This document shows, piece by piece, positions 1 through 64,000 of a stretch of 64,000 nt of DNA; positions within the stretch are counted from its first letter, which is position 1; every line of letters starts with the position of its first letter. This DNA is from Naegleria gruberi. Taxonomy: Eukaryota. Under the pieces are notes generated by a model that saw nothing but the letters and a program-made list of their open reading frames with translations, did no database searches and was not told the DNA's origin. Location of the stretch: NCBI GenBank assembly GCA_000004985.1, contig GG738850.1. One strand, 5' to 3'. The position numbers and the translations under genes were made by a program.

Positions 1-1231
1 GGGTGAACAAGCTGTTGCTTTGGCTAAGGAAGTTGGTTATTTCTCAGCTGGTACTGTTGAAATGTTGATTGACTCAAATAAGAACTTCTACTTCTTGGAA
101 ATGAATACTCGTTTGCAAGTTGAACACCCTATTACTGAATTCATTACTGGTATTGATTTGGTTGAACAAATGATTCGTGTTGCTGCCAAGAAGCCATTGT
201 TGCTCAAGCAAAAGGATATTAAGATTACTGGTCACGCTACTGAATCCAGAGTTTATGCTGAAGATCCAATGAATAACTTCTCACCATCTGTTGGTACTCT
301 TCACACATACATTGAACCAAGAGATGACGAAGGAAGAATCAGAGTTGACTCTGGTATTTTGGAAGGTTCTGAAATTTCAGTTTTCTACGATCCAATGATC
401 AGTAAGACTATTGCTTACGGAAAGGACAGAATGGAATCTATTAACAGAATGGTTGAAGCTCTCGATACCTATGTCATTCAAGGTGTTCGTCATAACATTT
501 CTTTGCTTCGTGATATTTTGGTTACTGAAGATTACAGGAAGGGTAACATTACTACTAAATTCATTCAAAAGCACTACCCAGAAGGATTCAAGGGTATTAA
601 GCTTTCATCTGATGCTAAATCATCACTCATTGCTTCAGTCGGTTTGATGGAATATATTGCTAATAGAAGAGATTTCCAAATTACTGGTCAATTGCCAAGA
701 GCTCAACCACCTAAGACTACTAAACTCTTCGTTAACATTGATAAGGAAGCCTATCCAGTTTCAATTACCCAAGAAAAGGGCAAGTATATTGTTGAATTTA
801 AGGATCACCTCTATGTCGCCAAGACTAGCTGGGTTGTTGGTACACCAATCTTCCGTGCTGTTCTCAATGATAATCAATCAGTCATTGTTCAAGTTGGTGA
901 AAGAAAAGGTACTACTCAATTTGTCAGTTTCATGGGTACTGAATTCAAGTTTGATATCAGAACTCCAAAGGAACAAGAATTACACAAGCACATGCCAGTT
1001 ATTATTCCACCAGATCGTTCTAAGATGTTGATTGCTCCTATGCCAGGTGCTATTGTTTCAGTTGCTGTTCAACCAGGTCAAAAGGTTTTGGCTCACCAAG
1101 AATTGGTCGTCATTGAAGCCATGAAGATGCAAAACGTCCTTAAGTCTTCTACTGAAGGTATCATTAAGGAAATCAAGGTTAAGGCCGGTGATATTGTTGG
1201 TAATGAAGCTGTCTTGATCACTTTCGAATAA
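1..1231 (+). CDS. pccA: Biotin-dependent acyl-CoA carboxylase alpha subunit, C-terminal part (biotin carboxylase C-domain, BT linker, biotinyl/BCCP domain). It resembles propionyl-CoA carboxylase alpha most closely. The 5' end lies outside the window.
   Basis: The frame is open from nt 2 (GEQAVALAKEVGYFSAGTVE...) to the TAA at 1229-1231. The biotinylation motif EAMKMQN sits in ...LVVIEAMKMQNVLKS... near the C-terminus. The PMPG...V..GQ.V hammerhead pattern is typical of PCCA/MCCA. Calling PCC rather than MCC is inference from the motif context. Confidence 0.7.
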   Translation, partial: GEQAVALAKEVGYFSAGTVEMLIDSNKNFYFLEMNTRLQVEHPITEFITGIDLVEQMIRVAAKKPLLLKQKDIKITGHATESRVYAEDPMNNFSPSVGTLHTYIEPRDDEGRIRVDSGILEGSEISVFYDPMISKTIAYGKDRMESINRMVEALDTYVIQGVRHNISLLRDILVTEDYRKGNITTKFIQKHYPEGFKGIKLSSDAKSSLIASVGLMEYIANRRDFQITGQLPRAQPPKTTKLFVNIDKEAYPVSITQEKGKYIVEFKDHLYVAKTSWVVGTPIFRAVLNDNQSVIVQVGERKGTTQFVSFMGTEFKFDIRTPKEQELHKHMPVIIPPDRSKMLIAPMPGAIVSVAVQPGQKVLAHQELVVIEAMKMQNVLKSSTEGIIKEIKVKAGDIVGNEAVLITFE

Positions 1232-1655
1232 ATTGTAAAAAATCTCTTTGTAATATTTACTACAGTTAAAATGTGATGTATCAGGATAATGTTTTGGATA
1301 TTAAACTACAATACTGCTTCGTCCAATTACGTGATATCAAATTATTGTTTTTATTAAAATGGGTGATGAAAATCATAAAAAATAGACCTATGGCTGATGA
1401 ATCAACCAAAAAAAACCAACCATCAACACTTGTCCCATCAAGTAAACTCAATGGGTGATGTTTTTGCCCAACAATTTAAAATTCAGTGCACTATGATGTT
1501 CAAAGGCTTATTTTACGAGTATCTCCATCAACACATTACCCACTCATCATGAATGGCAACGGCTGCTGCTGTGGTGTTGCATCAAAGTCTGATTGAGGTT
1601 GTTATTATCACGCTGCAACAATTAAGAAGAATAACAATTAGAAAAAAAGAAACAA

Positions 1656-3953
1656 ATGTTTAGAATTTCTCCTTCGACTGGAACACCTCCAAGACCAGTT
1701 ATGAATAATCAATTATCATCACAACAACAACACTATTCTAATACTAACAATACTACTCCTAATAATACAACTAATCAAAAGCAACAACTAATGCAACAAG
1801 ATAATCAATTATCATCTCCTACCACTACTCAATATCCATCACCTCCAACTCTTTCAATGTTTACCAATTCAACTACTTCAAGTAGTAGTGACAATGCCAG
1901 TACTAACGACAGTTATATGAGTGATGATAGTTCGAATTTGAGGAGAAGAAGAGACTTTGATGCACTCTCCTCAATGGAAAATACCACACCACAAGGAACA
2001 ATGGAAGAAGAGAATCAAACAGTTTCATTTTCCAATATTTCTGCAGCACAACCAACTAGAAACAAGAAGAGAAAAAAGAATTCCTCACCAAACTTTGAAG
2101 AGATTTCATCCCCAAGTTCTCCTAAAGGACGTGATACAAATAATATTGAGCTTGATGACTCTTTCGAACAAAAGTTTTCTAAAGCAATTTCCAATTTTGG
2201 TGACGATAGTCCTGTACTCAATAATGATTCATGTTTTACCAATAGATATACAGGACCTAAATTTGAATCTACCAATAAGACAATAGCAAGATATGGTGAC
2301 GATAATAGAACATTCATTGTTGGTCTTCTTGGTTATGAATTCAATGAGAGTGAAATTGAAGTAACACCAAGTAATGATTCGACAGGTCTATTGCAACGTT
2401 TGGGAAGAATGTTTAGTAATATATTCTCATCAACCAGTCTCAATCAAACACTTCCATTCAATAATGCTAATGCTGTCACGACCAGTAATTCAACTCTGAG
2501 ACATCATACACTTCAAGAAGATCACACTGTTATCCATTCGAATCCTGCTGTAGAATGTGAGTTGATTTCTCATTGGAGAGAAGTTCCACTCTTGAGAAAT
2601 GTTAAAATCAAACAAATTTCATGTGGTGGTTATCACGTTTTACTTTTAACTGAAGATAATGTTGTATACACATCTGGGTGGAATAAGTATGGTCAATTAG
2701 GTACAAGTAAGAGTGGGTCAAGTAGCAAGATTGTAAAGATTGTAGAGAATGAACAAACTGATTATTGTGAAGTTCAATCCTTCCATAGAATTGAATTCCC
2801 TGAAAAGATTATTTCACTGAATGCCAGTGGTAGACACAGTTTGTTTTTGAGTGAGAGTGGAAGAGTTTATGGAACTGGTTGTAATTTGCATGGAAGAATG
2901 GGATCTGAATTCATTGAACCAGAAGAATTGGGATTGAAGCAATCCCAAGACTTACAACAAGTTACTGGAAATCAAATACTAGAACCAAATATTAATTGTG
3001 GTGTTTTCTCTCCAATTCTTTTGGGAGGAATTTTGAAACAAAAGAGAGCTTACTATGTTGGTAAAGCATTTTGGCACTCTATCATTGCAACCTGTGATGG
3101 AGGAGTTTATGTAATGGGACAAAGTGATGAAGGCAAGCTGGGAATTGGCTCTGTAAAGGCTAATCCAATTGACCAAGATACACATTGTTATGAACCAACA
3201 GAGATTATAGAATTGAGAGGAAGAGAAATCATTGAAGCTGAAGGTGGAGCATGGCACACAATTTTCCTTACAAAGGCCAAGTCAAATGAGCTCAATAATG
3301 ATTTATGGGTGTGTGGAAGTAACTATTGGGGTCAACTAGCTCTTCCACCAATTGGAAATAAGCCCGTAACAAGCTTTTTGGTTCCAGTAATTCATCCATT
3401 CTTTAGTGGAAAAAGAGATCCATCTAAGAATGCAGTTCAAATCAGTGCTGGGTCAAACTTTAACGCAGTTTTGACTGAAGATGGTTCTATTTATTGCTTT
3501 GGTTGTGGAAGTAGTGGTAAAACTGGATTGGGTCATGCCAGAACTGTTAGAACTCCAATTAAGGTCAAATCAATTCCAAAGGATGTTATCAAAATTTCAA
3601 CAGGATCAAATCATTTATCTGTAATTACAAAGAGTGGAGAATTGTATAGTGTTGGATGGAACTTTTACGGACAATGTGGTTATGATTCAGACATTTCCAA
3701 TATTTCGAGAGTCGAAGATACTAAAACTGAACTGTCTCCTTCTTGTGATGATATGGTAGAGAGCTACATTATGCCAAGAATTAGAAGACTCACTGGAGTG
3801 GAGGTGAACTCTGTTGGCAGTGGTGCCTATTTTACAATAATTACAACAAGTTCGACAAGTAATCCAATCATTAGAAAGCAAAAAGAAGCAAAATTCAAGG
3901 GAATACAAGTACGAAGAGGCTTTAATGATATTTCAGTTAGATGTACAAAATAA
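1656..3953 (+). CDS. RCC1-repeat (regulator of chromosome condensation-like) beta-propeller protein with an N-terminal N/Q/S/T-rich low-complexity region
   Basis: Single 765-aa ORF starting at ATG 1656. It carries at least six RCC1-type blades: CGGYHVLLLTEDNVVYTSGWNKYGQLG, SGRHSLFLSESGRVYGTGCNLHGRMG, WHSIIATCDGGVYVMGQSDEGKLG, AGSNFNAVLTEDGSIYCFGCGSSGKTGLG and TGSNHLSVITKSGELYSVGWNFYGQCG. Confidence 0.75.
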   Translation: MFRISPSTGTPPRPVMNNQLSSQQQHYSNTNNTTPNNTTNQKQQLMQQDNQLSSPTTTQYPSPPTLSMFTNSTTSSSSDNASTNDSYMSDDSSNLRRRRDFDALSSMENTTPQGTMEEENQTVSFSNISAAQPTRNKKRKKNSSPNFEEISSPSSPKGRDTNNIELDDSFEQKFSKAISNFGDDSPVLNNDSCFTNRYTGPKFESTNKTIARYGDDNRTFIVGLLGYEFNESEIEVTPSNDSTGLLQRLGRMFSNIFSSTSLNQTLPFNNANAVTTSNSTLRHHTLQEDHTVIHSNPAVECELISHWREVPLLRNVKIKQISCGGYHVLLLTEDNVVYTSGWNKYGQLGTSKSGSSSKIVKIVENEQTDYCEVQSFHRIEFPEKIISLNASGRHSLFLSESGRVYGTGCNLHGRMGSEFIEPEELGLKQSQDLQQVTGNQILEPNINCGVFSPILLGGILKQKRAYYVGKAFWHSIIATCDGGVYVMGQSDEGKLGIGSVKANPIDQDTHCYEPTEIIELRGREIIEAEGGAWHTIFLTKAKSNELNNDLWVCGSNYWGQLALPPIGNKPVTSFLVPVIHPFFSGKRDPSKNAVQISAGSNFNAVLTEDGSIYCFGCGSSGKTGLGHARTVRTPIKVKSIPKDVIKISTGSNHLSVITKSGELYSVGWNFYGQCGYDSDISNISRVEDTKTELSPSCDDMVESYIMPRIRRLTGVEVNSVGSGAYFTIITTSSTSNPIIRKQKEAKFKGIQVRRGFNDISVRCTK

Positions 3954-3955
3954 AA

Positions 3956-5500
3956 CTAAATAATAATCAAATCAGATAATTGTTTGTGTTGGGTTGTATG
4001 GAGTAACTTTTCAAAGAAATCAAGAATACTACAGCTTAGACCAGTTCTTTTCACATAAATATTTTGACTACTGTTGCATGAATAGACTTGCAAGGAGTAC
4101 TGTTTTAGAGAATCGAATAAAATAGGTTTTGGTATTTCATTAACAATTACTACTCTTCCAATTAATGAGTGTGAGTGTTGGTACATGATTTGGAAATAAT
4201 AGAGTTGATTCTTAGATTGAAGAATTATGGCATCAGAGGTTATATAAACCTGTCTAATGGCAATATTATGTTTGTTGAAGTAATCTAGTTCATAAAAACC
4301 AATTGCTTCTTGTTTAGGTAGCTTTCTACTTCCAATATTTTGAATTGTTGAAAATACCCTTCCCTTATTAGTAATTGCAACAGTGAAATATTGACCACAA
4401 TTCACTTCCTTAATCTTATCAATATTATAATCAAATTCATTCAATGTTACTTTCATCACATCTATAATACAAATATATTCCTTCTTTTTTCCAGTTTGTT
4501 GATAAGTATTATCTCCACACACATACAAATATCCATTCAATGTTAAGAATACAGAATGATAAAGTCCACATTTGATATCTACCACTTGATCCTTACTTGA
4601 TTTTGGTAATATCTTAATTTCTGTCAATACATTCGAATAGTTATTGAGAACACTCCATTGATTAGATTCAGAACTTCCAAATCCGAGAACCTTCCTCTTT
4701 CCAGTGCTCCTTTCTCTCACCAGAATGAGAACATGTCCACATCCTGCTGCAATTTTCTCAGCATGAAACAAACTCTTATCAATATCCAAAACTGATCCAA
4801 TCAGAGCTCCATTCTTGTTCTTTACCTTTTTAGTTGCCAATGATTTACAATCTGAAAAAACTCTACCATCATGAGTTAAATAGACACTTTCATCCTCAAA
4901 ACATGCAATTGAAACAATAGTATTGAATGATTTTCCGTCGACCATTTCATATCCTTTCTGAATAAATTCCTCCAAATCATTCAATCTTTTAAAATGTGGC
5001 ATTCGATCAGACTTTGAATATTTCCACATAAATAACATGAATGGAATTTCAGTAGCAGAATTCATATTGGCACTACTATTAGAACCATTGAATGGTTGAC
5101 CATTCTTGTCCACCATTACCACTAAAATTCGTGAACTGCCAGCAATCATTGAAACGTTACATGGCATTGATTGACCTTTTTTCACAATACTCAACTCAAC
5201 TCTATCCAATACATGATATAATTCTTTACCATCATATCTATTTGTTGAAAGTATTTCCTCCGATGGCACACTTGCAAATTTCGTTGGGGTGAAAATTAAT
5301 TGTTCCATTTGATCGAAATTCTTTGCAAGCTTTTTTCTATTAGAATTTGGTGCATTTTTACTGAAAATGTAATTAGTAAAGAGGGAACTGTCGTGTTGTT
5401 GCTGTAGTTGGTCTTGAATCATTTTTTTTTTGTAATTTACATAAATTTCGAAATTGAACTCATTTTGATATTCAATGCTTTGAATATGAATAATTTTCAT
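3956..5500 (-). CDS. RCC1-repeat protein, a paralog-like partner of the upstream gene and convergent with it
   Basis: 514-aa ORF on the minus strand with ATG at 5500-5498 and stop at 3956-3958. RCC1 blades include AAGCGHVLILVRERSTGKRKVLGFGSSESNQW, CGLYHSVFLTLNGYLYVCGDNTYQQTG and NCGQYFTVAITNKGRVFSTIQNIG. Its stop lies 2 nt from the stop of the plus-strand RCC1 gene. Confidence 0.65.
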   Translation of the reverse strand: MKIIHIQSIEYQNEFNFEIYVNYKKKMIQDQLQQQHDSSLFTNYIFSKNAPNSNRKKLAKNFDQMEQLIFTPTKFASVPSEEILSTNRYDGKELYHVLDRVELSIVKKGQSMPCNVSMIAGSSRILVVMVDKNGQPFNGSNSSANMNSATEIPFMLFMWKYSKSDRMPHFKRLNDLEEFIQKGYEMVDGKSFNTIVSIACFEDESVYLTHDGRVFSDCKSLATKKVKNKNGALIGSVLDIDKSLFHAEKIAAGCGHVLILVRERSTGKRKVLGFGSSESNQWSVLNNYSNVLTEIKILPKSSKDQVVDIKCGLYHSVFLTLNGYLYVCGDNTYQQTGKKKEYICIIDVMKVTLNEFDYNIDKIKEVNCGQYFTVAITNKGRVFSTIQNIGSRKLPKQEAIGFYELDYFNKHNIAIRQVYITSDAIILQSKNQLYYFQIMYQHSHSLIGRVVIVNEIPKPILFDSLKQYSLQVYSCNSSQNIYVKRTGLSCSILDFFEKLLHTTQHKQLSDLIII

Positions 5501-5553
5501 GAATTTACAATTTTATTCAATTGTACAATTATATTTACAATTAAAAAGTAATA

Positions 5554-6312
5554 TTACAATGCAGCAGAATATAAATTAATAATTGGTGGTCTAGTCAACT
5601 CAAATCTTCCAAGAATATTTTCAAATCCATATGTAATACTCCATTGAAATTTACCAGATAATTGTTGATTCTTCTTTTCAATAGCAAATGAAATAGCTCT
5701 CTTACATTCCCTATGAATTTCAAAATTATTCCTTCTTCTAATAAAAATCAACCATGTGAAAAAAACCACAGGTGGAATCCACAACACATACATGTAGAAT
5801 AAAATTAATCCCTGACCAGCAGCTGATGCATTGAATGTAGCTCCCAATCTAATCACCAAGAATAGTCCAAATAAGAGGAAAATTACAATGGAAATCAACA
5901 TGGCACAACTGGCATAAAATATTTCAACATCTCCTTCTTTGAGTTGTGTATGAAATTTGTTTAAAATTGTGGAAATTTGTTCGGTGAAGGAGTGATAATC
6001 TTCTTGGGACATTTGGTTGTTTAATTCTTCAGGGTAGGAAGAGGTAAATTGTTTAAAGGAATAATCATATGGAATGGAAATGATGCAATTGGAAATATTC
6101 GAAACTAGATTGGAAGTGTTGGTAATTTCAATCACGTGTTCTACTTCATCATCGTGGTATGATGATGGTTGTTGTTGTTGGTCGGTTGTGGATTCTTCCG
6201 TGTAGAGCATTTTTTTATGAGGATTTTTTATGGAGTTTCGAATAAAATCAAACGTGTGAAATTCGAAAGAGGAATGAATTACATGCTCTATTGTGAACAT
6301 GTTAAAATACAT
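5554..6312 (-). CDS. Hypothetical membrane protein with two predicted TM helices near the C-terminus
   Basis: ORF 5554..6330 on the minus strand. The listed start is TTG; the first in-frame ATG is at 6312-6310 (MYFNMFTIEH...). Hydrophobic stretches are ILISIVIFLLFGLFLVI and VLWIPPVVFFTWLIFI. I recognise no family. The true start may be the downstream Met (MLYTEES...). Confidence 0.4.
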   Translation of the reverse strand: MYFNMFTIEHVIHSSFEFHTFDFIRNSIKNPHKKMLYTEESTTDQQQQPSSYHDDEVEHVIEITNTSNLVSNISNCIISIPYDYSFKQFTSSYPEELNNQMSQEDYHSFTEQISTILNKFHTQLKEGDVEIFYASCAMLISIVIFLLFGLFLVIRLGATFNASAAGQGLILFYMYVLWIPPVVFFTWLIFIRRRNNFEIHRECKRAISFAIEKKNQQLSGKFQWSITYGFENILGRFELTRPPIINLYSAAL

Positions 6313-6330
6313 TAATTTATTGAAAAACAA

Positions 6331-7481
6331 TTAGAAAATGAATGAAATAATCAAACTAATCAAAATAGCCAACATTCCAACGTTATTCGAAACAACTTGA
6401 TATGAAACTCCAGCACTTGTAGAATTAAATGCAGTAAAAGTAGCAAATCCATATGAATCTCCAAACAATGAAACAGAACATCCCTTACAACTATTACCAT
6501 TCAAACTCATCCAATTTCTATATTGAATAGCATCTCCAATAATAGCATGAACTGATTGATCCAAAACTCCTTGATAAGATGAAGCAGCACTTGAGAATTG
6601 AACATAGGTAGCTTTTGGAAGATAGGTTTTAACGTAGGTTGAGTAAACAGTTCCTTCATAGGCACCAACAATCATATCAGGTGAATTGAATTGATTAATG
6701 TCTGTAATGGAAATACTTTGATTTCTGAGTGATCTTAAGAAACCCTATTAATTTGATGAAATTGAAACGTATTGGAATTTTGATATGTGAATATTTGTGA
6801 AAAAAGTTATTGGAATTATAGTCATGAAATTTGTGTTAATAATGAATTGGTTTTTTTGGTGGAATGAACTTACATTGGATCCAGTACCATAATTACATTG
6901 GAAGTGAGCAACTGTAGTTCTTTCAGGAAGAGGTGTAGCCTACAAGTTTCGAATATAAATTTTCACACAATTTCCAATAGAAACTTACATTACTTGTAAT
7001 AATATCACATTCTCCATCATCAACCAACTTTCTCAATGTATTAAAATACCCCAAACTACTTGTATTATACTGAGTAAAAGAGGCAGCATAATTTGTTGAA
7101 TATTTTGCATTAATTTTCTTAATGATATATTGACCAACTGTTCTCTTGATGGTCAACCATGGATCTTGAGTACCTAATTCAAAGCATAATCTGATATTGC
7201 TTCTAGATGCGAAAGGATTGGTGGATGGCCAAACTGGTTTAGAGGTAGAACACTATATGATTCGAATAATTATATGAGAAATGATAATTAGAAAGTAGTA
7301 AACATACAATAGGAACTGGGAAAAGCATCAAGTTGGAATATGTTTGTTGGAAATCATTATCAGAAACAACTTCTTGCACTGCAGCATCAAAAGCTGCTGT
7401 CATTTGGCTGGTGATGACTTGTGCCTTCACGCCAACTGTCAAACACACAATAAACAATAACAGGATAACAATTTGTTTCAT
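6331..7481 (-). CDS. Secreted protein with an N-terminal signal peptide and a C-terminal hydrophobic GPI-anchor-like tail, in four exons. Family unknown.
   Basis: Exons on the minus strand are 7481..7308, 7252..6989, 6939..6874 and 6744..6331 (stop included). Introns are 55, 49 and 129 nt, all GTATGT/GTAAGT...AG and phase 0. The signal peptide is MKQIVILLLFIVCLTVGVKAQ and the C-terminal tail is ...VGMLAILISLIISFIF*. The exon model was built by hand from frame continuity across three separate ORFs. Confidence 0.55.
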
Positions 7482-8628
7482 TTTCTCTAGTAGAAGTAAT
7501 AGGTGGATGATGTTTTGTTAATTTTTTCTTGTTGATTTTGGTACGAAATGCAAAATGCTTTTTAACTCGCACACTTACGCATTTATCCAAATTTAGAAGG
7601 CGATTCTTTGTTGAGTGAATGCTAAATATTTTCAATAATATCTAAATTCGATAAGAATACACTAATGAGAAAAAGTGAATTGTGTCTCTTCTCCAAAATG
7701 CACCTTTTTATCTCTTTTATCTCTGATGCCAAATGTCAATAAGATAGCAAACACATCTATAAAGAATATGGCAAGATTTTGATGGCAAGACGAATCAGAA
7801 GAGAGAAAGCTCTACAAATTCCATTCCTCCAGTAATAGTTGTGAAATATGGATGGTTGATTTCCGTGAAGTATGTCAGATGCCAATTTCAAAGTTGTTTC
7901 GGGGGAAGTATTGAAAAGGGTATGAGAAATGTGTCCTGTTAGCATTTAAATATTTGGAAAGTAAATTGTGAACGAAGGATTCGTCAATTGCATGCTTTGT
8001 ATTACACACTGTCAATTGTTTCTAATATTTCTTGAAACTATACTGTAAACTAAATCATATATGAAGAAATTCCATACTTCTTACTCTTCTTGTGTTTTCT
8101 AACTGGCTAAATGTCGTGGCTATAATCCCATCTTGTTATCCAAATGAAAGCTAACACGAAATGGATAAATGAAAAAATGTAAAATGGGTTATACAATGCT
8201 AATAAACATTTTTAGTATCCACTTCTGCTAAAAGAAATTATCAAACTGCAATAGATCTTATGGCACGTTGTTGCAAACTTATGAGAATGCAGTACTGATT
8301 CTCACCAAGAACCCCTTAAAATTGTCCAGGAACATTAATCATCCGATGCTTTGGTCTGGACTACTCAGTGATCCCTCACTGAGGTTCACCTTAATAACAA
8401 TAGAGCACTCAGTTGTAAACACACAGTGTAATACTTGTTCAACAAGTGAAAATTTCCTTTTGAATTTGGCCGACATTTATCAATATAATTACTCAGAAGC
8501 ACTTGCCACTGAACCTACTGTTAGAGTTGTTGGAAGTGGTGATCCTGTAGTATTAGACAATTCTTGAATGTCACTAATGGAAATACAATCAATGGTATTT
8601 ATTGGACTTCAAGTCCATCAAATCCAGG

Positions 8629-9609
8629 TCAATAATAACCACTTCCATAAACCTTCTCCACAATGATGAGATTTTCCTTTTCATTTAAGGTTACACGCAT
8701 CTCATAGAAACTATATGGTGCACCAGCATTGAAAAAGATTGGAAACATTTGCTTATCATAATCTTCCCACGAGGATGAAGTTGATGATTGGCTTGTGTAA
8801 TGTCCATCCAAGTTTGAAAAATAGCAAAATGGTGTAATTTGCTGAGATAAATATTGTTCCAATTTGTCAGTTGATGTTTCCTCCTCTTCTTCTTCTGAAT
8901 CATCATCTGATGTTATAATATAAGGTGATACTCCATAAACAATCTTACTGTACTTGACATTACAATTCAATCTCTTTTTGAAGAATAACAAATCCAAACA
9001 TGAAAACCATTCATCTCCTTCACTAATCAAAATAATAAAACAAAATAATGAGAATGGTATTAAAATTTTGGCCTCTTTCACAATATCTGAATTATCATCC
9101 CAGAAACATTGATGTAAAATAACTTGATCTGTCACAGGATTAGGTCTGTATTCATCCGAAATTAAACTTGTCATAATCACAACCAATTTCATCAAGTTTT
9201 CTCTCCTCCGTATCTCAAAAAACTCTCCAACCAATGTATTCTTCAAGAGAGGAAAAGAAAATGTAAATACTTGTTCCAAACTCAGAGAATCTCCTTGAAC
9301 AATTGTAACATCTTCATTCCTCTCCTCCACTGATATAAATTTAGGAATGATCGAAAAGAGGTACTCTAAATAATCATAATGATCAGATAAACCTTCATCG
9401 GAATTTTGTAATTCAATTTCAATTTCAGGAAACATTGGATTCACAAAATCTTCCCATCTAAAATGTGTATTCAACAGGGCAGTCCACAATCCTAAATTTC
9501 CAAAGGCAGCCTCTCTCCAATACTTGCAAACGAGCATTTTACTATTCACCAAATCCTCCAATGGCAAGAATGAAAAAATCACCGACAATTCATCACGACA
9601 AGGAAACAT
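8629..9609 (-). CDS. F-box domain protein
   Basis: 326-aa ORF. The N-terminal F-box is LSVIFSFLPLEDLVNSKMLVCKYWREAAF, and there is an acidic DDDSEEEEEE stretch. The start is taken from the ORF track. Confidence 0.6.
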   Translation of the reverse strand: MFPCRDELSVIFSFLPLEDLVNSKMLVCKYWREAAFGNLGLWTALLNTHFRWEDFVNPMFPEIEIELQNSDEGLSDHYDYLEYLFSIIPKFISVEERNEDVTIVQGDSLSLEQVFTFSFPLLKNTLVGEFFEIRRRENLMKLVVIMTSLISDEYRPNPVTDQVILHQCFWDDNSDIVKEAKILIPFSLFCFIILISEGDEWFSCLDLLFFKKRLNCNVKYSKIVYGVSPYIITSDDDSEEEEEETSTDKLEQYLSQQITPFCYFSNLDGHYTSQSSTSSSWEDYDKQMFPIFFNAGAPYSFYEMRVTLNEKENLIIVEKVYGSGYY

Positions 9610-9755
9610 TTTTTTAAACTTCAGAATTGCACCAAAGTTTTTTCAAAAGGAACCTAGTAGGAGGAGGAATTGAGAAAATAAAGAGATAATGAAGTGTCAA
9701 TGCCAATCAAGAGTTGGATTTATGTGAAGAGATAATTGAGTATTTCAATAAAAAA

Positions 9756-10154
9756 ATGTTGCCATTTGAAAATCAGTATTGTTTGAAAGTGGAAATTAAT
9801 TCATTGGACGATATTATTGGAAAGAATATGACATTGGACGAGGTGATGGAGGAAAATAAGGAATGGTTTATTAGAAACTCAATTTTGGTCTTTTTTACTG
9901 ACTTTCTTCCAATTATTACAACACCATTTGCTAAAATTAATCAAATTATTGAAAATCTCAAAGTACTCAAATCTGATATTCATAAAAAGGAAAGCTGTAT
10001 AGAATTTCTTGAACATTGTCAAGTGGTGTGGGGTCACGATAAGTTGGGAAATATATTTAGAAAAACTGCATTGGATGAATTGGTTTCAACTGTTATGGCA
10101 TTGTTTCCAGATTATTTGGATCCAGTACTGCTATCACATATGACATCCATATGA
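9756..10154 (+). CDS. Hypothetical protein of about 132 aa
   Basis: ORF 9714..10154. The track start is TTG; the first ATG is at 9756 (MLPFENQYC...). No recognisable domain. It may carry an unrecognised upstream exon. Confidence 0.35.
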   Translation: MLPFENQYCLKVEINSLDDIIGKNMTLDEVMEENKEWFIRNSILVFFTDFLPIITTPFAKINQIIENLKVLKSDIHKKESCIEFLEHCQVVWGHDKLGNIFRKTALDELVSTVMALFPDYLDPVLLSHMTSI

Positions 10155-10251
10155 ATCAATGAATGAAATATATATTTGTTTCTTTGAATTAACTATTGAA
10201 AACTAATTAATTTTGTGTTTTTGTGTTTTTTTATTTAAAAAAAATAGCACA

Positions 10252-11082
10252 ATGATTATTGATAGGACCATTATTTCATTCGGATTGATCACGTGTTGTA
10301 TCTCGTGGTTGGTGTGGTCATGTTTATTATTTAGAACAAGTATTGGAAGATTATTGATTGATTTGGAGAGTGATCCAACGTTAATTTTGATAATGATTAT
10401 TGGAGGAATAATTCCGTCCATTGTTGGACTTTCATTCGTTGAATCTTCTTTAAAAACCTACTTGAAGGAAACATTTTCAATTAGCAAATTACTTAATTTA
10501 CCTAGTATTTGTTGGATTAGTTTGTCAATTCCTGTTGTAGTTAATTTATTATTGTTCCTTGCCATGCATAGTATTTTCCCATTAAAAGTACATTTGTTGG
10601 ATATTGTAAAAGAAAGAATATTTCCTGGTTTAGTTATGGGTGTATGTGCTTCATTGGGAGAGGAGTTTGGATGGAGAGGTTGTGTTTTATTTAATCTCAT
10701 CAAGACAAACAAACCAAAGGAAAAATCAGAGATTATCAAAATTGGAATAATTGTTGGAATTATGTGGTCAATTTGGCATTCGTTTGGAAATTATATTGCA
10801 TTGGGTCATTATCAATCAGTTGCCCTCATTATTTTCATGAACGCATTCATTAATTTGACTAATTATTCAATAATCTTGTCAATGCTCTATGTGAAAAGTG
10901 GAGGATGCATGCTTTTAGAAATAATCTTTCATTCTATGATATCATTTAGTAGTTTTACATTCAATCACAATAACACAAGTGAAAGAGAACAATTAGTGGA
11001 ATCCTTCCTTGGATGCCTCTTCAGTTTTATTGGAATGTTATTCATTGTAAAATTGATACAATTGCCTTCACCATTAAGGTAA
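10252..11082 (+). CDS. CPBP/Abi-family intramembrane metalloprotease (Rce1-like type II CAAX prenyl protease)
   Basis: Multi-pass membrane ORF with ATG at 10252. The three CPBP motifs are EExxxR (GEEFGWRG), FxxxH (SIWHSFGN) and a distal His (FHSMISF). It is a single exon. Confidence 0.55.
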   Translation: MIIDRTIISFGLITCCISWLVWSCLLFRTSIGRLLIDLESDPTLILIMIIGGIIPSIVGLSFVESSLKTYLKETFSISKLLNLPSICWISLSIPVVVNLLLFLAMHSIFPLKVHLLDIVKERIFPGLVMGVCASLGEEFGWRGCVLFNLIKTNKPKEKSEIIKIGIIVGIMWSIWHSFGNYIALGHYQSVALIIFMNAFINLTNYSIILSMLYVKSGGCMLLEIIFHSMISFSSFTFNHNNTSEREQLVESFLGCLFSFIGMLFIVKLIQLPSPLR

Positions 11083-11736
11083 AATTATCGCCTCGTCGTT
11101 GTGCACAATAAGAACGACTCAATTATTTCCAATTTTCCTGAAAAACCCACTCCCGATTAGTTTTTAATCCAACTAATGTATCCTGTTAGTTTTAGGCACT
11201 ACATCATGTCCTCATCATCGAGAACAATTTTGCTGATGATAACTTCATGAAGTATGAAAAGGTTCAAATTTGCAACAGGAAAAATAAGACAAAATTTTCA
11301 TCACAGAACTAAAATAATTGACTTTAAATTGTTTTCTGAATGTATTATGATATTATTATCAACATTCTTCATCTACTCTCCCTAATATTTAAAGTCAATA
11401 TATTTATTGTTTTTACGCTTAATGAGCCTTATTGGGTGGGAGGTGCTTGCAAGTAAAAATTAGTCTTGATAAAACAAAATTTGTGTCTTCAAAAAAAAAT
11501 TAGCAAGCCCTTGAAAAGTGTTGCTTCTTCTGCTTCACAACAGCTTTCACAGTATAAGAAGTAGTACTACAACTGACTCTCTGCGATTTGTTTTTGTTGC
11601 AGTATCGAAAAGGCAATTATATAAAATTGCTTAATCTTGTAGAGTTTTTTTCCGACTCGGTCTATTCTTCTGATCAATACAATCCACTTGTTCGGATTAC
11701 AACAACAACATTTACTAGTATTAATAGCAGTTAAAA

Positions 11737-12753
11737 ATGACTTCTGGAGCCCTTTGTGGATTTTATGATACAAATAATGGCTTAATAAGTAATTTTGTTA
11801 ATAGATGGAGTTGGTATGCAAACAATGGTGCTTTTACATCTCCAAGATATCCTCCTAAAAATTTTGGTTTATTACTTCCTGTGGTGAGCGTTTTAAGTTT
11901 AATCTTTCACTCTCTGATTTATTATTACGGGGCAGATTGGTTTTCAAAGAAATATAGTACTACATTTAAGAAGAAGATTTTTGGTGATGAGAAGGCAAGA
12001 AGAGAATGGAATAGCAGAATTGTTTCAAATGTTCATGCAATTATTTCTTCTCTATTTTCATTGTATTGTATCGTATTTGTTTTTCTTCCAGCCCCTTACG
12101 AAAGAATTTTGTCAATTTCCAATAATTCATGTATTTGCTTGATTGGCTATGGTATTGGCTACTTTTTATATGACTTGTTCATTGTGACTAGAAATTATCC
12201 TCAACTGGGAGGTATGGAAACACTTCTTCACCATTCTATTTCAATACTTGCATTGCTAGGAAGTTCCATCTGGGAAAATGGTATTGTGTTGGTGGTTGTC
12301 ATGATGTTTACTGAAATTTCTACACCTTTTGTGAATCAAAGATATTTCTTTTCTAAATGCAATATGAAAGATTCCAAAATATATACTTATAATGGTATCA
12401 TGATGTGGTTGACATTTGGTATTGTTAGAATTTATTTCTGCTATTACATTCCACATTTTGTGTGGGAAGACTCTGAAACATTTTGTTCATTCCCAATTGG
12501 TTGGATTATTCTTATTTCTTTAATGATGACCTTAATGAGTAGTTTAAATATTTTCTGGTTCTATAAGATTACTGTGGGTATCGTGCAAGTTGTTTTTGCC
12601 AAGCAACCAACTTCAGCTCCATCCACATCCTCAACTCCAAGTGCTCCTGATAGTATCAATGTTAAGGATGATAAGAAAAGTGATGAAGATGACGCCGACA
12701 AAAAGGAATTGGACGAAAAAGTTGCCACAACTTCACCTTTAGTAAGAAGATAA
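11737..12753 (+). CDS. TLC-domain (TRAM/LAG1/CLN8) family multi-pass membrane protein
   Basis: 338-aa ORF with ATG at 11737. The TLC hallmark is ...REWNSRIVSNVHAIISSLFSLY..., followed by several TM helices and a C-terminal S/T/D/E-rich tail. Confidence 0.55.
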   Translation: MTSGALCGFYDTNNGLISNFVNRWSWYANNGAFTSPRYPPKNFGLLLPVVSVLSLIFHSLIYYYGADWFSKKYSTTFKKKIFGDEKARREWNSRIVSNVHAIISSLFSLYCIVFVFLPAPYERILSISNNSCICLIGYGIGYFLYDLFIVTRNYPQLGGMETLLHHSISILALLGSSIWENGIVLVVVMMFTEISTPFVNQRYFFSKCNMKDSKIYTYNGIMMWLTFGIVRIYFCYYIPHFVWEDSETFCSFPIGWIILISLMMTLMSSLNIFWFYKITVGIVQVVFAKQPTSAPSTSSTPSAPDSINVKDDKKSDEDDADKKELDEKVATTSPLVRR

Positions 12754-12777
12754 TCATAAAATGTATAATATTGCAAA

Positions 12778-15249
12778 TCATCTTTTGATTTTATATTCTC
12801 CCCCGTCGCATTCCAGAACTTCTTCCTTTACAAGGATATTCAAGAATGAACTCAGTTCAGAAAGTGATTTGTCGAATGGAGGTAAAGGATCAAGAGCAAA
12901 CATTGCCAACATGTTATGAATTTTGGCAAGTGGCATGCTATCAAAGTTTTCAATCATATTAATGATAATATCTTGATAAACTCTGAGTTCTTCTTCTTGA
13001 CTTTGAGCAGTTGTCATCTCTTCCATGTTTTCATCTTCTCCTTGTTCAGTGGCGGCAGAAGTCAGACTATCCACTAATCTGTACGTCTTATTTCCCTCAT
13101 CTATAATAATTCCTCTCTTTACCCAAGTATTAATACGTTTTTGGAATGTTTTATCGTCAATCTTCATCATTTCCATTATTTCATCCATAGTCCAAACATT
13201 TCTATCAGAGAAGTGGAATAGAATAGATGCAGCAACAGGATGAATGTTGGTGAGCTCTAGCTCTTCACCTCCAATTTCAATATCAAAATCTATTGAACCC
13301 ATTTGCTTTTCCCATAATAATTTTCTAGGGGCCTTAATAGCATTATATTGATTTGCATATTCTTCCATTAATTGTTCAATAAATGGATGCAATAGGATTG
13401 TAGGCTTGTTTTCATCAGTCATCAATTGCTGTCCAGGAGGTGCACCTTGATTGAATACTACCTGAGGCCAATAATTCTTAGATAGCATGAACACACTTGG
13501 AATTTGGGAGTCTGCTTGAATTGAAATTTCAGCAATTTGACTGTTAGAAAGTTCAATGTAATCACTTCTATTTGCAAGTCTAGATTGAATGCCAGAGTTA
13601 AGGAATTTGGAATCGGAAATATCTTTCAGCATAATTTCACAATTTTGCATATTCTTATCACCAAACCTAATTTTCAACAATTCAGCCATCTTGGCTTCGT
13701 TATTGGTATCATAGGTTTCATTCTTCAAAAGTGACTCAGCCAGTATCATTCTATATTCATTAACAAATATTTCCTTATTTCCTCTGTACATTTCTATGAA
13801 TATTTTGATAATATCAGGTTTCTCCATTTTAGATTTAGATGAAGAAGGATGAATAGGTTTTGGATTCCAATTCTCACTTGCATCATCCGAATCGTAATCT
13901 AAACTGCTTTGTGGTTCTGAGGTCAACAATTCACGGTAAAGAGCAGAATCATTTTGTTCATCGGTCATTTCATTAATTATACATCTGACAGCATCTGGAC
14001 GTTTTTCACGTAAGTATTCCTTGATATGGAATGATACGCTTTCTAACGAAATCCCAGTTGGATCAATTATGAGAAGAGATTTGATTATTCTAATAAAAGC
14101 CATTATAATATTCTTGGTTTCTACACTCGCTAAAAGTAATCTAGATTTTACACCCTTACTTAGTTCTTTAACAAGCTCATTATGCATTCCACAATGATTT
14201 AAACAGTCCTTTAAATCCGTTATTGCTTGTTGGCTATTTGGGAAATCAATAACGATATCGAAAATTTGACTTATTCTAATCTTGGCTAAATTTTCAAACA
14301 CAAAATAATCAACCTGTGATTTAAGAGTATTGAACATTTCGTGAGAAGAATCGCCACAAAAATAAATTTCCATATACGAATAAATAATTTGTTCTTTCCA
14401 TTGTTGAATATAGGTCAATATTTCCTGTTCAAAGTCAGTTGTTGATACTTCTGTGATTTTCTCTTTGATGGCTGAAAACATGAATGCTATCCAACTGTTT
14501 GAACAAATTGAATTCATGAAATTAGCTCTAAGTAATCTTAATTTGTCACAAAATTGTCTAAAATTTGAAATAATGTCTTCCATCTCCTGAGACGATTCTC
14601 CTGATTCAATACTTGTCGAAAAAGCATTAAAAGTCTCTCTAAAGTATTGTACCATAATTTCTGAGATATTCCCTTTGATTAAATACTCTCTTTGGTCGAT
14701 ATTCAACTTGTAAAATAGAGCTGATTGCACAAATACTATAAATTGTTCTCTCAGTCTCTCTTTAATTTCCAAACAGTTTTCTAATGTCGAAAATACAATT
14801 AAATATCGTTCTGTTATATTACAAATCATATGTACAGCCTGTACCAATGAATTAATATCCGAAATACTATTAAATATTGATACATGATTCTTAATAAAAT
14901 GTTGTCTCATATTTTGAATATATGGTTCAACAATTTGAGTTTTATCCATCACATTCCTCTCTGCCAACAATTTAATTTGCTGAAAACAAATTCCATTCGG
15001 ATTTTCCAACAATTCTGCACAATGAGCTGCATTAATTGCAATAGTTTTTAATAATTCCTGATGACCATCTAGCAACCAATTACTTTTTAAACTAGTCGAT
15101 TCCGAACCCGAACCAGAACCTCCAACACTATATATTTCTTGTTGTTCTTTTTGTATGGATAATGATGATGCTGAGGAACAAGCCTTGTTTAAATTCCCAA
15201 CAGCATTCCAACTTTGCACTTGTTGTGCAAGAATTAAATTGTTCATCAT
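12778..15249 (-). CDS. anapc2: Anaphase-promoting complex subunit 2 (APC2, cullin-homology subunit)
   Basis: 823-aa ORF with ATG at 15249-15247. The cullin-homology signature is ...MAELLKIRFGDKNMQNCEIMLKDISDSKFLN..., matching the ANAPC2 motif LKLRFGE..CEVMLKDMADSRR. A C-terminal winged-helix-like tail follows. Confidence 0.65.
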   Translation of the reverse strand: MMNNLILAQQVQSWNAVGNLNKACSSASSLSIQKEQQEIYSVGGSGSGSESTSLKSNWLLDGHQELLKTIAINAAHCAELLENPNGICFQQIKLLAERNVMDKTQIVEPYIQNMRQHFIKNHVSIFNSISDINSLVQAVHMICNITERYLIVFSTLENCLEIKERLREQFIVFVQSALFYKLNIDQREYLIKGNISEIMVQYFRETFNAFSTSIESGESSQEMEDIISNFRQFCDKLRLLRANFMNSICSNSWIAFMFSAIKEKITEVSTTDFEQEILTYIQQWKEQIIYSYMEIYFCGDSSHEMFNTLKSQVDYFVFENLAKIRISQIFDIVIDFPNSQQAITDLKDCLNHCGMHNELVKELSKGVKSRLLLASVETKNIIMAFIRIIKSLLIIDPTGISLESVSFHIKEYLREKRPDAVRCIINEMTDEQNDSALYRELLTSEPQSSLDYDSDDASENWNPKPIHPSSSKSKMEKPDIIKIFIEMYRGNKEIFVNEYRMILAESLLKNETYDTNNEAKMAELLKIRFGDKNMQNCEIMLKDISDSKFLNSGIQSRLANRSDYIELSNSQIAEISIQADSQIPSVFMLSKNYWPQVVFNQGAPPGQQLMTDENKPTILLHPFIEQLMEEYANQYNAIKAPRKLLWEKQMGSIDFDIEIGGEELELTNIHPVAASILFHFSDRNVWTMDEIMEMMKIDDKTFQKRINTWVKRGIIIDEGNKTYRLVDSLTSAATEQGEDENMEEMTTAQSQEEELRVYQDIIINMIENFDSMPLAKIHNMLAMFALDPLPPFDKSLSELSSFLNILVKEEVLECDGGEYKIKR

Positions 15250-15271
15250 TTTTTAATTTTGGAGGGAAATT

Positions 15272-16387
15272 ATGAAAAAATATTTAAATTTTAATAAACA
15301 AGTTTTACTTTCAATTCTCTCTCGACAACAGCAGCAGAAACAACAACAACAACGAGTAGATAGCTTTGAATCAAAAATACATAATAGAATAACAAATATT
15401 GAAGGATTGAATAGGAGTTTTATAGTACAAGAAAGATTTTATAATACAAGCCTCATTAGAATGTCATCATCATCCGATAATAATAATAATTCATCATCAC
15501 ATGATGAGAGTATTGCACCTTCCTCTTCATCATCAGAACAACAAGTAGATAATAATAATACAAATTTTGAACAAGTGGGATGGAATCAAACTAAAATTGA
15601 TAGACCAACACAGGAAGATATTCAAGTCATTGAAAAGATACAATTGAAGAAGGCTATTACAGTGCCGAATGCTATTGTGAAGAGATGTAAATGGGGATAT
15701 CCACAAGTGACATTTGCATTCACTAGTAAAAACAAGGCAGAAACTTCTGAGAATACCTATGTACCAGGAACATTCCTTTGGTTGACATGTCCTAGAGTTA
15801 ATTTAATTATTGATAAAGTGGAAACATCTGATGAATTTAATGAAATAAGAAGAGAATTCGGAGCAGAACTTAACTTTTCCAAGACTAAATTGAAAAATCA
15901 AAATAAGAGAAAATCAGAGAATAATAATTCTTCAGAAAAGAAACAAAAACAAGAATCTGAAGCAACTGTTACCATTCATGAATCTCAAAAGAATAATTTA
16001 TTGATGGAATCATTTGAAAATTATGACAAGTGGTTGTTAGAAGAAGCCAAAGTAACTGAAGGTCAAGATAAGGGACAAGCTTTATTGACACCAGATGAAT
16101 TTAACATGTGGAAATATTCCGTATATGAAAAGGATTTGAATAACTTGCCACCTCAAAGAAAGAGATATGGTAATGCAGGTGTTTCACATCCATCCTCAAT
16201 CAAGTGTCTTCATTCACACATTTCTTCGTATTTTGCTGGTTCAAAGGATCATGTTGGTAAACGAGCATTTGAAGCAGGTAAACGAGTCATTACAGAAGTT
16301 TTGAATGAAACAGATATTGAAGATTTGGCCAATCCACTCGATTGTCGATCCAACTGTATCAAGTGTCAGATGAATAAAAAAGATTAA
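15272..16387 (+). CDS. Conserved-looking hypothetical protein. The true start is probably a downstream Met at 15461.
   Basis: 371-aa ORF with the first ATG at 15272, only 22 nt from the divergent APC2 ATG. An in-frame ATG at 15461 (MSSSSDNNN) is a likelier start. The C-terminal part contains KRYGNAGVSHPSSIKCLHSH and four Cys near the end. Family not recognised. Confidence 0.4.
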   Translation: MKKYLNFNKQVLLSILSRQQQQKQQQQRVDSFESKIHNRITNIEGLNRSFIVQERFYNTSLIRMSSSSDNNNNSSSHDESIAPSSSSSEQQVDNNNTNFEQVGWNQTKIDRPTQEDIQVIEKIQLKKAITVPNAIVKRCKWGYPQVTFAFTSKNKAETSENTYVPGTFLWLTCPRVNLIIDKVETSDEFNEIRREFGAELNFSKTKLKNQNKRKSENNNSSEKKQKQESEATVTIHESQKNNLLMESFENYDKWLLEEAKVTEGQDKGQALLTPDEFNMWKYSVYEKDLNNLPPQRKRYGNAGVSHPSSIKCLHSHISSYFAGSKDHVGKRAFEAGKRVITEVLNETDIEDLANPLDCRSNCIKCQMNKKD

Positions 16388-16391
16388 AAAA

Positions 16392-17130
16392 ATGCCAACA
16401 AACGCTTATTTCACAATTGTTGCTAAAGATTGTCCGATTTATGAATTGGAAATTTCAACATCAAAGGTTGGTTATCTAATGATGATTGAATTTTATTATA
16501 ATCATTATGTTTTTTTAATTTATGTTCATTCCGATCATGTGATGATGATATTTTAAAATATTAATAATAATAATAATGATGAATATTTGGAATTAATTGT
16601 GATGATTTGATGATGAAAATATATTTTTGATGAATAATAATAATATGATTAATCCGCGAATATATATTTGTTTAATTGTTTATTAATTAATAATAATAAT
16701 AATAGAAAACCGATCAATCACAACTTAAACAATTTGTTTTACATGCTTCTCTTGATGCAGTTGAAGAATTACAATGGACAACTAATGCTTTATTCTTGAA
16801 ATCTGTTGATAGATTTAATGAATTTAACATTTATGGATTTGTTACTGGTGGAAGTAAGTATGAACATTAATAGAATTAATTTTTAAATATTATAATAATG
16901 ATAACAATTTAATTATTTATTCAATATTTCCTAAAATAGATATCAGATTTTTATTACTTTTTGAAAATGATAAAAAGAATGATGATCAAACAATTAAGAG
17001 TTTCTTTAGTGATGTTTTTGAATTGTATATTAAAATCCAAATGAATCCATTCTATGAATTGTATACTCCAATTACTTCACATGATTTTGATACAAGAGTT
17101 AAACAATTAGCAAATAAGTATATTTCGTAA
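16392..17130 (+). CDS. trappc2: Sedlin / TRAPP complex subunit 2 (TRAPPC2 or TRAPPC2L)
   Basis: Three exons: 16392..16466, 16706..16853 and 16940..17130. The introns are 239 nt (GTTGGT donor, very AT-rich with (TAA)n runs) and 86 nt (GTAAGT). The 137-aa product MPTNAYFTIVAKDCPIYELEISTSK / TDQSQLKQFVLHASLDAVEELQWTTNALFLKSVDRFNEFNIYGFVTGG / NIRFLLLFENDKKNDDQTIKSFFSDVFELYIKIQMNPFYELYTPITSHDFDTRVKQLANKYIS aligns along its length with human sedlin (NQFIAHAALD..., [27 protein letters not shown]...FDRKV). Confidence 0.7.
16560..16705 (+). repeat. AT-rich microsatellite cluster ((TAA)n / (ATA)n) inside intron 1 of the sedlin gene
   Basis: The runs taataataataataatga… and …taataataataatag flank the intron, which is about 85% A+T. 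Confidence 0.7.
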
Positions 17131-17227
17131 ATAAAGACAAATTAGAGTTGTGTTATTGAATTGGTTATTGATTGAATTATGAAAGGTTCTTTTTTAGACA
17201 TTTTCAGTCAGTAATCATTAAAAAAAA

Positions 17228-18490
17228 ATGTCAACATTTAAAAAGTACTCATCAGAAGATATTGCAACACTAACAATTGCTCGTAATATTGGTTCTTGCA
17301 AAGGATGGCATGTTACTAGCGAATTTTTATGTTTTGGAACTATGGAAAGTGAAGGATGTGTTTATGTGTAAGTTTTTCACACTCAATTGACTAGAAAGTG
17401 GTAATAAACAGATATCGAGTTGATAAATTAGATAATTTACAAGAAGCAGTTCACAGTATGGTAAAAAGTCCATTCAATAAGACCTTTCCAGTAACTGTTT
17501 TTTATTTACCAAAATTAGATTTAATATTTGTTGGATATGATAATGGATGCATTGTAATATTTGATGGAAAATCAAGAGAGAAAAAGTCAATTATTAGAGG
17601 TTGTCATCATATTAAAAAGATTCAAGTAATTTACAATAACAAATTGGATAAACATTTACTTGTTGCTGCTTGTAATCAAGGTGAAAAGAGTCATTTACTT
17701 TTTTGGAAGATTACAAAGAATTCAAATCATAATGTTGATTATTCTTCAACTGATTTGAAACAATTTGAGTTTAATTCACAAATTTCAGATTTATATACTA
17801 CTGATATCTTTATTGAATCAATTAATAAGGAAAATAGAGTTTTAATTTGTCCATTAATGGATGATTCATTTAAATTACTTTACAATTTATTTGAACATGA
17901 AATTGTTGAATTACATTTCAATAAGGATCATTTAAATATGAATGGTGGTATTAGTAGTATGTCATTCGATCAAGATAAGGAAGGAATCAATGATTTAGCA
18001 TTAAGTGGAATGTTAAATGGTAAATTCCAAGTTTACAATTTATCAAATGGTACTTTACAAAAAACAATTAAGGCTGAAAAACATAATAGTATTGAATGTA
18101 TTGCATTTGATGGTGCATTAATGAATGTTTGTATTGGTGGAAGTGAAGGAAATGTTTCAATTTACAATATTGAAAATCAAGAACCAATTCTTGTGAAATG
18201 CATTGAAAATTGTCATGATGGATTTATTACAGCAATTGCACAATGTGAAAATTTCTTTACAACAGGTTCACAAGATGGTACCATTAAAGTTCTAGATAAG
18301 GTAAGTTAAATACTCATTGTAAAGTGTTTCAAACAATACAAAGACAAATGGAACATTAATTGTAAACTTGGATCAAAAACATACAAGTTGCATCACTCAT
18401 TTGGAATTTATTGAAGAACATTTATTAATTTCATCAAGTGAAGATGGTACCATTAGAATGCACATTTTAAATATTGCCAAATTAGAATAA
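17228..18490 (+). CDS. WD40-repeat protein
   Basis: Exons are 17228..17367, 17412..18300 and 18344..18490. Introns are 44 nt (GTAAGT..ACAG) and 43 nt (GTAAGT..AAAG). A WD-like ...DGTIKVLDK crosses the second junction and the final blade is HLLISSSEDGTIRMHILN. The last exon and its stop at 18488-18490 are inferred; the unspliced alternative ends at ...LDKVS* at 18309. Confidence 0.5.
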
Positions 18491-18495
18491 AAAAA

Positions 18496-19413
18496 ATGTC
18501 ACCAAAGCTTTTCAAAGATTTTGACACTTGTCACGTGTTTAGGTTTTTAAATTTTAAAGAATTATGTAAAATATCACTTGTTTGTAAGAAATGGTTTATT
18601 ACAAGTCGATCGGATTTATTGTGGAAACAACTTTATAGATTTTATCAAATTGATGTTTTTTGTAATCAACCACAAGAATTAAATCAAGTTAAATGTTCAA
18701 TCATTTCGGATTTTACTCTCATGAATATAATGTTGAGATTGGAAAATTTATCAATAGCGGCACATTCAACATCATGTTGTGCTGAAATTTCAGTACCAAT
18801 TTATTATATTGCCATGTTGAAACCTAAAAAACAATTTAAATTGATTTTTGCTTCGGAATATTCATTTTCACGTACATTTGTCAAGTATGTGAATGTGAGT
18901 TTGGATTCAAAATCAATATTTATGCAATATAATCATGACAAATTTCATAATAATTTATTCGAGTTGATTTGTGAACATTATGTGAAGAAAATTATGAAGA
19001 GAATGAAACCTGAAGTTTTTACAGATTTGATAAGGAGTGAAGATATTTCGGATAATAACATTTTGATTAGTAAGAATGAATTTGTGTTTGCCATTTCAAT
19101 TCCATCAATTTATTCGATTTGTTATTGTTTATTTAATGTTCAGACAAGACAATGCTATCATGTTATTACAAGTAATATGTATCCCTATCAATATGCTATT
19201 CGATTTGTACTATTATTACAAGCTCAGTGTAGAGATTCACTTTCAGAATTTGATTTTAATAAGAATTTAACGAAGACAGTAGAGCATTTATTTTCAATTT
19301 TTGAGTTGAACAGGAATAGTGAAGGTCAATTTAAGATTGGGGTTGATAATAATGAACTTTATGAACCAATAACATTTGAAGATATGCATGTAATTGATAT
19401 TAGTGAAATTTAA
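18496..19413 (+). CDS. F-box domain protein
   Basis: 305-aa ORF with ATG at 18496. The F-box is FRFLNFKELCKISLVCKKWFITSRSDLLWKQLY. The stop TAA is at 19411-19413. Confidence 0.6.
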   Translation: MSPKLFKDFDTCHVFRFLNFKELCKISLVCKKWFITSRSDLLWKQLYRFYQIDVFCNQPQELNQVKCSIISDFTLMNIMLRLENLSIAAHSTSCCAEISVPIYYIAMLKPKKQFKLIFASEYSFSRTFVKYVNVSLDSKSIFMQYNHDKFHNNLFELICEHYVKKIMKRMKPEVFTDLIRSEDISDNNILISKNEFVFAISIPSIYSICYCLFNVQTRQCYHVITSNMYPYQYAIRFVLLLQAQCRDSLSEFDFNKNLTKTVEHLFSIFELNRNSEGQFKIGVDNNELYEPITFEDMHVIDISEI

Positions 19414-20789
19414 TTTTTACTTCTCTTCAAAATCAAGCATTCATTTGTAATTGATTCAATAATTAAATTTTGAGCCATATTTTGATAAGTTAATTCAATA
19501 TGTACACCACCGTGTTGTTCTACAAATCTCCAAGTTCCGACCATCGTTTCTCCATGGTTTGACATACTGACGTGACCGTGGGAAGAGTATAAAATACATT
19601 CACTAAGAGAGCTAGAGCCCAAGTTTGAATCTCCCAAATGTCTATAAACAGTAGTACCTGTTTGCTCATTACTTTCAGACTTGGACAAAATCCATTGTTT
19701 TTCACATAAAAGCAAAGTATAAGCTTCCTTATTGAAATTTGAATTTCCCTTCAAAATAGCATTAAGGGCTGGTTCTTCGTCAATTGGCTTTGTATGACCT
19801 CCCAAAACATGTCCACCAGTTGTTCTACCACCAGTTACTGGTAAAGTTGGTTCCTCATCTCCACTATCACTTCCATCGTCTACAGGCATTGTGGTTGTTG
19901 GCATTGTTGTATCTGATTTGATAACTACGCCTTTGTTTTTAGTCAATTGTAGAATTACAGAACCTTTTGGAACTAATCCAGCTTGATCAAGAGTTGTGTT
20001 TTGCCAATCTTCCTCGAAATATTCTTTACGAGGGAATGGAGTCAAGATACTATATGCTTCATTAGAATCCAAATGTGAAGAAACAGCTTTGAACAAATCA
20101 GCAAGAGTTCCAGGAGTATTGAGTTGAATCTTTTCAGTACTACCTCTTGGTAATCTAACTTGAATGAGTGCTGATGTTGCAGAACTTTCAGAAGGCTTTG
20201 GAGTTACTGTTGAAGAAGAAGAAGCTGTTGAACTACTAGCAGAAGATGAAGATCCACTCAATCTTGCTTGTTTTTCTTCCTTTTCCTTTTTCATTGCATC
20301 TTTCAAAGCCTTTACTCTCTTCTTTTCTTCCAATTTTTCCTTTCTGATTCTTTCTTGTTCTTTCAATCTTTCTCTTTCTGCAAAAGCTAATTTAGCTTCA
20401 ACAGAATCTCCTTTCAATTTGTTTGGATTTGTATAAATAACAGGAATACTACCACCAGAGTTTAAAATTGATGATGGTTGATTATTTACAGGTTCAGAAG
20501 ATGTTGTTACTACTGGAGTCGGATTGGTTGTTACAGGAGTGCTTGTTGTTGTTGTTGAAGAAGTATCCATAATTTCCTCTTGATCCAATTCAGCAAAGTG
20601 ATCATAAATATATTGAATTGCTTGATCAATAGAAACATTATTAACCATTTGAAGCGCTCTATTAGATTTGTATCTAGAAAAGCCCATATCTACTAGAGTT
20701 GCCGACATTACAGGATTGGCGATCACATAATCATTGTTGTTGGATCCAGTGTTTGGACGTCCTCCGAGTTTGAGTGTTGGTTGAGACAT
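19410..20789 (-). CDS. UBA-UBX domain protein (UBXN1/SAKS1-like adaptor) with an unusual C-terminal extension of about 170 aa
   Basis: 459-aa ORF with ATG at 20789-20787. The N-terminal UBA is ATLVDMGFSRYKSNRALQMVNNVSIDQAIQYIYDH. A K/E-rich coiled-coil stretch follows (ERERLKEQERIRKEKLEEKKRVKALKDAMKKEKEEK). The UBX domain has the TPFPR loop (EAYSILTPFPRKEYFEEDWQNTTLDQAGLVPKGSVILQL). A further C-terminal region is of unknown function. Confidence 0.6.
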   Translation of the reverse strand: MSQPTLKLGGRPNTGSNNNDYVIANPVMSATLVDMGFSRYKSNRALQMVNNVSIDQAIQYIYDHFAELDQEEIMDTSSTTTTSTPVTTNPTPVVTTSSEPVNNQPSSILNSGGSIPVIYTNPNKLKGDSVEAKLAFAERERLKEQERIRKEKLEEKKRVKALKDAMKKEKEEKQARLSGSSSSASSSTASSSSTVTPKPSESSATSALIQVRLPRGSTEKIQLNTPGTLADLFKAVSSHLDSNEAYSILTPFPRKEYFEEDWQNTTLDQAGLVPKGSVILQLTKNKGVVIKSDTTMPTTTMPVDDGSDSGDEEPTLPVTGGRTTGGHVLGGHTKPIDEEPALNAILKGNSNFNKEAYTLLLCEKQWILSKSESNEQTGTTVYRHLGDSNLGSSSLSECILYSSHGHVSMSNHGETMVGTWRFVEQHGGVHIELTYQNMAQNLIIESITNECLILKRSKN

Positions 20790-20896
20790 TTTTTATTCTT
20801 TTTTTAAAGAATGAACTTGTGCTATTTTTAATTTCCTTCTTCCAACAGCTGATAATATTTTTGTAAAGTATTGAATATTTTAATATTCTTAATTTA

Positions 20897-22918
20897 TTAA
20901 GGTAATTCTTTCAATAGTGATTGAATAAGTGTTTTAAAATATGATATTGATCTATCCATTTGAGTATCAATGGAGAGAGGTGTTTCATTTCGGAGTAAGT
21001 TGAGAGTGTTCAGAGAAACAAGTTCTCTATGAATGGAAGTGTAAAGTTTGCAATAGGATACATCCTTTGTTAGATGAGCCAATTTGTAACACAATTGTTG
21101 GCTCTTGTGTAAACAAAATGATTTCAGATAGTGTGATAAGGATACTTTCAAATCATCCACTCTATTGTGTTTTAATCCACGTAATTCATGATAATAGGCA
21201 ATATCAGTTTTAGATCCATGAGTGAGAATATGTGAAGAATTAGTCAGATAATCAACATCCTTGTATAAATATAATAATAATCTGTTTTTGTGAGTTTCAA
21301 AATGATTCTTTTCACAGAAATCAATAGCTTTCAATAAATAAGGAAGAATTAGGGCAGTGGTTTCTTCATTCTTTAACAGCTCACAATTTGTTAAATATAC
21401 AGTTACTAGCTGGATAAAATTGAATTCTGTTGATGATTGAAAACAGAGTTTCATCTTTGTGACAGACTCGTGTATGTTATTGTCAAGATGATAGGCTATT
21501 AAAGATTCCAAATATAATAAATCACATGTATCTATTACCAGTGTATTATCCATGATATTTTTGTATTGATTCATTAGTAAATTTACATTTTCTCTATCTC
21601 TCAACTCAATAAAGTGAGTAATAAGCAATCGGTAACATGAACTATCTGATGTTGGAATAGACCTCGAAGATAGTAATTCATAGTCGCTATATAAATCGAG
21701 ACTGGACTTGGTATAACCAATAGAAGATGTTTGATTCTTGATTGAAAGTCTATTGTGACAACTATACAACATCTTATCTCCAATAAGTCTGTAGAAATGA
21801 GCTTTGACATTGGTTAATAATGATTTTGGAAATATTTCAGTTAACAACAAAGGTTTAGATTGATCATAAAGATCCAATGAGTTTTGTTGTTGTAATTGTT
21901 CACATTTACGAATTAAAGAATATATTTGTTGGCAGGCTATTTGATTGTTGAAACCTGTCAGTAACTTGAATTGAATAAAATCCAAAGTAATATAGAATAA
22001 AATAGAAGTGTTATGACTTTGAGCAAACTTGAGTGCCTGAAGAATGAATAATTCAACATTCGAAGATTGATTATGGAAATATTCAATCATTTTGATTTTG
22101 TACAATATTATAAAAGAAAGCAATAGGCAATCATGCTCATTGTTTTGTTGAGATATTTTGATACTTTCCTTTAAAGAGATAGTAGCTTGTTTGTAATATT
22201 TAAAATGATAGTACAGAAGTGCCTTATTCAGTGCCGAATATGATCTATTTTGGAAATAATCATAATAGATATGTACATAGAAATTAGCATTAATAAAATC
22301 CAATTCTCTACAGCTCTGTATATAATTATTATAATAAAGTTTCGGAAATATTTTACTAACACCAATAGGGCTAGTTTTTTTCATACTTCTATTAGAATTA
22401 CTCTCAATAGAATCATTATTTAGCAGCAAAACTTGGGAGTGATTAGATTTAAATCTATTAATACTATCATATAAAGTTTTAACTCCATCAAAAAGTAAAT
22501 TATTAAATAATAAAATAATTTTCCTGAGAAATATTCCATAAATTGAAGTTTTGTTTGCATCAATAGATTTCAATGTATCAAATAATGTTAATAATGCATC
22601 AACACTGTCAATGGTATTGTAAAGTGCGAAAAATCTTGGTATTACTTCGGAATTAATATTTGTTAATTCCGCAATAAATTTATGTATATTTCCATATATT
22701 GGTGTTACTTTATGTTGTATACAATCAATAATAAACTTGTTTACTCCTTCCAAATTTAAATTCTTACATGATACATCCTGAGTAATACTAATTAAAATTG
22801 CTGTACAAATATCATGAGGTGTAATCTTATTGATGGAATATTCTAATAATACTGATGATGGAAGTGAAGGATTGTTTGATGGTATTATTGCTTGTTGATG
22901 CGTTGCAATACCACTCAT
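20897..22918 (-). CDS. anapc5: Anaphase-promoting complex subunit 5 (APC5)
   Basis: 673-aa ORF. The N-terminal block ITPHDICTAILISI...SIYGIFLRKIILLFNNLLFDGVKTLYDSINRF parallels human ANAPC5 (VTPYKIAVLVLL...SVVGLFLRHMILAYSKLSFSQVFKLYTALQQYF). The rest is helical and TPR-like. Confidence 0.55.
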   Translation of the reverse strand: MSGIATHQQAIIPSNNPSLPSSVLLEYSINKITPHDICTAILISITQDVSCKNLNLEGVNKFIIDCIQHKVTPIYGNIHKFIAELTNINSEVIPRFFALYNTIDSVDALLTLFDTLKSIDANKTSIYGIFLRKIILLFNNLLFDGVKTLYDSINRFKSNHSQVLLLNNDSIESNSNRSMKKTSPIGVSKIFPKLYYNNYIQSCRELDFINANFYVHIYYDYFQNRSYSALNKALLYYHFKYYKQATISLKESIKISQQNNEHDCLLLSFIILYKIKMIEYFHNQSSNVELFILQALKFAQSHNTSILFYITLDFIQFKLLTGFNNQIACQQIYSLIRKCEQLQQQNSLDLYDQSKPLLLTEIFPKSLLTNVKAHFYRLIGDKMLYSCHNRLSIKNQTSSIGYTKSSLDLYSDYELLSSRSIPTSDSSCYRLLITHFIELRDRENVNLLMNQYKNIMDNTLVIDTCDLLYLESLIAYHLDNNIHESVTKMKLCFQSSTEFNFIQLVTVYLTNCELLKNEETTALILPYLLKAIDFCEKNHFETHKNRLLLYLYKDVDYLTNSSHILTHGSKTDIAYYHELRGLKHNRVDDLKVSLSHYLKSFCLHKSQQLCYKLAHLTKDVSYCKLYTSIHRELVSLNTLNLLRNETPLSIDTQMDRSISYFKTLIQSLLKELP

Positions 22919-23124
22919 TTTTTTACTATTTATTTTAAATTTTAAATTTAGGCGGGAATTATTTCTTAACGTTATGATGATAGCATAATTGTTACTTTCT
23001 TGGTGTCATTAAGTATTGATACTAACAGCCTTGCAAAGATATAAATTAAAAGGAATTAGAATTTTAATTATTATTATTTTAATCTTGGTTCAATTTTAGA
23101 AATTGAATTAAAAATTATTAAAAA

Positions 23125-24039
23125 ATGTTCAAAACTAAAGTGATTGGAAATCAATGTTCAACATTTTATAAAATCGGAAGTCAACAACAATGCATTAATA
23201 ACAATAGTATTAATAGGAAATTTACAACAAGCTTTAAAACTTTGGACCATTCTTATAATTTGACCAAACTCTTCCCAATTTATAATCCTAATAATTTTAA
23301 TAATACAACAAAAAGCACCACAACACCTGCTACTAGTAATAGTACAAATACACCAATTCAACAAACGATAGGAAGTGGCTCTGGAGAAAAAATTGTATTT
23401 AATCAATTTCAAAAACAAAAGAATAGTACACCTAAAAAGTTGAATAAGAGTTTATCAAAATTCAATTCATTGAGTATTATTACAAAACATACAGTCACAT
23501 TTAATGAAGTTAAAGATGGAAAGGATGATTCTAAACTTGTACCTCAAATAAGTGCAGGTACACCTATTTTACGTATTAACCATGATCCAATATCAGATGT
23601 TATTGATCTGAACAAATTGGGAAGTAGTATGAATACTATCAAGGCATCAAACAAAATTCAACATTATAGACTTCATGCAATAATTTATAATTGGCATAAT
23701 GTTATCGAATGCTTAAATTTTGAATCTAAATTACAAAATACTTTCACTTTGAAACAATTAATGAACAAACTTGCGAACGTTCTTTCCAATCCAAACAGTG
23801 ATTTTTATCTTGGAAAAGAATCAAAAGAGACCAATACTATTTTAAATGAAGGTAAAACTCTGCATTTTGCATTCCTGTCTAGAGAGATTATTGAATGTAT
23901 TTCTTCAATCAACAATCCTTTGTATAGAGAAATGATTTCAAATTTTTCGACTGATTCTGATATTATCAAGTCCACAAACTATGATATTGTCTACAAGTTA
24001 GATGATGAATTGTTGAAGAAACATGACATAAAAATCTAA
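23125..24039 (+). CDS. Hypothetical protein of 304 aa with an N/S/T-rich N-terminus
   Basis: ORF with ATG at 23125. No recognisable domain. Confidence 0.35.
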   Translation: MFKTKVIGNQCSTFYKIGSQQQCINNNSINRKFTTSFKTLDHSYNLTKLFPIYNPNNFNNTTKSTTTPATSNSTNTPIQQTIGSGSGEKIVFNQFQKQKNSTPKKLNKSLSKFNSLSIITKHTVTFNEVKDGKDDSKLVPQISAGTPILRINHDPISDVIDLNKLGSSMNTIKASNKIQHYRLHAIIYNWHNVIECLNFESKLQNTFTLKQLMNKLANVLSNPNSDFYLGKESKETNTILNEGKTLHFAFLSREIIECISSINNPLYREMISNFSTDSDIIKSTNYDIVYKLDDELLKKHDIKI

Positions 24040-25012
24040 TTATTTTTCCACTAACTTCATCCATTCATGCAATTCCTTTTTTGTTGACATGTACAGTTCT
24101 GACAATCTTTTGATTTCGTCCTGTTGTGCTTTTCTTTCTTCCTCTCTTTCCATCATCAATTTAGTAATGAATTGATTTTTTGTGTGTAATAGTTTTTTAA
24201 GCTCTTCATAGCTGCAAATTGTAAGCAAAAATCATTCCAATAACTTACTTGTACTTGTAAAAAGTCAAATCTTTCATATCTCCTTGATCGTATTCTAATA
24301 AGGTTGTCATGTATGAGGGGTTGTCAATTGAGAGGCATAAATTCTTCTCAGATAAAAACATTGATTCTGTTATCAAATTCGAAATGTCTGAAAATGTTGA
24401 ATACTCTGCATTAGCCGGAATATCGTCTCTTCCTTGAGTTAATTCCAATCCAACCTTATTCGAGAAAATCTGTATCTGATTCAATTGATTTAGAACACTA
24501 CTTTCGTCCTGTTTTAAAACAAGCATTTTGTTTGACTCTTGAAGATTGAGATTGTTGATGAGTGTATCCATTTGAACTTTATACTCATTGCACAGCTTGT
24601 CTTTTGCCTTTCTAACCAGAGTCATTTTACTCTGTATTTTGTATAACTGTGACAGAAGAGATTGTTTGGTTGGAATTAATTTAGAGTTGATTAGGAATTG
24701 AAGTTCTGTAAGTTGTTTTTCATAAACATGATTATTAATATTTCTTGAGGCAATAAAGTTTAGCTTATGTAAATCATAATTTTGAGAGGTGGGTATTTGA
24801 TTTTCTTGAGTGGTCTCAACCTTCTTTGGTTCCTCAATTTTAGGCTCTTCCTCACTTGTTGATTTTCTTGATTTTTTAGATGAAGATGATCTCTTTTCCT
24901 TCTTTTCCTTTTTATCTTTCTTTTTCTTCTTGTCTTCCGATTCATCTGAAGATTTTGATGATTTGGACTTTTTGGAGGATGAGGAGGAACGAGACTTTTT
25001 CTCTGAAGGCAT
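24040..25012 (-). CDS. Coiled-coil protein with a Lys/Ser-rich N-terminus, in two exons
   Basis: Exons on the minus strand are 25012..24249 and 24211..24040, separated by a 37-nt intron (GTAAGTTATTGG...TTTGCAG). The junction is phase 2 (..FYKYK|N|YEELKKLL..). The N-terminus is MPSEKKSRSSSSSKKSKSSKSSDESEDKKKKKDKKEKKEK. Confidence 0.5.
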
Positions 25013-25099
25013 TTTTTTGTACTTTTTTTGGCGCCAAAAACATTTCCATTAAGAAAATTATAATGCTGTTCACGAGAAATGATTAATGATATTATTATG

Positions 25100-27341
25100 T
25101 TATGGATTCAGTAATTTACTGAAAAATCCATTGTACTTTTTCACAGCAACTTTTGCAGATTTTTCTCCTTGTTCAGCTAATTTTCTAATCTTTGATATGG
25201 CAGATTGAATTCCAGCATCTGCTGCCTTTTCATAGTAGTGACAAGCTTTGGCTAAATCACGTGGAACATAATTTCCCTCTTCATACATAATTCCAAGCCA
25301 TGCATTTGCATTGATATTGCCACCACTAGCACTCCTGGAAAAGTATTTGAATGCCAATTCTTTATCCACTTTAGTTCCAATGCCCATCAAATGAATTCTT
25401 CCCATATCACACATGGCTGTCATATTTCCATTAGATGCACTCTGTTCATACCAATATTTTGCAGAATCATCATTTTTTACAACACTTCCACAACCATTTT
25501 TAAAGAAATAGGCAACATGTAGTTGACTTTCATGAAATCCTAATTTTGCTGATTTCTGGAAATATTCAAAAGCTTTATCAACATCTTTCTTAACTCCAGT
25601 ACCATTTTCGTACATTAATCCTAATCTATTAAGAGCCCACGGAGTATTACTCTCCAAATAATATTCTGATAAAATTAATTACAATAGATTAATTTTCAAT
25701 AAACTTACTAATAGCATTTCTATAGTTTTGTTTCACACCATACCCATGTTCATGCATTGCTCCTAACAGAAAAGTGGCATTTGAATTGCTATTGTTTGTC
25801 ATTTCAAAATTGCAGCAGTCTAATAATCTCTTGAGATCCTTCTTGTCTGAATAATATTTCAACAAGTGAATGATATTTTGCATGGAATTGAAATCAAAGT
25901 TTCTATGTGTGGTGAAAATTTCAAACATTAATTGAAATGCTTCCTTATAGTTTTTACAATCCATGGCAAGAATAGCTTTTCTCTCACTTTCAGCAATAAA
26001 AGTTTCTGCTCTATCAGAGCTTTTCATTATTAATGGATTGGATAATATGCTTTCGTAGGAAGGTCTTGAGAGAGGATCCTTTGCCAACATTTTGAGCAAT
26101 AGGTCAATAATGGAGCTATCACATTTTGCTAATTTCAACGAGTTTTCAATTTCTTCCATGGAAATGTTAGCACATCTAGAACGTAAATCAAAGGTTAACA
26201 ACTGATAAACAGATACTCCAATTGCAAAGATATCACTCTTAATAGAATAGGGAAGAACCCTCTCATTAGACGAAAGTATTTCAGGTGCTAGGTATTGTTC
26301 CGTTCCAGCCAAACTCAAAGAAGTTAAACTATCTGATATAACAGTACTTCCACCAAAATCCGCAAGTACAATTTCAATCCGATTTCCAATAGGATCAAAC
26401 TTTCTTAGTAGGATATTCAAAGGTTTAATATCTCGATGCACAATTATTCCTCTTTTCTGTTGATTGAAATAATGTAAAGCAGCACACAACTGATAAATAC
26501 ATTGGAATATCATTTCATTGGAAAGAGGTATCTTTTTTTCAATAATGGCCTTTTTCATGCTTCCTAGCTCCATATATTCCATTACAATACAAAATACATC
26601 AAATAATGTAAACATTTCATAAACTTTGATCGAATAATTGTGACTGAACACTATTGTCTTGGTTCCTTCATTAAAATCCATCGTCCCCTCAATACAAGTA
26701 ACTGGAACAACTTTGATTGCTACAATTTTAGAGTCCAACTTTCGAGTTGCTTTAAAAACTTTTCCAAAAGCACCTTCTCCAATTATACTCATCTCTGAAT
26801 ATTGATTCAATAGTACTGAGAGAATTTCACTAGCTCTAGTACTCTTCAAACCCACGATAAGTTCATCATAATTCGAATCAATTGAAGTAGAAACAACAGG
26901 TGCTTCATCATGATGACTTGATTGATTCGTACTATTTTCAGTAGTATTATTATTCGAAAGACTATTTTCCCTACTATCGGTTGATGTACTACTACCACTA
27001 TTACTACTAACAGTACTTTTAGTACTTGTAATACTGCTATTGTTAGTAGAAGTATTGGAAGTGTTACTATTAATTTTCTTTTCATTACTTTCGAATACTA
27101 CTTCAACAATCAGTGGATGATCTAGTTGAGTACTAAATGTCTTCATCATGTTTCTTACATCTGTATCATTTCTGAGTGTAATTAATAAATTTGCCGTTGG
27201 ATGTTTATATTTCAAAAAGAAGTGAATTTCATTTGATGATGAGAGAAGATCTAGCACTTGACTTGTTATGAATTCCAATGTTGAACATTCGTCCAGAAAG
27301 AGGAGAATATTATGAGATAAACACTGAACAATACATTGCAT
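25100..27341 (-). CDS. Ser/Thr protein kinase with C-terminal Sel1-like (TPR-like) repeats
   Basis: Exons on the minus strand are 27341..25709 and 25665..25100, with a 43-nt GTAAGT..CAG intron. Kinase motifs are GEGAFGKVFKA, VAIKVV, HRDIKPLNILL, DFG and APE. The Sel1-like repeats are GYGVKQNYRNAISKFI.., NRLGLMYENGTGVKKDVDKAFEYFQKSAKLG and WLGIMYEEGNYVPRDLAKACHYYEKAADAG. Confidence 0.65.
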
Positions 27342-27919
27342 TGTTTAATATTTTTTCAATTATTATTAAAAACAACAAATCTCCTTTTCACAACAGTTTT
27401 CAACAGTTCAAAAATCTTCACGTCAAACAAAATTCTTTTAAAAAATGTCTTCAAATTGGTATAGAGCTTCACCTTTCGGAAAGTGTCTGCTCATATTGAC
27501 TTGTTCATGTTTTGTGGGGTGTTGTGCTGACAGAGACACTGACATTGAAGAGTACGAACAAGATGGCAATAGTAGATTCCATAAATTTCATTCCACTGTG
27601 TAATTGGATATTTATTTTTTTGCAATGTTTGTTGTGATTCTTTTAATTGGATTTTGATGTTGTGCAAAATGTTGTAGCCTTAGTATACTAGTAATCCATC
27701 TCATGTTACCTGTACATTCATTGTAAACTATTTAAATATTAAATATAATATTCCAGAAATTCAACCCTTAAGAGAAACTAATCACAGATTAAACAGTTTC
27801 ATTTTCTTTTGAAAAAATATGTAAAAAGTTCTAGTTACTAACTTTCTCTGAAAGAACTGTCTGTTTGTCTGTTTATCTCATAAACAATTTGGAAGTTCAA
27901 ACTTTAATTTATCAAAAAA

Positions 27920-28755
27920 ATGTTAGCACAAGACAATGATATAAAGAACAAAGTTAGAAGATTTGTTAGAAAGTATCACATCAAACAACCTCTTCAAAAA
28001 CGAATCTTTGATAAGCACAAATTCGAACCATTAACAGAATCTCCCTTAATAGCATCTGAAGAAAATACAGAGTTTCTTTCCCATCAGAACTCTGCCTACT
28101 CGGGTTTATCCCAATACCAAATACACAAAACTGCAGAATTGAAAAAAGGTCCTTGTGGAGTTGGACTAGCAAACTTTCAATTCTAGTTGAAATGGAAAGT
28201 TTAGGAGATGATGCTTACTTTACCTTTGATTCCACCACGCATTCAATGATAGGAATTGCAGATGGAGTTGGAGGTTGGAATAGGAATGGTTCCACAGGTA
28301 TTGCAGCACTAGTTAGCAATAGAATAATGTCGGAATGCTTAAAATGTTGTGAGAATGGGGAACGTGATCCTAGAAATGTAATGAAACAATCATTTGAGAA
28401 TATTGTGAAAGATAACTTGAGTAAAGGTAGTTCAACAGTTTGCATTGCATCCATTGATAAGATGGCTAACAAGCTCAGTGTTTGTAATTTTGGAGATTCT
28501 CAATATGATATCATTCTATTATTTACAGATGGAGTGTGTGATAATCTCTTTCAATCTGAAATTCTTGAAATTTGTACTGGACTTGATACATCCTATGAAA
28601 TTGCTTGTTCAATTGTGAAAAAATCAAAAGAAAAAACGAGAACACCATCCACTGACTTTGCAGAAATCTATCCCACACCATTTTCAAAAAGCAGAAATTT
28701 GAAATATACTGCAAAACCAGATGATATCACTTGTGTATGTCAAATAATTGAATAA
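27920..28755 (+). CDS. PP2C-type phosphatase, PTC7/PPTC7-like
   Basis: Two ORFs in different frames. They are joined by a putative 56-nt intron at 28149..28204 with a weak GTCCTT donor and a TTTAG acceptor, giving ..ELKK|G|DDAYFTFDSTTHSMIGIADGVGGW.., which matches human PPTC7 LKKGMCYGDDACFVA...GVADGVGGW. Later motifs are TDGVCDNL and KPDDITCV. A frameshift at this site is the alternative. Confidence 0.5.
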
Positions 28756-28854
28756 CTCAATAAAACCTTAAAACAACAATCCGATATATGGATAACATCA
28801 ATTATCAAATATCTGAATCAGTTGTTTAGATATTTTAAATATTATTTAAAAAAA

Positions 28855-30445
28855 ATGTTTAGAGAACAAGAAGAGGAGGAAATTTATCAACATCAACGAA
28901 ATAATCTTGGTCGACATGGAAACAATGAAGATGATGGTACTCTGACAGAGTATCATCATCGTGATAAATCTTCATCAATTCTACAATTCCTGAGGAATAA
29001 CAAGATTTATATTGCAATCTTTATTGTAGCCTTTATTATTTGTATTGGATTATTAATTGGATTAATTGTTTATAATATTGTTAGTAAACCAAATATTGTA
29101 GATCATGTTTCGGATAGGAGAGTCTTGATGATCTCTATTGATGGATTCCGACCTGATTATTTGGACATGTTTAAGGATGATTGTAAGAATTTAACTCGTG
29201 TATTTATGGATGGTGTTAGAGCCAAGACAATGAAACCAATATTTCCATCAAAAACATTTCCAAATCACTATACGATTGTTACTGGACTTTATGCTGAATC
29301 TCATGGAATAGTTTCAAATTCGTAAGTTTGTTAAATTGATTATTCAACCTGGAAAATGTTAGTTTTTATGATCCAAATTTCAATGCCAAGTTTAGTATGG
29401 GATCTGATGAATCCATCAAATCTAGATGGTGGTTAGGAGAACCTATTTGGGTAACTGCTGAAAAACAAGGAATGGTTGCAGGAAGTTTCTTCTGGCCTGG
29501 CTCAGATGTGGAAATTCAAGGAAGATATCCAACCTATTACAAGAAATATGATGGAGATGTTGATTATGAGACAAGAGTCAAAACTGTATTTGAATGGTTA
29601 GATTCAGATAAACCACCACAAATTGTATTGACCTATTTCAGTGCTGTGGATACTGCAGGTCACAAGTAAGTTTTATTTTTCATGTTTACAATATGGATAC
29701 AAATATAATAATAATTAAATAACTATAGATATGGACCTATTTATTCTGAAGAATTGAGGGCAGCTGTAAAAGAAGTGGATAATTCTATAGGACTTGTTCT
29801 TTCACAATTGGAAAAGAGAAATTTGACTGATAAAGTAGATTTGATTATTGTGAGTGATCATGGTATGGCTTACACTCCAGAATCAAAGATTGTGAGAATG
29901 ACAGATATATTAGGAAGAAATGTTTTGGTTGGAGATGAAATTTTCAGTATGAATGATGGTCCATTCTTTGATTTGTATATTAAGGACAAATCTAAAGTTG
30001 AACCCCTATTTAATGAATTAGCGAATTCAATTCAAAATAATAGTACCTTCTCAACTGCCATTCAAGGTGTTTATTTGAAGAATAATATGCCAGATAGATT
30101 CCATTTTGTAAATTCTGACAGAATTCCAGATATTACCATACTTGCCAAACCTGAATACTCGATTTTAAGATATTCTACTAGTACCTTGTACGGTAAGTGC
30201 TAATAATTTAGTATTATTGATCTTAATGCGATTTAAAAGGAAATGGAAATCATGGATGGGATAATGAATCAGATTTAATGGGTAGCTTATTTATTGCCAG
30301 AGGAAAGCACTTTAAACAAGGGTTTACATCTGAGGAATCTGTTAGAAATTTGGATGTTTATTCATTACTTTGTAAATTATTGAATTTAACACCAGCTCCA
30401 AATAACGGTACTGCTGATAATTTTTCGTCCTTCTTGAAACTCTAA
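28855..30445 (+). CDS. Ectonucleotide pyrophosphatase/phosphodiesterase (ENPP, type I phosphodiesterase) family protein, a type II membrane protein
   Basis: Four exons: 28855..29321, 29363..29665, 29729..30192 and 30240..30445. Introns are 41, 63 and 47 nt with GTAAGT donors. Conserved blocks are [74 protein letters not shown] and TLYGGNHGWDN. The N-terminal TM is IYIAIFIVAFIICIGLLIGLIVY. Confidence 0.7.
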
Positions 30446-30498
30446 GCATTGATTTCAAATGAATGAAAAATGATTATTAATCAATTGACTACTTCAAT

Positions 30499-31508
30499 TT
30501 ATTTCTTATTGGTGAGATGTATAGTGGAATCTTTATACTGTCTCATGAATTTCAATCCATAAACACACGTAAAAACGAAAAATGTGATAATCCCTAGATA
30601 AACACAGCCAAGATGAAGAATGGTATAATCAATATAGGGCACGTTTGTGGAAAGCATTACACTACTTGGAAATCCATTGATTGGATCTGCATTGGGATTT
30701 GTATAATCGTGTTGAGAGACAAATTTACCACGTCCTCCATATTTTCTATGCTTAATTCTATGTCTCAAACTCCAAACATCAATACATGGTGGTATAATTA
30801 ATAAAATGGGTTGTAATAACCAACGGATTAAACTGAAATCCCCCAATGTGACCAACCATTTAGTGAGCTCAATTTTATGTCCACAATAAGCACCATAGAT
30901 TATAAATTCTTGTTCATCATCTTCATCAGGTCTGAAAACAATGGAATCACCCTCAAAAGTTTGATTCTCAATCCTTCCCCAACAAATTCTTTGATCCAAC
31001 TTGTAAAGGTAAAAGTAGTGCATGAGTCCAAGTGCTTTCCATAAGCCAAGTGATGTAATATCTAAATAGGTGTTCCAAATACAAGGTAAGATCATTTCGA
31101 GGTTTCCATCCCACTTTTTATCTGTATGAGTAAGATCTAGATATCTACCTCCAACCCTTGTACCTCTCATCTCATTTCTTACAATAGTGAAAACAAAAAA
31201 CGGTTTCAAGAAGAATGTTACATCAATAAGCCAAACTAATGTTGGAAAGAATCCATGAATAATATTGAATATCTTATTTTCTATTTGGAGAAGCTGAGAA
31301 GAATCATCGTTCGTATAATCAGATGTATTATCATCTTGGTCCACATGTGATAATAAACCAATATTACTTTCATTGATAGATTGATTATGAGAAGTTGTAA
31401 AACTAAATCTGCCACCAAAGTCAACCTTCTTTACAACCACCAAATATACCTTCATAGCAATAGTAATAATAACAGAAATACAAATGGGTACAATTAATAA
31501 AACAAACA
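30499..31508 (-). CDS. Hypothetical multi-pass membrane protein
   Basis: ORF 30499..31530 on the minus strand. The first ATG is at 31508-31506 (MAPLFVLLIVPICISVIITIAM...). It has several hydrophobic helices. Family not recognised. Confidence 0.4.
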
Positions 31509-31865
31509 ATGGAGCCATTTTTTTTATCAATGCTCCTGTCGAATGGAATTCTCATGTCAATATTTATTTGTTCCATTGAAAATTCATTAACTACACGTGT
31601 AAAAAACACTGCAAAACCATTTAAAAATTATTTGTAAATTTCAAATTTTCATGTCTGCTGCTTGTCCAAGGAAATTGAGATGTTTCAATCATATAGGAAT
31701 TAAGCGAAATATAGACCCAGCGTGAGAACTCTAGAATACACAATATAACATTCGAATAATAGATCAATGACACAAGCAATCTGTCTCAACACTACTTCCG
31801 TCTTTTTAGAGAAAAAGTCGTTTTTTGAGGTTTCCACAGTGAAAGAGAGATTAACTTTCAAAAAA

Positions 31866-34800
31866 ATGCCATCAGTCAAACACATCAGATTTTATCTTCC
31901 TTTGGTATTAGTTTTCTTTCTTTTCGTAACCAGTATCAACTTCAAATAATCTCTTTACCAGAAGTCTTTCTAATATTTCTTTTACTCAACCGGTTACAGA
32001 CCCTTCACCTCTCGGATGTCAAATTGTTCCACAACCAAATTTTCTCTCACTACAAGTGGCATCAATTTTCATATCTTCTATTCGTGGTAATGATTATTTA
32101 ACACAATCATTGAATAATTCATCATCATTAATTAGTAATAAGTGTAATTTCATCAATAATCCATGTCACTCAATTTCACATGCCTTGTCTCAGTTGAGTA
32201 ACACAACATGTGTAATTAATCCTTGTACTGGATATGTATTATTTTTATTGGATGATTTATTGGATGATGAAGCAAAGAGTTGTAATTTGGAAATTCCAAC
32301 TTCAATTCCAATCATGTTTTATGGAGTTGGTTCAAGTAAAAATTGGAAGTGTGTTTCGAATAGCATATTTAAAGAAGGAAATAATGTATTGTATCAGGGA
32401 TTCTTTATCTCAAATGTGAAAATTAGTGGAAATTTCAATTTACGAGTTTGTTTATTGTATTTTGTAAATTCAATTGCATTTAATTTTAGATTTTCCAACA
32501 AGTATTTCTTGTAAGTTTCGTTTTTTATTTCTTTTAAAATATAATTGGAATAGTACAATATTTTTTCACACTTCACAACTATTAGAAAGTGTAATTGAAG
32601 AAACAAGTCAAGACATAACTTATTGGAATATAATGAGATATAGTTCTTTATCATTTCTTAGTTCTACAGTTAACAAAACTAAAATTAAGTCCTATGCTAA
32701 AGTTAGTTTTTCCTCATCTAATGTCACTAGCACTGAAAGCACGACAATACTAGCAACGAGCATGTTTCTCGATTCCTATGTAATTCCATTTGCTTTAGTT
32801 TTTGACTCGTTATTGGAAAGCTCAAGCTTTACGTTTGAGTGGAAAACTGCATCATGTATTACATATGACAAACAACCACAATTTGGATTTTTTAATTCAA
32901 AGCTCATTAATTCAAAGATTTTTTCATTCAATTTTGGAAGATTAGTTTTGGATAATAATTTATTTACAGGTACGAGTCAAATTCTATTAAGAAACAGTAT
33001 TCCTTGTGACAAGGCAATAGATGTCACAAGAAATGTATTTGAAAGTCTTCCTGACCTTTCTACATTATTAATACAGGATACGATTGCAATTTTGCTATTT
33101 TCTGGAAATTCAATTAGAAATTTTAATGTAGCTTTTGGATTATTTCATTTTAATACCTTAGCAGTGGTTAAATTTGAAAATAATATTGTTACTGGAATGA
33201 TTATGCCACAAATTGCTCTAACAAATTCTGGACTATTTACATTCGAAAAAATTAACAATATTGCTACTTTTAATAATACTTTTATTGGTAATGTAGGATA
33301 TTATGGATCGTACTATTTTAAAGAATGTGGAAATATTTTGATTATGAATGACAAGTTTTCAAATAATAAGGCAATTATTGGAGGAGCTATTTATGATTCC
33401 AATAATGGTTTTGGTAGATCGGTCAATGTTACAAATTCAATATTTTCCAACAATTATGCAAGTTATGGAGGTGTTATTGGAACAAGTTTAGTGAATGTAA
33501 ATCTCTATTTCACTGGAAATACATTCGAAAATAATAGAGCCAAGTGGGGAGGAGCTATTTTAGCTGATATACCACCTTATTTTATGGATGGAATGTTACA
33601 ATCTAATCAATTTGTAAATAATACTATTGAATTTCAATCAGAAGAAAATAATATTGCTGGTAATCCTATATTTACTCTACTTTCACCTAATGGTACTCTA
33701 TTCTTATATCCAGGAGAATTGATTAATATAGAAGGAAGAGTAACAGACCTCTATGACAAGGTAATACCTTATAATTCAGATTTTAAAATTGATATTACTG
33801 CATCACAACCAAATGTAATGATATATAGTAGTGTGATTGCAAATCAGTTGACTAGTAAATCATTTAATATTTATTGGAAATATGGATTAGTAGGAGCTGA
33901 AACTGTTAATGCATTCTCTCAGTTTAATTTAACAATTTCAACTCGAATTCTGGATAAATCAACTTTTGGAAGAGTTATTGTAATGGTTAAGGAATGTCCA
34001 TCTGGATTCTCATTCATGAATGGTTATTTACTTGGAAATACCAATTCAAATCTATTCGAATGTTCACCCATTCCTCTAATTATGTCTCTGTCTATAGTTG
34101 GATCTTCCTTATTATTTGGATTCATTACTGTAGGAGTTCTGTGGTTGTGTATTAAAATCTATACCTCTATAAAACCATATAGAACAGCCAAGCAACAAAC
34201 CATGATGGTTCTTTCCATGCAAAAACCTCAAAATGAAATAGCAAAGAAAGTGAAAATATTCGATCAAGAATTGGAAACTAAATTAAGCAGATTATTAATG
34301 AATGCAGAAAATTATACTGTTTTGAAAAGTAATGATATGGTGGAAGTTGTTTCATTCACTTCTAATTGGGAGAAATATGTTTTAAAGATTGACAAATCTC
34401 AGAGAAGAGAAGTTCGATTGAATGAGGAATATTCTGCAGTACCGTAAGTAGTTGTTATTTTGATTTAACCTTTGATTTTGAAAGAGTTGAATTGGTTGAT
34501 ACGAATGAGGCAAAACAATTTATTGCGAATGCAGAGTATTACTTTGTTATTCCTGGTGATAATAATGAGAAAACAAGATTTTTGGGAATTGATATCAAAA
34601 ACAGATCTGTTTTTCATCCTTGTTTGATATTTAGAGGTGCAGATTTTGATCTATCTCACTATTTGTCTGTTTTTGGTCATTTTAGTAAGAGAATTGAAGA
34701 AAAAATTGATATTTTACAACAAATTGTAAGTAATATTTCTCAACCAATTGATTACTAACGTCTCGTAGGTAAAACCAATGAAATGGCTTCATTCCAATAA

Positions 34801-35464
34801 CATATTCCATCGCGATTTGAAACCTGCAAATATTTTTGTTTGGTGGGATGTTGGAAAGAAGCCAATTTTAAAAATTGGTGATTTTGGAGCTAGTAGCAGT
34901 AATTATGTTTTAGAAGGAACATATCCATATATAGCTCCTGAACTAATTAATGAAAATGATTTGAATGAATTAAGCATTTATCATTCTCGTATGGAGTGGT
35001 TTGCTCCTGCAGATGTTTATTCATTCTCAGTCATAATGTGGGACGTATTATTTGAGGACAATTCAAGATTTATCAGACATTTCAGAATGAAAAAGTATTC
35101 CAATGATGATTTCTCCATTAACATGCCAACATTGGAGATGTTACTAGAATATTGTGAAAAGGAAAATAGATTTGAACTCAACCCAAAGATAGAATTAGCC
35201 AAACAATTGGAAAATTATTTGGAAATATTCAAGAGATGTAACAGTGAGGATCCAACAAAAAGACCAACGTTTGAATTTATTGAAAAGGCATTGAATGGAG
35301 AGGTAGAGAATTGGAATTCCTATCCAACCTATTCTAGAATTAAGGAATCAATAGATGTTGACTCGTCCCATTATTATCATCGTGACAATGGTTCGAACTC
35401 TAATTTTGTTAAAATTGGATCAGATAATGAGGAGTTAATTGAAACTGAGTATACCAGATATTAA
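31866..35464 (+). CDS. Receptor-like protein kinase: a signal peptide, a large ectodomain of right-handed beta-helix (PbH1-like, GGAI-repeat) units, one TM helix and an atypical cytoplasmic kinase domain
   Basis: Five exons: 31866..31932, 32000..32510, 32554..34443, 34485..34725 and 34769..35464. Introns are 67, 43, 41 and 43 nt; the last contains TACTAAC at 34754-34760. The signal peptide is MPSVKHIRFYLPLVLVFFLFVT. Ectodomain repeats include NNKAIIGGAIYDSNNGFG, SIFSNNYASYGGVIGTS and NTFENNRAKWGGAIL. The TM is IMSLSIVGSSLLFGFITVGVLWLCIKIY. The kinase C-lobe has HSNNIFHRDLKPANIF, KIGDFGAS and YIAPE, but no obvious Gly-rich loop. The exon 1 donor (GTATCA) is non-consensus and uncertain. Confidence 0.6.
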
Positions 35465-35610
35465 GCTTATAAAATGTCTGACTTGATCTGTGAAGTTCCT
35501 TCAAATTATTATAAACGTGAGAATTAGCCTTAAATACAAGGGTATTTTCATGCTCAATAAGGTGGCCCACGCATATTAAGTTTAAGGGTTATTGAAAATT
35601 ATTGAATGTA

Positions 35611-35683
35611 GCCCGTCTAGCTCAGTCGGTAGAGCGCAAGGCTCTTAACCTTGTGGTCGTGGGTTCGACCCCCACGGTGGGCG
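35611..35683 (+). tRNA. tRNA-Lys (anticodon CTT)
   Basis: The 73-nt sequence GCCCGTCTAGCTCAGTCGGTAGAGCGCAAGGCTCTTAACCTTGTGGTCGTGGGTTCGACCCCCACGGTGGGCG folds as a cloverleaf with a 7-bp acceptor stem (two G-U pairs). The D-loop is AGTCGGTA, the anticodon loop is CTCTTAA and the T-arm is GTGGGTTCGACCCCCAC. It is nearly identical to eukaryotic cytosolic tRNA-Lys(CUU). No encoded CCA and no intron. Confidence 0.85.
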
Positions 35684-35684
35684 A

Positions 35685-35699
35685 TTTCGTTTTGTTTTG
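35685..35699 (+). terminator. Probable RNA polymerase III terminator (T-runs) downstream of tRNA-Lys
   Basis: TTTCGTTTTGTTTTG follows the tRNA 3' end directly, with two T4 runs. Confidence 0.4.
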
Positions 35700-35846
35700 A
35701 ATTGGGAATCAGTCATATAATGCGTTAAGTTTTTATCTGAATGGCTTTAAATTTTGTTCATTCCAACCTCTTGGCGGAGATATCATTAGTCTATTTAAAG
35801 AATATTAAAAAGGCTATTATTAATTTAATTTAATTATTTTAAAAAA

Positions 35847-37174
35847 ATGAAACGACGAGCAAGTAGGAATAATCTGCAAGACAATAAAAAAGTGGAGACT
35901 CCTAAAAAGAGTACACCACCAGTAGTAGTGGATAATATTTCGGATCAGGCTTTATCAGAGTCAAGTATAAAAGCAATACAAAAATTAGCTGGACAATTAG
36001 CGAGCGGGAAGAAACTTTTATTTGTGACTGGAGCAGGTATTTCGCAAATATCAGGTAAATATTTATTATAATTGATGGATACGAACTGTTTTGGAATTTT
36101 ATATTGGATATAAATTATTTTGAAATTAATTTAGGAATTCCAACATATAGAGGAGATGCCAATTCAATTTGGTCGAATCATATTCTTGATATGGGTACTA
36201 GGAAAATGTTTCAAAGGGATGAATTACATTGGTACAATTCATTTTGGTTGACAACCCATCACAAGAGAGAATATTTTGTTGCCAAACCAAATGAAGGACA
36301 TTTAGCTATTGCGAGATTGAGTAAATTATGTAATTTGAGATGTATTACACAGAATATTGATCATTTACATTCAAAAACATCTCTATCACCATCCCATATA
36401 ATAGAGGTTCATGGTAGATTAGGTCTTTATAAGTGTATTAATTCTAGAAAAAAGAATCCTTGTCCATATGCCAAAACACATAGTATTGATACAGTACAAT
36501 TGGAAAAGCATAGTAATGATTATCATCAAAATAAGCCCACTTTTACCATCAAATCAGTACCAAAATGTCCCTTCTGTAAAACTCTTCTCCTTCCACAAGC
36601 CCTCTTATTTGATGAGAAATATGAATCACATGATTTTTATCAATGGAGAAAAGCACTGCAATGGATTGCTGATTGTGAAGTCATTTGTTTTGTAGGAACA
36701 TCATTTTCTGTAGGTGTTACAGCTGAATGCTTGTCAATTGCCAAGGACAATGACAAAACCCTCTACAATTTTAATATTAGGGTAGATAAGGAGGTTAAAA
36801 ATCTTCCAGGAATGTATCATATTGTAGGAAAATCTGAAATTTCACTTCCATTCTTATTTAATACATTGGTGGAAATTGGGAAGAGTCAACATTTATCTCA
36901 CAAGCCACGAATGCACTTTTATTCGAGCCAATATTCAAGTACACACAAAGTGGTGAAAAGAACTAATCTGAAAAGACTACAAAGAAACAGTAAAGTCATT
37001 CACAGTGATGATGAGCAACAGCAGCCTGTTGAAGAGCATGAATATGATAGTGACCATGAGAGAATCTCTAAAAAGATCAAATTCAAGGAGTACTCTTCCA
37101 GTGATGATGGTGCTAGTTCTAGTGAGGAAGGAGAAACTGAGGAAGAATTTGACGATTCCGATGAGGATTATTAA
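35847..37174 (+). CDS. Sir2-family NAD-dependent protein deacetylase (sirtuin) with an acidic Ser/Asp/Glu-rich C-terminal tail
   Basis: Two exons, 35847..36054 and 36135..37174, with an 80-nt intron (GTAAAT..TTTAG) in phase 1. The Rossmann motif GAGISQISG|IPTYRG spans the junction. Other motifs are QNIDHLH, HG and a zinc-binding CxxC..CPFC. The tail is ...SSDDGASSSEEGETEEEFDDSDEDY. Confidence 0.7.
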
Positions 37175-37435
37175 AAGAGCATGCTATAGAAACAAATATC
37201 TGAACCACACTACAGTAAGCTTTGTAAACAACTCCAATTTCCTTATAGTAACATTGCCAATCTCGCTAAAATTTCTGTTTTTAAATTTTCCACAAGCAAT
37301 TGCCCGGAGCGAGTTGTGTTTCTTCGCGCTGATTATTTTAAAGCAAAAGAACCAAAAAGAAGTGAATCTTAACAATTTTTCAAACTCAAAAAAAAGAGAA
37401 GCAAACAACAAACACATACAACTTTCATAACAAAA

Positions 37436-38629
37436 ATGCAACAAGTTCATTTATGGCTCCGTGATGAAGTTAAACCATTCGAACAACGTACAGCTTTGAC
37501 TCCTTCCGATGCTGAAAAGTTGATCAAGGAATTTAATTTTAAAATTACAGTTGAAAAATCTGTTACTCGTGCCTTTGATGATGAAGAATATGTTAAAGTT
37601 GGTTGTCAATTAGTTGAATCAAATTCATGGATTACTCAAGCACCAAAACTTGAAGAAAATGATAATTTCTATATTTTGGGATTGAAAGAATTACCACTCG
37701 GAAATACTCAATTAGGTGATATTCAAGTTCCACACTTACTTTCTCAACGTCATATTTTCTTTGCTCACTGTTTCAAGAGACAATCTGATTGGAAAGATAC
37801 AATGAGTAGATTTGTTCAAGCTGAACCAAGACCAGGTCAAATTCTTGACTTGGAATTCCTTAATTTAGATAATGGTAGAAGAGTTGCTGCTTTTGGTTAT
37901 GCAGCTGGTTTTAATGGAATGGCAATGGGTTTACTTACTTATTGTAAACAAAAATTACATTCAAACGATTTGGAAGTTTTGAATGAAATTGTTAAACCAT
38001 TCAAGAATAGAACTGAACTTGTTAATCATATTAAGGATTTACTTTCTAAATTAGATCATACACCAAAATGTTTAGTTTTAGGAGCATTGGGTAGATGTGG
38101 AAGTGGAAGTGTTAAATGTGCTGAATTATGTGGAATTCCAGAAAGTCATTTAATTAAATGGGATTTGAATGAAACCAAAGCAGGTGGACCATTCCCACAA
38201 TTATCAACAGATGTTGATATTCTAGTTAATGATATTTATTTGAGTGGTGAAATTAAACCATTCTTAACAATGGAAATGGCACAAAAAGGTGATCGTAGAA
38301 TGAGTGTTTTCATTGATGTTTCATGTGATGTTACAAATCCATTCAATCCATTCCCAATTAATAATCAAGTTACAACATTTGATAGACCAGTTAGAAGAGT
38401 TGATAATACTAATAATCTTCCATTAGATGTTATTGCAATTGATCATTTACCAACAATGACTCCACAAGAATCATCAGATGAATTCTCAAATGCTTTGGTT
38501 ACTTATTTGGCTGAATTGAGAAATGTTAATTTTTCAAATGAACAAGGTGAAACTGAAGGTATTAGAGTTTGGTTACGTGCAAATCAATTATTTGAAAAGA
38601 AAGTTCAAGAATTTAAACAAGAATTGTAA
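37436..38629 (+). CDS. Saccharopine dehydrogenase (NAD+, L-lysine-forming), fungal LYS1-type
   Basis: 397-aa single-exon ORF. It is collinear with yeast Lys1: HLWLRDEVKPFEQRTALTP, FAHCFKRQSDWKDTMSRF, LDLEFLNLDNGRRVAAFGYAAGFNGMA, LGALGRCGSGSVKCAELCGIP, KWDLNETKAGGPF and IDHLPTM. Confidence 0.7.
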   Translation: MQQVHLWLRDEVKPFEQRTALTPSDAEKLIKEFNFKITVEKSVTRAFDDEEYVKVGCQLVESNSWITQAPKLEENDNFYILGLKELPLGNTQLGDIQVPHLLSQRHIFFAHCFKRQSDWKDTMSRFVQAEPRPGQILDLEFLNLDNGRRVAAFGYAAGFNGMAMGLLTYCKQKLHSNDLEVLNEIVKPFKNRTELVNHIKDLLSKLDHTPKCLVLGALGRCGSGSVKCAELCGIPESHLIKWDLNETKAGGPFPQLSTDVDILVNDIYLSGEIKPFLTMEMAQKGDRRMSVFIDVSCDVTNPFNPFPINNQVTTFDRPVRRVDNTNNLPLDVIAIDHLPTMTPQESSDEFSNALVTYLAELRNVNFSNEQGETEGIRVWLRANQLFEKKVQEFKQEL

Positions 38630-38758
38630 ATTGCTATAAAAAAACATTAAAAAACCTTTTGAAAATTATCCAAATTCATTTTAATATGTTGCTGTCAAAT
38701 GTTCTTTCACCACTCTCATTTCAAATCCTTGTCAATTATAAATTCCATAAGATAAAAA

Positions 38759-41656
38759 ATGTCTTTTAATCAATTATTACCTCCCACACTAAAACCTAGA
38801 TCCTACAGTGCTACCAATTCTAAGAATGCTACACCTACTTCCAATACACCACTTTCACCTGTCATTACCATTGAAAATGATTCATCATCATTACCTTCAT
38901 CATCATCACAAGCAATGAATCAACAACATCAATCTAATACTACCACTACCACTACTACTACTCAACAACAACAACAACCAACTAGTGCACGTACAGGTCA
39001 TCGTCGATTACCCAGTTCCTTCCTATTACCTTCTACAGCAGCAGGAGTAGGAGGTGCAACTTCATCATCTTCACTTGCTATTTCTCCACTAACAGGTGCA
39101 AGTGCAAGTGTATCATCATCATCATCATCATTGAATAATAACAATTTATTAATGTCCAGTGGAACACCACAATCACCCTCTCCTAATACTACCTCCATGA
39201 TGATGATGTATCACTTTAATACCTCATCCAATTCTCTACTAGTTGGTACACCAGGTAGTACAACAACAAGAACAAGAACACCCAACAGTCCTCCAACCAA
39301 CAACAGCAACAATAATAATTCAACAGCATCACTATTAATTCATCAAGGTAATAGTAGTAATGTTGCAGGTGTTGCAGGTCAACAACAACAACAACAACAA
39401 CAACAACATCATCACTTTGTTCCTCCACTCATTCCACCAGTCTCTTTCAATGCACTATTCAATAATAATAATAACAACAACAACTCGACGGAAGAAAATA
39501 ACAAAATGATGAATGCTGGTGGATCATCATCAATAATTGGTCCACAACAGAGTGGTGGAATGACAACATCATCAAGTAGTGGAAATTTACTTTCCAATTC
39601 AGCAGGTAATTCATCATTTCAAAATCCAATTTCACACAATGTTGAATACTATCATGCTCATATGGCCATGTTTATAAAGAAAAAGTTTGAGGAAGAGGAG
39701 GAATATCTAATGTATTCATATCCGAATGAAATATCATCTCCCAATATACATATTAGATCATTAAAGGAATTGAGAGGTACATTACACTCTGTATTTGGTG
39801 AATGTAATGATATATTGAATGAACAAGTTAGATTTTGTTATTTAACACCAACTGGAAAGAGTGTTTCATCATCGTGGTGGAATGTTCATTCTAATACTAC
39901 TAATACTACTAATACTAATAGTGGCACAAATCATAATCCATTATCATCTGCATCCTCTTCTCATCAACATCAACATATTCATCAGGGTTCCATTGATAGC
40001 ATTTCAAGTCCAAATCAATCGACACCACTTCCATCATCTGTAAATTCAGCAACTTCTGCACTTCCTAATACTGATACCATTAATTCGACAAGTTCAATTC
40101 ATCATCATCATCAATCCATTCCATCCAATATATCATCATCCAATAATCCTACTATTACTACTACAATTGGTGTTAATGATACAATTTCACAAAAACCATC
40201 TCTATTAGAATTTTTACAAGAAAGTAAAAAGATTGAAAATGCAACAGAATTATCAAATGTTATTCAATTGAGAGAAACTATTGAAAAGAATAAGAGACCA
40301 CTTATTGTAACATACAAAATATTGAAACAGTATATATTTTTATTATATTTACCAATTCCAACTGATTACAATTATGGAAATGTAATGAAATCAGTTTATG
40401 AACAATATGTAAATGAATTATTTGAATTTTTAGATTTTATTTATCAAGATGTTGAAGAAATTATTACAAATATTTCAGATTATCAAAGTCAATTAGATAC
40501 AATATTTAATAGATTTTTTGAAATGGTATTTCATGATAGAGATTTTAGTTTTGTAAATAGTTTTCAAGATGGTTTTGTTAAATTTCAACCTTCTTTTCAT
40601 ATTTCTCAAACTATTGATGCTGAATTATCAAATTTAGAAACAATTATGAAAGAAGATTGTTTTAATATTGGAACTTGTTTAATTTATAAGGGTTTATTAC
40701 AATTATCTCATTTACCTAAAAATATTACAAAACAAGTAATTAGATATTTAACACATTTTAATATTATTCATAGAGCTCAAGATTCACCTGAAATGGTTAT
40801 TATTGAAAAGGTTTTTATTAAGGAAAATTCAAATCCTTTCGATTTATTAACAATTAATGAAACATCAGGTGATAATGGTTATGATTATTTATTATCTGTT
40901 ATTACTCAAGGTGAAAAAGTAATGTGTAGTGTTTTATATGCAAAGAGATATCCACAATCTTATTATGAAGGTGATTTATATTATGTTGATGAAATGAGAA
41001 CTTGTTTATTACAATTAGAAAAGAAGGGAATTTTTAGTCAACTTAGAGGTCAATTTAAAACTTCACATTCTTTAGCTAATGTTTTTTCAATTCCAACTGT
41101 TTCTGTAACTGCAAATACAGAATCATCAAGAGATAGTACAAGTGGTCTAGTTGGCTTAGGAAGTTTTACTTCAAATAGTTTTTATGGATTTGGACTAACA
41201 AATGATCATACAAGTCCAACAAGTTCTAATACTTCTAGTTCTTCTAGTAGTAATTCGAGTAATGAAACAATTATTGGATCTAACATGAAACATTTCGTCA
41301 CACAAGGACCTTACAATGTCTTGTTAGGTTATGTTGTCCATTCAAATTCGAATGGTGTAATTTTATATCATAATAGCAGTAATCCAGCTATTGCATCAGT
41401 TTTTTCTCTGAAATGTCAAGTTGTTAGACAAGTATTACAAAGTAAGAGATCAATGAGTGATGACCCTATCGTAGAATTTGGTATTCACATTGATCAGAAG
41501 GTGCCACTTCCAAACAATACTATTGGACATATTGGATATTGGATTTGTGGTAGAATGAATGATATGCTGGATGAATTTTATGTTTGTTATGAAGATTCTA
41601 TTCCTCAAGATGTTGTGGAATTATCTTATAGATTGTACAGTAGACTTTACATTTAA
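38759..41656 (+). CDS. Large 965-aa protein with an N-terminal half of about 470 aa of homopolymeric low complexity (T9, Q11, N8, S-runs) and a C-terminal ordered domain of about 500 aa of unrecognised family
   Basis: Continuous ORF with ATG at 38759. The (CAA)10 tract at about 39380-39410 encodes Q11. The C-terminal region (…LKQYIFLLYLPIPTDYNYGNVMKSVYEQY…GTCLIYKGLLQLSHLP…) has ordinary composition. Confidence 0.45.
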   Translation: MSFNQLLPPTLKPRSYSATNSKNATPTSNTPLSPVITIENDSSSLPSSSSQAMNQQHQSNTTTTTTTTQQQQQPTSARTGHRRLPSSFLLPSTAAGVGGATSSSSLAISPLTGASASVSSSSSSLNNNNLLMSSGTPQSPSPNTTSMMMMYHFNTSSNSLLVGTPGSTTTRTRTPNSPPTNNSNNNNSTASLLIHQGNSSNVAGVAGQQQQQQQQQHHHFVPPLIPPVSFNALFNNNNNNNNSTEENNKMMNAGGSSSIIGPQQSGGMTTSSSSGNLLSNSAGNSSFQNPISHNVEYYHAHMAMFIKKKFEEEEEYLMYSYPNEISSPNIHIRSLKELRGTLHSVFGECNDILNEQVRFCYLTPTGKSVSSSWWNVHSNTTNTTNTNSGTNHNPLSSASSSHQHQHIHQGSIDSISSPNQSTPLPSSVNSATSALPNTDTINSTSSIHHHHQSIPSNISSSNNPTITTTIGVNDTISQKPSLLEFLQESKKIENATELSNVIQLRETIEKNKRPLIVTYKILKQYIFLLYLPIPTDYNYGNVMKSVYEQYVNELFEFLDFIYQDVEEIITNISDYQSQLDTIFNRFFEMVFHDRDFSFVNSFQDGFVKFQPSFHISQTIDAELSNLETIMKEDCFNIGTCLIYKGLLQLSHLPKNITKQVIRYLTHFNIIHRAQDSPEMVIIEKVFIKENSNPFDLLTINETSGDNGYDYLLSVITQGEKVMCSVLYAKRYPQSYYEGDLYYVDEMRTCLLQLEKKGIFSQLRGQFKTSHSLANVFSIPTVSVTANTESSRDSTSGLVGLGSFTSNSFYGFGLTNDHTSPTSSNTSSSSSSNSSNETIIGSNMKHFVTQGPYNVLLGYVVHSNSNGVILYHNSSNPAIASVFSLKCQVVRQVLQSKRSMSDDPIVEFGIHIDQKVPLPNNTIGHIGYWICGRMNDMLDEFYVCYEDSIPQDVVELSYRLYSRLYI
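39380..39410 (+). repeat. (CAA)n trinucleotide microsatellite encoding a poly-Gln tract
   Basis: The run caacaacaacaacaacaacaacaacaacaa lies inside the ORF 38759..41656. Confidence 0.8.
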
Positions 41657-41706
41657 TTTCCCCAATAAACTCTTTAATTTATTCAAACATCTTCTAGTTC
41701 AACTAC

Positions 41707-44694
41707 TTAAAAACGAATGGCATCCTTTGTCAAACTGTTTACAATGTGAAGAATGAGCTTGATGGTCTTGATATCACTTGGCTTACCACGTTCAAGAATG
41801 ATTGGATGTTTAGCAGCCAAATGTTCTCTAATACCTTCCAAGATTGGAGCTGAAAATTGGGAAATGGCTGGATCAATTGGGTTGATATGAATAATAACTC
41901 TTTCCAACCAAGACAATTTAACATCAGTTTGTTCAGTAATATCATAAGCCAATTGTTGAACAAGGGTAAGAAGGATTGGTTGAGAAATTGGAATATCAAC
42001 TTCAAACAAACGTGGATCAATAACACTACACAACCAAACTAATAAACGTAAATCAGCCTTTTCCAAAACAAGTGAGAAAACTTCCTCAAATCTTTGGTTT
42101 TCAACCAAGTTCAAAAGTTGCTCCTTGGAAATGTCTCCATTATTATTGCTTGTATTTGTTGCTGTTTGTTGAACAGCTGGCATGTTTTGAGCAACATTCT
42201 TCAATTCTTGTCTGATAGCTTCAACAGTTGAATCATTGACTTCCTTACAGTATTGCTTCAATGGTGATTTAACCAATTCATCCATTCCTCTTTCAAAGGT
42301 CTTACTAATTTGTTCAAACATTCTTCTGCATGATGTTTCAAATGAAGGAAGAACTGTAGACTTGAGAACTGTTTGGAAACTATCTTGGATAACCTTCTTA
42401 ATAGATCCTGAATCAGAAGTATCAGTCAATGATTGGGTAAGAGCGTCATTGACAACATCAGACATGTTATCGGTGAGTGAGTCAAGAACAGATTGAGAAA
42501 TTTCATCTGGTAAATCATTAGTAATGGCAGAAGAAATAGTTTCAATCAACTCCTTTTGTCTAGTTCTTTCTTCAGAGAGTCTTGTCAATCTTTCCTTTTC
42601 AATACGCTTGTAAAGTTGTTCATATTGTCTTTCAGTTTGGGTTTGAATCATTGTTTCCATTTGAGTAAGAATGCTTCTTTCCATTCTCTTCAATTCAGAA
42701 ATGAGTTCAAAATTAGAACCACTAGAAGCAGGTTGAGTAGGAGTGGCTTGAGGAACAGATGGATTAACTGGTGGAATAATATTTGGAGATTGACGAATAG
42801 CTACACCAGTATTAGTATTAGCAACAACAATTTCCTTTGAAGAGCTTGGTTGGTGGACTAAATCTGGCATTGGAATTGCAGTTTTAACTTGTTGGCTTAG
42901 AGCACAAATTTGGAAGTTTCTAATATTCAACAAGTGAATACCACTGGTTTGTAAACAGAATAAACCAAAGTTAATACCAATAGTCATAGCAACAAGACTA
43001 ACAATTGGATATCTACAATCAAATTCAGTGATGAAATCAAAATGTGGATGATCTTCTTGTTCAGTCAAAGGTGTCTTGTTTAAGCGAAGAGTGAACAATA
43101 CTGGATATTGCAAATTTGAAACAAACAAAGCAGATGCTGTAGAATCAAGTTCAACATTATTGATAGAAACCTTTTCATCAAACTTTTCAGAGGTTTCTGG
43201 TCTAATTGATACTTGTTGAACAAGTTCAATGTCCAACTTTGGTGATAAATACCACAAACAAATATCAAAATTGTTTTGTGAAGATGTAATAAAGTATCTT
43301 TCAATATTAGTCTCAGTGCCTGAGCAAAATTGGATATTAATCAATTCGTTATTGTAAATATTGGCTGATTTTACAAGTGTCATGTTTGTTCTTCTATCCC
43401 AAATGTAAATATTACCAAATGATGAAATGCAGGCAAGATACTTTCCATCACTAGAGAAAGATAAATCGGTAATTGATTCATTTTCAGCAAACTCATTAGA
43501 CAATACACGAATACCACGCATAGTGTGAATATTATCATTATCTAATTCAATCAAGTTGTTATACATTGCTAATTGATCAACATCAAGCAAAATTAATTGG
43601 TTATCACTAGTAATAGCACATAACTCCTTATCTGATTGTGGAGCCCACAAAATTCTTCTAAAGAATCTATGTGATTGATCAGAAGAAAATGTTAAATGGA
43701 CCAATTTAGCATATCCTACTTGATCTTCCTTAGGGTTTCGTAAATCGTTTGGATGGATTTTTTCATCAGTTTCAATAATTTTCCACACAATCAAAGATCT
43801 ATCTCTAGAAACAGATGCCAATTTCAAATTTACAGAACATTGTAAATCGGATACATATTGTTTGTGTCCCTTCAAAAATACTTTCTTTCCAACCTTTCTA
43901 CTAACAACACGAATAGCTCCTCCTTTCAAACTCCAAACCATATAGTCATCCAAAATTCCTATACATTTACCATTTGTGAAAATTTGGTCGCTTACATAAG
44001 GTGTAATACCTTTAATACTGGCCAATTGTTTTCTTTCTTTCTTAGCATCAAGTGAGGATGTCACGTAGGTATAAGCCTTCTTATCAATTGGACCTGTAAT
44101 GAATGGATCAATCATAGATTGTGGATTTGTTACATATTTTTGTATGGAGGAAGAAGATGGAGAGGTAGAACCATTATTAATTACATTGCTGCTTGATAAA
44201 CTTGTTGGGGAATGGGAAGGTGAATTATTATTAACATCAACTTCAGATGGAGAAGTTGGGGAAAGTTGTGAAGTATTAGCTTGATTTAATATATACTCGG
44301 TTCTAGCCTTGTGAGAACTAATTGGTTTAGATTCTGGGACTGGGGTATCTTGTCTTGTAATTGTATTTCCGCTAACAGTTGTATTAGTGGTAGGTGGAAT
44401 TGATTCTTCTGATGGTGGTGTTGATTGTCCATTGTTATTTTGTAACTTTTTAATTTCTTCAAGAATTTGTGATTCATCAAACATTCCTCCTTCTCCCATC
44501 ATAACCATTGAAGGATCCATCATCATGTGTGGATATGGTTGCATAGGTTGCATTGGTTGCATTGGTTGCATAGGATGAGGTGGATAGGCGAACATTGGAG
44601 TTTGATGAGGAAGTTGTTGTTGTGGCTGCGATGTTGTATTTTGTTCATTAGCCATTTGAAGGCTTTTTAAAAGATCTGTTGGTAATTGATTCAT
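41707..44694 (-). CDS. WD40 beta-propeller protein with a long alpha-helical C-terminus, similar to enhancer of mRNA decapping 4 (EDC4/Ge-1)
   Basis: 995-aa ORF. The N-terminus has (MQP)n and low complexity. A WD40 region follows (…SLIVWKII…, …GNIYIWDRRT…). The C-terminal helical domain is ...LLVWLCSVIDPRLFEVDIPISQPILLTLVQQLAYDITEQTDVKLSWLERVI..., resembling the EDC4 C-terminal region. The family call is tentative. Confidence 0.45.
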   Translation of the reverse strand: MNQLPTDLLKSLQMANEQNTTSQPQQQLPHQTPMFAYPPHPMQPMQPMQPMQPYPHMMMDPSMVMMGEGGMFDESQILEEIKKLQNNNGQSTPPSEESIPPTTNTTVSGNTITRQDTPVPESKPISSHKARTEYILNQANTSQLSPTSPSEVDVNNNSPSHSPTSLSSSNVINNGSTSPSSSSIQKYVTNPQSMIDPFITGPIDKKAYTYVTSSLDAKKERKQLASIKGITPYVSDQIFTNGKCIGILDDYMVWSLKGGAIRVVSRKVGKKVFLKGHKQYVSDLQCSVNLKLASVSRDRSLIVWKIIETDEKIHPNDLRNPKEDQVGYAKLVHLTFSSDQSHRFFRRILWAPQSDKELCAITSDNQLILLDVDQLAMYNNLIELDNDNIHTMRGIRVLSNEFAENESITDLSFSSDGKYLACISSFGNIYIWDRRTNMTLVKSANIYNNELINIQFCSGTETNIERYFITSSQNNFDICLWYLSPKLDIELVQQVSIRPETSEKFDEKVSINNVELDSTASALFVSNLQYPVLFTLRLNKTPLTEQEDHPHFDFITEFDCRYPIVSLVAMTIGINFGLFCLQTSGIHLLNIRNFQICALSQQVKTAIPMPDLVHQPSSSKEIVVANTNTGVAIRQSPNIIPPVNPSVPQATPTQPASSGSNFELISELKRMERSILTQMETMIQTQTERQYEQLYKRIEKERLTRLSEERTRQKELIETISSAITNDLPDEISQSVLDSLTDNMSDVVNDALTQSLTDTSDSGSIKKVIQDSFQTVLKSTVLPSFETSCRRMFEQISKTFERGMDELVKSPLKQYCKEVNDSTVEAIRQELKNVAQNMPAVQQTATNTSNNNGDISKEQLLNLVENQRFEEVFSLVLEKADLRLLVWLCSVIDPRLFEVDIPISQPILLTLVQQLAYDITEQTDVKLSWLERVIIHINPIDPAISQFSAPILEGIREHLAAKHPIILERGKPSDIKTIKLILHIVNSLTKDAIRF
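44537..44572 (-). repeat. Tandem 9-nt minisatellite (GGTTGCATW)x4 encoding MQPMQPMQPMQP
   Basis: The plus-strand sequence ggttgcata ggttgcatt ggttgcatt ggttgcata lies in the N-terminal coding region of the minus-strand WD40 gene. Confidence 0.8.
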
Positions 44695-44948
44695 CTCAGA
44701 TTAAGTAAAATTATTATTAGATTATTTAGGATGATGATCAATAATTTAAAAGATAGTGATGTATTATTTGGCTATTAATCACTTATAAAATTGTTGGTGA
44801 TGAATTTGCACGACGCTCTTTTAAAATTTTTTTTTGATGATTAAAAATTATTTTATTAATCTAAAAATAGATCTTTAAGCCACACAGATTCGAAATCCAA
44901 CACTGAAAAGGTGCAAATTGTAATCTTTACAATGAAAGGATGTGAAAA

Positions 44949-46742
44949 TTACTTCTTCTCAAAGGAAATCAGTAATGGTTCTCTTGGTCTCAAAGTTACA
45001 TGATTATCGAGATGTAATTTGTAATTTGGTGATATTGAAAATTTGTAATGTTTAACTAAAAGTGCTAAACAGAAACAACTTTCAATCTCTGCAAAATATC
45101 TTCCCTGACAAATACGATTTCCAATTCCAAAACCAGAGAATGCAAATGGATTTTGATGAATTTCAATATGTGGATTGAAAATTGAGAGTGGAATTGTTTG
45201 AGATTTGAATTCTTCAATTGTAATACTTTGAGCAATAGTTGAATCTTTCCTTTTAAGGAATCTTTCTGGAATGAATTCATTAGGTTGAGGCCAATATCTT
45301 TCATCTTTGTGAATATCTAACCATGAAGCAGCTATTTGAGTTCCTTTTGGAATTGTAATATCTTTCCATTTAAATGTTTTTGTTACTTGTCGAGCAGCAA
45401 ATGCCACAACTGGATATAATCTTAAACTTTCTTTAACAACTGCTCTCAAATAATCCATTCTTCCCTCTTGATAATCTTCAAAATCAAATGTTTCCTTTCC
45501 ATATAAAGTTGGATAATCATGATCAATGAATTTATGAATTCGATCTTGAGCATCCTTATCAGTAGCTAATGAATATAATATAAATCCTAATGTTCTTGCA
45601 GTTGCTATTTAATAATTAATGTTTTTAAAGATGAATATTCATTGTAAACTTACTTTCATGTCCAGCAACAAGGAAAATGAAACAATTTGAAATAATTTCC
45701 TCATCAGTCATACTTTCATCTTTACTCCAATTTTCTCTTGCATTTAATAAGAGAGATAGAATATCAGAGTGAGGAGTTTCTTCTTCTTGATTTTTAGTTT
45801 TACGTTCATTAATAATATCATTAATGGATTTAGTGAATTGATTGGAAATTAATTGAGCTGGTTTATGTGGAAATATTCCAACATGTTGTCTAATCCATTT
45901 AGGAAATATATTGTAAACTGGAAGAATTCCAAATAATTTCTGAGTTTGAACAGTTAAACTATCTTTTTGATTAATATTAAAAGAATTGAAATCATAATTA
46001 AATCCAGCCAATCCAATAACCTCTACAAATATTTTACAATAATACATTACAATATTATATCATTCAATATTATATATCAATATTAAACATCAATATATTC
46101 CAATTAATACTAACCTAAAGTAAGATTTGAAAAATCCACTTCAATATTTCTCATTAAAAGATTCTTTTCAATATTTGGTATTAAAAATCTATTCATACAA
46201 TCAATTGTAACTTTTGCAACAATTTTCAATGATTGAGGAGCAAAAGCAGGATCCAATAATTTTCTCTGACGATGCCAAAATTCATAATCATTTTCAACAA
46301 ATATATTTGATCCACCAAATAGTTCAATAACACTTTCTTTCAAATCAGGTAATTTGTTTGTAATCTTTCTAGTTGCCATTTCTTTTAGAAATAATGAATC
46401 ACCAATTACAATCATTCCAGTACTAACAATTCCCAATACAACTTTATACATTTTATCATTTCCACTCTCTTTCATAAATCTTTCAAATATTAGAGGTGAT
46501 AAATTCTCTCCAAATCTTGTTCCCCACTCTGATGGTATTAAAAACTTTGGTAGAAATTGACATAGAATAGGTGGTATGAATTGACATCGTCCAATTTTAA
46601 TAAATTCATACTCTTTACATATTATTAAATATTTACAATATAAATAAAGCAGAAATAGTATTATTAATATTAAAAAACATGTCAATGATAAATAAATAAT
46701 ATCTAACAAGGCGGAGGAGGTGGATGATAGTAATGTACTCAT
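44949..46742 (-). CDS. Cytochrome P450 monooxygenase
   Basis: Three exons on the minus strand: 46742..46115, 46022..45654 and 45604..44949. Introns are 92 nt (GTTAGT donor) and 49 nt (GTAAGT). The N-terminal membrane anchor is LLDIIYLSLTCFLILIILFLLYLY. The I-helix AGHE|TT is split by intron 2. The K-helix is ESLRLYPVV, and the heme loop is FAFSGFGIGNRICQGRYFAE. Confidence 0.7.
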
Positions 46743-46923
46743 CAATATGTGATTGATTTAACGTTATTTTTTTCAGGATGAGATTTTAAAGACCTCTTTA
46801 AGATCATTTTAATATTTAAATGGTTGAATATCATATGTTCTTGATGTAAACACGTGTTTTGAAATGATGTAATGGTTTTATCTATTTAGGAATAATTGGA
46901 AGAAATGTTTTTATTGTAATTCA

Positions 46924-48296
46924 TTAAACAAGTTGGAATGAAATGTTTGAAGTTGCATATTTCTTTTCAGTATTCTTCTTCTTATTCGTTTGTTTCTTCT
47001 TATTAGTATTCTTATTATTATTGGCATTATTTGATTTTTTAGAATTTTCACTACTCTTTGCATTGTTATTTGCATTGGAATTATTTGATGACTGTTCATT
47101 ATTTTGAGTAATAGTACTTTCTTTTGGTGTTTGTTTCTTTGTTTTCATCTGGTCAACTAGACTTGAAATATTTCTTTGAGTTGAATTTTTATGTGCCATC
47201 TTTCTTAAACGAGCTTGATTCTTTTCTTTGGCATATGAAACTTGTTGATCCATTGAGGTTTTATCACCATACATCATACCCATAAATGTTGATCTCATAT
47301 TTAAAAATTCTTCTCTTTCCTTATCAGTTGCATTTGGATCCAATTTTGCTAATTCTTTAAGAGAGGTAAAACTTTTACCTTTCAACACATCTGATTGTTT
47401 AGATTCTTTTGAATCATTTGCTCCATTATTTTCTCCATTATTATTAGTAGTAGTAGTAGAATTATTTGATGGAATTGTTGAAATAACTTGAAATGCTTCA
47501 TCATTTGAAAGTTTACATTGAGATTTAATCCAAGATTCAAAATCATCTGATGACATAATTTCATATAATTTGTAAATAGATGCATAACCAACATAGGCAT
47601 CAAATGCTGCATATCTAACAAAATCATCATTTTGTTTTGCATTCTTAGTCATTGTTTCCATTTTAAGTAATTCCAAAGCAAGTGATTTAAGTGAAACTAA
47701 AGAAGAACCAAATAAATGGTATTGACTTGAAACAATTGCTAAATCTACTAAATTTGGTATTACTTGTTCTTTTAAATCTGTTTTTTGTGTGAATAAATGT
47801 TTAATATCGTTACAAACACCAACTCCAAGTTTAACAGTTTTTGATTGTAAAAATTCAATTAATTCATTTGGAATTTCTTTTAAATTTTCAATTTGAAAAA
47901 CAAAACAAATTCCTGTAATGAAATTTGAATATTCGAAATTTTCCAATCTTTTCTATATTCCGCATCAAATCCAATTGGAATTAAATTTGAAAGTTTAAAT
48001 TCTTTAGAAATTTCCATATTATAAATTGATTCTACAAGTGATGGAACTTTTTTCATTAATTCTCTTGCATTACTATATATAATAAAGAAGGGTGTTTTAT
48101 CAGTTGGTTCAAAACTTTTAAATATTTTAAATTTGTTTACAATTTCATTACAAATAAATGTTGATATTTCTTTAGAAACGAAAGAATTATCAATATTTAA
48201 TTGAATTTTCTTTGATGATTTTTCATTTCCTTCTCTTTTTCTCTTTTTATCGGAATTATCGGAGGCTTGTGTTGATGAAGGCTTTGAATTTTGCAT
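46924..48296 (-). CDS. DnaQ-like 3'-5' exonuclease domain protein (WRN-exonuclease / EXD-like) with a Lys/Asn-rich C-terminal tail. The coding frame is broken once.
   Basis: Two overlapping minus-strand ORFs, 48296..47883 and 47946..46924, lie in different frames. Exo motif I (PIGFDAEYRKDWK) is in the first ORF. The ALIQLC-like block (ITGICFVFQIENLKEIPNELIEFLQSKTVKLGVGVCNDIKHL) and motif III (YAAFDAYVGYASIYKLYE) are in the second. No GT...AG intron can join them. A single-A change in the A4 run at about 47939-47942 would restore one frame. Confidence 0.5.
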
Positions 48297-48512
48297 TTTT
48301 TTTCAATTTATTCAATAAATTAATTGATACCAAGCCTACTAACTAGGCTGACATGATGATAATAATGCAAGTAATAAATTTATTGGAAGGCTTTTTGCAT
48401 GACGAATCAGAGAGAATTGAACAGAGTGCAGAGAGATGCCACGTGTACTCTCAAAAAAGCCTTTTTTTAAAAACTCCAGAAAAAAAACAAATCCACGACT
48501 ATTCAATATAAT

Positions 48513-49196
48513 ATGGCTGGATCTAAACAAAAGAAGCGTGTTACTACCAATGCCACTATAATGAGAAATCATTATATTGCAGTTGGTGTTGTTAATGTAT
48601 GTTGTTGAAATATGTTCATTCCGAATCAAATAACTCTTTTATATTAAATTACATCATGATGATGGTGATATAAATGATATAATCAATCAATGGATTAATA
48701 GTTAATTTATTTAATTTATGTATTATATAATTTTGCAAACATTTCGACATTTGAATGGATTGCCTTTATTTCTCTTCTTCTAGGATATGGATTTTGTCTC
48801 AACTCTCTATATAAATATTCCAAGCCAGTTGAATATACTACAAGTGAAGGAAAAGTAGTAATGGATGTTAATGATTTAAGTGATGTTGCAGGATCACTAA
48901 CTGAATATACATTTGATATTATTTATGTTGAATGTTTTGTTCAATTAACTTCAATTATTTCTAATTGGTTCTATTTATTATTATTAATCATTCCTGGATT
49001 TGCTATTTTCAAATTATATAATTCAATTATTAAACCTTATTTATCAATGAATAAGGCTCAACAAGAATATGCCAATTCTCAACAACAACCTGAAATGTCA
49101 GATAAGAAAAAGAAGAAAATGGAAAGACTTGAAAAGAAAAATCAACAAAATATGCAAAGAATGAGAATTAGACCAAATTCAAATGATGATGAATAA
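48513..49196 (+). CDS. Small membrane protein, possibly TMEM208-like, in two exons
   Basis: Exon 1 starts at ATG 48513 (MAGSKQKKRVTTNATIMRNHYIAVG..). Its donor is either GTGTTG at 48586 (phase 1) or GTATGT at 48597. Exon 2 is 48784..49196 (…YGFCLNSLYKYSKPVEYTTSEGKVVMDVNDLSDVAGSLTEYTFDIIYVECFVQLTSIISNWFYLLLLIIPGFAIFKLYNS…KKKKKMERLEKKNQQNMQRMRIRPNSNDDE). The exon-1 junction and the family call are both uncertain. Confidence 0.35.
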
Positions 49197-49262
49197 ATTA
49201 TTAATGTTTTGAAATAATTATTAAATATGGTAATTTTAGATATTTAAATATTCAAGAAAAAA

Positions 49263-50253
49263 ATGACACAAGGTAAATTATTAAATAATTGTGATTGAGT
49301 ATTTTTAATGATTCTCAGAATTTTCAATTACAAAGTGTAATTTATGTAATCATGTAGTATTGACTGATAGTATTATTGATCACTTGAAATTACTTCATCC
49401 GAATATTCAAATTCATTCAAACCCAATTTCAAATAACAACAACAAACAACCAACCTTATCAAATAATAACAATAACAACACTAACAATTTAAAATCAAAG
49501 CCTTCTTCATCGTCATTACATCACAACAACACCACCACCACTACTAGTACTTGTATAAAACAATCAAACAATAATATTTCTAACATACCGATCAAGAGGA
49601 AAGTGAGGAATCAAGAGGAAGAACATTCTAATGATGATGGAAAATCAAAGATTGGTACATCTTCTAATACTAGTAGTAGTAGTAAGACTCCTATAAACAA
49701 TAATACATCCAATAGTAATAGTAATACTCTAAATTCATCGACCACATCCGAAAAATCAATATCACCAAACACCTTCTCCATTAAAATTACCAACAATGAA
49801 ACTAAATTAATGAGTAAGATTCCTAAAATCACATCTAACAGTACAACTACAGTTCTCAATAATAATAGTACTAATAATGGTAGTGTTGGAAGTAGTAATC
49901 AACTCAAAAGAACTATTTCACAAGTCTCCTCACCAACCACTACTACTACTACAAGTACTCCAAAGAGATTTGTTAAACTTATTGAACCACCATCTCATAT
50001 TCAGAATGAAAGACTTTCAAATAGTCATCATCATCATCATGAAAAGAATGTATTATCACCTAAACCAAATAGCAACAATACACCCTCGCCTTCAAATCTA
50101 GATGTTAGACCAAAGAGTGCAGTTTCAATTCAACATATTGTTAATACTAATATAAATAATATAAGGCCAAGTGATGGTGCTCCCCTCATTCCTAACAATA
50201 ATATTCATAATAATATTAATAATAACATTAACAGTAGTAGTAGCAATAAATAG
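49263..50253 (+). CDS. Asn/Ser/Thr-rich low-complexity protein. The first coding exon is only 10 nt.
   Basis: Exon 1 is 49263..49272 (ATGACACAAG, MTQ plus 1 nt), followed by an 85-nt intron (GTAAAT..CATGTAG). Exon 2 is 49358..50253 (VLTDSIIDHLKLLHPNIQIHSNPISNNNNKQ…). Coding-like P/H/Y-rich sequence continues downstream in shifted frames to about 50808. Confidence 0.4.
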
Positions 50254-50862
50254 TAGTAATAATAAGTAGCAACAATCATAATATTTCAAATTCTACTTCT
50301 AATAGTAGTACAACAACAACAACAACCACATCAATTCTTCCAAGCACTGCTGGTAATAACAATTATGCAAAATCAGCCTTAGTTAATTTGAAGGCTACTG
50401 CTATTCATCCTAAACCAATTCTTCCAAGATCAACTACTACCACATCTCCTCCACCTACTAGTGCTGTTAATACATTGCCTCATCCTTATTCCCCACCTTC
50501 AAGTCCTACTACTTTTATCATCATCATCACCCTAATGGTGGAACAATTTATTCAACTTCTCCCTATCATCCACCACCACCACATCCAATTTATCATCATC
50601 ATCACCATCCACCACCAATAGTACCACTCTATTCACAACCTCATCCAATGCCTCAATCACCACATCACCACCATCCTCCTGGTGTTTATTATGCACCTGT
50701 TTATACTACACCATCTCCTACCTATCCTATTATGACTTCTCCCTATCATCATCCACCACCACCACCTACAACAACCAATCATCATTCTCACCACCATCAA
50801 CAACAGTAGATTCTTTTCATTACTTGTCAATTGTCGTTTTTCTACAGAGTTTACTACAAAAA

Positions 50863-53800
50863 ATGTCTCAACCAAGTCCTGTAAGTGATTGTATAATTTG
50901 AATCAATTGTTGTATTAATGATGATCGGATTCAATAAAGAGAAATCAAGATACAATTTCTAGTTCAATCATTTTGACAATTATTGGAGAAGGAGAATTTA
51001 AAGTAATAATTGATGATCGTTCTTTTTTAAATGAATTTAATCAATCACAACCACAACCACAACAACAACAACAACAATTATCATCATCAATAAATGAAGA
51101 TGAAAAGAAAAAGAAGAGAAAATCATTTTCTCAATCATTTTCAGAATCATTTACTCAAGTTTTACATCAAACTACTTCTGGAATTACAAAAGGATTATCA
51201 ACTTTTACTTTTAAAACGAGACATGTTCAATTGAGAACAAATGAATTATTAATTTATGCTGTTAAAGGTTTGTTTTAATATTTGTTTTTAATAATAATTA
51301 AATATTTTATTACAATGAATTACAATAAAAAAATAGATAATTCCAAAAATAGAAAATTAAAAGCTAACATTTCACTTATCAAGGCAATAGTTAGTAAAGA
51401 TACACTTTACAAAAATTGTATTCGTATTGAAACTCAAGATAAAATTGTTCATATTCAAATAGATTCAGAAGATACAAGACAAAAATGGTTAAAATCAATT
51501 ACAGAACAAACACAAATTCTATCGAAAAGAAAAGAAGAAAATATAATTGCATCACTCTCTTCAAATTCTTTAATTTCATTAGACAATGAATATACTATTA
51601 ATAATATTAATAGTGGTGGTAGTAGTGAACAATTATTTAATAACAAATCATTGAGAGGTTCAATTGTTGATAGAGAACATGAGGAAACAAGTGAAATGAT
51701 TCAAAATTTTATTAATGAACTAAATAATTTGGATCCTAAAAAGTATTTTAATCCTGCATCAAATTTAAGTTCAAATCCTTCATCTTCTAAAAGACGTCAC
51801 AACAAGTTGAAAAGTTTAACTGAAATTTCAGGATTAAATAATGATTCACTTCATGGTATTAAATTTACTAAAAATGATGATTCTAATAATAATAATAGTG
51901 GTAATAATACTAATAATAAGAATAATGGTGAAAATAATGAACAAGATAATGGTATTTTAAAAGATAATGATCAAGATTTAAATAATCATGTTAAAGATCA
52001 ATTATCAATTTTAACAAGTGAATTTTCACATTTGAATAATTTTACATTTATAGGTGGATTAGCCCATTTAACTTTAATTGGTAATAGAATTATGGAAAAG
52101 GCATCTATTCAAGTTAATACTCAATCAATTTTAAACATGTCAGGTGGTTCACAAATATTAAAACAAGGTTACTTATTAAAAGCAGGTCCAAATTCACATC
52201 AACCATGGAAGAAACGTTATTGTGTTTTAACTGAATCATGTGAATTTAGATATATGAGTAAAATTGGTCAATCACCAAAAGGTTTATTTTCATTACAAGG
52301 TACTTGGGCATCACGTATTAATAGTAATGATATTGATGATAATGATGATATTGATATTAACAATGATATTAAGAATAATACTAATAATAATACTATTACA
52401 AATAATTCAAATAATAATAATAATAATACAAGTATAGATTCAGATACAAATCATAATGATGAAAATTTCAATGAACAATTTTTAAATATTCATTCAAATT
52501 CATATCAATTTCAAATTGAAACAAGTGAAAGAATTTATAAATTTCAAGCACCTTCTTATCAATCTTTAAAAAGTTGGTTAAATTCACTTGAACAAGTTGG
52601 TTGTAAAGTTAAAATTGATGAAAATGATGGAATTGTAAAAACAGGTTATTTAATGAAAGAGAGAACAACTAATCATTGGAATAAGAGATTTATAACACTG
52701 ACGGAATCTAATGAATTAAAATATTATGGAAAAAACAAATCAAATCGTTCCTTAAAAGGTACTATTCAACTTGAAGATTCTTATATTACTAAAATTATTG
52801 AAAAATATGAACAACAAAATATTGTAACAAGTACAATTGAATCTTTAACTGATACTATTATGTTAACTAATCATCATACTTTCAATAATAATTCTAATAA
52901 TACTAATAATAATAATAATAATAGTAATAATGGTAATAATAATAATTATATTATGAAATATAAATTTAAAATTCATACACCTGAGAGAAATCACATATTT
53001 GAAGCTGAAAATGAAATGGAACTTGATCATTGGATTCAAATAATTTCCAAATATGGTTCAATTCAAAGAAATGAAAATGATCCAAAACCAATTTTTAAAA
53101 ATCGTCTCGCCAAATACTATCTCAAAACAACAGAACAAGTTATTTTGGAAAGACAAGAAAAGCTACAGGAATACATTGTTAGTGAAGATAGTTTGAGAAG
53201 TAAATTGGAGAGAAATAAGAATAATGCTTCATTTAGATTAAATAATTCAAGTTTTCTTAGTAGTAATAATACTAGTTCAATTAGTATTCATTCAAATAAT
53301 GTTTCAACCAATGCCATGAATAATGGAGGTGGTGATAATAATCAACATCATCAATTATTAACAGTTCAAACAGCAACTGGAAATTATAGAAAACAACGTA
53401 ATAGTAGAGCTTATTCTAAATCTGAAACAAGTTTATTGAATCATCATTATAATCAAACAAAGAGTTTATTGAATTTGAAACCAGGTGAAACACCTCCACC
53501 ACCAACAAGTCCAACATTTTCTCTATTATCATCAATTTCACATAATGATGAACATAATCATTCTAATCATTTAATATCACCTTCATCACCTTCATTGAAT
53601 GTTTCATTGATTGCACATGTTCCAGAGGATGAATTTATTTCAGATGATGAAATTGATGAAAATCTTGATATTCAAGTATTGAAAATTGAACCAATTGAAA
53701 AATACATTCCAAATACTAATAATAATACTAATAATACCACTATCACTACCACTACTACTACTAATAATAATAATAGCAGTGAACAACAAGTGGTTGTTAA

Positions 53801-55505
53801 TACTACTGCTGTTGAATTACAACAACCATCAATTGTTATTGAAAATAGTGATGATGATAAACAATTAATTGTAAATAATGAAAAAGTACCTTTACAATCA
53901 TTAACAGTATACTCACATAATAATATTGGTGTTAGTGATTCATCAGATGAATTCCAAATTATTGTTGAAGATTTAACAATGAATGAACATGAAATTGAAA
54001 CTATTAATAATATTGATAATACTGATAATATGAGTGATAATATTTCAAATAGATCTTTATCTCAACAATATTTAACTAATGATGATGATATGAATGATAT
54101 GAATGATAATCAACCATCTCAACAATATGATTCAACAAGTGAATTATTAGTGAATCAAAAAACTCATCAACATGATTCAATTGATATTCAAATTGAACCA
54201 CCATTAAATGATGAACATTCCAATGAAATGGAAATTGATTATTCCTATAATACATCAAATCCAATTCAAAGTCAAGGATATTATACTAGTTATCAAATAA
54301 TACCCAACTTGAAACCATCTATTGTAATAGATAATGGATCAGGTATATTAAAATCAGGATTTGCTAATCAAGATTTTCCAATTTGTGTTTTTAATAACAT
54401 GATTGGTCGATTGAAACAATATTCAGCAACGAGAGGTGTTGGAATTGGAGGAATGAGTGGAATGGGTGGAATTGGAGATCAAGGTAAAAAATTATATTTT
54501 GGAGATGGAGCTCAATCATTGAGAGGTGTTTTACAATTATCATATCCAGTTGAAAGAGGAATTGTAAAGAATTTTGATGATTTTGAAATGATGTTACAAT
54601 ATACTCAAGATTGTTTAAAATTGGAAACATTTAGTGAAAATCCATTATTAATAACTGAATCAACAATTAATCCAAAACAAAATAGAGAAAGAATTACACA
54701 AATGATGTTTGAAACATTTGATGTACCATATCTATATATGGCTAAATCACCTGTTTTATCTTTATTTGCACATGGTTATACAACTGGTTTAGTTTTAGAT
54801 TCAGGTGATGGTGTTACACATACTGTTCCAATTTATGAAGGTTATTCTTTACCACATGCTGTTCAAAGATTAGAACTTGCAGGTAAAGATTTAACAAATT
54901 ACATGTTAAATTTATTGAATCAATCTGGTCAATCAAAACCATTTCAATCTCAAAATTCTTCATCTCATATTGAAATTGTTAGATGTTTAAAAGAAGATTT
55001 ATCTTTTGTTAAATCATTTAATGATTCACATAATTCATCATCATCAAATACTATTAACAATAATAATTCTTCATCATTACAAGTTAATTATGATTTACCA
55101 GATGGTACAAGTATTAAAGTTGGAGAGGAAAGATTTAAATGTCCAGAATTATTATTTAATCCATCAATTGTTAATGGAGGAAGTGAAATGTTGGGAGTTC
55201 ATGAATTATGTAAAAAAACAATTTATGAATGTGATATTGATTTGAGAAAGACTTTGGCTTCAAATATTTTCCTTTCAGGTGGTTCAACTAAATTTAATGG
55301 ATTTCAATCAAGATTACAAGATGAAATACAAAATTTATTACCTTATTCTAATAAGGTTAAAGTTAAAGGTTCGAAAGATGTTCAATTTTTACCATGGATT
55401 GGTGGTTCAATCATTTCAAAGATTTCACGTTTCCCTTACGATTGTATTAGTAGACAAGAATATGAAGAAACAGGTCCATATTATTGTCATGTTAAATTTA
55501 TGTAA
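50863..55505 (+). CDS. Protein of about 1500 aa with three PH domains, long Asn-rich linkers and a C-terminal actin-fold (actin/Arp-like) domain
   Basis: Exons are 50863..50880 (MSQPSP), 50940..51267 and 51337..55505. Introns are 59 nt (GTAAGT..AATAAAG) and 69 nt (GTTTGT..AAATAG). PH domain 1 is split by intron 2 (GEGEFKVII…LSTFTFKTRHVQLRTNELLIYAVK|…LIKAIVSKDTLYKNCIRIETQDKIVHIQIDSEDTRQKWLKSI). PH 2 is LKQGYLLKAGPNSHQPWKKRYCVLTESCEFRYMSK…SWLNSLEQ. PH 3 is KTGYLMKERTTNHWNKRFITLTESNELKYYGKN…ELDHWIQIISKYG. The C-terminal 390 aa are actin-like: IVIDNGSGILKSGFAN, LDSGDGVTHTVPIYEGYSLPHAVQRLELAGKDLT, IKVGEERFKCPELLFNPS, FLSGGSTKFNGFQSRLQDEI and WIGGSIISKIS…ISRQEYEETGP. Confidence 0.6.
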
Positions 55506-55536
55506 ATAATAAATTCAAATAATAATAAAGTGAATA

Positions 55537-56838
55537 TTATTCCCATTCAGCATTTGTTTCCACTGCCCATTCATCCACAGTTGCTGTTTCACAAGTTATA
55601 ACAGATGGTGCAATCACTGAAATACTTCCTGTTATTACATTCTCTGCAATTTTAAATATATGAATAGAACCATCTGAACATCCAACAAATAATTGACTTC
55701 CATCATTGGACCAAATTAATGATTTTGGATTTTGAGCTTCCTTCTTTCTATTATTGAATGATTTTGAATTATTTTTTCCAATTAATTGATGATGAACTAT
55801 TGTTTTACTCTCCAAATCAATAGTACATAATATTCCATTACTTTGAAGCAATGATAACCAATATCTATTAGGTGAATAACACATATCTATACATGTAACA
55901 GGTTTAGTTTCTTTTTTTCCTTCTTCTGAATTTCCATAATAATCATATAAATTAGTATCATAACTATTTTTCAAACAACAATCATATAAATGTTTAAATT
56001 CACAAGGTTGTGTTGTTACTATAACTTCAATTAATTCAACCTTATTCAATGAACCAGCCAATGAAAAGAAACTTCCATCTGGTGTTAATAAAAATTTCTC
56101 ACCATCAAATTTTCCTTCCAAATTTGCTTGTGAAATTAATTTTGATTGATTTTCAACTTGCCACAATTTCATACAACCATCACTATTACCTAATGAAACA
56201 AATTGATAATTATCTGAAATTGGAGTTTCATTTTCACTAATTATACTATTACCATTTTCATCAAGAATAGCTTGAGTTTGACCTGCCCAATTTTTAATAA
56301 ATCTAACCATTTTAACAATATCTGAATGTGAATCTTTAGAATTTGAATTCAACTTTTTCAAACATTGACCACCACTAACACTCCACAATCTCATTGTATT
56401 ATCTCTTGATGATGATATAATTAGAGAACCATCTAATGAACAATCAATTGATAAAACACTATCTAAATGTCCATTTAATACTTTTTTACATTCAAATGTT
56501 TGCCAATTCCAAATTCTAATACTACCATCATTATAACTTGATATTATTGATTCACCACATATTGTTAGACATATATCTGTTAATTTAATTTCACTACTTT
56601 TAGACCAATTCGTTAATTGTCCTCTCATGACAAGTAATGTTTTTAAAGAATTATTATTATTATCATCAGTGGTAGTAGTAGTAGATGTTTGTATAATATC
56701 CCATAGCGTTATAATAGGATGATTTTTACTTGCTGTAACAAGTACATTATCATGTTTAGGAATAACATGAATAAAATCGATGGAGGAATTTTCAAGCCTT
56801 GTCAATGCTCTATGAAATTCAATACCAGTAGATGACAT
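55537..56838 (-). CDS. WD40-repeat protein
   Basis: 433-aa ORF with ATG at 56838. WD blades include SYNDGSIRIWNWQTFECKKVLNGHLDSVLSIDCSLDGSLIISSSRDNTMRLWSV and GCSDGSIHIFKI. Confidence 0.6.
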   Translation of the reverse strand: MSSTGIEFHRALTRLENSSIDFIHVIPKHDNVLVTASKNHPIITLWDIIQTSTTTTTDDNNNNSLKTLLVMRGQLTNWSKSSEIKLTDICLTICGESIISSYNDGSIRIWNWQTFECKKVLNGHLDSVLSIDCSLDGSLIISSSRDNTMRLWSVSGGQCLKKLNSNSKDSHSDIVKMVRFIKNWAGQTQAILDENGNSIISENETPISDNYQFVSLGNSDGCMKLWQVENQSKLISQANLEGKFDGEKFLLTPDGSFFSLAGSLNKVELIEVIVTTQPCEFKHLYDCCLKNSYDTNLYDYYGNSEEGKKETKPVTCIDMCYSPNRYWLSLLQSNGILCTIDLESKTIVHHQLIGKNNSKSFNNRKKEAQNPKSLIWSNDGSQLFVGCSDGSIHIFKIAENVITGSISVIAPSVITCETATVDEWAVETNAEWE

Positions 56839-57071
56839 TTTTTTTCAACAGTGATTTTCACCTGATGCTTACTTCAATAATCGGAAGTTACGGAAACTTA
56901 ACGAAATCATTACAATAATAATATTACTCTAAATCTACTGGTTCCAAGTTTTCTAGAAATGGAACGTTGGGGAAGTAGTTTCTAATTTCTAAAATTGCGC
57001 ATTTTTTTTCAATTCCTTATTATCAACAAGCCTTAAAAAAACGATTACATCAAATAATAAAAATAATAACA

Positions 57072-57845
57072 ATGGGAGTTAGAAATAGTAGACCTGATAT
57101 TCCAAAACTTCCAATGGAAATGTTGGAAGAATTAGCTGAATCGTATGTATGATTGCGATTATATTGTCATCATCTTTTAATATTTAATTTTGGATTAAAA
57201 GTGTATATTTTGATGAAAATGAAATTGAAGAGTAAGCATCATCATGATGAATCTTATTAGTAGTATATACTATTATTGTATAGTCATTATATTTATTTTT
57301 GTACACAATTTCATGCTAGAATAGATCAATTTGTAAATATGGCTCAAGTGAGCAATATCACGGCACTTCGATATAATCCATTCAAGAAGAATATTGTGGA
57401 ATTATTTTGTTGTACGTTCATCATTTAATCATCACAATTAAGGAAGTCTTATATTATCATCACAATGTATTTCATCAAAATAGCTGATCCAGAATCAGGA
57501 TCAATGAGTTTTAGAGACTTTTTAGAAATGTGTTCAGTCTTTTCAAGAAAGGCTCCAAGAGAAGCTAAAATTGTTGTAATTTATTTATTATTTACATCAT
57601 CATCAATGGATAATTTAATTAGACAATCGGATGTTGAGAATGTTCTTGCTAGATTTGTAGGTGAACAAATGAAAACAAGTTCAGATATTAAGGATCAAAA
57701 AGATATTACATCTATTGCAGGTGCTGCTGATTGTGTCATGAGAGAGGCTGATATTGATAACAGTGGTGAAGTATCATATAAGGAATTTCAAAGATTGTGT
57801 TTGCAATTTAAGGATTTTGATAAATATACCTTTACAGTTTTATAA
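57072..57845 (+). CDS. N-myristoylated EF-hand protein of the calcineurin-B / CHP (calcineurin B homologous protein) family
   Basis: Three exons: 57072..57142, 57320..57411 and 57484..57845. Introns are 177 nt (GTATGT..GCTAG) and 72 nt (GTACGT..AAATAG). The N-terminus MGVRNS fits the MGxxxS myristoylation consensus. The EF-hands are degenerate except the C-terminal canonical loop DIDNSGEVSYKEF. The 166-aa product parallels CHP1/CNB. Confidence 0.55.
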
Positions 57846-58086
57846 TATTACACAAACAATTCAAAATAACAACTAGTTTATATTTTGGCGCCAAAGCAGT
57901 TACAGTTTTAATTTTAAAAAAAAGCATCACTAGCAGTTATAAAAAAATGTTTGCAAAATGTAAGGCTATTTTATTATTGAAAATATGAACGTTGAAATCG
58001 TGATCATCGTGATCATCACAATAAATTCTTAATAACAACAACAATACATCATTAAAGTTAGAGGACGATCGAAAAGAAATGAGGAT

Positions 58087-60170
58087 ATGTTAGGTGAGGA
58101 ATCTGGAGAAGTCTTCGGAAAGGATCTTAGAGAGAGGATTGATGAAGAACGTAAAATATATCAAGATCCTTCAATAATGATACCAACAATTGTAAAATTT
58201 CTAGTCGATTTCTTACGGGAAGCTCCTCCTAGACAGGGAATATTTAGAGAAGTTGGAAGTGTATTAAATGTTTCGAATTATCGTTCGAAGGTTAATGAAT
58301 ATGGTACAAGTAAGTTTTAAAGCCTTTAACGATTTAAAATTGAATGATAAAAAGAACCTGTTGATTATCGATCATTATTTAAACATGAATTGACACCAAA
58401 TGATGCTTCATCACTTTTAAAATCATATTTTAGATATTTACCTGAACCACTTGTAACATTTAATGGTTATGACAGACTTGTTGTTATTGGACGTATGTAT
58501 TTTGAATTGATTTAAATATTTTTAATTTACAAATATAGAAACTGAATTGGATGATAAAAATAGAATTTCCAAATTAAAAACAATGGTAGAAGGATTACCA
58601 ACAGTTAATTATGAAACATTAAAATATTTCATAGATTTATTATTTGGAATATCAACAAGAGGAGTATATAATATGGATGCAAATAATTTAGCAGTTTGTT
58701 TAAATCCATCAATTTGTTTTGCTAAAGATAAAGAATCATCAGAATCATTTTTAAATTTAAATTATGTCATTACATCACTATCTTCAATGATTAAGAACTA
58801 TCCACAAATATTTGATCAAAATATTAAGAATGATCAACAACAAGAACCAATAAGTGAACCTAAAGTAATTGTTGAAAAGAAAGTAACACCACCACCTTCA
58901 CCTAAACTTGTAAAACCACAAACTCAACAAACTCAACATATTACTAATAGAACACCTTCTAAATTAATAGATAAAGGAACATCAACACCAAAATATAAAA
59001 GTTTTGATGAAGATTTTCAAGATACAATATTACAAGAATTAGATAGATTAGATTCAAAAATAGATTTCAGAGAAACTGAATTGGAATTAGAAAGAGATTT
59101 AAGAAAGAGTGGTAGAATGGATGATTATGGTTATAAAACATTTTTAGATACAAAAAAACTTAATACAAGTGAAATGTTTAAAGAATTAGAACAAGCTGAA
59201 TCAACTGAAACATTAGGTGAAGATGATGATTTACTTTTAAAGAGAAGAAATTTTCATTCTAATTTATCAATTATTTTACCAGAGAATGAACAAGATTCAT
59301 TTCCTGCACATCCATTACTAGCTTCAACTGCATCACCAATTTCTGTTTCTGCAACAATACCTCAAAATGATCAAGAAACAAAACGATTAATGGAATTAAT
59401 TAGACAATTACAAAATGAAAATTCACAATTAAGAAAGAATCAAACTGAAATGTTCAACACTATTGAAAAATTACAAAATGATGGTGGACAAGCAAAACTA
59501 GGTGATGAAATGGAAAGAGTTAAAGCAATTGCAAATCATGAAATTCAACAAATTAGAAAATATATTTATAATGTTGAAGGTTTGTTAAATTTATTGTCAT
59601 TATGGTTAATTATTTAACATTTATTAATTCTATTATAAAATAGAACAAACAATTGAGGAATTAAAACACATGTGGACTAAAATGGATCATTTAGAAGATG
59701 GAACTAAACAAGCCTTGTTAACATCAGATCCAGGTCATTTTGGAAGACAAATTTCACATTTAAAAGATGAAATTAAAAATATGAAACTTGAAATTCGAGA
59801 TATATATGGCGGATTTGGTGAAATTAATGAAAGAATGAAAAGTATTGAAATAGATTATAGAGAAATTAATTCAAGAATTGATGATGTATTAAAAGAAGAA
59901 CGTTTTATTAAGGCTAGACATGATTATGATCTTGAACATTTAAAACGACTAGTTGAAGAATCAAATTCAAGAATTAGACAAATGGGATTAGAAATTACAA
60001 CAATACGATCAAGAGTTGATTCAAAATATTCGAATTTATCTTCACCAACAATGACTGCAAGTGCTTCAAGTAAATTAGCATCGCCTCAATTTACAACCAC
60101 AGCAAATATGGAACATAGAACAACAAGTCATATTGCTACAAATTTACCAATTTCAAAATATAAATATTAA
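58087..60170 (+). CDS. RhoGAP-domain protein with a C-terminal coiled-coil region
   Basis: Four exons: 58087..58309, 58355..58492, 58539..59579 and 59644..60170. Introns are 45, 46 and 64 nt (GTAAGT/GTATGT/GTTTGT donors), all phase 1. RhoGAP motifs are IPTIVKFLVDFLREAPPRQGIFREVG, LLKSYFRYLPEPLVTF and LLFGISTRGVYNMDANNLAVCLNPSI. The C-terminus is heptad-rich (…LQNENSQLRKNQTEMFNTIEKLQ…, …IKNMKLEIRDIYG…). Confidence 0.65.
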
Positions 60171-60252
60171 TTTATTTGTATATATATACTATACAATACT
60201 AATAATAAATACTAATAAAAACACAACTTCTAGGCTTAATACTAGAAGTTTC

Positions 60253-62195
60253 TTATTTTCTCTTTTTTGTAGGCTTACAGGTATCATTATCAGTACTACT
60301 TGAACTTGTTGCAACAACAGATGATGTTGATTCATATTTTCTTTTCATTGTACTTGGTAATTGAACAATACATGCTAATTTGTTCTTATTGGAATAGTAG
60401 GATGGTATTTTGTAACGTTTCTTTTCATCTTCATCTAGTGTAATATATGGTAAATGAATTGATTTTGAAGGTACAGAGGCTAATTCATGAATCCATATTT
60501 TAATAAATTCACCATTCTTATCATGATCCAAACCTTGTTTAATTGGATTGAAATATCTTGGTCTAAAATCACAACCAATACCAGCTGACCATGCCCAATT
60601 ACCATAATTTGAACAAGAATCTGTTGAATCTAATAATTGTCTTTCAAAATATTCAGCACCCATTCTCCAATCTATTTTCATATCTTTAATTAGAAATGAT
60701 GCAACTACCATTCTACCTCTATTATTCATAAAACCTGTATTTAGTAATTCTCTCATACATGCATCTACAAATGGATATCCTGTTTTACCTTTACACCATT
60801 GTTGAAATCTTTCATTTTTATATTCATTCAATGGTACTTCCCATTCATAATCTAATTCCTTATTAGGTTGTAATGCTTTTTCATAAAAAAATGAATTTCC
60901 CATTTTCCATGCTAAATATTTATAGAAATCTCTCCATAATAATTCACTCACTAATATATTAGCACTTGATTTACTTTTTTCATTACTATTTTTTTGTATT
61001 TCTGTATATATATATCTTGAACTAATACATCCTAATATATATAATAATTATAAAATATTTTTAAATATTACAATAAATTGAAAAAAATTATTATTAATTA
61101 AATAATTAATAAAAAAATTAATAAATTAAATAAAAACATACCATTTGCTAACCAAGGTGATAATTTAGTACTATAATCACCAATATTTCCATTTCTAGTA
61201 GTTGAATAATTTTTTAATTTGTTTTCAATATAAAATTTACATCTTTTTAAGGCTTTATCTTCACCTCCAATAAATTTAACAACACTTCTTTGATCATATT
61301 TAATTTCATTATCAAATTGTGTTTTTTCCATATCTGGATATAAATATTCTTTCATAAATTCATTTACATTTTCTAATTTAGTAATTAAATTACTATTTTT
61401 AGAAAATTGAGAATGAATTTTGTTAATTTCTTCTTCACTTAATAATAATTCTTCATAATCTTCCTTTTCAATTTCATAACATTCAATTTCAATATCTTTT
61501 TCATCAATTGCCTTTTCAATCTTTTTTCTAAATGCAGAAAATACCTAAAATAAAAAAATATTTAAAAATTTAAAAAAATAAAAACATACTTTTGGTATTT
61601 GATTAGGTAAATCAGTATAAGGTAAATCATTTTTATGTATTAAAGTTGAAGACCATTTTTTAATAAAATTAATATTATTTCTATTACAAATATTTTCAAT
61701 TTCCTTTTCAAAATTTTGTTCAAATAAAGTAACTTCACTATTAATATAAATATCACTAAAATTAAAATGTTTAATTAAATTATTTGTAAAATTATTAATT
61801 TTATCAAAATTAAAAGTTTTATCTTGAAAATTAAATTCATTATAAAATTCACAATCAATTAAAATTGAATTATTAAATTTTTTTAATAAATTTAAAATAG
61901 ATTCAGTTATAAATTTAAATCTTTTAGGTCCACATGAATTTGGTATTTTAGAAATACTAAATGGGGAAGGTAATTGTGATTGAGATTTATCAAATATATA
62001 AATAGGTAATAATTTCTTATTTTCTTTTTTAGCTTTTTTAATTGCATAATATAATGCTTCATTATCATGAATTCTTAAATCATTACGAAACCATATACCA
62101 ATTATAGATTCATGAATTTCATTTTTTATTTCATTTTTAAAAGTGGATAAAGTAATAGATTCTGGTGATGATTTAATCTTTGATTTTAGAGACAT
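60253..62195 (-). CDS. DNA photolyase / cryptochrome family flavoprotein (CRY-DASH-like)
   Basis: Three exons on the minus strand: 62195..61590, 61544..61142 and 61031..60253. Introns are 45 nt (GTATGT...TTTTAG, about 95% A+T) and 110 nt (GTATGT..ATATTAG). The N-terminal alpha/beta domain is IIGIWFRNDLRIHDNEALYYA. The FAD-binding domain has GGEDKALKRCKFYI, STKLSPWLANG|GCISSRYIY, LLWRDFYKY, GKTGYPFVDACMRELLNTGFMNNRGRMVVASFLIKDMKIDWRMGAEYFERQLLDSTDSCSNYGNWAW and FNPIKQGLDHDKNGEFIKIWIHEL. Confidence 0.7.
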
Positions 62196-62455
62196 TTTTT
62201 TTTAAAGTTGAAAAGAAGAACATTTATTATCATTGAAGTTTTATGTGATGTAATTGAAGTTTGATGAAATTCAAGTTGTATATTTGAAGTTTATGTTCAA
62301 GTTACTATGAAATTTTTACAATATTGTCAGATTTTGCAATATTTATTAGTATAGTACAATATGATTAAGAATTTAAAAATCAGTTTAAGAAGGGAATATC
62401 CCATATATTCATCATCAATCTGTTGAAAAAATCAACACACAACACTGAAAAAAAA

Positions 62456-63058
62456 ATGTCAATAACCATCAATACATCATTTCTTCAAAGAATAGGAGGA
62501 GCAAGTAATAATTCAACTATCGGAGGTGGTCAATCATATATAAAAAAATCAGTCAATACAGCCATAACACCACATTCAGATGATTCTGCTTCTTTTCATG
62601 ATCCACATTCACCTATTAGTTTACATAGTATTATAAATGATGATAATCATCAGAATCAGAATCATGATAATGAACAATATAATGAAAAGACACCAATATT
62701 ATTATCACAACAATCATATAATGAAAAACAATATTTATTAGAAAATGGTATAAATAATATAAATAATTATATATATGGTAATAATAATTTAAATAATAAT
62801 TTAAATAATGATGAAATAATAGATGAAGAATTAAAAACAATTCAAAACAAATCAACAAAAGAATTACTTTCAAAAATTCATGATAATGATAAATCACTAC
62901 TATTAAAATCATTTCAAGATGAAGAAGCTCCACATAATTTTACTATAATTGTTATCATTTCTGTTGTTATTTTCTTTTTTTTACCTTGTTTGGCTTTTTT
63001 ACCTTATATTTATATGTGTAAATATAAAAATTCAGTTTCAGATATTGGTATGTTTTAA
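62456..63058 (+). CDS. Hypothetical protein of about 200 aa with a C-terminal TM helix (tail-anchored-like)
   Basis: ORF 62423..63058. The first ATG is at 62456 (MSITINTSFLQRIGG…). The body is Asn/His-rich and the C-terminus is …IIVIISVVIFFFLPCLAFLPYIYMCKYK…. Confidence 0.4.
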   Translation: MSITINTSFLQRIGGASNNSTIGGGQSYIKKSVNTAITPHSDDSASFHDPHSPISLHSIINDDNHQNQNHDNEQYNEKTPILLSQQSYNEKQYLLENGINNINNYIYGNNNLNNNLNNDEIIDEELKTIQNKSTKELLSKIHDNDKSLLLKSFQDEEAPHNFTIIVIISVVIFFFLPCLAFLPYIYMCKYKNSVSDIGMF

Positions 63059-63277
63059 TATTTTAAATATTTTTAATATTTTAAATAAAATAATTGGAAA
63101 ATAATTTATTAAAATTTTATATTAGCTAAAGCATATTATAATATATCTAAAGCAATAATAGTAATATTAATATTATTATTAATATTATTAATATGTATAA
63201 TAGCTGTACCATCAAGTATTGGATTTTCAATATTAATGACAATTAAAAAATAATTAAAAAAAATAATTAAAAAATAT

Positions 63278-64000
63278 TTATCTTCTTTTAACTCTAATTG
63301 GTTTTCTATTATTATTTGAACCAGGTGCATTCATAGCAGATGATGGTTGAGCAGAGAATGGATTTGACATTCCACTACCACCACCCATATTCATACCACT
63401 AGATTGATTTAATCCAAATGAAGAGGCTTGTGAAAATGGTGATGAAATTGATGGTGTTACAGGTGTTGATAATCCTCCAAAACTACTTGGAATTGAATTT
63501 GAAAATGAACTTGTACCTAATGGTTGTTGTTGTTGTTGAGATGAAAATGTATTATTATCATTACCTCCACCAAATGAAAAACCACCACCTCCCATACTAT
63601 TATTATTACCTAAACTATTGATAGCAGTAGTAGCAGGAGCACCACCTCCAAATGTAAAACCACCACCACCACTTGGTGTAGTTGTAGCACCACCTCCAAA
63701 TGAAAAACCACCTCCCATACCACCACTACTACTATTAGAATTAGTATTTAATGGAGTTGAAAAATTAAAAGTATTAGATGTTGGTTGACTAGCTGCAGCA
63801 GGTGGTGATGAACTACTATTAAATGCAAAACCACCACCATTACTATTAGTATTTAATGGAGTACTTGCAGTGGTAGTAGTAGCAGGAGCACCACCAAATG
63901 TAAAACCACCTGTTAAAGTAGTTGGTGTTAAATTACTTTCATCAGGTTTAGTATTACCAAATGGTGATTTATCTATTATTGAATCATTAGTTGTTGTTGT
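63278..64000 (-). CDS. FG/GGxFG-repeat low-complexity protein (FG-nucleoporin-like), 3' part. The 5' end lies beyond the window.
   Basis: The minus-strand frame is open to the window end. Repeats are GGGFSFGGGATTT, GGGFTFGGGAPATT, GGGGFSFGGGNDNN and …FGGLSTP…FGLNQSS…. The basic C-terminus is …NNRKPIRVKRR*. The nucleoporin call is inference from composition only. Confidence 0.45.
   Translation of the reverse strand, partial: TTTTNDSIIDKSPFGNTKPDESNLTPTTLTGGFTFGGAPATTTTASTPLNTNSNGGGFAFNSSSSPPAAASQPTSNTFNFSTPLNTNSNSSSGGMGGGFSFGGGATTTPSGGGGFTFGGGAPATTAINSLGNNNSMGGGGFSFGGGNDNNTFSSQQQQQPLGTSSFSNSIPSSFGGLSTPVTPSISSPFSQASSFGLNQSSGMNMGGGSGMSNPFSAQPSSAMNAPGSNNNRKPIRVKRR

What the first reader, a model, noticed from the sequence alone, without database searches (positions are those of the whole stretch)
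24212..34768. Very small, tightly sized spliceosomal introns across the locus
Fourteen of the introns I reconstructed are under 60 nt. Their sizes are 37, 41, 41, 43, 43, 43, 43, 44, 45, 45, 46, 47, 49 and 55 nt. Nearly all have GTAAGT or GTATGT donors and (Y)AG acceptors, and one has a perfect TACTAAC branch site at 34754-34760. The remaining introns I modelled are 56-129 nt, plus one of 177 nt (CHP-like gene) and one of 239 nt (sedlin). A 37-nt intron (24212-24248) is near the lower limit for canonical spliceosomes. Together with intergenic spacers under 100 nt, this points to strong selection for compaction in this genome.
Basis: seen in the sequence. Interest (0 to 1): 0.5.

Follow-up and report, generated by a model that had tools for sequence, protein, structure and literature searches.

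The report
Short introns in Naegleria gruberi genes
The window is a gene-dense piece of the published Naegleria gruberi genome, and the tiny 37-59 nt segments are ordinary GT-AG spliceosomal introns, several already in the public annotation, so the finding is correct but not new.

Summary
I rebuilt 30 introns in the window. Sixteen are under 60 nt: 37, 41, 41, 43 (four), 44, 45, 45, 46, 47, 49, 49, 55 and 59. All sixteen start with GTAAGT or GTATGT.

The window comes from Naegleria gruberi NEG-M. My spliced ENPP model (introns of 41, 63 and 47 nt) is residue-for-residue identical to XP_002681364.1. My sedlin model (introns of 239 and 86 nt) is identical to XP_002681360.1.

The other short introns rest on three kinds of support: gap-free homolog alignments, Pfam domains that run unbroken across the junctions, and orthologous introns in N. 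lovaniensis.

The 37-nt intron is real but is missing from the public model NAEGRDRAFT_63320. That model stops at the TAA inside GTAAGT and loses 56 residues. N. lovaniensis conserves those residues after a 178-nt intron at the same codon.

37 nt is far above the known minimum of 16-17 nt. No TACTAAC-type branch consensus exists. 3n depletion cannot be judged here. Selection for compaction is not shown: orthologous N. lovaniensis introns are about 2-5 times longer, and the more compact N. fowleri genomes have mean introns of 126-144 bp.

Verdict: a known organism and a known kind of feature. Low interest.

The parts
24212..24248 (-). 37-nt intron (GTAAGT...CAG, phase 2) in the coiled-coil gene NAEGRDRAFT_63320 (CDS 25012..24040). 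It is not spliced in the public model.
   Evidence: The public protein XP_002681497.1 (255 aa) ends ...FYKYK at the TAA inside GTAAGT. Splicing adds a 56-codon exon. N. lovaniensis conserves that exon at 76% amino-acid identity after a 178-nt GTAAGT...TAG intron at the same codon and phase.
25666..25708 (-). 43-nt intron (GTAAGT...CAG, phase 1) in the kinase + Sel1-repeat gene (CDS 27341..25100).
   Evidence: Splicing gives ...GYGVKQNYRNAI|KYYLESN, which restores the Sel1 pattern A-x-x-Y-[YF] seen in the four following repeats. Retention gives a stop after 7 codons. Pfam finds Pkinase plus 5 Sel1 stretches. There is no independent ortholog check.
29322..29362 (+). 41-nt intron 1 of the ENPP gene NAEGRDRAFT_63323.
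   Evidence: The spliced protein is identical to XP_002681364.1. The alignment is gap-free across the junction. The same site holds a 41-nt intron in Logan contig L001 and a 126-nt intron in N. lovaniensis.
29666..29728 (+). 63-nt intron 2 of the ENPP gene.
   Evidence: Exact match to the public protein. The junction restores the GHxYGP motif. L001 has no intron here and reads straight through. N. lovaniensis has a 123-nt intron at the same site.
30193..30239 (+). 47-nt intron 3 of the ENPP gene (AAG acceptor).
   Evidence: Exact match to the public protein. Both L001 and N. lovaniensis lack this intron, and their continuous ORFs are exactly 47 nt shorter across this stretch.
31933..31999 (+). 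Uncertain 67-nt intron (GTATCA...CAG) joining the signal-peptide exon to the body of the transmembrane kinase gene (CDS 31866..35466).
   Evidence: This is the only GT-AG pair that joins the two frames (my reading; model). The donor is weak. No independent support.
32511..32553 (+). 43-nt intron (GTAAGTTTC...ATAG, phase 2) in the transmembrane kinase gene.
   Evidence: It joins ORFs of 195 and 660 codons; retention gives a stop. Sequence evidence only. A representative search with the downstream exon found only remote Pmp-like repeats.
34444..34484 (+). 41-nt intron (GTAAGT...AAAG, phase 2) in the transmembrane kinase gene.
   Evidence: There is a stop (TAA) inside the donor. Splicing joins the 660-codon ORF to the kinase exon in frame. 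Sequence evidence only.
34726..34768 (+). 43-nt intron (GTAAGT...TACTAAC...TAG, phase 0) inside the kinase domain. The TACTAAC lies at 34753-34759.
   Evidence: The Pfam Pkinase match (fragment residues 120-314 to profile 85-256) runs across the junction ILQQI|VKPMKWLH..HRDLKP.
17368..17411 (+). 44-nt intron 1 of the WD40 gene (CDS 17228..18490).
   Evidence: ORF bridging with GTAAGTTTT...ACAG. The N. lovaniensis ortholog has a 149-nt GTAAGT intron at about the same place, but the phase does not match exactly in my alignment.
18301..18343 (+). 43-nt intron 2 of the WD40 gene (AAG acceptor).
   Evidence: The downstream 48-codon exon encodes a further WD40 repeat (..SSSEDGTIRMH..), conserved at 77% in N. 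lovaniensis after a 112-149-nt intron. This replaces my earlier 156-nt model.
16467..16705 (+). 239-nt intron 1 of the sedlin (TRAPPC2) gene.
   Evidence: The spliced protein is identical to XP_002681360.1. The Sedlin_N match (residues 10-134 to profile 3-129) is continuous across the junction.
16854..16939 (+). 86-nt intron 2 of the sedlin gene.
   Evidence: Same evidence as intron 1.
45605..45653 (-). 49-nt intron in the cytochrome P450 gene (CDS 46742..44949).
   Evidence: A single Pfam p450 stretch (residues 104-531 to profile 40-444) spans the junction at residue 332.
46023..46114 (-). 92-nt intron (GTTAGT donor) in the P450 gene.
   Evidence: The same p450 stretch spans the junction at residue 209.
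7253..7307 (-). 55-nt intron (GTATGT...TAG) in the receptor-like membrane protein gene (CDS 7481..5554).
   Evidence: ORF bridging with strong splice signals. Sequence evidence only.
6940..6988 (-). 49-nt intron in the same gene.
   Evidence: ORF bridging. A weak SBP_bac_3 match (E = 0.16, below the curated threshold) runs without a gap across this junction and the next.
6745..6873 (-). 129-nt intron in the same gene.
   Evidence: Same evidence as the 49-nt intron.
6288..6356 (-). Uncertain 69-nt intron (GTTTGA donor) in the same gene.
   Evidence: ORF bridging only.
58310..58354 (+). 45-nt intron in the RhoGAP gene (AAG acceptor).
   Evidence: The Pfam RhoGAP match (residues 33-180 to profile 1-144) spans the junctions at residues 74 and 120.
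58493..58538 (+). 46-nt intron (GTATGT...TAG) in the RhoGAP gene.
   Evidence: Same RhoGAP match.
59580..59643 (+). 64-nt intron (GTTTGT...TAG) in the RhoGAP gene.
   Evidence: ORF bridging between 351 and 174 codons.
61545..61589 (-). 45-nt intron (GTATGT...TAG, 3n with an in-frame stop) in the cryptochrome/photolyase gene.
   Evidence: The Pfam DNA_photolyase match (residues 34-216 to profile 3-157) spans the junction at residue 202.
61032..61141 (-). 110-nt intron in the photolyase gene.
   Evidence: ORF bridging with strong signals. No Pfam stretch covers this junction.
50881..50939 (+). 59-nt intron (GTAAGT...AAAG) in the large gene that ends at 55505.
   Evidence: ORF bridging, best-scoring candidate.
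51268..51336 (+). 69-nt intron (GTTTGT...ATAG) in the same gene.
   Evidence: ORF bridging between 114 and 1388 codons.
36055..36134 (+). Probable 80-nt intron (GTAAAT...TTAG) in the SIR2-family gene.
   Evidence: Best frame-compatible candidate. The N. lovaniensis ortholog also carries about 220 nt of intron.
63048..63125 (+). Probable 78-nt intron (GTATGT...TAG) at the end of the gene that starts near 62369.
   Evidence: ORF bridging. The acceptor is ambiguous: 78, 105 or 114 nt are all possible.
57143..57319 (+). 177-nt intron (GTATGT...CTAG) of the CHP-like EF-hand gene (ATG at 57072).
Evidence: It joins MGVRNSRPDIPKLPMEMLEELAES to IDQFVNMAQVSNITALRYNPF in frame.
57412..57483 (+). 72-nt intron (GTACGT...ATAG) of the CHP-like gene.
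   Evidence: Frame-compatible candidate.

Best explanation
The window is nuclear DNA of Naegleria gruberi strain NEG-M, from a 707,703-bp scaffold carrying genes NAEGRDRAFT_63320 to 63324 and their neighbours. The short segments are ordinary U2-type GT-AG spliceosomal introns. Their sizes cluster at the short end of this genome's intron-length range, with a mode near 43-45 nt.

How they most likely work:
- The 5' splice site is strongly constrained (GTAAGT or GTATGT, often followed by TT). It is complementary to the 5' end of U1 snRNA and carries most of the recognition information.
- The intron body is very A+T-rich (18% G+C).
- The branch site is only loosely defined, an A in a YTNAY-like context 8-15 nt upstream of the acceptor.
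- The 3' site is simply the first suitable TAG, CAG or AAG.
- With both ends 37-60 nt apart, the two sites are probably paired across the intron (intron definition).
- If left unspliced, every one of these introns puts a stop codon or a frameshift into the message, often the TAA inside GTAAGT itself.

Shown here: the organism's identity, the positions of the introns, restoration of conserved protein sequence, and conservation of several intron positions in relatives. Inferred: the recognition mechanism, branch-point use, and any degradation of unspliced transcripts.
For: Organism and annotation:
- Spliced models are exactly identical to XP_002681364.1 (ENPP, introns of 41, 63 and 47 nt) and XP_002681360.1 (sedlin, introns of 239 and 86 nt).
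- Two further exact matches: XP_002681363.1 and XP_002681499.1.
- Exon 1 of the coiled-coil gene is 100% identical to XP_002681497.1.

Junctions:
- The ENPP alignment with Naegleria, Willaertia, bacterial and sponge homologs has no gap at any of the three junctions.
- Pfam domains run unbroken across junctions in sedlin, P450, photolyase and RhoGAP and in the kinase domain.

Presence and absence in relatives:
- L001 lacks ENPP introns 2 and 3, and N. lovaniensis lacks intron 3. Their ORFs are exactly the intron lengths shorter.

Orthologous introns at the same or nearly the same sites in N. lovaniensis:
- 37 vs 178 nt; 41 vs 126; 63 vs 123; 44 vs 149; 43 vs 112-149.

Statistics:
- 17 of 30 sense-strand GTA[AT]GT hexamers bridge ORFs, against 1 of 16 on the antisense strand.
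- Donors are GTAAGT in 16 and GTATGT in 5 of the first 28 introns. Intron G+C is 18%.
Against: - No transcript data could be consulted, so no junction has been seen in RNA.
- Six short introns rest on sequence logic alone or on weak supplementary evidence: 25666-25708, 32511-32553, 34444-34484, 7253-7307, 6940-6988 and 50881-50939.
- Three further longer models are uncertain: 31933-31999, 6288-6356 and 63048-63125.
- Several of my full-length models are not found as exact sequences in the public protein collection (kinase-Sel1, P450, photolyase, RhoGAP, WD40). The public models therefore differ from mine somewhere, and I could not see where.
- The public model of NAEGRDRAFT_63320 does not splice the 37-nt segment.
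Confidence: 0.9

Rival explanations
1. Some of the short segments, especially the 37-nt one, are not introns. Under this reading the gene simply ends at the stop codon, as in the public model, and the downstream ORF is a chance ORF or a separate feature.
For: The public model XP_002681497.1 ends at the TAA inside the putative donor. The spliced 311-aa protein is absent from the public collection. The N. lovaniensis annotation also lacks the C-terminal exon.
Against: The 56-codon downstream exon is conserved at 76% amino-acid identity in N. lovaniensis. It ends at an equivalent stop and is preceded there by a GTAAGT...TAG intron at the same codon and phase. A 57-codon open frame at 30% G+C has a chance of roughly 1% (my estimate from base composition).
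Confidence: 0.04
2. The short intron size reflects strong selection for genome compaction.
For: The window is about 85-87% ORF. Convergent genes have stop codons 0-82 nt apart or overlapping. Half of the introns are under 60 nt.
Against: Introns at the same or nearly the same positions in N. lovaniensis are about 2-5 times longer. The smaller, more coding-dense N. fowleri genomes have mean introns of 126-144 bp, and N. gruberi as a whole is only 57.8% coding (PMC8296547). A tail of 110-239-nt introns persists in the same dense window. A deletion-biased mutation spectrum combined with a minimum-length constraint would give the same distribution without selection for compactness.
Confidence: 0.3
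3. The segments are artefacts of sequencing or assembly, that is, frameshifting insertions rather than biological introns.
For: None specific. Most lengths are not multiples of three, as assembly indels would also be.
Against: All carry GT...AG ends with an extended donor consensus and an A+T-rich body. Five are in the curated public gene models. Several positions are shared with independent assemblies of other Naegleria.
Confidence: 0.01

Closest known systems
Published gene models of Naegleria gruberi NEG-M (genome paper of Fritz-Laylin et al. 2010, cited in PMC3488318 and PMC6759080; RefSeq XP_0026813xx/XP_0026814xx)
   Same: Same DNA. The 41-, 63-, 47-, 239- and 86-nt introns are exactly those of XP_002681364.1 and XP_002681360.1. 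N. gruberi is described as comparatively intron-rich among excavates (PMC6142364).
   Different: The 37-nt intron is missing from NAEGRDRAFT_63320. Several other public models differ from mine in ways I could not see. The published mean intron length of 203 bp (PMC8296547) hides the mode near 43-45 nt seen in this window. I could not read the genome paper itself, so I do not know whether it reports the modal or median length.
'Minimal' short-intron classes of other compact eukaryotic genomes, such as fission yeast, many fungi and Caenorhabditis (modes around 45-60 nt; from my own knowledge, not checked here)
   Same: Canonical GT-AG introns with a narrow peak just above a functional minimum and a long thin tail. 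The donor is strong and the branch site weak or variable. Recognition is presumably across the intron.
   Different: A different lineage (Heterolobosea). No polypyrimidine tract is evident, and 5 of 16 acceptors are AAG.
Ultra-short intron systems: mikrocytids at 16-17 nt (PMC10245619); Stentor, Paramecium and the chlorarachniophyte nucleomorph (the first and third are cited there; the lengths are from my own knowledge)
   Same: A narrow, lineage-specific intron-size distribution in a gene-dense genome.
   Different: Those introns are two to three times shorter and confined to a window of 1-10 nt. In Paramecium they show clear depletion of stopless 3n introns (my own knowledge). Here sizes range from 37 to 239 nt, and 3n depletion is not demonstrable.
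Orthologous genes of Naegleria lovaniensis (GCA_003324165.2)
   Same: Introns at the same or nearly the same positions, with GTAAGT donors, in the ENPP, coiled-coil and WD40 genes.
   Different: Lengths there are 112-178 nt, against 37-63 nt here. One ENPP intron is absent in N. lovaniensis, and N. lovaniensis probably has one extra WD40 intron that N. gruberi lacks.

Membership tests
U2-type (major) GT-AG spliceosomal introns | GT at the 5' end and AG at the 3' end | tested here: met
   All 30 modelled introns have these ends.
U2-type (major) GT-AG spliceosomal introns | Extended 5' splice site complementary to U1 snRNA (GTAAGT / GTATGT) | tested here: met
   GTAAGT in 16 and GTATGT in 5 of the first 28 introns, and in all 16 introns under 60 nt. 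Only one sense-strand GTAAGT is not an intron donor.
U2-type (major) GT-AG spliceosomal introns | Removal restores an uninterrupted, homologous protein | tested here: met
   Exact identity to public proteins covers 5 introns. Gap-free homolog alignment. Pfam domains are continuous across 9 junctions. Six short introns rest on ORF logic alone or on weak supplementary evidence.
U2-type (major) GT-AG spliceosomal introns | Branch-point adenosine in a recognisable motif upstream of the 3' site | tested here: inconclusive
   There is one perfect TACTAAC (34753-34759). Elsewhere only loose YTNAY matches occur at variable distance, and six of the 28 introns scanned have none.
U2-type (major) GT-AG spliceosomal introns | Excision from pre-mRNA seen in transcripts | not testable with these tools
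   No transcript-derived contig carrying these proteins is in the collections. RNA-seq exists under PRJEB23822 (PMC6142364).
U2-type (major) GT-AG spliceosomal introns | Intron position shared with orthologs | tested here: met
   Five positions are shared, exactly or approximately, with N. lovaniensis and one with contig L001.
U12-type (minor) introns | Conserved ATATCC / GTATCC donor and TCCTTAAC branch site | tested here: not met
   No modelled intron has this donor. The nearest is GTATCA at 31933, in an uncertain model with no TCCTTAAC.
Mini-intron genomes with translational surveillance (Paramecium type) | Depletion of 3n-length introns, especially those without in-frame stops | tested here: inconclusive
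   2 of 16 short introns and 7 of the first 28 are 3n. The one-sided binomial p is about 0.06 for the short class by my calculation. Introns were found by ORF interruption, so stopless 3n introns would have been missed.
Mini-intron genomes with translational surveillance (Paramecium type) | Nearly all introns within one very narrow size class below about 35 nt | tested here: not met
   Sizes run from 37 to 239 nt with a median of 57 nt. Only about half lie between 41 and 49 nt.

The most novel reading that the evidence does not exclude
Introns in the N. gruberi lineage may have been systematically miniaturised to a mode near 43 nt relative to the N. lovaniensis/N. fowleri clade. Introns at the same or nearly the same positions are about 2-5 times longer there, even though those genomes are smaller and more coding-dense. 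As a side effect, the shortest introns may be under-called in the 2010 annotation, producing truncated proteins such as NAEGRDRAFT_63320. If this holds genome-wide, Naegleria would offer a within-genus contrast that separates intron-size evolution from genome compaction.
Probability: 0.4. Interest if true: 0.3.

Novelty: already known. Interest (0 to 1): 0.12.

Why it matters
It matters little as a discovery. The genome and most of these introns have been public since 2010, and introns of 40-60 nt are common in compact eukaryotic genomes.

Two practical points are worth keeping:
1. At least one public gene model, NAEGRDRAFT_63320 / XP_002681497.1, is truncated by 56 residues because a 37-nt intron was not called. 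Re-annotation with a lower minimum intron length and RNA-seq support would probably repair others.
2. Five intron pairs at the same or nearly the same positions show N. gruberi introns much shorter than N. lovaniensis ones. This argues against reading short introns as a simple sign of genome compaction in this genus.

Tried and rejected
- **Exact contig look-ups.** Look-ups for the 339-aa membrane protein and for two N. gruberi proteins found nothing. The N. gruberi assembly is not in that position index, so I could not see the public exon structures directly.
- **Chimeric protein query.** I built a query of one 55-aa piece from each of 35 ORFs to pull out every public N. gruberi protein of the window at once.
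- **Search with the spliced transmembrane kinase.** Searching with its largest exon found only remote Pmp-like repeat proteins and nothing above 50% identity, so it could not test the 43- and 41-nt junctions.
- **A 38-nt 'intron' at 28149-28186 (donor GTCCTT) in the PP2C-like gene.** Rejected. The public model XP_002681363.1 starts at the downstream ATG (MESLGDD...), and the spliced 265-aa version is not public.
- **My first 156-nt model for 18301-18456.** The '156-nt intron' contains a conserved WD40 exon, and the downstream F-box ORF is a separate gene.
- **Apparent excess of TACTAAC on the plus strand** (11 observed, 2.8 expected). Not intron-related. Only the copy at 34753 is in an intron on the right strand, and two copies are the antisense of GTTAGTA donors.
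- **Literature searches for a published median or mode of N. gruberi intron length.** They gave only the mean of 203 bp. The genome paper itself is not held.


Full report
**What is in the sequence.** The window is A+T-rich (30% G+C) and packed with long ORFs on both strands. Many ORFs on the same strand are separated by short A+T-rich segments that begin with GTAAGT or GTATGT and end with AG. Segment 24212-24248 on the minus strand reads GTAAGTTATTGGAATGATTTTTGCTTACAATTTGCAG, 37 nt. Segment 34726-34768 on the plus strand is 43 nt.

**Where the window comes from.** I first spliced the ENPP-like gene at 28855-30447 by eye, giving introns 29322-29362, 29666-29728 and 30193-30239. A search with this protein found Naegleria proteins as the best named hits. 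A later search with the coiled-coil gene at 24040-25012 gave a 100% match to a 'predicted protein [Naegleria gruberi]'. Exact-sequence look-ups then settled the identity:
- My 479-aa ENPP model is identical to XP_002681364.1 (NAEGRDRAFT_63323).
- My 137-aa sedlin model is identical to XP_002681360.1, labelled strain NEG-M. Both lie on a 707,703-bp scaffold.
- The 187-aa PP2C-like protein is identical to XP_002681363.1, and the 339-aa membrane protein to XP_002681499.1.

So the window is N. gruberi NEG-M. Five of the introns (41, 63, 47, 239 and 86 nt) are already in the public annotation.

**Inventory of introns.** I reconstructed 30 introns (see the parts list). The sizes are 37, 41, 41, 43, 43, 43, 43, 44, 45, 45, 46, 47, 49, 49, 55, 59, 63, 64, 67, 69, 69, 72, 78, 80, 86, 92, 110, 129, 177 and 239 nt. 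The median is 57 nt, and fourteen introns fall between 41 and 49 nt. All sixteen introns under 60 nt start with GTAAGT (13) or GTATGT (3). Their acceptors are TAG (8), CAG (3) and AAG (5), so the '(Y)AG' statement is only two-thirds true. The intron sequence is 18% G+C.

**Is it more than chance?** Yes. On the strand I assigned as coding, 17 of 30 GTA[AT]GT hexamers meet three conditions. Each lies at the end of an ORF of at least 50 codons. That ORF would terminate within 45 nt if read through. Each is followed within 30-250 nt by an AG that opens an ORF of at least 40 codons in a compatible frame. On the antisense strand only 1 of 16 hexamers does so. Only one sense-strand GTAAGT, at 7578 upstream of a start codon, is not the donor of a modelled intron.

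**Independent support for individual junctions.**
1. **ENPP.** The spliced protein aligns without a gap at all three junctions with homologs from N. gruberi (a paralog), N. lovaniensis, Willaertia, a bacterium and a sponge. The alignment restores the motifs HGIVSNSFYDP, GHKYGP and GNHGWDN.
   - A Logan contig from a closer, unidentified relative (L001; 78% nucleotide identity in the best-aligned block) has a 41-nt intron at site 1 and reads straight through sites 2 and 3.
   - N. lovaniensis (L002) has introns of 126 and 123 nt at sites 1 and 2 and none at site 3.
   - In each case the length difference equals the intron I removed.
2. **Pfam domains that run as single stretches across junctions.**
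   - Sedlin_N: both sedlin introns.
   - p450: the 92- and 49-nt introns.
   - DNA_photolyase: the 45-nt intron.
   - RhoGAP: the 45- and 46-nt introns.
   - Pkinase: the 43-nt intron at 34726.
3. **The 43-nt intron at 25666.** Splicing restores the Sel1 repeat pattern (...NAI|KYYLES), matching the four following repeats.
4. **The 43-nt intron at 18301.** It is followed by a 48-codon exon encoding another WD40 repeat. N. lovaniensis conserves this exon at 77%. This overturned my first 156-nt model and showed that the F-box ORF downstream is a separate gene.
5. **Weaker cases.** The junctions at 32511, 34444, 7253, 6940 and 50881 have sequence support only. A sub-threshold SBP_bac_3 match covers 6940 and 6745.

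**The 37-nt intron.** The public model XP_002681497.1 (NAEGRDRAFT_63320, 255 aa) ends ...FYKYK, at the TAA contained in the GTAAGT at 24248-24243. Splicing 24212-24248 adds 56 residues (...YKYN|YEELKKLLHTKNQF...HEWMKLVEK). In the syntenic N. lovaniensis locus (L003) the same exon is present at 76% identity (SYEELKKLLHMKNQ...HEWMKMVEK). It ends at a stop, and a 178-nt GTAAGT...ATAATAG intron precedes it at the same codon and phase. The intron is therefore real, and the public models in both species are truncated. No RNA evidence could be consulted.

**How the introns most likely work.** The features are those of canonical U2-type introns recognised across the intron:
- a highly constrained donor, GTAAGT(T);
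- an A+T-rich body;
- a weakly defined branch region;
- a minimal acceptor.

In the 37-nt and 43-nt examples the best branch candidates (CTTAC and TACTAAC) place the A 10 nt from the 3' end. Other introns have loose YTNAY matches 8-15 nt upstream, and several have no match. This part is inference. Every intron introduces a stop or a frameshift if retained, which follows from how the introns were found.

The claim that 37 nt is near the lower limit for spliceosomes is wrong in general. Mikrocytid introns are all 16-17 nt and are described as the shortest extreme known (PMC10245619).

The compaction argument is weaker than it looks. The window is indeed dense, about 85-87% ORF by a rough upper estimate. 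The nine convergent gene pairs have stops 0-82 nt apart or overlapping by 4 nt. Three observations point the other way:
- Introns at the same or nearly the same positions in N. lovaniensis are about 2-5 times longer.
- The published N. fowleri genomes are smaller and more coding-dense than N. gruberi, yet have mean introns of 126-144 bp.
- N. gruberi as a whole is only 57.8% coding, with a published mean intron length of 203 bp (PMC8296547).

Within this genus, then, short introns do not track compact genomes. Deletion bias acting against a minimum-length constraint would fit the data equally well.

On 3n depletion, 2 of 16 short introns are 3n. This is suggestive at best and is confounded by how the introns were ascertained.

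**Comparison with what is known, and verdict.** These are members of the ordinary major-class intron family in an already sequenced and annotated organism. The size class resembles the minimal introns of many fungi, nematodes and protists, and is far from the ultra-short systems. I could not read the N. gruberi genome paper, so I cannot say whether the mode near 43-45 nt is stated there. The public models contain such introns in any case.

The finding is correct, well observed, and not new. The by-products are a corrected gene model and a small within-genus contrast in intron length.

Noticed in passing
window 24040-25012 (-), intron 24212-24248: The public model NAEGRDRAFT_63320 / XP_002681497.1 (255 aa) is truncated at the TAA inside the donor of an unannotated 37-nt intron. 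The corrected protein is 311 aa. The N. lovaniensis ortholog model (C9374_001984, 200 aa) is also truncated, and its locus shows an extra frame change near L003:10668.
   Followed up: yes
window 3953/3956, 8567/8629, 12753/12778, 19413/19410, 24039/24040, 30447/30499, 41656/41707, 55505/55537, 60170/60253: All nine convergent gene pairs have stop codons only 0-82 nt apart, and one pair overlaps by 4 nt. Their 3' UTRs must therefore be extremely short or must overlap on opposite strands.
   Followed up: partly
window 18488-18498: The WD40 gene ends at 18490 and the next gene on the same strand, an F-box protein, has its ATG at 18496. That leaves 5 nt between the stop and the next start. The promoter or 5' UTR of the F-box gene must lie inside the WD40 gene, or the two are co-transcribed.
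   Followed up: no
window ~24900-35900 compared with L003: The N. lovaniensis locus L003 is syntenic with window 44100-35950 and 24865-10331. It lacks the intervening ~11 kb, which carries the Sel1-repeat kinase, a 52-codon Cys-rich ORF, the PP2C-like gene, ENPP, a membrane protein and the Pmp-repeat transmembrane kinase. The ENPP ortholog sits on a different N. lovaniensis scaffold (L002). This indicates an insertion or rearrangement between the two species.
   Followed up: partly
window 32555-34441 (+): The 629-residue exon of the transmembrane kinase carries Chlamydia Pmp-like GGAI repeats in its extracellular part. It has no relative above about 45% identity among 1.84 billion representative proteins. 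Either this gene is absent from the public N. gruberi protein set, or a fragment represents it there.
   Followed up: partly
window 28191-28755 (+): The PP2C/PTC7-like protein (XP_002681363.1, 187 aa) goes directly from the GDS motif to the TDG motif. It lacks the roughly 45 residues usually found between them, and it hits no Pfam family at E<=0.001. It may be a degenerate phosphatase or pseudo-phosphatase.
   Followed up: no
L003:17776-17892 compared with window 17412-18300: The N. lovaniensis WD40 ortholog appears to have an extra intron of about 95 nt near residue 300-308, where N. gruberi has an uninterrupted exon. Conversely, ENPP intron 3 is present only in N. gruberi. Intron presence therefore differs in both directions within the genus.
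   Followed up: partly
window 38756-41656 (+): A 966-residue protein with long homopolymer and low-complexity runs (poly-T, poly-Q, poly-N, poly-S) is conserved in synteny with an N. lovaniensis gene that carries a weak Intu_longin_2 hit.
   Followed up: no
window 7485-7578 (-): The only sense-strand GTAAGT not used by a modelled coding intron lies upstream of the start codon at 7481. It may mark a 5'-UTR intron of about 94 nt.
   Followed up: no

What the first reader, a model, noticed from the sequence alone, without database searches (positions are those of the whole stretch)
31866..35464. Receptor-like kinase with a beta-helix (PbH1/GGAI-repeat) ectodomain and an atypical split kinase domain
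A cleavable signal peptide is followed by about 600 aa of repeats of the form N.F..N.A..GGAI (at least five copies, such as NNKAIIGGAIYD, NNYASYGGVIGT and NNRAKWGGAIL). These are typical of right-handed parallel beta-helix adhesins or pectate-lyase folds, and resemble chlamydial Pmp GGAI repeats. One TM helix follows, then a kinase whose C-lobe is canonical (HRDLKPAN, DFG, APE). Its N-lobe lacks a GxGxxG loop and carries about 90 aa of insert, encoded by two mini-exons. This architecture is unusual for amoebozoan receptor kinases and the kinase may be a low-activity or pseudo-kinase.
Basis: partly seen in the sequence, partly recalled or inferred. Interest (0 to 1): 0.55.

Follow-up and report, generated by a model that had tools for sequence, protein, structure and literature searches.

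The report
Orphan beta-helix receptor kinase of an amoeboflagellate
This is an intact, evolutionarily constrained five-exon gene from a Naegleria/Willaertia-like amoeba (not an amoebozoan) that joins a bacterial-adhesin-like beta-helix outer domain to a protein kinase with a normal catalytic half and an unrecognisable, glycine-loop-less ATP-binding half; the domain combination is unusual, but it is still a receptor-like kinase.

Summary
The gene is real and sits exactly at 31866-35464 (+). Five exons join in frame to give 1134 aa. The order is a signal-peptide-like N-terminus, an ectodomain of about 675 aa, one TM helix (aa 699-729) and a kinase.

The kinase C-lobe is canonical (HRDLKPAN, DFG, APE). 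The N-lobe has no GxGxxG and no detectable similarity to any kinase N-lobe. The spacing fits a normal-sized N-lobe, with LKSNDMVEV in place of the Gly-loop, K804 as the candidate VAIK Lys and E840 as the candidate alphaC Glu. There is no 90-aa insert.

A 97.8%-identical metagenome contig diverges about 10% in the predicted introns and about 1% in the exons (dN/dS about 0.07). This supports the exon 3-4-5 splicing and purifying selection.

No ortholog was found among 1.84 billion protein clusters. The host is a heterolobosean, not an amoebozoan.

Verdict: a lineage-specific receptor-like kinase with a new domain combination. Interest is moderate.

The parts
31866..31932 (+). Exon 1: start codon and signal-peptide-like segment (aa 1-22, MPSVKHIRFYLPLVLVFFLFVT)
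   Evidence: The A-rich context is AAAAAAATG. The only donor that joins this exon in frame to exon 2 is the non-consensus GTATCA at 31933, so this is the weakest junction in the model.
31933..31999 (+). Intron 1 (67 nt, GTATCA...TTACAG)
   Evidence: enumerated all GT/AG pairs. One donor is compatible, and two acceptors are possible (31999 or 32056). There is no independent support.
32000..32510 (+). Exon 2: ectodomain aa 23-192, Cys-rich N-terminal part (8 Cys), with no detectable homolog
32511..32553 (+). Intron 2 (43 nt, GTAAGT...AATAG)
   Evidence: It has the same GTAAGT start and 41-63 nt size class as introns of other genes in the window.
32554..34443 (+). Exon 3: rest of the ectodomain (aa 193-697), the TM, the juxtamembrane segment and the first N-lobe strands (to aa 822), all in a single ORF
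   Evidence: ORF 32474-34447 is continuous through the ectodomain, the TM and the start of the kinase.
33242..33664 (+). Confidently modelled beta-helix core (aa 423-563)
33341..33565 (+). Three canonical PMP-type rungs (FxxN...GG[AV]I; aa 456-480, 481-502, 512-530)
   Evidence: The rung HMM gives 16.5, 21.0 and 20.4 bits, against a maximum of 3.1 over 200 shuffles. Pfam Chlam_PMP scores 20.7 bits at aa 516-530. phmmer hits concentrate at aa 420-545.
34070..34162 (+). Transmembrane helix (aa 699-729), followed by the K/R-rich segment KIYTSIKPYRTAKQ
   Evidence: It has the highest Kyte-Doolittle windows in the protein. It is helical in both AF2 runs, though at low confidence.
34322..34348 (+). 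Position of the degenerate Gly-rich loop (LKSNDMVEV, aa 783-791)
   Evidence: This is an inference. A forced global hhalign and the spacing to K804 (13 aa, against 15 in P0124) place it here. No GxGxxG occurs in any frame.
34385..34387 (+). K804 (YVLKI), candidate beta3 'VAIK' lysine
   Evidence: This rests on the forced global alignment and on single-sequence AF2 strands at aa 779-784, 788-795 and 799-806 (low pLDDT). It is not statistically supported.
34444..34484 (+). Intron 3 (41 nt, GTAAGT...GAAAG)
   Evidence: It differs at 4 of 41 positions from the strain variant L001, while the flanking 63 nt of exon 3 show no differences.
34485..34725 (+). Exon 4 (aa 823-903): candidate alphaC (E840 in NAEYY), beta4-beta5, hinge and alphaD-alphaE
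   Evidence: Three of the 4 substitutions against L001 are synonymous in this reading frame. The Pfam Pkinase match begins at aa 880.
34726..34768 (+). Intron 4 (43 nt, GTAAGT...TACTAAC...GTAG)
   Evidence: It shows 3 substitutions plus a 1-nt deletion against L001. An indel of that size would break the frame if this stretch were coding.
34769..35464 (+). Exon 5 (aa 904-1134): kinase C-lobe and C-terminal tail, with the TAA stop at 35462-35464
   Evidence: Pfam Pkinase E 5.8e-20, 72.2 bits, aa 880-1073. PDB kinases match with E down to 3.5e-9. hhalign probability is 99.9 to a kinase profile.
34808..34831 (+). Catalytic loop HRDLKPAN (aa 917-924), Ser/Thr type
34880..34942 (+). Activation segment, DFG (941) to APE (959-961)

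Best explanation
This is a native, spliced gene of a heterolobosean amoeba. It encodes a lineage-specific type-I transmembrane receptor-like Ser/Thr kinase.

SHOWN.
- Five exons give 1134 aa.
- The ectodomain contains a right-handed parallel beta-helix of at least ~140 and probably ~260 residues. It is built from three canonical and several degenerate PMP-type (FxxN/GGAI) rungs.
- There is one TM helix.
- The cytoplasmic domain has a canonical RD-type kinase C-lobe (HRDLKPAN, DFG, APE, and a DPxKRPTF-type subdomain XI).
- The cytoplasmic part is under strong purifying selection.

INFERRED.
- The ~100 residues before the hinge form a very divergent but normally sized N-lobe. In it the Gly-rich loop is replaced by LKSNDMVEV, K804 is the beta3 lysine and E840 is the alphaC glutamate.
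- The elongated beta-helix acts as a binding or adhesion surface, probably for a glycan or surface polymer on prey, substrate or other cells, as in other PMP-like surface proteins.
- Ligand-driven clustering brings the cytoplasmic domains together, and they then signal by Ser/Thr phosphorylation. Activity is probably weak or atypically regulated, because the phosphate-clamping loop is missing.
For: GENE MODEL.
- The exons join in frame.
- The introns are of the same GTAAGT, 41-63 nt class as in other genes of the window.
- The variant contig L001 (97.8% nt identity) diverges 9.8% and 9.3% in introns 3 and 4, including a 1-nt indel, against 0-1.7% in the exons. Fisher p = 1.3e-5.

CONSTRAINT.
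- There are 7 synonymous and 2 nonsynonymous changes over 189 and 804 sites, so dN/dS is about 0.07 with p = 2e-4.

ECTODOMAIN.
- An exhaustive phmmer search gave 122 hits, all to aa ~355-600. The best E is 7e-19, and the top hits examined carry Chlam_PMP, most of them together with Beta_helix.
- Pfam Chlam_PMP scores 20.7 bits against a cutoff of 20.6.
- The rung HMM recognises 3 rungs at 16-21 bits, against a shuffle maximum of 3.1.
- The AF2 core has pLDDT 80-96.
- The profile of A2 hits rhombotarget A (E 2e-10) and a 3634-aa putative transmembrane protein in PDB entry 7w5z (E 1e-16).

TOPOLOGY.
- The only strong hydrophobic segments are aa 3-21 and aa 699-729.
- Cys residues number 13 in the ectodomain and 3 in the cytoplasmic part. 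N-x-S/T sequons number 10 and 3.

KINASE.
- Evidence comes from Pfam, PDB and hhalign.
- The forced alignment and the spacing are consistent with K804 and E840.
- HRD, catalytic Asn and DFG are all intact.

PRECEDENT.
- Published AlphaFold predictions place the FxxN/GGA motifs on the coils of a beta-helix in chlamydial Pmps (PMC11166332, PMC10715098).
- Trichomonad Pmp-like proteins are single-pass surface proteins that increase adhesion (PMC6701047).
Against: - The N-lobe is not recognisable by any statistical test. phmmer against PDB with the N-lobe alone gives nothing kinase-like, and local hhalign gives probability 0.12. K804 and E840 therefore rest on a forced alignment and a low-confidence model.
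- There is no Gly-rich loop at all, so catalysis is uncertain.
- Only about 140 ectodomain residues are modelled with confidence. The MSA used was itself made of beta-helix proteins, and Pfam Beta_helix (PF13229) does not hit the protein directly.
- About 540 ectodomain residues have no assignable fold.
- The signal-peptide exon depends on an atypical GTATCA donor.
- There is no transcript evidence, no ortholog and no ligand information. The function is inferred from architecture only.
Confidence: 0.65

Rival explanations
1. Receptor-like pseudokinase. The architecture is the same, but the cytoplasmic domain no longer binds or turns over ATP. It would signal as a scaffold or allosteric partner, as many plant and animal receptor pseudokinases do.
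For: - All three Gly-loop glycines are absent, and there are only 4 Gly between the TM and the HRD.
- The N-lobe is unalignable to any kinase.
- Purifying selection is equally compatible with a scaffolding role.
- Non-catalytic signalling by receptor-kinase pseudokinase domains is documented (abstract of PMC11259431).
Against: - HRD-Asp D919, catalytic-loop Asn N924 and DFG-Asp D941 are all retained, and APE with a normal activation segment is present. Pseudokinases usually lose at least one of these (general knowledge).
- A lysine in a VAIK-like context (YVLKI) sits at the expected spacing.
Confidence: 0.28
2. Two separate genes or a mis-joined model. An adhesin-like membrane protein would end in exon 3, and an independent small kinase-like ORF would start at the ATG at 34778.
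For: - Prokaryote-style gene calling on the metagenome contig reports the 228-aa ORF as a separate protein.
- There is no transcript evidence.
Against: - The 228-aa ORF starts inside alphaE, 13 residues before the HRD, and would lack the whole N-lobe.
- Exon 3 continues 93 codons beyond the TM and stops exactly at a GTAAGT.
- Removing 41 and 43 nt restores a single frame.
- The two short intervals diverge ten-fold faster than the flanking sequence and carry a 1-nt indel.
- Exon 4 changes are synonymous in the predicted frame.
- The same intron type occurs throughout the window.
Confidence: 0.03
3. A C-lobe-only kinase remnant fused to a novel, non-kinase membrane-proximal domain. Residues 730-880 would then not be a kinase N-lobe, and the protein would work by a mechanism unrelated to phosphotransfer.
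For: No sequence method detects N-lobe similarity.
Against: - The length and spacing match an N-lobe: 13 aa from the beta2 Val to K804, and 115 aa from K804 to D919.
- Single-sequence AF2 predicts a helix followed by three strands where beta1-beta3 should be (low confidence).
- Intact catalytic residues in the C-lobe would be pointless without an ATP site.
Confidence: 0.04

Closest known systems
Eukaryotic Pmp-like surface proteins, e.g. the Trichomonas vaginalis Pmp family (PMC6701047). Dictyostelid PMP-repeat proteins are among the hits here (Heterostelium album PPL_00044).
   Same: - FxxN/GGA[ILV] rungs lie in an N-terminal extracellular beta-helix.
- The bacterial autotransporter domain is replaced by a single C-terminal TM helix.
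- The likely role is adhesion or binding.
   Different: - Trichomonad Pmps have many repeats and only a short cytoplasmic tail with endocytic motifs.
- This protein has three canonical repeats, large orphan flanking regions and a 405-aa cytoplasmic kinase domain.
- None of the 122 PMP-like hits carries a domain resembling this kinase.
Chlamydial polymorphic membrane proteins (Pmp autotransporters; Pfam Chlam_PMP PF02415)
   Same: The repeat motif is the same, and it maps to coils of a right-handed beta-helix (PMC11166332, PMC10715098).
   Different: - There is no Pmp middle domain and no autotransporter beta-barrel (neither appears in the Pfam scan).
- This is a eukaryotic spliced gene.
- The protein is anchored by a TM helix.
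- The repeats are few and degenerate.
Single-pass receptor-like Ser/Thr kinases of protists and plants (plant RLKs; Entamoeba transmembrane kinases - the latter recalled from general knowledge)
   Same: The layout is signal peptide, variable ectodomain, one TM and a cytoplasmic kinase. The C-lobe has a TKL-like subdomain XI (CxxxDPxKRPTF).
   Different: - No PMP/pectin-lyase-fold ectodomain was found in the receptor-kinase literature searched.
- The N-lobe lacks the Gly-rich loop and is unalignable.
- There are no close relatives. The best non-self kinase hit has E 1.2e-7 and 31% identity over the C-lobe.
Rhombotarget A (PDB 9cdu/9cdv) and other bacterial or archaeal PMP-repeat beta-helix proteins
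   Different: It is a prokaryotic secreted or surface protein with no kinase. Similarity is confined to the repeat region.

Membership tests
Protein kinase superfamily (Pfam Pkinase PF00069) | Profile score above the Pfam gathering threshold | tested here: met
   72.2 bits against a cutoff of 31.7, E 5.8e-20, but only profile positions 86-256 (aa 880-1073) are matched. hhalign probability is 99.9 over alphaE to the end.
Protein kinase superfamily (Pfam Pkinase PF00069) | Catalytic loop HRD-Asp and Asn, DFG-Asp, APE | tested here: met
   HRDLKPAN at 917, DFG at 941, APE at 959.
Protein kinase superfamily (Pfam Pkinase PF00069) | Gly-rich loop GxGxxG in the N-lobe | tested here: not met
   There is no GxGxx[GAS] in the protein or in any forward frame of 34160-34810. 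The aligned position reads LKSNDMVEV.
Protein kinase superfamily (Pfam Pkinase PF00069) | Beta3 (VAIK) lysine and alphaC glutamate | tested here: inconclusive
   K804 and E840 fall on these positions only in a forced global alignment. Local methods give no significant N-lobe match.
Pseudokinase (operational definition: loss of the VAIK-Lys, HRD-Asp or DFG-Asp) | At least one of the three catalytic residues missing | tested here: inconclusive
   HRD-Asp and DFG-Asp are present. The status of the lysine is uncertain. Loss of the Gly-loop alone does not define a pseudokinase.
Chlam_PMP repeat proteins (PF02415) | Repeat profile above the gathering score | tested here: met
   20.7 bits against a cutoff of 20.6, so marginal. 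It is backed by phmmer E 7e-19 to proteins rich in Chlam_PMP repeats and by three rungs at 16-21 bits against a rung HMM.
Chlamydial Pmp autotransporters | Pmp middle domain plus C-terminal autotransporter beta-barrel | tested here: not met
   Neither family appears in the Pfam scan at E<=1. The C-terminal half is a TM helix plus a kinase.
Right-handed parallel beta-helix / pectin-lyase fold | Sequence match to Pfam Beta_helix (PF13229) or NosD | tested here: not met
   There is no such hit at E<=1 for the protein itself. Most of the top phmmer hits do carry PF13229.
Right-handed parallel beta-helix / pectin-lyase fold | Three-stranded coils stacking into a right-handed solenoid (structural match) | tested here: met
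   SMART is not among the available libraries.
Type-I receptor-like kinase | Cleavable signal peptide, extracellular N-terminus, single TM, cytoplasmic kinase | tested here: inconclusive
   The hydropathy pattern, the positive-inside residues after the TM, and the Cys and sequon bias toward the N-terminal part all fit. SignalP and TMHMM were not available. The signal-peptide exon relies on a GTATCA donor.

The most novel reading that the evidence does not exclude
This could be the first described example of a receptor class in which a PMP-type beta-helix adhesin module is wired directly to a kinase. That would give a bacterivorous amoeba a contact or prey-surface sensor. The constrained, Gly-loop-less kinase would bind nucleotide in a non-canonical way, making it a new atypical but active kinase N-lobe.
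Probability: 0.12. Interest if true: 0.6.

Novelty: new variant of a known kind. Interest (0 to 1): 0.38.

Why it matters
Receptor-like kinases outside plants and animals are poorly charted, and Heterolobosea (Naegleria and relatives) are almost unexplored in this respect.

If the model holds, it shows that PMP-type beta-helix modules have been recruited as sensor domains of eukaryotic kinases. Until now these modules were known as adhesins of Chlamydia and, in Trichomonas, as adhesion-promoting surface proteins. The gene also provides a naturally Gly-loop-less kinase that keeps every C-lobe catalytic residue and is under purifying selection. That makes it a useful test case for what the Gly-rich loop is dispensable for.

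It remains a single orphan gene with no functional data, so the immediate impact is modest.

Tried and rejected
- Word-indexed homolog search with the full 1134-aa protein: 8000 candidates, none significant. Candidates that merely share short words probably swamped the list.
- Exact look-ups of neighbouring ORFs in public assemblies: not on record.
- Single-sequence AF2 of exon 3: pLDDT 34, unusable except as a weak secondary-structure hint.
- phmmer of the ectodomain against PDB: no hit even at E<=10.
- phmmer of the N-lobe against PDB: only chance hits to PabI-like proteins.
- Local hhalign of the N-lobe against a kinase N-lobe profile: probability 0.12.
- NCBIfam scan of the ectodomain: nothing significant. 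The best relevant hit is the AIDA-I/YfaL adhesin at E 0.017.
- JGI metagenome scans with exon 3 and with exon 5: no relatives.
- The afdb50 fold library was unavailable.
- Tandem-repeat search at the DNA level: the rungs are not recent DNA duplications.
- tblastn of the ectodomain against the window: no paralog nearby.
- Literature searches for PMP or beta-helix ectodomains combined with kinases found nothing relevant.
- I considered and rejected 'two genes', 'decaying pseudogene' (rejected because of dN/dS about 0.07) and 'recent horizontal transfer' (GC content like the neighbours, and spliceosomal introns). The prokaryotic top hits reflect a shared repeat motif, not ancestry.
Full report
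**Observation and gene model**

The region was read directly.

No single ORF spans the region. Five segments join through GT..AG introns into one 3405-nt frame encoding 1134 aa:
- exon 1, 31866-31932
- exon 2, 32000-32510
- exon 3, 32554-34443
- exon 4, 34485-34725
- exon 5, 34769-35464

Three of the four donors are GTAAGT, and the introns measure 67, 43, 41 and 43 nt. The same GTAAGT introns of 41-63 nt link ORFs in at least eight other places in the window, so the model follows the local splicing pattern.

The weakest point is intron 1. An exhaustive enumeration shows that the only donor able to join the signal-peptide exon to exon 2 is a non-consensus GTATCA at 31933.

**Independent support from a second strain**

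A word-based search with the cytoplasmic domain recovered a 228-aa protein from an ENA metagenome assembly (ERZ929261). Its 1295-nt contig (L001) aligns to window 34381-35670 at 97.8% nucleotide identity.

The differences are very unevenly distributed:

| Segment | Differences |
|---|---|
| Intron 3 | 4 of 41 positions |
| Intron 4 | 4 of 43 positions, including a 1-nt deletion |
| 3' intergenic | about 8% |
| Exon 3 end | 0 of 63 |
| Exon 4 | 4 of 241 |
| Exon 5 | 5 of 696 |

- Intron versus exon divergence differs with Fisher p = 1.3e-5.
- Of the nine coding changes, seven are synonymous in the predicted frame and two are not (Q901K, P1042S).
- With 189 synonymous and 804 nonsynonymous sites, dN/dS is about 0.07 (p = 2e-4).

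This supports the exon 3-4-5 splicing and the reading frame of exon 4. It also shows that the kinase region, including its odd N-lobe, is under purifying selection. The 'two separate genes' refutation criterion is therefore not met. In addition, the last 504 ectodomain residues, the TM helix and 93 cytoplasmic residues lie in one uninterrupted ORF.

**Organism**

The window is gene-dense, about 30% GC, with few and short introns. It carries typical eukaryotic genes:
- APC2, APC5, SIR2, EDC4 and an Inturned-like longin domain
- RCC1 and F-box genes
- a PH-actin fusion

The APC2 ORF finds Willaertia magna as its best relative, at 53% identity and E 4e-247. Willaertia belongs to Heterolobosea, Discoba. 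Its proteins are not in the public collections searched.

**Ectodomain (aa 23-697)**

Only three GG[AV]I motifs exist, at aa 469, 498 and 525. Each is preceded by FxxN.
- They are far beyond chance. The shuffle mean is 0.05 for GG[AV][ILV] and 0.005 for the paired motif.
- A rung HMM built from 600 canonical rungs of database hits scores exactly three rungs, at 16.5, 21.0 and 20.4 bits. The best score over 200 shuffles is 3.1 bits.
- Neighbouring 24-33-aa segments from about aa 296 to 566 keep an 'h.h..N.F.gN' rhythm but are not individually significant.

Database evidence:
- Pfam reports Chlam_PMP just above threshold (20.7 against 20.6 bits) and no Beta_helix hit.
- An exhaustive phmmer search of exon 3 against 1.84 billion cluster representatives gave 122 hits with E<=1e-3 and none below 1e-30. 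All are confined to aa ~355-600.
- The best hits are archaeal, bacterial and metagenomic proteins full of Chlam_PMP and Beta_helix repeats. A few hits are dictyostelid proteins.
- None of the 122 hits contains a domain resembling this kinase.

So there is no ortholog of the ectodomain anywhere in that library. Residues 23-420 and 556-697 resemble nothing.

**Fold**

Single-sequence AF2 failed. With a 20-row alignment of the query (aa 194-697) and matched segments of the hits (A2), AF2 gave a mean pLDDT of 48.8. For aa 423-563, however, pLDDT was 80-96, with repeating three-strand coils.
- Foldseek against PDB found no hit at E<=1e-3, but every listed match is a beta-helix or beta-solenoid protein, nearly all of the right-handed pectin-lyase type. 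The best is rhombotarget A at E 8e-3.
- The A2 profile also hits rhombotarget A (E 2e-10) and a 3634-aa putative transmembrane protein in entry 7w5z (E 1e-16) by sequence. Papers that cite 7W5Z concern Tetrahymena respiratory complexes.

Published work places FxxN/GGA motifs on the coils of the Pmp beta-helix (PMC11166332, PMC10715098). The 'beta-helix ectodomain' reading is thus supported for about 140 residues with confidence and for about 260 residues plausibly. It is not supported for 600 residues. One caveat applies: the MSA consisted of beta-helix proteins.

**Topology**

The only strongly hydrophobic stretches are aa 3-21 and aa 699-729. The TM is followed by K/R-rich sequence. Thirteen of 16 Cys and 10 of 13 N-x-S/T sequons lie N-terminal to it. 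This fits a type-I orientation. Signal-peptide cleavage could not be tested.

**Kinase**

The C-lobe is well supported:
- Pfam Pkinase matches aa 880-1073 at 72 bits, but only from profile position 86 onward.
- PDB kinases (DCLK1, RAD53, ULK3, B-Raf, NEK7) match from alphaE onward with E down to about 1e-9.
- hhalign to a profile of the nearest database kinases gives probability 99.9, again for the C-lobe only.
- The catalytic loop HRDLKPAN and the GTxxYxAPE-type P+1 region are of the Ser/Thr type (established Hanks-Hunter motifs).
- Subdomain XI (CNSEDPTKRPTF) resembles TKL-like kinases.

The N-lobe is the unusual part:
- No GxGxx[GAS] exists in any frame between the TM and the HRD.
- Neither phmmer nor local hhalign detects N-lobe similarity.
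- A forced global alignment places LKSNDMVEV on the G-loop, K804 (YVLKI) on the VAIK lysine and E840 (NAEYY) on the alphaC glutamate.
- The spacing is normal: 13 aa from the beta2 Val to the Lys (15 in P0124), and 115 aa from the Lys to the HRD-Asp (107 in P0124).
- The low-confidence AF2 run predicts a helix followed by three strands at aa 764-806.

The 188 aa between the TM and the HRD are therefore best read as about 50 aa of juxtamembrane plus a roughly normal-sized, extremely divergent N-lobe. They are not a split kinase with a 90-aa insert. Exon 4 (80 aa) is the only small exon here, and it encodes alphaC through alphaE. Modest inserts do exist in the C-lobe, after APE and between alphaF and alphaG.

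**Mechanism (inference)**

The protein looks like a receptor-like kinase whose elongated beta-helix serves as a binding or adhesion surface. This would parallel chlamydial and trichomonad Pmp-like proteins, which promote adhesion (PMC6701047). Clustering would activate or juxtapose the cytoplasmic domains.

Retention of HRD-Asp, catalytic Asn and DFG-Asp, together with a candidate VAIK lysine and strong purifying selection, favours a catalytically competent but atypical kinase (about 0.65). A scaffolding pseudokinase is the main rival (about 0.28).

**Comparison and novelty**

It works like a single-pass receptor-like kinase and carries a PMP-type beta-helix. It is not a chlamydial Pmp autotransporter, because it has no middle domain and no beta-barrel. 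It differs from trichomonad Pmps by having a kinase instead of a short tail.

I found no PMP or beta-helix ectodomain linked to a kinase among the 122 sequence relatives or in the literature searched. I could not query InterPro architectures, so 'undescribed' is provisional. I rate it a new variant (a new domain combination and a Gly-loop-less N-lobe) of a known kind. Interest is moderate, at about 0.38.

Noticed in passing
window 35611-35683 (+): A tRNA-Lys(CUU) gene lies 146 nt downstream of the kinase stop codon. The 60 nt of it covered by the metagenome variant L001 are identical, while the spacer between the stop codon and the tRNA diverges about 8%.
   Followed up: partly
window 51282-55505 (+): A single 1407-aa ORF combines several PH domains (aa ~33-590) with a complete actin domain at the C-terminus (Pfam Actin E 5.8e-102, aa 1012-1406). 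PH-actin is an unusual fusion architecture.
   Followed up: no
window 25100-27341 (-): A soluble protein kinase with a full Pkinase match, including the N-lobe (E 1.7e-45), appears to continue through a 43-nt GTAAGT intron (25708-25666) into an ORF with four Sel1 repeats (E 2.7e-40). This looks like a kinase-Sel1 gene.
   Followed up: partly
L001 (ENA ERZ929261, run ERR1078381, project PRJEB11402) = window 34381-35670: A closely related strain or species of the source organism (97.8% nt identity) is present in a public metagenome. The sample could point to the organism's habitat.
   Followed up: partly
window 12778-15249 (-) and 20897-22918 (-): APC2 and APC5 subunits of the anaphase-promoting complex are encoded within 8 kb of each other. 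The APC2 ORF gave the taxonomic anchor (53% identity to Willaertia magna), and no Naegleria hit was returned.
   Followed up: partly
window 1656-5500, 8629-9609 and 18496-19413: There are two adjacent RCC1-repeat genes on opposite strands and two F-box genes. I recall (untested) that these families are expanded in Naegleria-like genomes.
   Followed up: no
window 31767-31865 (+): An upstream ATG at 31767 is in frame with the 31866 start. It would add 33 residues before the hydrophobic segment and turn the signal peptide into an internal signal or anchor. Which start is used is unknown.
   Followed up: no

What the first reader, a model, noticed from the sequence alone, without database searches (positions are those of the whole stretch)
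47880..47950. WRN-like 3'-5' exonuclease gene is split by a frame break in an A4 homopolymer
Exo motif I (GFDAEY) and the downstream ALIQLC-like and YxxxD blocks lie in two different minus-strand frames that overlap at 47883-47946. No GT...AG pair can join them. Inserting one A in the aaaa run (plus-strand tttt at 47939-47942) gives a continuous GFDAEYRKDWKNFEYSNFITGICFVFQIENLK that aligns with WRN-exo spacing (GFDMEW..12-14 aa..ALIQLC). It is either an assembly or sequencing indel, a recent pseudogenisation, or a site needing transcript-level correction.
Basis: seen in the sequence. Interest (0 to 1): 0.5.

Follow-up and report, generated by a model that had tools for sequence, protein, structure and literature searches.

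The report
One-base break splits Naegleria exonuclease gene

Summary
On the minus strand, ORF1 (48296-47880, ending ...GFDAEYRKDWKISNIQISLQEFVLFFKLKI*) and ORF2 (47946-46924) are both open across 47952-47883, in frames one base apart. The window is Naegleria gruberi, where the gene is annotated as two adjacent "predicted proteins" (NAEGRDRAFT_63332 and NAEGRDRAFT_46379).

With one base restored, it encodes a 457-aa WRN/EXD2-like DEDDy 3'-5' exonuclease. That protein is collinear with an intact 588-aa single-ORF orthologue in N. fowleri, found in three independent assemblies, and with intact Willaertia and Acrasis orthologues.

A profile of non-Naegleria homologues scores 124 bits for that repair and 149-151 bits for a base added anywhere in 47921-47907. 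No intron, slippery site or conserved recoding signal exists.

The gene has no other lesion, keeps all catalytic residues and shows dN/dS of 0.2-0.5 on both sides. The break is therefore either a consensus or single-allele artefact or a very recent frameshift. I could not decide between these without reads. N. lovaniensis has a different one-base break 25 codons downstream, hidden by a predicted 119-nt "intron". Interest is low.

The parts
46924..48296 (-). Whole gene. It is 1373 nt as sequenced. With one base restored it is 1374 nt, i.e. 457 codons plus stop, collinear with N. fowleri FDP41_005802.
   Evidence: (the repaired CDS has no internal stop and aligns end to end with Nf and repaired Nl).
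47880..48296 (-). ORF1, which is gene model NAEGRDRAFT_63332 (XP_002681503.1, 138 aa). It holds the N-terminal region, Exo I and strand beta2. The last residues (from about L/Q to KLKI*) are out-of-frame read-through.
47955..47972 (-). Exo I motif GFDAEY (catalytic Asp and Glu).
   Evidence: D56 and E58 are invariant in alignment A1.
47919..47942 (-). Strand beta2, KISNIQIS, read in the ORF1 frame. It contains the family-invariant Gln codon CAA at 47927-47925.
   Evidence: Q69 invariant; strand at residues 65-72 of the model.
47939..47942 (-). It is not the break site.
   Evidence: the repair placed here scores 26-27 bits below the best repairs.
47907..47921 (-). Interval that contains the missing base (minus-strand TCATTACAGGAATTT). 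It is the beta2-beta3 hairpin turn. The position cannot be resolved further.
   Evidence: DNA alignment with Nl and Nf puts the 1-nt gap here; HMM score plateau of 149-151 bits.
47893..47910 (-). Strand beta3, ICFVFQ, read in the ORF2 frame. It corresponds to ICFVFG in N. fowleri, ICFIFS in Willaertia and CYLFHV in WRN.
46924..47946 (-). ORF2 (340 codons from the TTG). It holds beta3, Exo II, Exo III and the conserved C-terminal extension. The annotated model NAEGRDRAFT_46379 (XP_002681502.1, 242 aa) covers only 47652-46924.
47794..47826 (-). Exo II motif GVGVCNDIKHL (catalytic Asp).
   Evidence: (D109 invariant).
47593..47613 (-). Exo III motif YAAFDAY (Y-x3-D, the DEDDy signature).
   Evidence: (Y174 and D178 invariant).
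46927..47385 (-). Naegleria-conserved C-terminal extension (LKGKSFTSLKELAKLDPNATDKEREEFLNMRSTFMGMMYGDK ... YAKEKNQARLRKMAHKNSTQR ... ISFQLV). Its function is unknown.
   Evidence: the terminal hydrophobic motif is shared with distant homologues.

Best explanation
The locus is the N. gruberi orthologue of a heterolobosean WRN/EXD2-type DEDDy 3'-5' exonuclease, a single-exon gene of 457 codons. In this sequence one base is missing inside 47921-47907, in the turn between strands beta2 and beta3 of the exonuclease fold. Translation from the ATG at 48296 therefore runs out of frame and stops at 47882-47880, and annotators produced two unrelated-looking 'predicted proteins'. The shown steps are gene identity, fold, the position of the break, the absence of any intron or recoding signal, and intactness of the rest of the gene; for these I am about 0.9 confident. 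The inferred step is that the break is not part of how the gene works. I think it most likely reflects a miscalled base in the consensus, or one null allele of a heterozygous diploid picked up by the assembly. On that reading the organism still makes the full-length enzyme, which would remove nucleotides from 3' ends using the two-metal DEDDy site, as WRN-exo and EXD2 do. The confidence of 0.55 given here is for this last, inferred step.
For: Organism and split annotation. Orthologues: N. fowleri has an intact 588-aa single ORF in three independent assemblies, and Willaertia magna (382 aa) and Acrasis kona are intact and pass Pfam PF01612. Break position: the DNA alignment places a 1-nt gap in Ng between ATTCAAATTTC and TGTTTTGT, and the HMM scan gives 149-151 bits at 47921-47907 against 123-124 bits at the A4 run. 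Fold: AlphaFold2 on the repaired domain gives pLDDT 93 and pTM 0.90, with strands at residues 51-59, 65-72 and 75-80. Foldseek's top hits are WRN exonuclease (2FBX, E 2.6e-10) and then EXD2. The family profile hits WRN-exo at 1.6e-38 and EXD2 at 6.4e-36. Young or artefactual lesion: one inserted base yields a stop-free 457-codon ORF. All invariant residues are kept (D, E, Q, D, Y, D). dN/dS against N. fowleri is 0.27 overall, 0.47 upstream and 0.21 downstream of the break. Naegleria is described as a mainly heterozygous diploid (PMC9928731). An independent near-identical N. gruberi-like contig differs from the window by three indels and one substitution in 809 nt next to this gene, so small indel discrepancies are common here.
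Against: I found no independent N. gruberi sequence or transcript across the site, so error versus real mutation is untested. The site is not a long homopolymer, which weakens the case for a typical length miscall. The N. lovaniensis reference has its own one-base break only 25 codons away. Two independent errors in the same gene would be a coincidence. That could instead mean the gene is really being lost outside N. fowleri.
Confidence: 0.55

Rival explanations
1. This is a genuine, fixed, very recent frameshift. The exonuclease gene is a young pseudogene in strain NEG-M. At most it yields a truncated 138-aa product, and possibly a C-terminal fragment from the ATG at 47661 or 47652.
For: The break is in the deposited sequence and in both deposited gene models. 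It is not in an error-prone long homopolymer. N. lovaniensis also carries a frame break in the same domain, which would fit relaxed constraint outside N. fowleri. NEG-M is a long-cultured clonal laboratory strain (my own background knowledge, not checked here).
Against: There is only one lesion in 1.37 kb of AT-rich sequence, where about 9% of random codons would be stops. All catalytic and invariant residues are retained. dN/dS is well below 1 on both sides of the break. Any inactivation must therefore be very recent.
Confidence: 0.38
2. The missing base lies in the A4 run at 47939-47942, giving GFDAEYRKDWKNFEYSNFITGICFVFQ.
For: An added A there does restore a continuous ORF, and short homopolymers are plausible indel sites.
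Against: This repair scores 124.3 bits, against 149-151 bits for repairs at 47921-47907. It loses the invariant Gln and strand beta2. It matches N. fowleri KITTIQISIYS at 2 of 11 positions, against 7 of 11 for KISNIQISITG, one of the equally scoring repairs in 47921-47907 (my own counts). The DNA alignment shows frame-1 codons ATT CAA ATT TC conserved with both orthologues downstream of the A4 run.
Confidence: 0.02
3. The break is bypassed by recoding: programmed -1 ribosomal frameshifting, or transcript-level insertion by slippage or editing.
For: The required shift is -1, and both frames stay open over 70 nt. A near-slippery G_TTT_TTC lies at 47901-47895.
Against: There is no canonical X_XXY_YYZ heptamer in frame 1 anywhere in the overlap (my reading). 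A shift at G_TTT_TTC gives ...EFVLFFQIEN, which scores about 9 bits below the plateau. The N. fowleri, Willaertia and Acrasis orthologues are plain uninterrupted ORFs, and the N. lovaniensis break is at a different place, so nothing is conserved. An A4 or T5 run is too short for efficient polymerase slippage (my own knowledge). I know of no report of nuclear insertion editing in Naegleria (my own knowledge).
Confidence: 0.03
4. The two frames are joined by an intron, canonical or non-canonical.
For: N. gruberi has spliceosomal introns, and the N. lovaniensis annotators modelled a 119-nt GT-AG intron here.
Against: The only frame-restoring GT-AG pairs in N. gruberi remove 176-287 nt, including Exo II. 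The 44 nt between GFDAEY and ICFVF are homologous coding sequence for beta2; N. fowleri has 48 nt there, so no room is left for an intron. The N. lovaniensis 'intron' removes sequence that is coding in N. fowleri and reads through in frame 0.
Confidence: 0.01

Closest known systems
WRN exonuclease domain (human 2FBT/2FBX, mouse 2E6L); Pfam PF01612 DNA_pol_A_exo1, DEDDy class
   Same: It has the same fold, with Foldseek E 2.6e-10 and TM 0.64/0.72. The family profile hits WRN-exo at E 1.6e-38. The motif order is the same: Exo I D-x-E, a beta2 strand with a conserved Gln, Exo II D, and Exo III Y-x3-D.
   Different: There is no RecQ helicase, RQC or HRDC part. The loop between Exo I and beta2 is 8 residues shorter than in WRN (my count). 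There is a Naegleria-specific C-terminal extension of about 190 aa. In this sequence the ORF is interrupted. Neither the single N. gruberi sequence nor the intact N. fowleri one reaches any Pfam PF01612 hit.
EXD2 (human, 6K17-6K1E)
   Same: The exonuclease domain is of the same subfamily (profile E 6.4e-36; Foldseek E 1e-7). The Acrasis kona orthologue is named 'EXD2' by its source.
   Different: The Naegleria proteins lack the Cys-rich C-terminal region seen in the longer homologues P0009, P0012, P0015 and P0022. They also lack the hydrophobic N-terminal segment of P0009 and P0022. Instead they have basic, low-complexity regions and a hydrophobic C-terminal tail. I have not shown orthology to EXD2.
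N. fowleri FDP41_005802 (XP_044559762.1, 588 aa, '3'-5' exonuclease domain-containing protein')
   Same: It is the orthologue. It is 54% identical over 441 aligned codons and collinear from the N-terminal region to the C-terminal SFSLV/SFQLV tail.
   Different: It is an uninterrupted single ORF in three independent assemblies. It carries a roughly 40-aa low-complexity insert after Exo II that N. gruberi lacks.
N. lovaniensis C9374_011320 (XP_044554489.1, 512 aa)
   Same: It is the orthologue, and its reference sequence also has a one-base frame break inside the exonuclease domain.
   Different: The break is at a different place, in FEFL|xSKTAK (TTA-ATTCAAAAAC against TTAAATTTAAAAAC in N. fowleri), 25 codons downstream. 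It is masked in the annotation by a 119-nt predicted intron that deletes beta2, beta3 and the following helix.

Membership tests
DEDDy 3'-5' exonuclease, WRN-exo/EXD2 type (PF01612) | Exo I motif with catalytic Asp and Glu (D-x-E) | tested here: met
   GFDAEY at 47972-47955. D56 and E58 are invariant in the 20-sequence alignment A1.
DEDDy 3'-5' exonuclease, WRN-exo/EXD2 type (PF01612) | Exo II catalytic Asp | tested here: met
   GVGVCNDIKHL at 47826-47794. D109 is invariant.
DEDDy 3'-5' exonuclease, WRN-exo/EXD2 type (PF01612) | Exo III Y-x3-D (the 'y' of DEDDy) | tested here: met
   YAAFDAY at 47613-47593. Y174 and D178 are invariant.
DEDDy 3'-5' exonuclease, WRN-exo/EXD2 type (PF01612) | Significant sequence relationship to recognised members | tested here: met
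   The repaired domain matches the Willaertia orthologue at E 2.2e-16 in a 1.84-billion-protein library. That protein and the Acrasis one pass the PF01612 gathering score (35.7 and 35.4 bits against 23.6). The family profile hits WRN-exo at 1.6e-38. The single sequence against PDB gives only E 0.002.
DEDDy 3'-5' exonuclease, WRN-exo/EXD2 type (PF01612) | Direct Pfam PF01612 hit at the gathering score | tested here: not met
   No PF01612 hit was found for ORF1, ORF2 or any repaired version, even at E up to 10. The intact N. fowleri orthologue also fails, so this is a sensitivity limit for the divergent Naegleria clade and not an effect of the frame break.
DEDDy 3'-5' exonuclease, WRN-exo/EXD2 type (PF01612) | DnaQ-like alpha/beta fold with the beta1-beta2-beta3 sheet | tested here: met
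   The AF2 model of the repaired domain has pLDDT 93 and pTM 0.90. Its best structural matches are WRN-exo, EXD2, Rrp6 and NrnC.
DEDDy 3'-5' exonuclease, WRN-exo/EXD2 type (PF01612) | Continuous ORF encoding the whole domain | tested here: not met
   Exo I and beta2 are in one frame, and beta3, Exo II and Exo III are in another. As sequenced, the gene cannot give an active domain.
DEDDy 3'-5' exonuclease, WRN-exo/EXD2 type (PF01612) | Metal-dependent 3'-5' exonuclease activity | not testable with these tools
   This needs recombinant protein.
WRN proper (RecQ helicase with N-terminal exonuclease) | RecQ helicase, RQC and HRDC domains fused to the exonuclease | tested here: not met
   No Pfam domain was found in the 457-aa repaired protein or in the 588-aa N. 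fowleri orthologue. The C-terminal part is a short Naegleria-specific extension.
EXD2 proper | N-terminal membrane anchor and C-terminal Cys-rich (HNH-like) region | tested here: not met
   Alignment A1 shows the Cys-rich block only in P0009, P0012, P0015 and P0022. The Naegleria, Willaertia and Acrasis proteins lack it. This rests on inspection, not a dedicated transmembrane or HNH search.
Programmed -1 ribosomal frameshift site | Slippery heptamer X_XXY_YYZ in the upstream frame, conserved in orthologues | tested here: not met
   There is no such heptamer in 47952-47883 (reading). The orthologues are unbroken ORFs or are broken elsewhere.
Spliceosomal intron | GT-AG (or AT-AC with U12 consensus) boundaries whose removal joins the frames and keeps the domain | tested here: not met
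   Only the 176-, 263- and 287-nt GT-AG candidates restore the frame, and all delete Exo II. The AT-AC pairs lack a U12 donor consensus. The whole stretch is homologous coding sequence.

The most novel reading that the evidence does not exclude
Both frame breaks are real. N. gruberi and N. lovaniensis, the two non-pathogenic species, would then have independently and very recently inactivated the same WRN/EXD2-like exonuclease within a 75-nt stretch of its beta-sheet core, while N. fowleri keeps it intact. That would mean lineage-specific, ongoing loss of a DNA-end-processing enzyme otherwise conserved across Heterolobosea, or possibly survival of only the conserved C-terminal part as a separate product.
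Probability: 0.12. Interest if true: 0.35.

Novelty: new member of a known kind. Interest (0 to 1): 0.12.

Why it matters
The main value is to annotation. Two orphan N. gruberi "predicted proteins" (XP_002681503.1 and XP_002681502.1) are halves of one WRN/EXD2-type exonuclease gene. The N. lovaniensis model C9374_011320 also contains a spurious intron that hides a similar break. Correcting both would give a clean heterolobosean family: exonuclease domain, conserved C-terminal extension and hydrophobic tail. If the breaks turned out to be real in both species, they would be a small example of parallel recent gene loss. No new mechanism is implied.

Tried and rejected
1. Intron rescue. I enumerated all GT-AG, GC-AG and AT-AC pairs. 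None keeps the domain.

2. My first guess was that the shift lay in the T4/T5 runs (47905-47896), giving ...EFVLFFQIEN. I rejected it because it scores 139-147 bits against the 149-151-bit plateau, and the orthologues have ICFVF.

3. Independent N. gruberi sequence across the site. Exact-product look-ups failed for both annotated models, ORF2 from the TTG and from the ATG at 47661, and an internal ORF1 start. Two protein word-index searches found only the two annotated halves. A back-translated scan and a degenerate Exo II DNA pattern against JGI metagenomes found nothing. The neighbouring TMEM208 gene did recover an N. gruberi-like ENA contig (L006), but that contig stops 133 nt short of the gene's ATG.

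4. Two-base deletion repairs. None reached the top 25 scores.

5. Direct Pfam assignment. No PF01612 hit for any Naegleria sequence.

6. Other frame-broken genes in the window, as a gauge of assembly quality. The overlapping-frame ORF pairs I scanned with Pfam belong to different genes such as SIR2 and AlaDh/PNT, or gave no domain hit. No rate could be estimated.

7. dN/dS cannot date the lesion, because dS between N. gruberi and N. fowleri is saturated (1.5).

Full report
**What is in the sequence**

On the minus strand, an ATG at 48296 opens a 138-codon ORF. It ends ...NLIPIGFDAEYRKDWKISNIQISLQEFVLFFKLKI and stops at TAA 47882-47880. A second frame is open from 47952 (first TTG at 47946) to the stop at 46924-46926. 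This second frame is the one reached by adding one base.

Exo I (GFDAEY, 47972-47955) is in the first frame. Exo II (GVGVCNDIKHL, 47826-47794) and Exo III (YAAFDAY, 47613-47593) are in the second. With the local base composition about 9% of random codons are stops, so stop-free runs of 340 and 138 codons have probabilities of about 4e-15 and 1e-6.

**Source and annotation**

The C-terminal 242 residues are identical to the N. gruberi predicted protein XP_002681502.1 (NAEGRDRAFT_46379). ORF1 is identical to XP_002681503.1 (NAEGRDRAFT_63332). The two are adjacent models on a 707,703-nt contig. The reference annotation therefore treats one gene as two unrelated proteins. The second model starts only at Met 47652, downstream of Exo II.

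**Relatives**

An exhaustive HMMER search with the repaired domain and a follow-up search found these orthologues:

- N. fowleri FDP41_005802, 588 aa. It is a plain single ORF in three independent assemblies from NCBI, Logan and ENA.
- N. lovaniensis C9374_011320.
- Willaertia magna ABK040_004961, 382 aa, a single ORF.
- Acrasis kona 'EXD2'.

The Willaertia and Acrasis proteins pass the Pfam PF01612 gathering score. No Naegleria protein does, not even the intact N. fowleri one.

A profile of 20 family members hits the WRN exonuclease domain at E 1.6e-38 and EXD2 at 6.4e-36. An AlphaFold2 model of the repaired N. gruberi domain has pLDDT 93 and pTM 0.90. Its best structural matches are WRN exonuclease (2FBX, E 2.6e-10) and then EXD2. 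There is no helicase part and no EXD2-type Cys-rich C-terminus.

**Where the break is**

Any one-base insertion in the 70-nt overlap restores a 457-codon ORF with identical spacing. Spacing therefore cannot locate the break, and four other lines of evidence were used.

- **Protein comparison.** N. fowleri reads GFDAEYKGTNFKITTIQISIYSICFVFGIEKMK and Willaertia reads GFDCEYHPTTKVPTLIQISIHSICFIFSILK. The N. gruberi first frame gives KISNIQIS and the second gives ICFVFQIENLK.
- **DNA alignment.** Against both Naegleria orthologues, the single-base gap in N. gruberi falls between ATTCAAATTTC and TGTTTTGT.
- **Profile scoring.** I built a profile from 22 non-Naegleria homologues and scored the protein obtained by inserting a base at every position of the overlap. 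The score is 123-124 bits in and around the A4 run. It climbs as NIQIS is brought into frame and plateaus at 149-151 bits for insertions between 47921 and 47907. It falls to 139-147 bits further downstream.
- **Invariant residues and the model.** In the 20-sequence alignment the Gln of NIQIS (CAA 47927-47925) is invariant, along with the D, E, D, Y and D catalytic residues. In the structural model the break sits in the two-residue turn between strand beta2 (residues 65-72) and strand beta3 (75-80).

Within 47921-47907 (TCATTACAGGAATTT) the position cannot be resolved, because the turn residues are not conserved. No run there is longer than three bases.

**What the break is not**

It is not an intron. 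Only three GT-AG pairs restore the frame, and all of them delete Exo II. The 44 nt between GFDAEY and ICFVF are homologous coding sequence, where N. fowleri has 48 nt.

It is not conserved recoding. There is no X_XXY_YYZ heptamer in the upstream frame (my reading). The near-slippery G_TTT_TTC at 47901-47895 would give a product scoring about 9 bits below the plateau. The orthologues are either unbroken or broken elsewhere.

It is not an old pseudogene. One inserted base gives a stop-free 457-codon ORF collinear with N. fowleri from the N-terminal region to the SFQLV/SFSLV tail. All invariant residues are kept. dN/dS against N. fowleri is 0.27 overall, 0.47 upstream and 0.21 downstream of the break. 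dS is saturated, so this shows long-term constraint and does not give a date.

**Error or real mutation?**

This remains open. I found no independent N. gruberi sequence over the site.

An N. gruberi-like ENA metagenome contig (L006) covers the neighbouring TMEM208 gene. It differs from the window by one substitution, two single-base homopolymer length differences and a 7-nt indel in 809 nt. It ends 133 nt before the exonuclease ATG. This shows that small indel discrepancies, allelic or artefactual, are frequent in this neighbourhood. Naegleria is described as a mainly heterozygous diploid, and only one N. gruberi genome was used in the 2023 pangenome study (PMC9928731).

My estimates are as follows:

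| Reading | Probability |
|---|---|
| Cells still carry an intact copy (consensus error or one null allele) | about 0.55 |
| Genuine fixed recent frameshift | about 0.38 |
| All other readings combined (A4-run site, recoding, intron) | about 0.06 |

The main argument for a real lesion is that the N. lovaniensis reference also has a one-base break in the same domain. That break lies 25 codons downstream (TTA-ATTCAAAAAC against TTAAATTTAAAAAC in N. fowleri). It is hidden in the annotation by a 119-nt GT-AG 'intron' that removes sequence which reads through in frame and is coding in N. fowleri. dN/dS between N. lovaniensis and N. fowleri is 0.30.

Public Illumina reads, RNA-seq and a nanopore re-assembly of N. 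gruberi exist (PMC12695648). An N. clarki proteome also exists (PMC12482156). Any of these would settle the question.

**How it would work if intact**

By homology, the protein is a two-metal DEDDy 3'-5' exonuclease acting on nucleic-acid 3' ends, as WRN-exo and EXD2 do. Its basic low-complexity stretches could be nuclear-localisation signals, but that is only my reading of the sequence. The substrate, and the role of the conserved C-terminal extension and tail, are unknown. As sequenced, ORF1 alone has only Exo I and beta2. No ATG precedes Exo II in ORF2. The two pieces therefore could not reconstitute an active enzyme.

**Verdict**

This is a real but ordinary feature: a single-base frame break in an otherwise intact, conserved exonuclease gene. 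The novelty is limited to re-joining two orphan gene models and flagging a spurious intron in N. lovaniensis. Interest is 0.12.

Noticed in passing
L001:4457-4700 (N. lovaniensis PYSW02000004.1, gene C9374_011320): The annotated 119-nt GT-AG intron (GTAATCATTTC...CAGCAAAG) removes beta2, beta3 and the next helix of the exonuclease domain. The sequence actually reads through in frame 0 and then needs one extra base at about L001:4587 (TTA-ATTCAAAAAC against TTAAATTTAAAAAC in N. fowleri). With that base it gives a 552-aa protein collinear with N. fowleri.
   Followed up: partly
window 46927-46944 (-), and the C-termini of P0004-P0008, P0011, P0019, P0024, P0028: The family shares a conserved extreme C-terminal hydrophobic motif: ISFQLV, SFSLV, IMLNVV, IMLNLV, IELNIF, IMLNII, IQFNFM, LELNIL and IQLNIV. 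It is usually preceded by an acidic or basic low-complexity stretch containing KKRKRE-like elements. It has no Pfam assignment and might be a targeting or interaction tail.
   Followed up: no
window 48429-49229 / L006 (ENA ERZ929261, run ERR1078381, PRJEB11402): A contig from a sample labelled 'metagenome' is 98.8% identical to the window. The differences are 1 substitution, A5 against A6, T5 against T4, and a 7-nt indel. It encodes an identical TMEM208 protein. An N. gruberi-like organism or allele is therefore present in that sample, and indels outnumber substitutions there.
   Followed up: partly
window 48861-49196 (+); L002:4293-5220: A TMEM208/SND2 gene (PF05620) lies next to the exonuclease gene in both N. 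gruberi (divergent orientation) and Willaertia magna (tandem). In N. fowleri and N. lovaniensis the flanking genes are instead an alpha/beta-hydrolase and a RING-finger gene.
   Followed up: no
window 45625-46745 (-): The downstream neighbour has a cytochrome P450 match (PF00067, E 6e-9) in ORF 45625-46047. The adjacent same-strand ORF 46110-46745 gave no Pfam hit, but I take it to be an upstream exon of the same gene across a short intron.
   Followed up: no
alignment, after Exo II (N. gruberi 47794 downstream): N. fowleri and N. lovaniensis carry an Asn/Thr-rich low-complexity insert of about 40 aa between Exo II and the next strand. N. gruberi lacks it.
   Followed up: no
window 36059-38626 (+): A SIR2-family ORF (36059-37171) and an AlaDh/PNT-domain ORF (37373-38626) are bridged by a third open frame (36972-37427) that overlaps both. 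By domain content they look like separate genes and not a frame-broken one.
   Followed up: partly
(tool behaviour): The word-index protein search with the 277-aa repaired query returned only the C-terminal model and missed the 138-aa N-terminal model. That model is in the collection and about 130 aa identical. Negative results from that index therefore cannot be taken as exhaustive.
   Followed up: no

What the first reader, a model, noticed from the sequence alone, without database searches (positions are those of the whole stretch)
50863..55505. Triple-PH-domain protein fused to a complete actin-fold domain
One gene with three exons encodes about 1500 aa. It has three PH domains, the first split by an intron, separated by Asn-rich linkers. 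The final 390 aa keep nearly every actin landmark: DNGSG, LDSGDGVTHTVPIYEGY, RL.LAGKDLT, GEERFKCPE, SGG.T.F.G, WIGGSI and EYEE.GP. Conventional actins and Arps are free-standing proteins of about 375-450 aa. A phosphoinositide-binding module covalently coupled to an actin-like ATPase is an architecture I cannot place in a described family. It suggests a membrane-tethered filament nucleator or capper, or a pseudo-actin regulator.
Basis: partly seen in the sequence, partly recalled or inferred. Interest (0 to 1): 0.7.

Follow-up and report, generated by a model that had tools for sequence, protein, structure and literature searches.

The report
Naegleria triple-PH protein ending in actin

Summary

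PH1's C-terminal half through the actin domain lie in one 1407-codon open frame. The longest open run in 2000 shuffles was 131 codons. The same architecture and intron position occur in N. fowleri FDP41_000397 and in a metagenome contig, and Willaertia magna has a related gene model. The public N. gruberi model NAEGRDRAFT_35386 covers only the last 425 aa, and N. lovaniensis is annotated as two adjacent genes across frameshifts.

The actin domain forms its own clade. It is about 47% identical to conventional actin, closer than to the one centractin (Arp1) tested or to Arp3. It keeps both phosphate loops and H161. It has lost catalytic Q137 (to S or P) and H73, carries a variable insert in the D-loop, and has an altered hydrophobic cleft.

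My best reading is an Arp-like, probably non-polymerising actin module tethered to phosphoinositide membranes. Function and transcript structure are untested. I found no paper describing it.

The parts
50863..50880 (+). Exon 1 (MSQPSP), start codon at 50863
   Evidence: Sequence read; spliced CDS has one terminal stop. N. fowleri has a comparable 4-codon first exon. Inferred, no RNA evidence.
50881..50939 (+). Intron 1 (59 nt, GTAAGT...AG)
   Evidence: The only acceptor that restores the downstream frame after the in-frame TGA at 50922.
50940..51267 (+). Exon 2: N-terminal half of PH1, including the conserved TIIGEGEFKV strand, the basic EKKKKRKS loop and FKTRHVQL
51268..51336 (+). Intron 2 (69 nt, phase 1, GTTTGT...TAG), splitting PH1
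   Evidence: Contains an in-frame TAA at 51276. A phase-1 intron sits at the same codon in N. fowleri. The metagenome contig L002 has a frame break and gap at the same point, which I read as the same intron; no splice sites or phase were mapped there.
51337..55505 (+). Exon 3: the rest of the protein, with stop at 55503-55505
   Evidence: Lies within the 1407-aa ORF 51282-55505; shuffle control.
50970..51530 (+). PH1 (residues ~17-180, interrupted by intron 2)
   Evidence: Pfam PH E 5.5e-8, 33.7 bits, on the spliced protein. K-x-R in the putative beta2 strand is kept in the three orthologues that cover it.
51981..52154 (+). Conserved helical segment before PH2 (residues 331-388)
   Evidence: 38-57% pairwise identity among the three orthologues compared. 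Helices predicted in the AF2 model of the N. lovaniensis orthologue, at low confidence.
52155..52598 (+). PH2 (residues 389-536) with an Asn-rich loop insert (443-500). Invariant GYL.KAGP...WKKRYCVLTE gives the K397-X9-K407-X-R409 motif
   Evidence: AF2 beta-sandwich plus helix at pLDDT 70-88 in the orthologue. Foldseek hits to tandem-PH and PIP3-binding PH structures.
52632..53060 (+). PH3 (residues 548-690) with an Asn-rich loop insert (600-655); the basic motif is not conserved
53073..53225 (+). Highly conserved helix after PH3 (residues 695-745, ...LERQEKLQEYIV.E..L..KL..NK)
   Evidence: 51-69% pairwise identity, with 18 invariant columns. Helices predicted. No Pfam hit.
53226..54245 (+). 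Low-complexity linker (residues 746-1085), poorly conserved, with a Pro patch PGETPPPPTSP at 53481-53513
   Evidence: 14-26% identity between orthologues, yet open in frame in N. gruberi, N. fowleri and contig L002. N. fowleri versus N. lovaniensis dN/dS is about 0.37; this is weak because dS is saturated.
54228..54230 (+). Internal Met1080, where the public N. gruberi model NAEGRDRAFT_35386 (425 aa) starts
   Evidence: P0006 is 100% identical to the last 425 aa.
54246..55502 (+). Pre-actin Y.(V/T/M)SN(P/A) motif plus actin-fold domain (residues 1086-1504; Pfam match 54315-55499)
54423..54491 (+). D-loop region with a Gly/Met-rich insertion (SATRGVGIGGMSGMGGIGDQGKK)
   Evidence: Insert length differs in every orthologue and 2-3 of 12 D-loop residues are kept. 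pLDDT is below 50.
54747..54749 (+). Ser1253, at the position of actin's catalytic Gln137
   Evidence: AIQAV in actin aligns with AKSPV here, in both HMMER and MAFFT. It is S in the three Naegleria species and P in the metagenome orthologue.
55014..55076 (+). Ser/Asn-rich insertion in subdomain 4
   Evidence: pLDDT below 50.

Best explanation
This is one real protein-coding gene of Naegleria gruberi. It defines a small family found so far only in the Naegleria/Willaertia branch of Heterolobosea.

The protein has two working ends joined by a ~340-residue disordered tether.
- The N-terminal end is a three-PH module. PH2 is the best conserved part and carries the basic K-Xn-K-X-R signature typical of phosphoinositide-binding PH domains, so I infer that it recruits the protein to phosphoinositide-rich membranes.
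- The C-terminal end is a divergent actin-fold domain. It keeps the two phosphate loops, H161 and the adenine-pocket glycines, so it probably binds ATP. It has lost catalytic Q137, so hydrolysis is probably slow or absent. It also has a length-variable, non-actin-like D-loop and charged substitutions in the hydrophobic cleft (T351R, M355D/N).

I therefore infer that it behaves like an Arp rather than a polymerising actin. It would be a stable ATP-bound actin mimic that docks on conventional actin (a filament end or side) or on actin-binding proteins, and so couples the cortical actin network to membrane.

Shown: the gene structure at DNA level, the domains, the conservation and the residue changes. 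Inferred: lipid binding, ATP state, non-polymerisation and the coupling role.
For: Gene and fusion.
- A 1407-codon ORF spans the PH region and the actin region; the longest open run in shuffles was 131 codons.
- N. fowleri has a continuous 1313-codon ORF with the same order of domains and the same phase-1 intron in PH1.
- Metagenome contig L002 has a continuous 1089-codon ORF plus an upstream PH1 exon.
- Willaertia has the same N-terminal module, running into the start and end of the actin domain.

Domains. Pfam Actin 341.8 bits and three PH domains. PH2 and PH3 fold as PH in AF2, and Foldseek matches centaurin-alpha1 and FARP tandem PH domains and Akt/Btk/Grp1 PH domains.

Family status.
- Own clade with 100% bootstrap.
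- 46-51% identical to conventional actins, against 40-42% to one centractin and 32% to Arp3.
- An exhaustive search of 1.84 billion representatives listed no other PH plus this-actin protein among its 150 best hits.

Residues.
- Kept: DNGSG, DSGDG, H161, K213/E214, G301/G302.
- Changed in all members: Q137S/P, H73R/K, K336Q, T351R, C374F, F375M. M355 is D or N.
- The D-loop keeps 2-3 of 12 residues and has inserts of about 3 to 24 residues. The barbed-face set (15-20 of 32 identical) is better kept than the D-loop.
Against: - There is no RNA or protein evidence that PH and actin parts are on one product.
- The JGI model of N. gruberi and the N. lovaniensis annotation treat the actin part as a separate gene, so an internal promoter giving an actin-only product cannot be excluded.
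- The PH motif is a sequence signature only, and many PH domains do not bind lipids specifically. PH3 lacks the motif, and PH1 is poorly modelled.
- Loss of Q137 slows hydrolysis but does not by itself prevent polymerisation.
- Actin's N-terminus lies on the filament surface, so an N-terminal tether is compatible with co-polymerisation.
- The interface residue lists come from my knowledge of F-actin structures and are approximate.
- I did not compare directly with Naegleria Arp2 or with a full Arp set.
Confidence: 0.55

Rival explanations
1. A membrane-tethered, polymerisation-competent actin. The C-terminal domain is incorporated into ordinary filaments as an occasional subunit, and the PH module then staples those filaments to phosphoinositide membranes. 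This would be comparable to filactin entering actin structures.
For: The nucleotide loops are intact, and subdomain 3 and the barbed-face residues are the best conserved. Conventional actin is the closest relative. The fusion is at the N-terminus, which lies on the filament surface (established F-actin structure). Filactin, an N-terminally extended actin, is found in actin rods (PMC5225641).
Against: Identity to actin is only 47%. Q137 and H73 are lost. The D-loop differs in length in every species and is predicted disordered. T351R and M355D/N fall in the cleft that receives a neighbour's D-loop, and the C-terminal CF is changed to FM.
Confidence: 0.22
2. A membrane-localised nucleation seed or pointed-end cap. 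The better-kept barbed face binds the pointed face of actin monomers or filaments while the degenerate D-loop face blocks further addition, as Arp2/3 and Arp11 do.
For: Asymmetric conservation: barbed-face set 15-20 of 32 identical, against D-loop 2-3 of 12. The profile of ATP-binding residues kept with a hydrolysis residue lost is Arp-like.
Against: The cleft substitutions T351R and M355D/N could also spoil docking of an incoming D-loop. A single actin-fold domain is a poor nucleus, and no dimerisation has been shown; the conserved helix at 695-745 is only a candidate for it.
Confidence: 0.15
3. Two separate genes, a PH protein and a stand-alone actin-like protein, as in the N. gruberi (actin-only) and N. 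lovaniensis (two-gene) annotations. On this view the open frame between them is not translated as one chain.
For: NAEGRDRAFT_35386 is a 425-aa model starting at Met1080. N. lovaniensis has adjacent models C9374_001992 (PH) and C9374_001993 (actin). The linker is barely conserved.
Against: About 340 unconserved codons at 26% GC stay open in frame in three genomes, against a maximum of 131 codons in shuffles. There is no stop or intergenic gap. The N. lovaniensis locus also changes frame inside conserved coding parts of the PH module, which points to assembly indels or decay rather than a gene boundary. N. fowleri is annotated as a single 1488-aa protein.
Confidence: 0.07

Closest known systems
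Filactin (Fia) of Dictyostelium discoideum
   Same: A long N-terminal non-actin extension followed by a C-terminal actin domain in one polypeptide of an amoeba. It is lineage-restricted and its function is poorly understood (PMC2441452, PMC5225641).
   Different: The filactin papers call its actin domain 'extremely homologous to conventional actin'; this one is 47% identical with Q137 and H73 lost. Filactin's extension is not a PH module (from my memory it is Ist1-like; no Ist1 hit appeared). The organisms belong to different supergroups (Amoebozoa versus Discoba), so the fusions are almost certainly independent.
Actin-related proteins that cap or template filaments (Arp2, Arp3, Arp1, Arp11)
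   Same: Actin fold with nucleotide loops retained, a divergent D-loop or pointed face, and a level of divergence from actin that I recall as similar to Arp2's (about 47%). They work as non-canonical actin mimics.
   Different: This is not an orthologue of the Arps I could test. The top 60 PDB sequence hits are all conventional actin. It is 40-42% identical to one centractin, 32% to Arp3, and forms its own clade. The canonical Arps named here work inside multi-subunit complexes; this one carries its own targeting module.
Tandem-PH phosphoinositide sensors (centaurin-alpha1/ADAP1, FARP1/2 PH-PH, Akt/Btk/Grp1 PH)
   Same: PH2-PH3 give the best fold matches to these (Foldseek E 6.5e-10 to 1e-4). 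PH2 has the K-Xn-K-X-R basic signature.
   Different: Only 11-24% identity. The query model has low confidence overall (pLDDT 50.5). None of these proteins carries an actin domain.
Chordate CRAL_TRIO-actin proteins (uncharacterised database entries, e.g. Branchiostoma XP_078668912.1, Danionella TRY87736.1)
   Same: A lipid-binding domain at the N-terminus, a long spacer, and a C-terminal actin domain in a 1400-1900-aa protein.
   Different: A different lipid-binding fold (Sec14-like, not PH). The actin domains form a separate clade with 100% bootstrap and are 45-60% identical to actin. The fusion is independent and, as far as I could find, also undescribed.

Membership tests
Actin superfamily domain (Pfam PF00022) | Full-length match to the Actin HMM above the gathering score | tested here: met
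   341.8 bits against a cut-off of 27, covering model positions 5-409 of 410.
Actin superfamily domain (Pfam PF00022) | Four-subdomain actin fold | tested here: met
Actin superfamily domain (Pfam PF00022) | Phosphate-1 (DNGSG), phosphate-2 (DSGDG) and adenosine (SGG) motifs | tested here: met
   All present; 16-18 of 24 nucleotide-site residues are identical to actin.
Conventional actin | High identity to other actins. The Naegleria conventional actin is 77% identical to rabbit actin | tested here: not met
   41-47% identical to rabbit alpha-actin and 46-51% to any actin sampled.
Conventional actin | Catalytic Gln137 and His73 conserved | tested here: not met
   Q137 is S (three Naegleria species) or P (metagenome orthologue). 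H73 is R or K.
Conventional actin | Canonical D-loop of fixed length and an intact hydrophobic cleft | tested here: not met
   2-3 of 12 D-loop residues are kept, with inserts of about 3 to 24 residues. T351R, M355D/N, C374F and F375M.
Conventional actin | Polymerises into F-actin with ATP hydrolysis | not testable with these tools
   Needs biochemistry.
Arp1/Arp2/Arp3 orthologue | Closer to that Arp than to actin in reciprocal comparison | tested here: not met
   No Arp chain is among the top 60 PDB sequence hits, which are all actin. Centractin P0216 is 40-42% identical, Arp3 is 32%, and the family forms a separate clade. Arp2 was not compared directly; this rests only on its absence from the top PDB hits.
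PH domain (Pfam PF00169) | HMM match above the gathering score, three times | tested here: met
   PH2 plus PH3: 82.3 bits in two stretches. Spliced PH1: 33.7 bits against a cut-off of 25.1. PH folds predicted for PH2 and PH3 in the orthologue.
Phosphoinositide-binding PH domains | Basic K-Xn-(K/R)-X-R signature in beta1-beta2 | tested here: met
   PH2 has K397...K407-K408-R409, invariant in four orthologues. PH1 has K-x-R plus a poly-Lys loop. PH3 has the motif in only one orthologue.
Phosphoinositide-binding PH domains | Measured lipid binding and specificity | not testable with these tools
   Needs liposome or PIP-strip assays.
Filactin-type actin | Ist1-like N-terminal domains plus a near-canonical actin domain | tested here: not met
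   No Ist1 family appears among the Pfam hits on the N-terminal 1100 residues. The actin domain is only 47% identical to actin. The filactin sequence itself was not aligned.

The most novel reading that the evidence does not exclude
The protein is a self-contained, phosphoinositide-recruited actin mimic. It seeds or caps filaments directly at the membrane, independently of Arp2/3 complex and formins. That would be a third, lineage-specific route for coupling lipid signals to actin assembly in Naegleria, including the pathogen N. fowleri. The independently evolved chordate CRAL_TRIO-actin proteins would hint that 'lipid-binding domain plus actin mimic' is a recurrent design.
Probability: 0.15. 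Interest if true: 0.8.

Novelty: new variant of a known kind. Interest (0 to 1): 0.55.

Why it matters
Naegleria amoebae crawl and feed with actin alone, because they have no interphase microtubules. N. fowleri is a lethal human pathogen with an orthologue of this gene. A protein that hard-wires phosphoinositide-binding domains to an actin mimic would be a direct link between membrane and actin that is absent from animals, fungi and Dictyostelium. That makes it a clean system for asking what a tethered actin fold can do, and possibly a parasite-specific target.

There is also a practical point. The finding corrects the N. gruberi annotation, where a 425-aa 'actin' is really the tail of a 1504-aa protein. 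It also flags that published counts of Naegleria 'actins' probably include at least one multidomain protein.

Tried and rejected
- I first assumed Dictyostelium, from the AT-rich and Asn-rich sequence, and read the actinome paper. No entry matched. One search then showed the organism is N. gruberi.
- Exact look-ups of the 1504-aa protein, of the neighbouring WD40 protein and of P0006 in the contig index found nothing.
- The word-indexed protein search with the full protein and with a cleaned N-terminal profile returned only 5 and 1 hits. It failed to return known orthologues, so those calls say little about distribution.
- The pattern scan of metagenome contigs found no further loci.
The N. 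lovaniensis N-terminal model was poor overall (pLDDT 50.5) and did not resolve PH1.
- The bacterial promoter/terminator scan is irrelevant for a eukaryote.
- Three donor-like GTTAGT sites lie in exon 3. Two sit in conserved coding sequence and the third in the linker; none is supported as an intron.
- Eight literature searches were run (one further query was rejected for syntax): Naegleria plus PH plus actin, the JGI id, filactin, and orphan Arps. None found a description of this architecture.
- Codon-position and dN/dS analysis of the linker gave only weak support because dS is saturated.
Full report
**What is in the window**

The region is AT-rich (about 25% GC). The actin part is 100% identical to NAEGRDRAFT_35386 of Naegleria gruberi, so the window is N. 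gruberi. It is not Dictyostelium, as I first guessed (searches were a dead end).

The ATG is at 50863. It is followed by six codons and a GTAAGT donor. The only acceptor that restores the downstream frame is at 50939. A second intron, phase 1, lies at 51268-51336 and contains an in-frame TAA, so it must be spliced out. The spliced CDS is 4515 nt and encodes 1504 aa with one terminal stop at 55503-55505.

Exon 3 lies within a single 1407-codon ORF (51282-55505). The other two frames of that stretch contain 94 and 287 stops. The longest open run in 2000 shuffles was 131 codons. Exon 1 and intron 1 remain an inference from sequence.

**Domains**

Pfam scores the C-terminus as a full-length Actin domain: 341.8 bits, model positions 5-409 of 410. 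It finds PH twice in exon 3 (82.3 bits). PH1 passes the Pfam cut-off only when exons 2 and 3 are joined (33.7 bits against 25.1).

The Asn-rich runs are mostly loop insertions inside PH2 (residues 443-500) and PH3 (600-655), not only linkers between domains.

Aligning four orthologues shows further conserved pieces:
- a helical segment before PH2 (residues 331-388);
- a very well conserved helix after PH3 (695-745, LERQEKLQEYIV...);
- a small proline patch in the linker, clear in N. gruberi and the metagenome orthologue, looser in Willaertia and absent from N. fowleri at that point of the alignment;
- a Y.(V/T/M)SN(P/A) motif about 25 residues before the actin domain.

PH2 is invariant over GYL.KAGP....WKKRYCVLTE. 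This gives the K-Xn-K-X-R basic signature known from phosphoinositide-binding PH domains (established knowledge; here a sequence signature only). PH1 has K-x-R plus an EKKKKRKS loop. PH3 keeps the motif in only one orthologue.

An AF2 model of the N. lovaniensis N-terminal module was poor overall (pLDDT 50.5). It nonetheless gave PH-type sandwiches with C-terminal helices for PH2 and PH3 at pLDDT 70-88. Foldseek matched tandem-PH proteins (centaurin-alpha1, FARP1/2) and the Akt, Btk and Grp1 PH domains.

**Is it one gene?**

- N. fowleri FDP41_000397 (1488 aa) has the same domain order. It has a continuous 1313-codon ORF from PH1's second half to the actin C-terminus, a tiny first exon, and a phase-1 intron at the same codon of PH1.
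- A JGI metagenome contig (L002) has a continuous 1089-codon ORF of the same architecture, preceded by a PH1 exon that ends at the same point.
- A Willaertia magna model has the same N-terminal module and linker. It runs into the first ~40 and last 17 residues of the actin domain, which looks like a mis-spliced model.

The ~340-residue linker is only 14-26% identical between species and differs in length, yet it stays in frame in all three genomic sequences. That is hard to explain unless it is translated. A codon-level comparison of N. fowleri with N. lovaniensis gives dN/dS of about 0.37 in the linker against 0.13 in the actin domain. The linker dS is saturated, so this is weak support.

Two annotations count against a single gene. 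The N. gruberi model covers only the last 425 aa, from internal Met1080. N. lovaniensis is annotated as two adjacent genes, C9374_001992 (PH) and C9374_001993 (actin). In that assembly, however, the coding sequence also jumps frame inside conserved parts of the PH module, and the two large ORFs overlap by 80 nt in different frames. This points to indel errors or recent decay, not a gene boundary.

No RNA or protein evidence was available to me. I put the fusion at about 0.9.

**What kind of actin is it?**

- The top 60 PDB sequence hits are all conventional actins (about 351 bits, about 47% identity). No Arp is among them.
- Against database representatives it is 46-48% identical to canonical actins and 34-42% to divergent actins. 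That range includes a named centractin (40-42%).
- In a rough NJ tree the four PH-actins form their own clade (100% bootstrap), outside conventional actins, the one Arp1 sampled, and other fused actins.
- I had no labelled Arp2 sequence, so that comparison is indirect.

- Kept: DNGSG, DSGDGVTH including H161, K213/E214, G301/G302.
- Q137, the glutamine that positions the hydrolytic water, is Ser in the three Naegleria species and Pro in the metagenome orthologue. The HMMER alignment shows the same (AIQAV against AKSPV).
- H73 is R or K, K336 is Q, and M305 is K or Q.
- The D-loop keeps 2-3 of 12 residues. It carries inserts of about 3 (metagenome), 10 (N. lovaniensis), 13 (N. gruberi) and 24 (N. 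fowleri) residues, and is predicted disordered.
- The cleft that receives a neighbour's D-loop has T351R and M355D/N, and the C-terminal CF becomes FM.
- The barbed-face set is nonetheless better conserved (15-20 of 32) than the D-loop.

The residue sets are my approximations from published F-actin structures.

**Mechanism**

Shown: a conserved chimera of a PH module, a tether and an actin fold, with nucleotide-binding residues intact, a catalytic residue lost, and non-canonical longitudinal contact surfaces.

Inferred:
- The PH module, above all PH2, places the protein on phosphoinositide membranes.
- The actin domain binds ATP but hydrolyses it poorly and does not polymerise like actin.
- It acts as an Arp-like mimic that docks on filament ends or sides, or on actin-binding proteins. 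The effect would be to couple membrane to the cortical network.

I hold this at about 0.5-0.55 as a package. The live alternatives are a co-polymerising tethered subunit (0.22) and a specific pointed-end cap or seed (0.15). The two-gene reading is about 0.07.

**Distribution and novelty**

An exhaustive HMMER search of 1.84 billion cluster representatives with the metagenome orthologue listed its 150 best hits. Among them only Naegleria, Willaertia and environmental relatives carried this PH module or this actin type. A pattern scan of metagenome contigs added nothing.

Eight literature searches that ran found no description of the architecture. The main Naegleria actin inventory paper counts 78 actins and Arps and does not mention PH domains.

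The orthologues exist in public databases only as 'hypothetical' or 'PH domain-containing' proteins. The closest described analogue is Dictyostelium filactin, an independent N-terminal fusion to a near-canonical actin.

Examples are chordate CRAL_TRIO-actin proteins, an LRR-actin, and a distant PH plus actin-like transcript. I therefore rate this a new variant of a known kind (an actin-family protein with accessory domains). It is of moderate to good interest, and the main open points are experimental.

Noticed in passing
L005 6254-7010 (ENA ERZ4903137 k141_3586466): A 7.1-kb metagenome contig carries bacterial-type genes (PPDK regulator, PEP-utilising enzyme, beta-eliminating lyase, TPR protein). 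At about 6250 it switches abruptly to the 3' 760 nt of a Naegleria-type PH-actin gene, 79% nt identity to window 54725-55509. Either the assembly is chimeric or a bacterium captured a fragment of the gene.
   Followed up: partly
P0160, P0166, P0187, P0197, P0240: Amphioxus, shark, bichir and teleost genomes encode 'uncharacterized' 1400-1900-aa proteins with an N-terminal CRAL_TRIO (Sec14-like lipid-binding) domain and a C-terminal actin domain 45-60% identical to actin. In the three I put in the tree (P0160, P0166, P0187) they form their own clade. This is a second, independent fusion of a lipid-binding domain to actin.
   Followed up: partly
L003 103-3318 (Logan SRR24412590), protein P0005: A 1071-aa protein with a weak PH domain followed by a very divergent actin-like domain (about 25% identical to the Naegleria domain, 29% to actin). 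The organism is unknown. It is another PH plus actin-fold architecture, apparently unrelated.
   Followed up: partly
P0004 (ENA, 1610 aa); P0218; P0153: Other proteins in the databases have C-terminal or internal actin domains fused to LRR repeats, a reverse transcriptase, or Sec23/VWA domains. Some are probably gene-model artefacts.
   Followed up: no
L004 3396-7674 (N. lovaniensis PYSW02000014.1): The orthologous locus is broken into at least four reading frames. These include breaks inside conserved PH-module sequence and an 80-nt overlap of the two big ORFs. It is annotated as two genes, C9374_001992 and C9374_001993. Assembly indels or pseudogenisation are both possible.
   Followed up: partly
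P0003 (Willaertia magna ABK040_004969): The gene model joins the first ~40 residues of the actin domain directly to its last 17, so about 330 residues are missing. This is likely a mis-predicted intron. No DNA was available to check.
   Followed up: no
window 55537-56838 (-): A 433-aa WD40-repeat ORF converges on the PH-actin gene and ends only 32 nt after its stop codon. The downstream gene in N. fowleri and N. lovaniensis is an RCC1-repeat gene instead, so downstream synteny is not conserved.
   Followed up: partly
window 50388-50809 (+): His/Pro-rich low-complexity ORFs with an extreme C-over-G skew (GC skew about -0.7) end 54 nt before the PH-actin start codon. They are presumably the tail of the upstream gene; the one upstream ORF I scanned (49360-50253) had no Pfam hit, and these ORFs themselves were not scanned.
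   Followed up: no
window 58526-59614 (+): An ORF with a partial RhoGAP domain. It is another cytoskeleton-regulator gene nearby and was not examined further.
   Followed up: no
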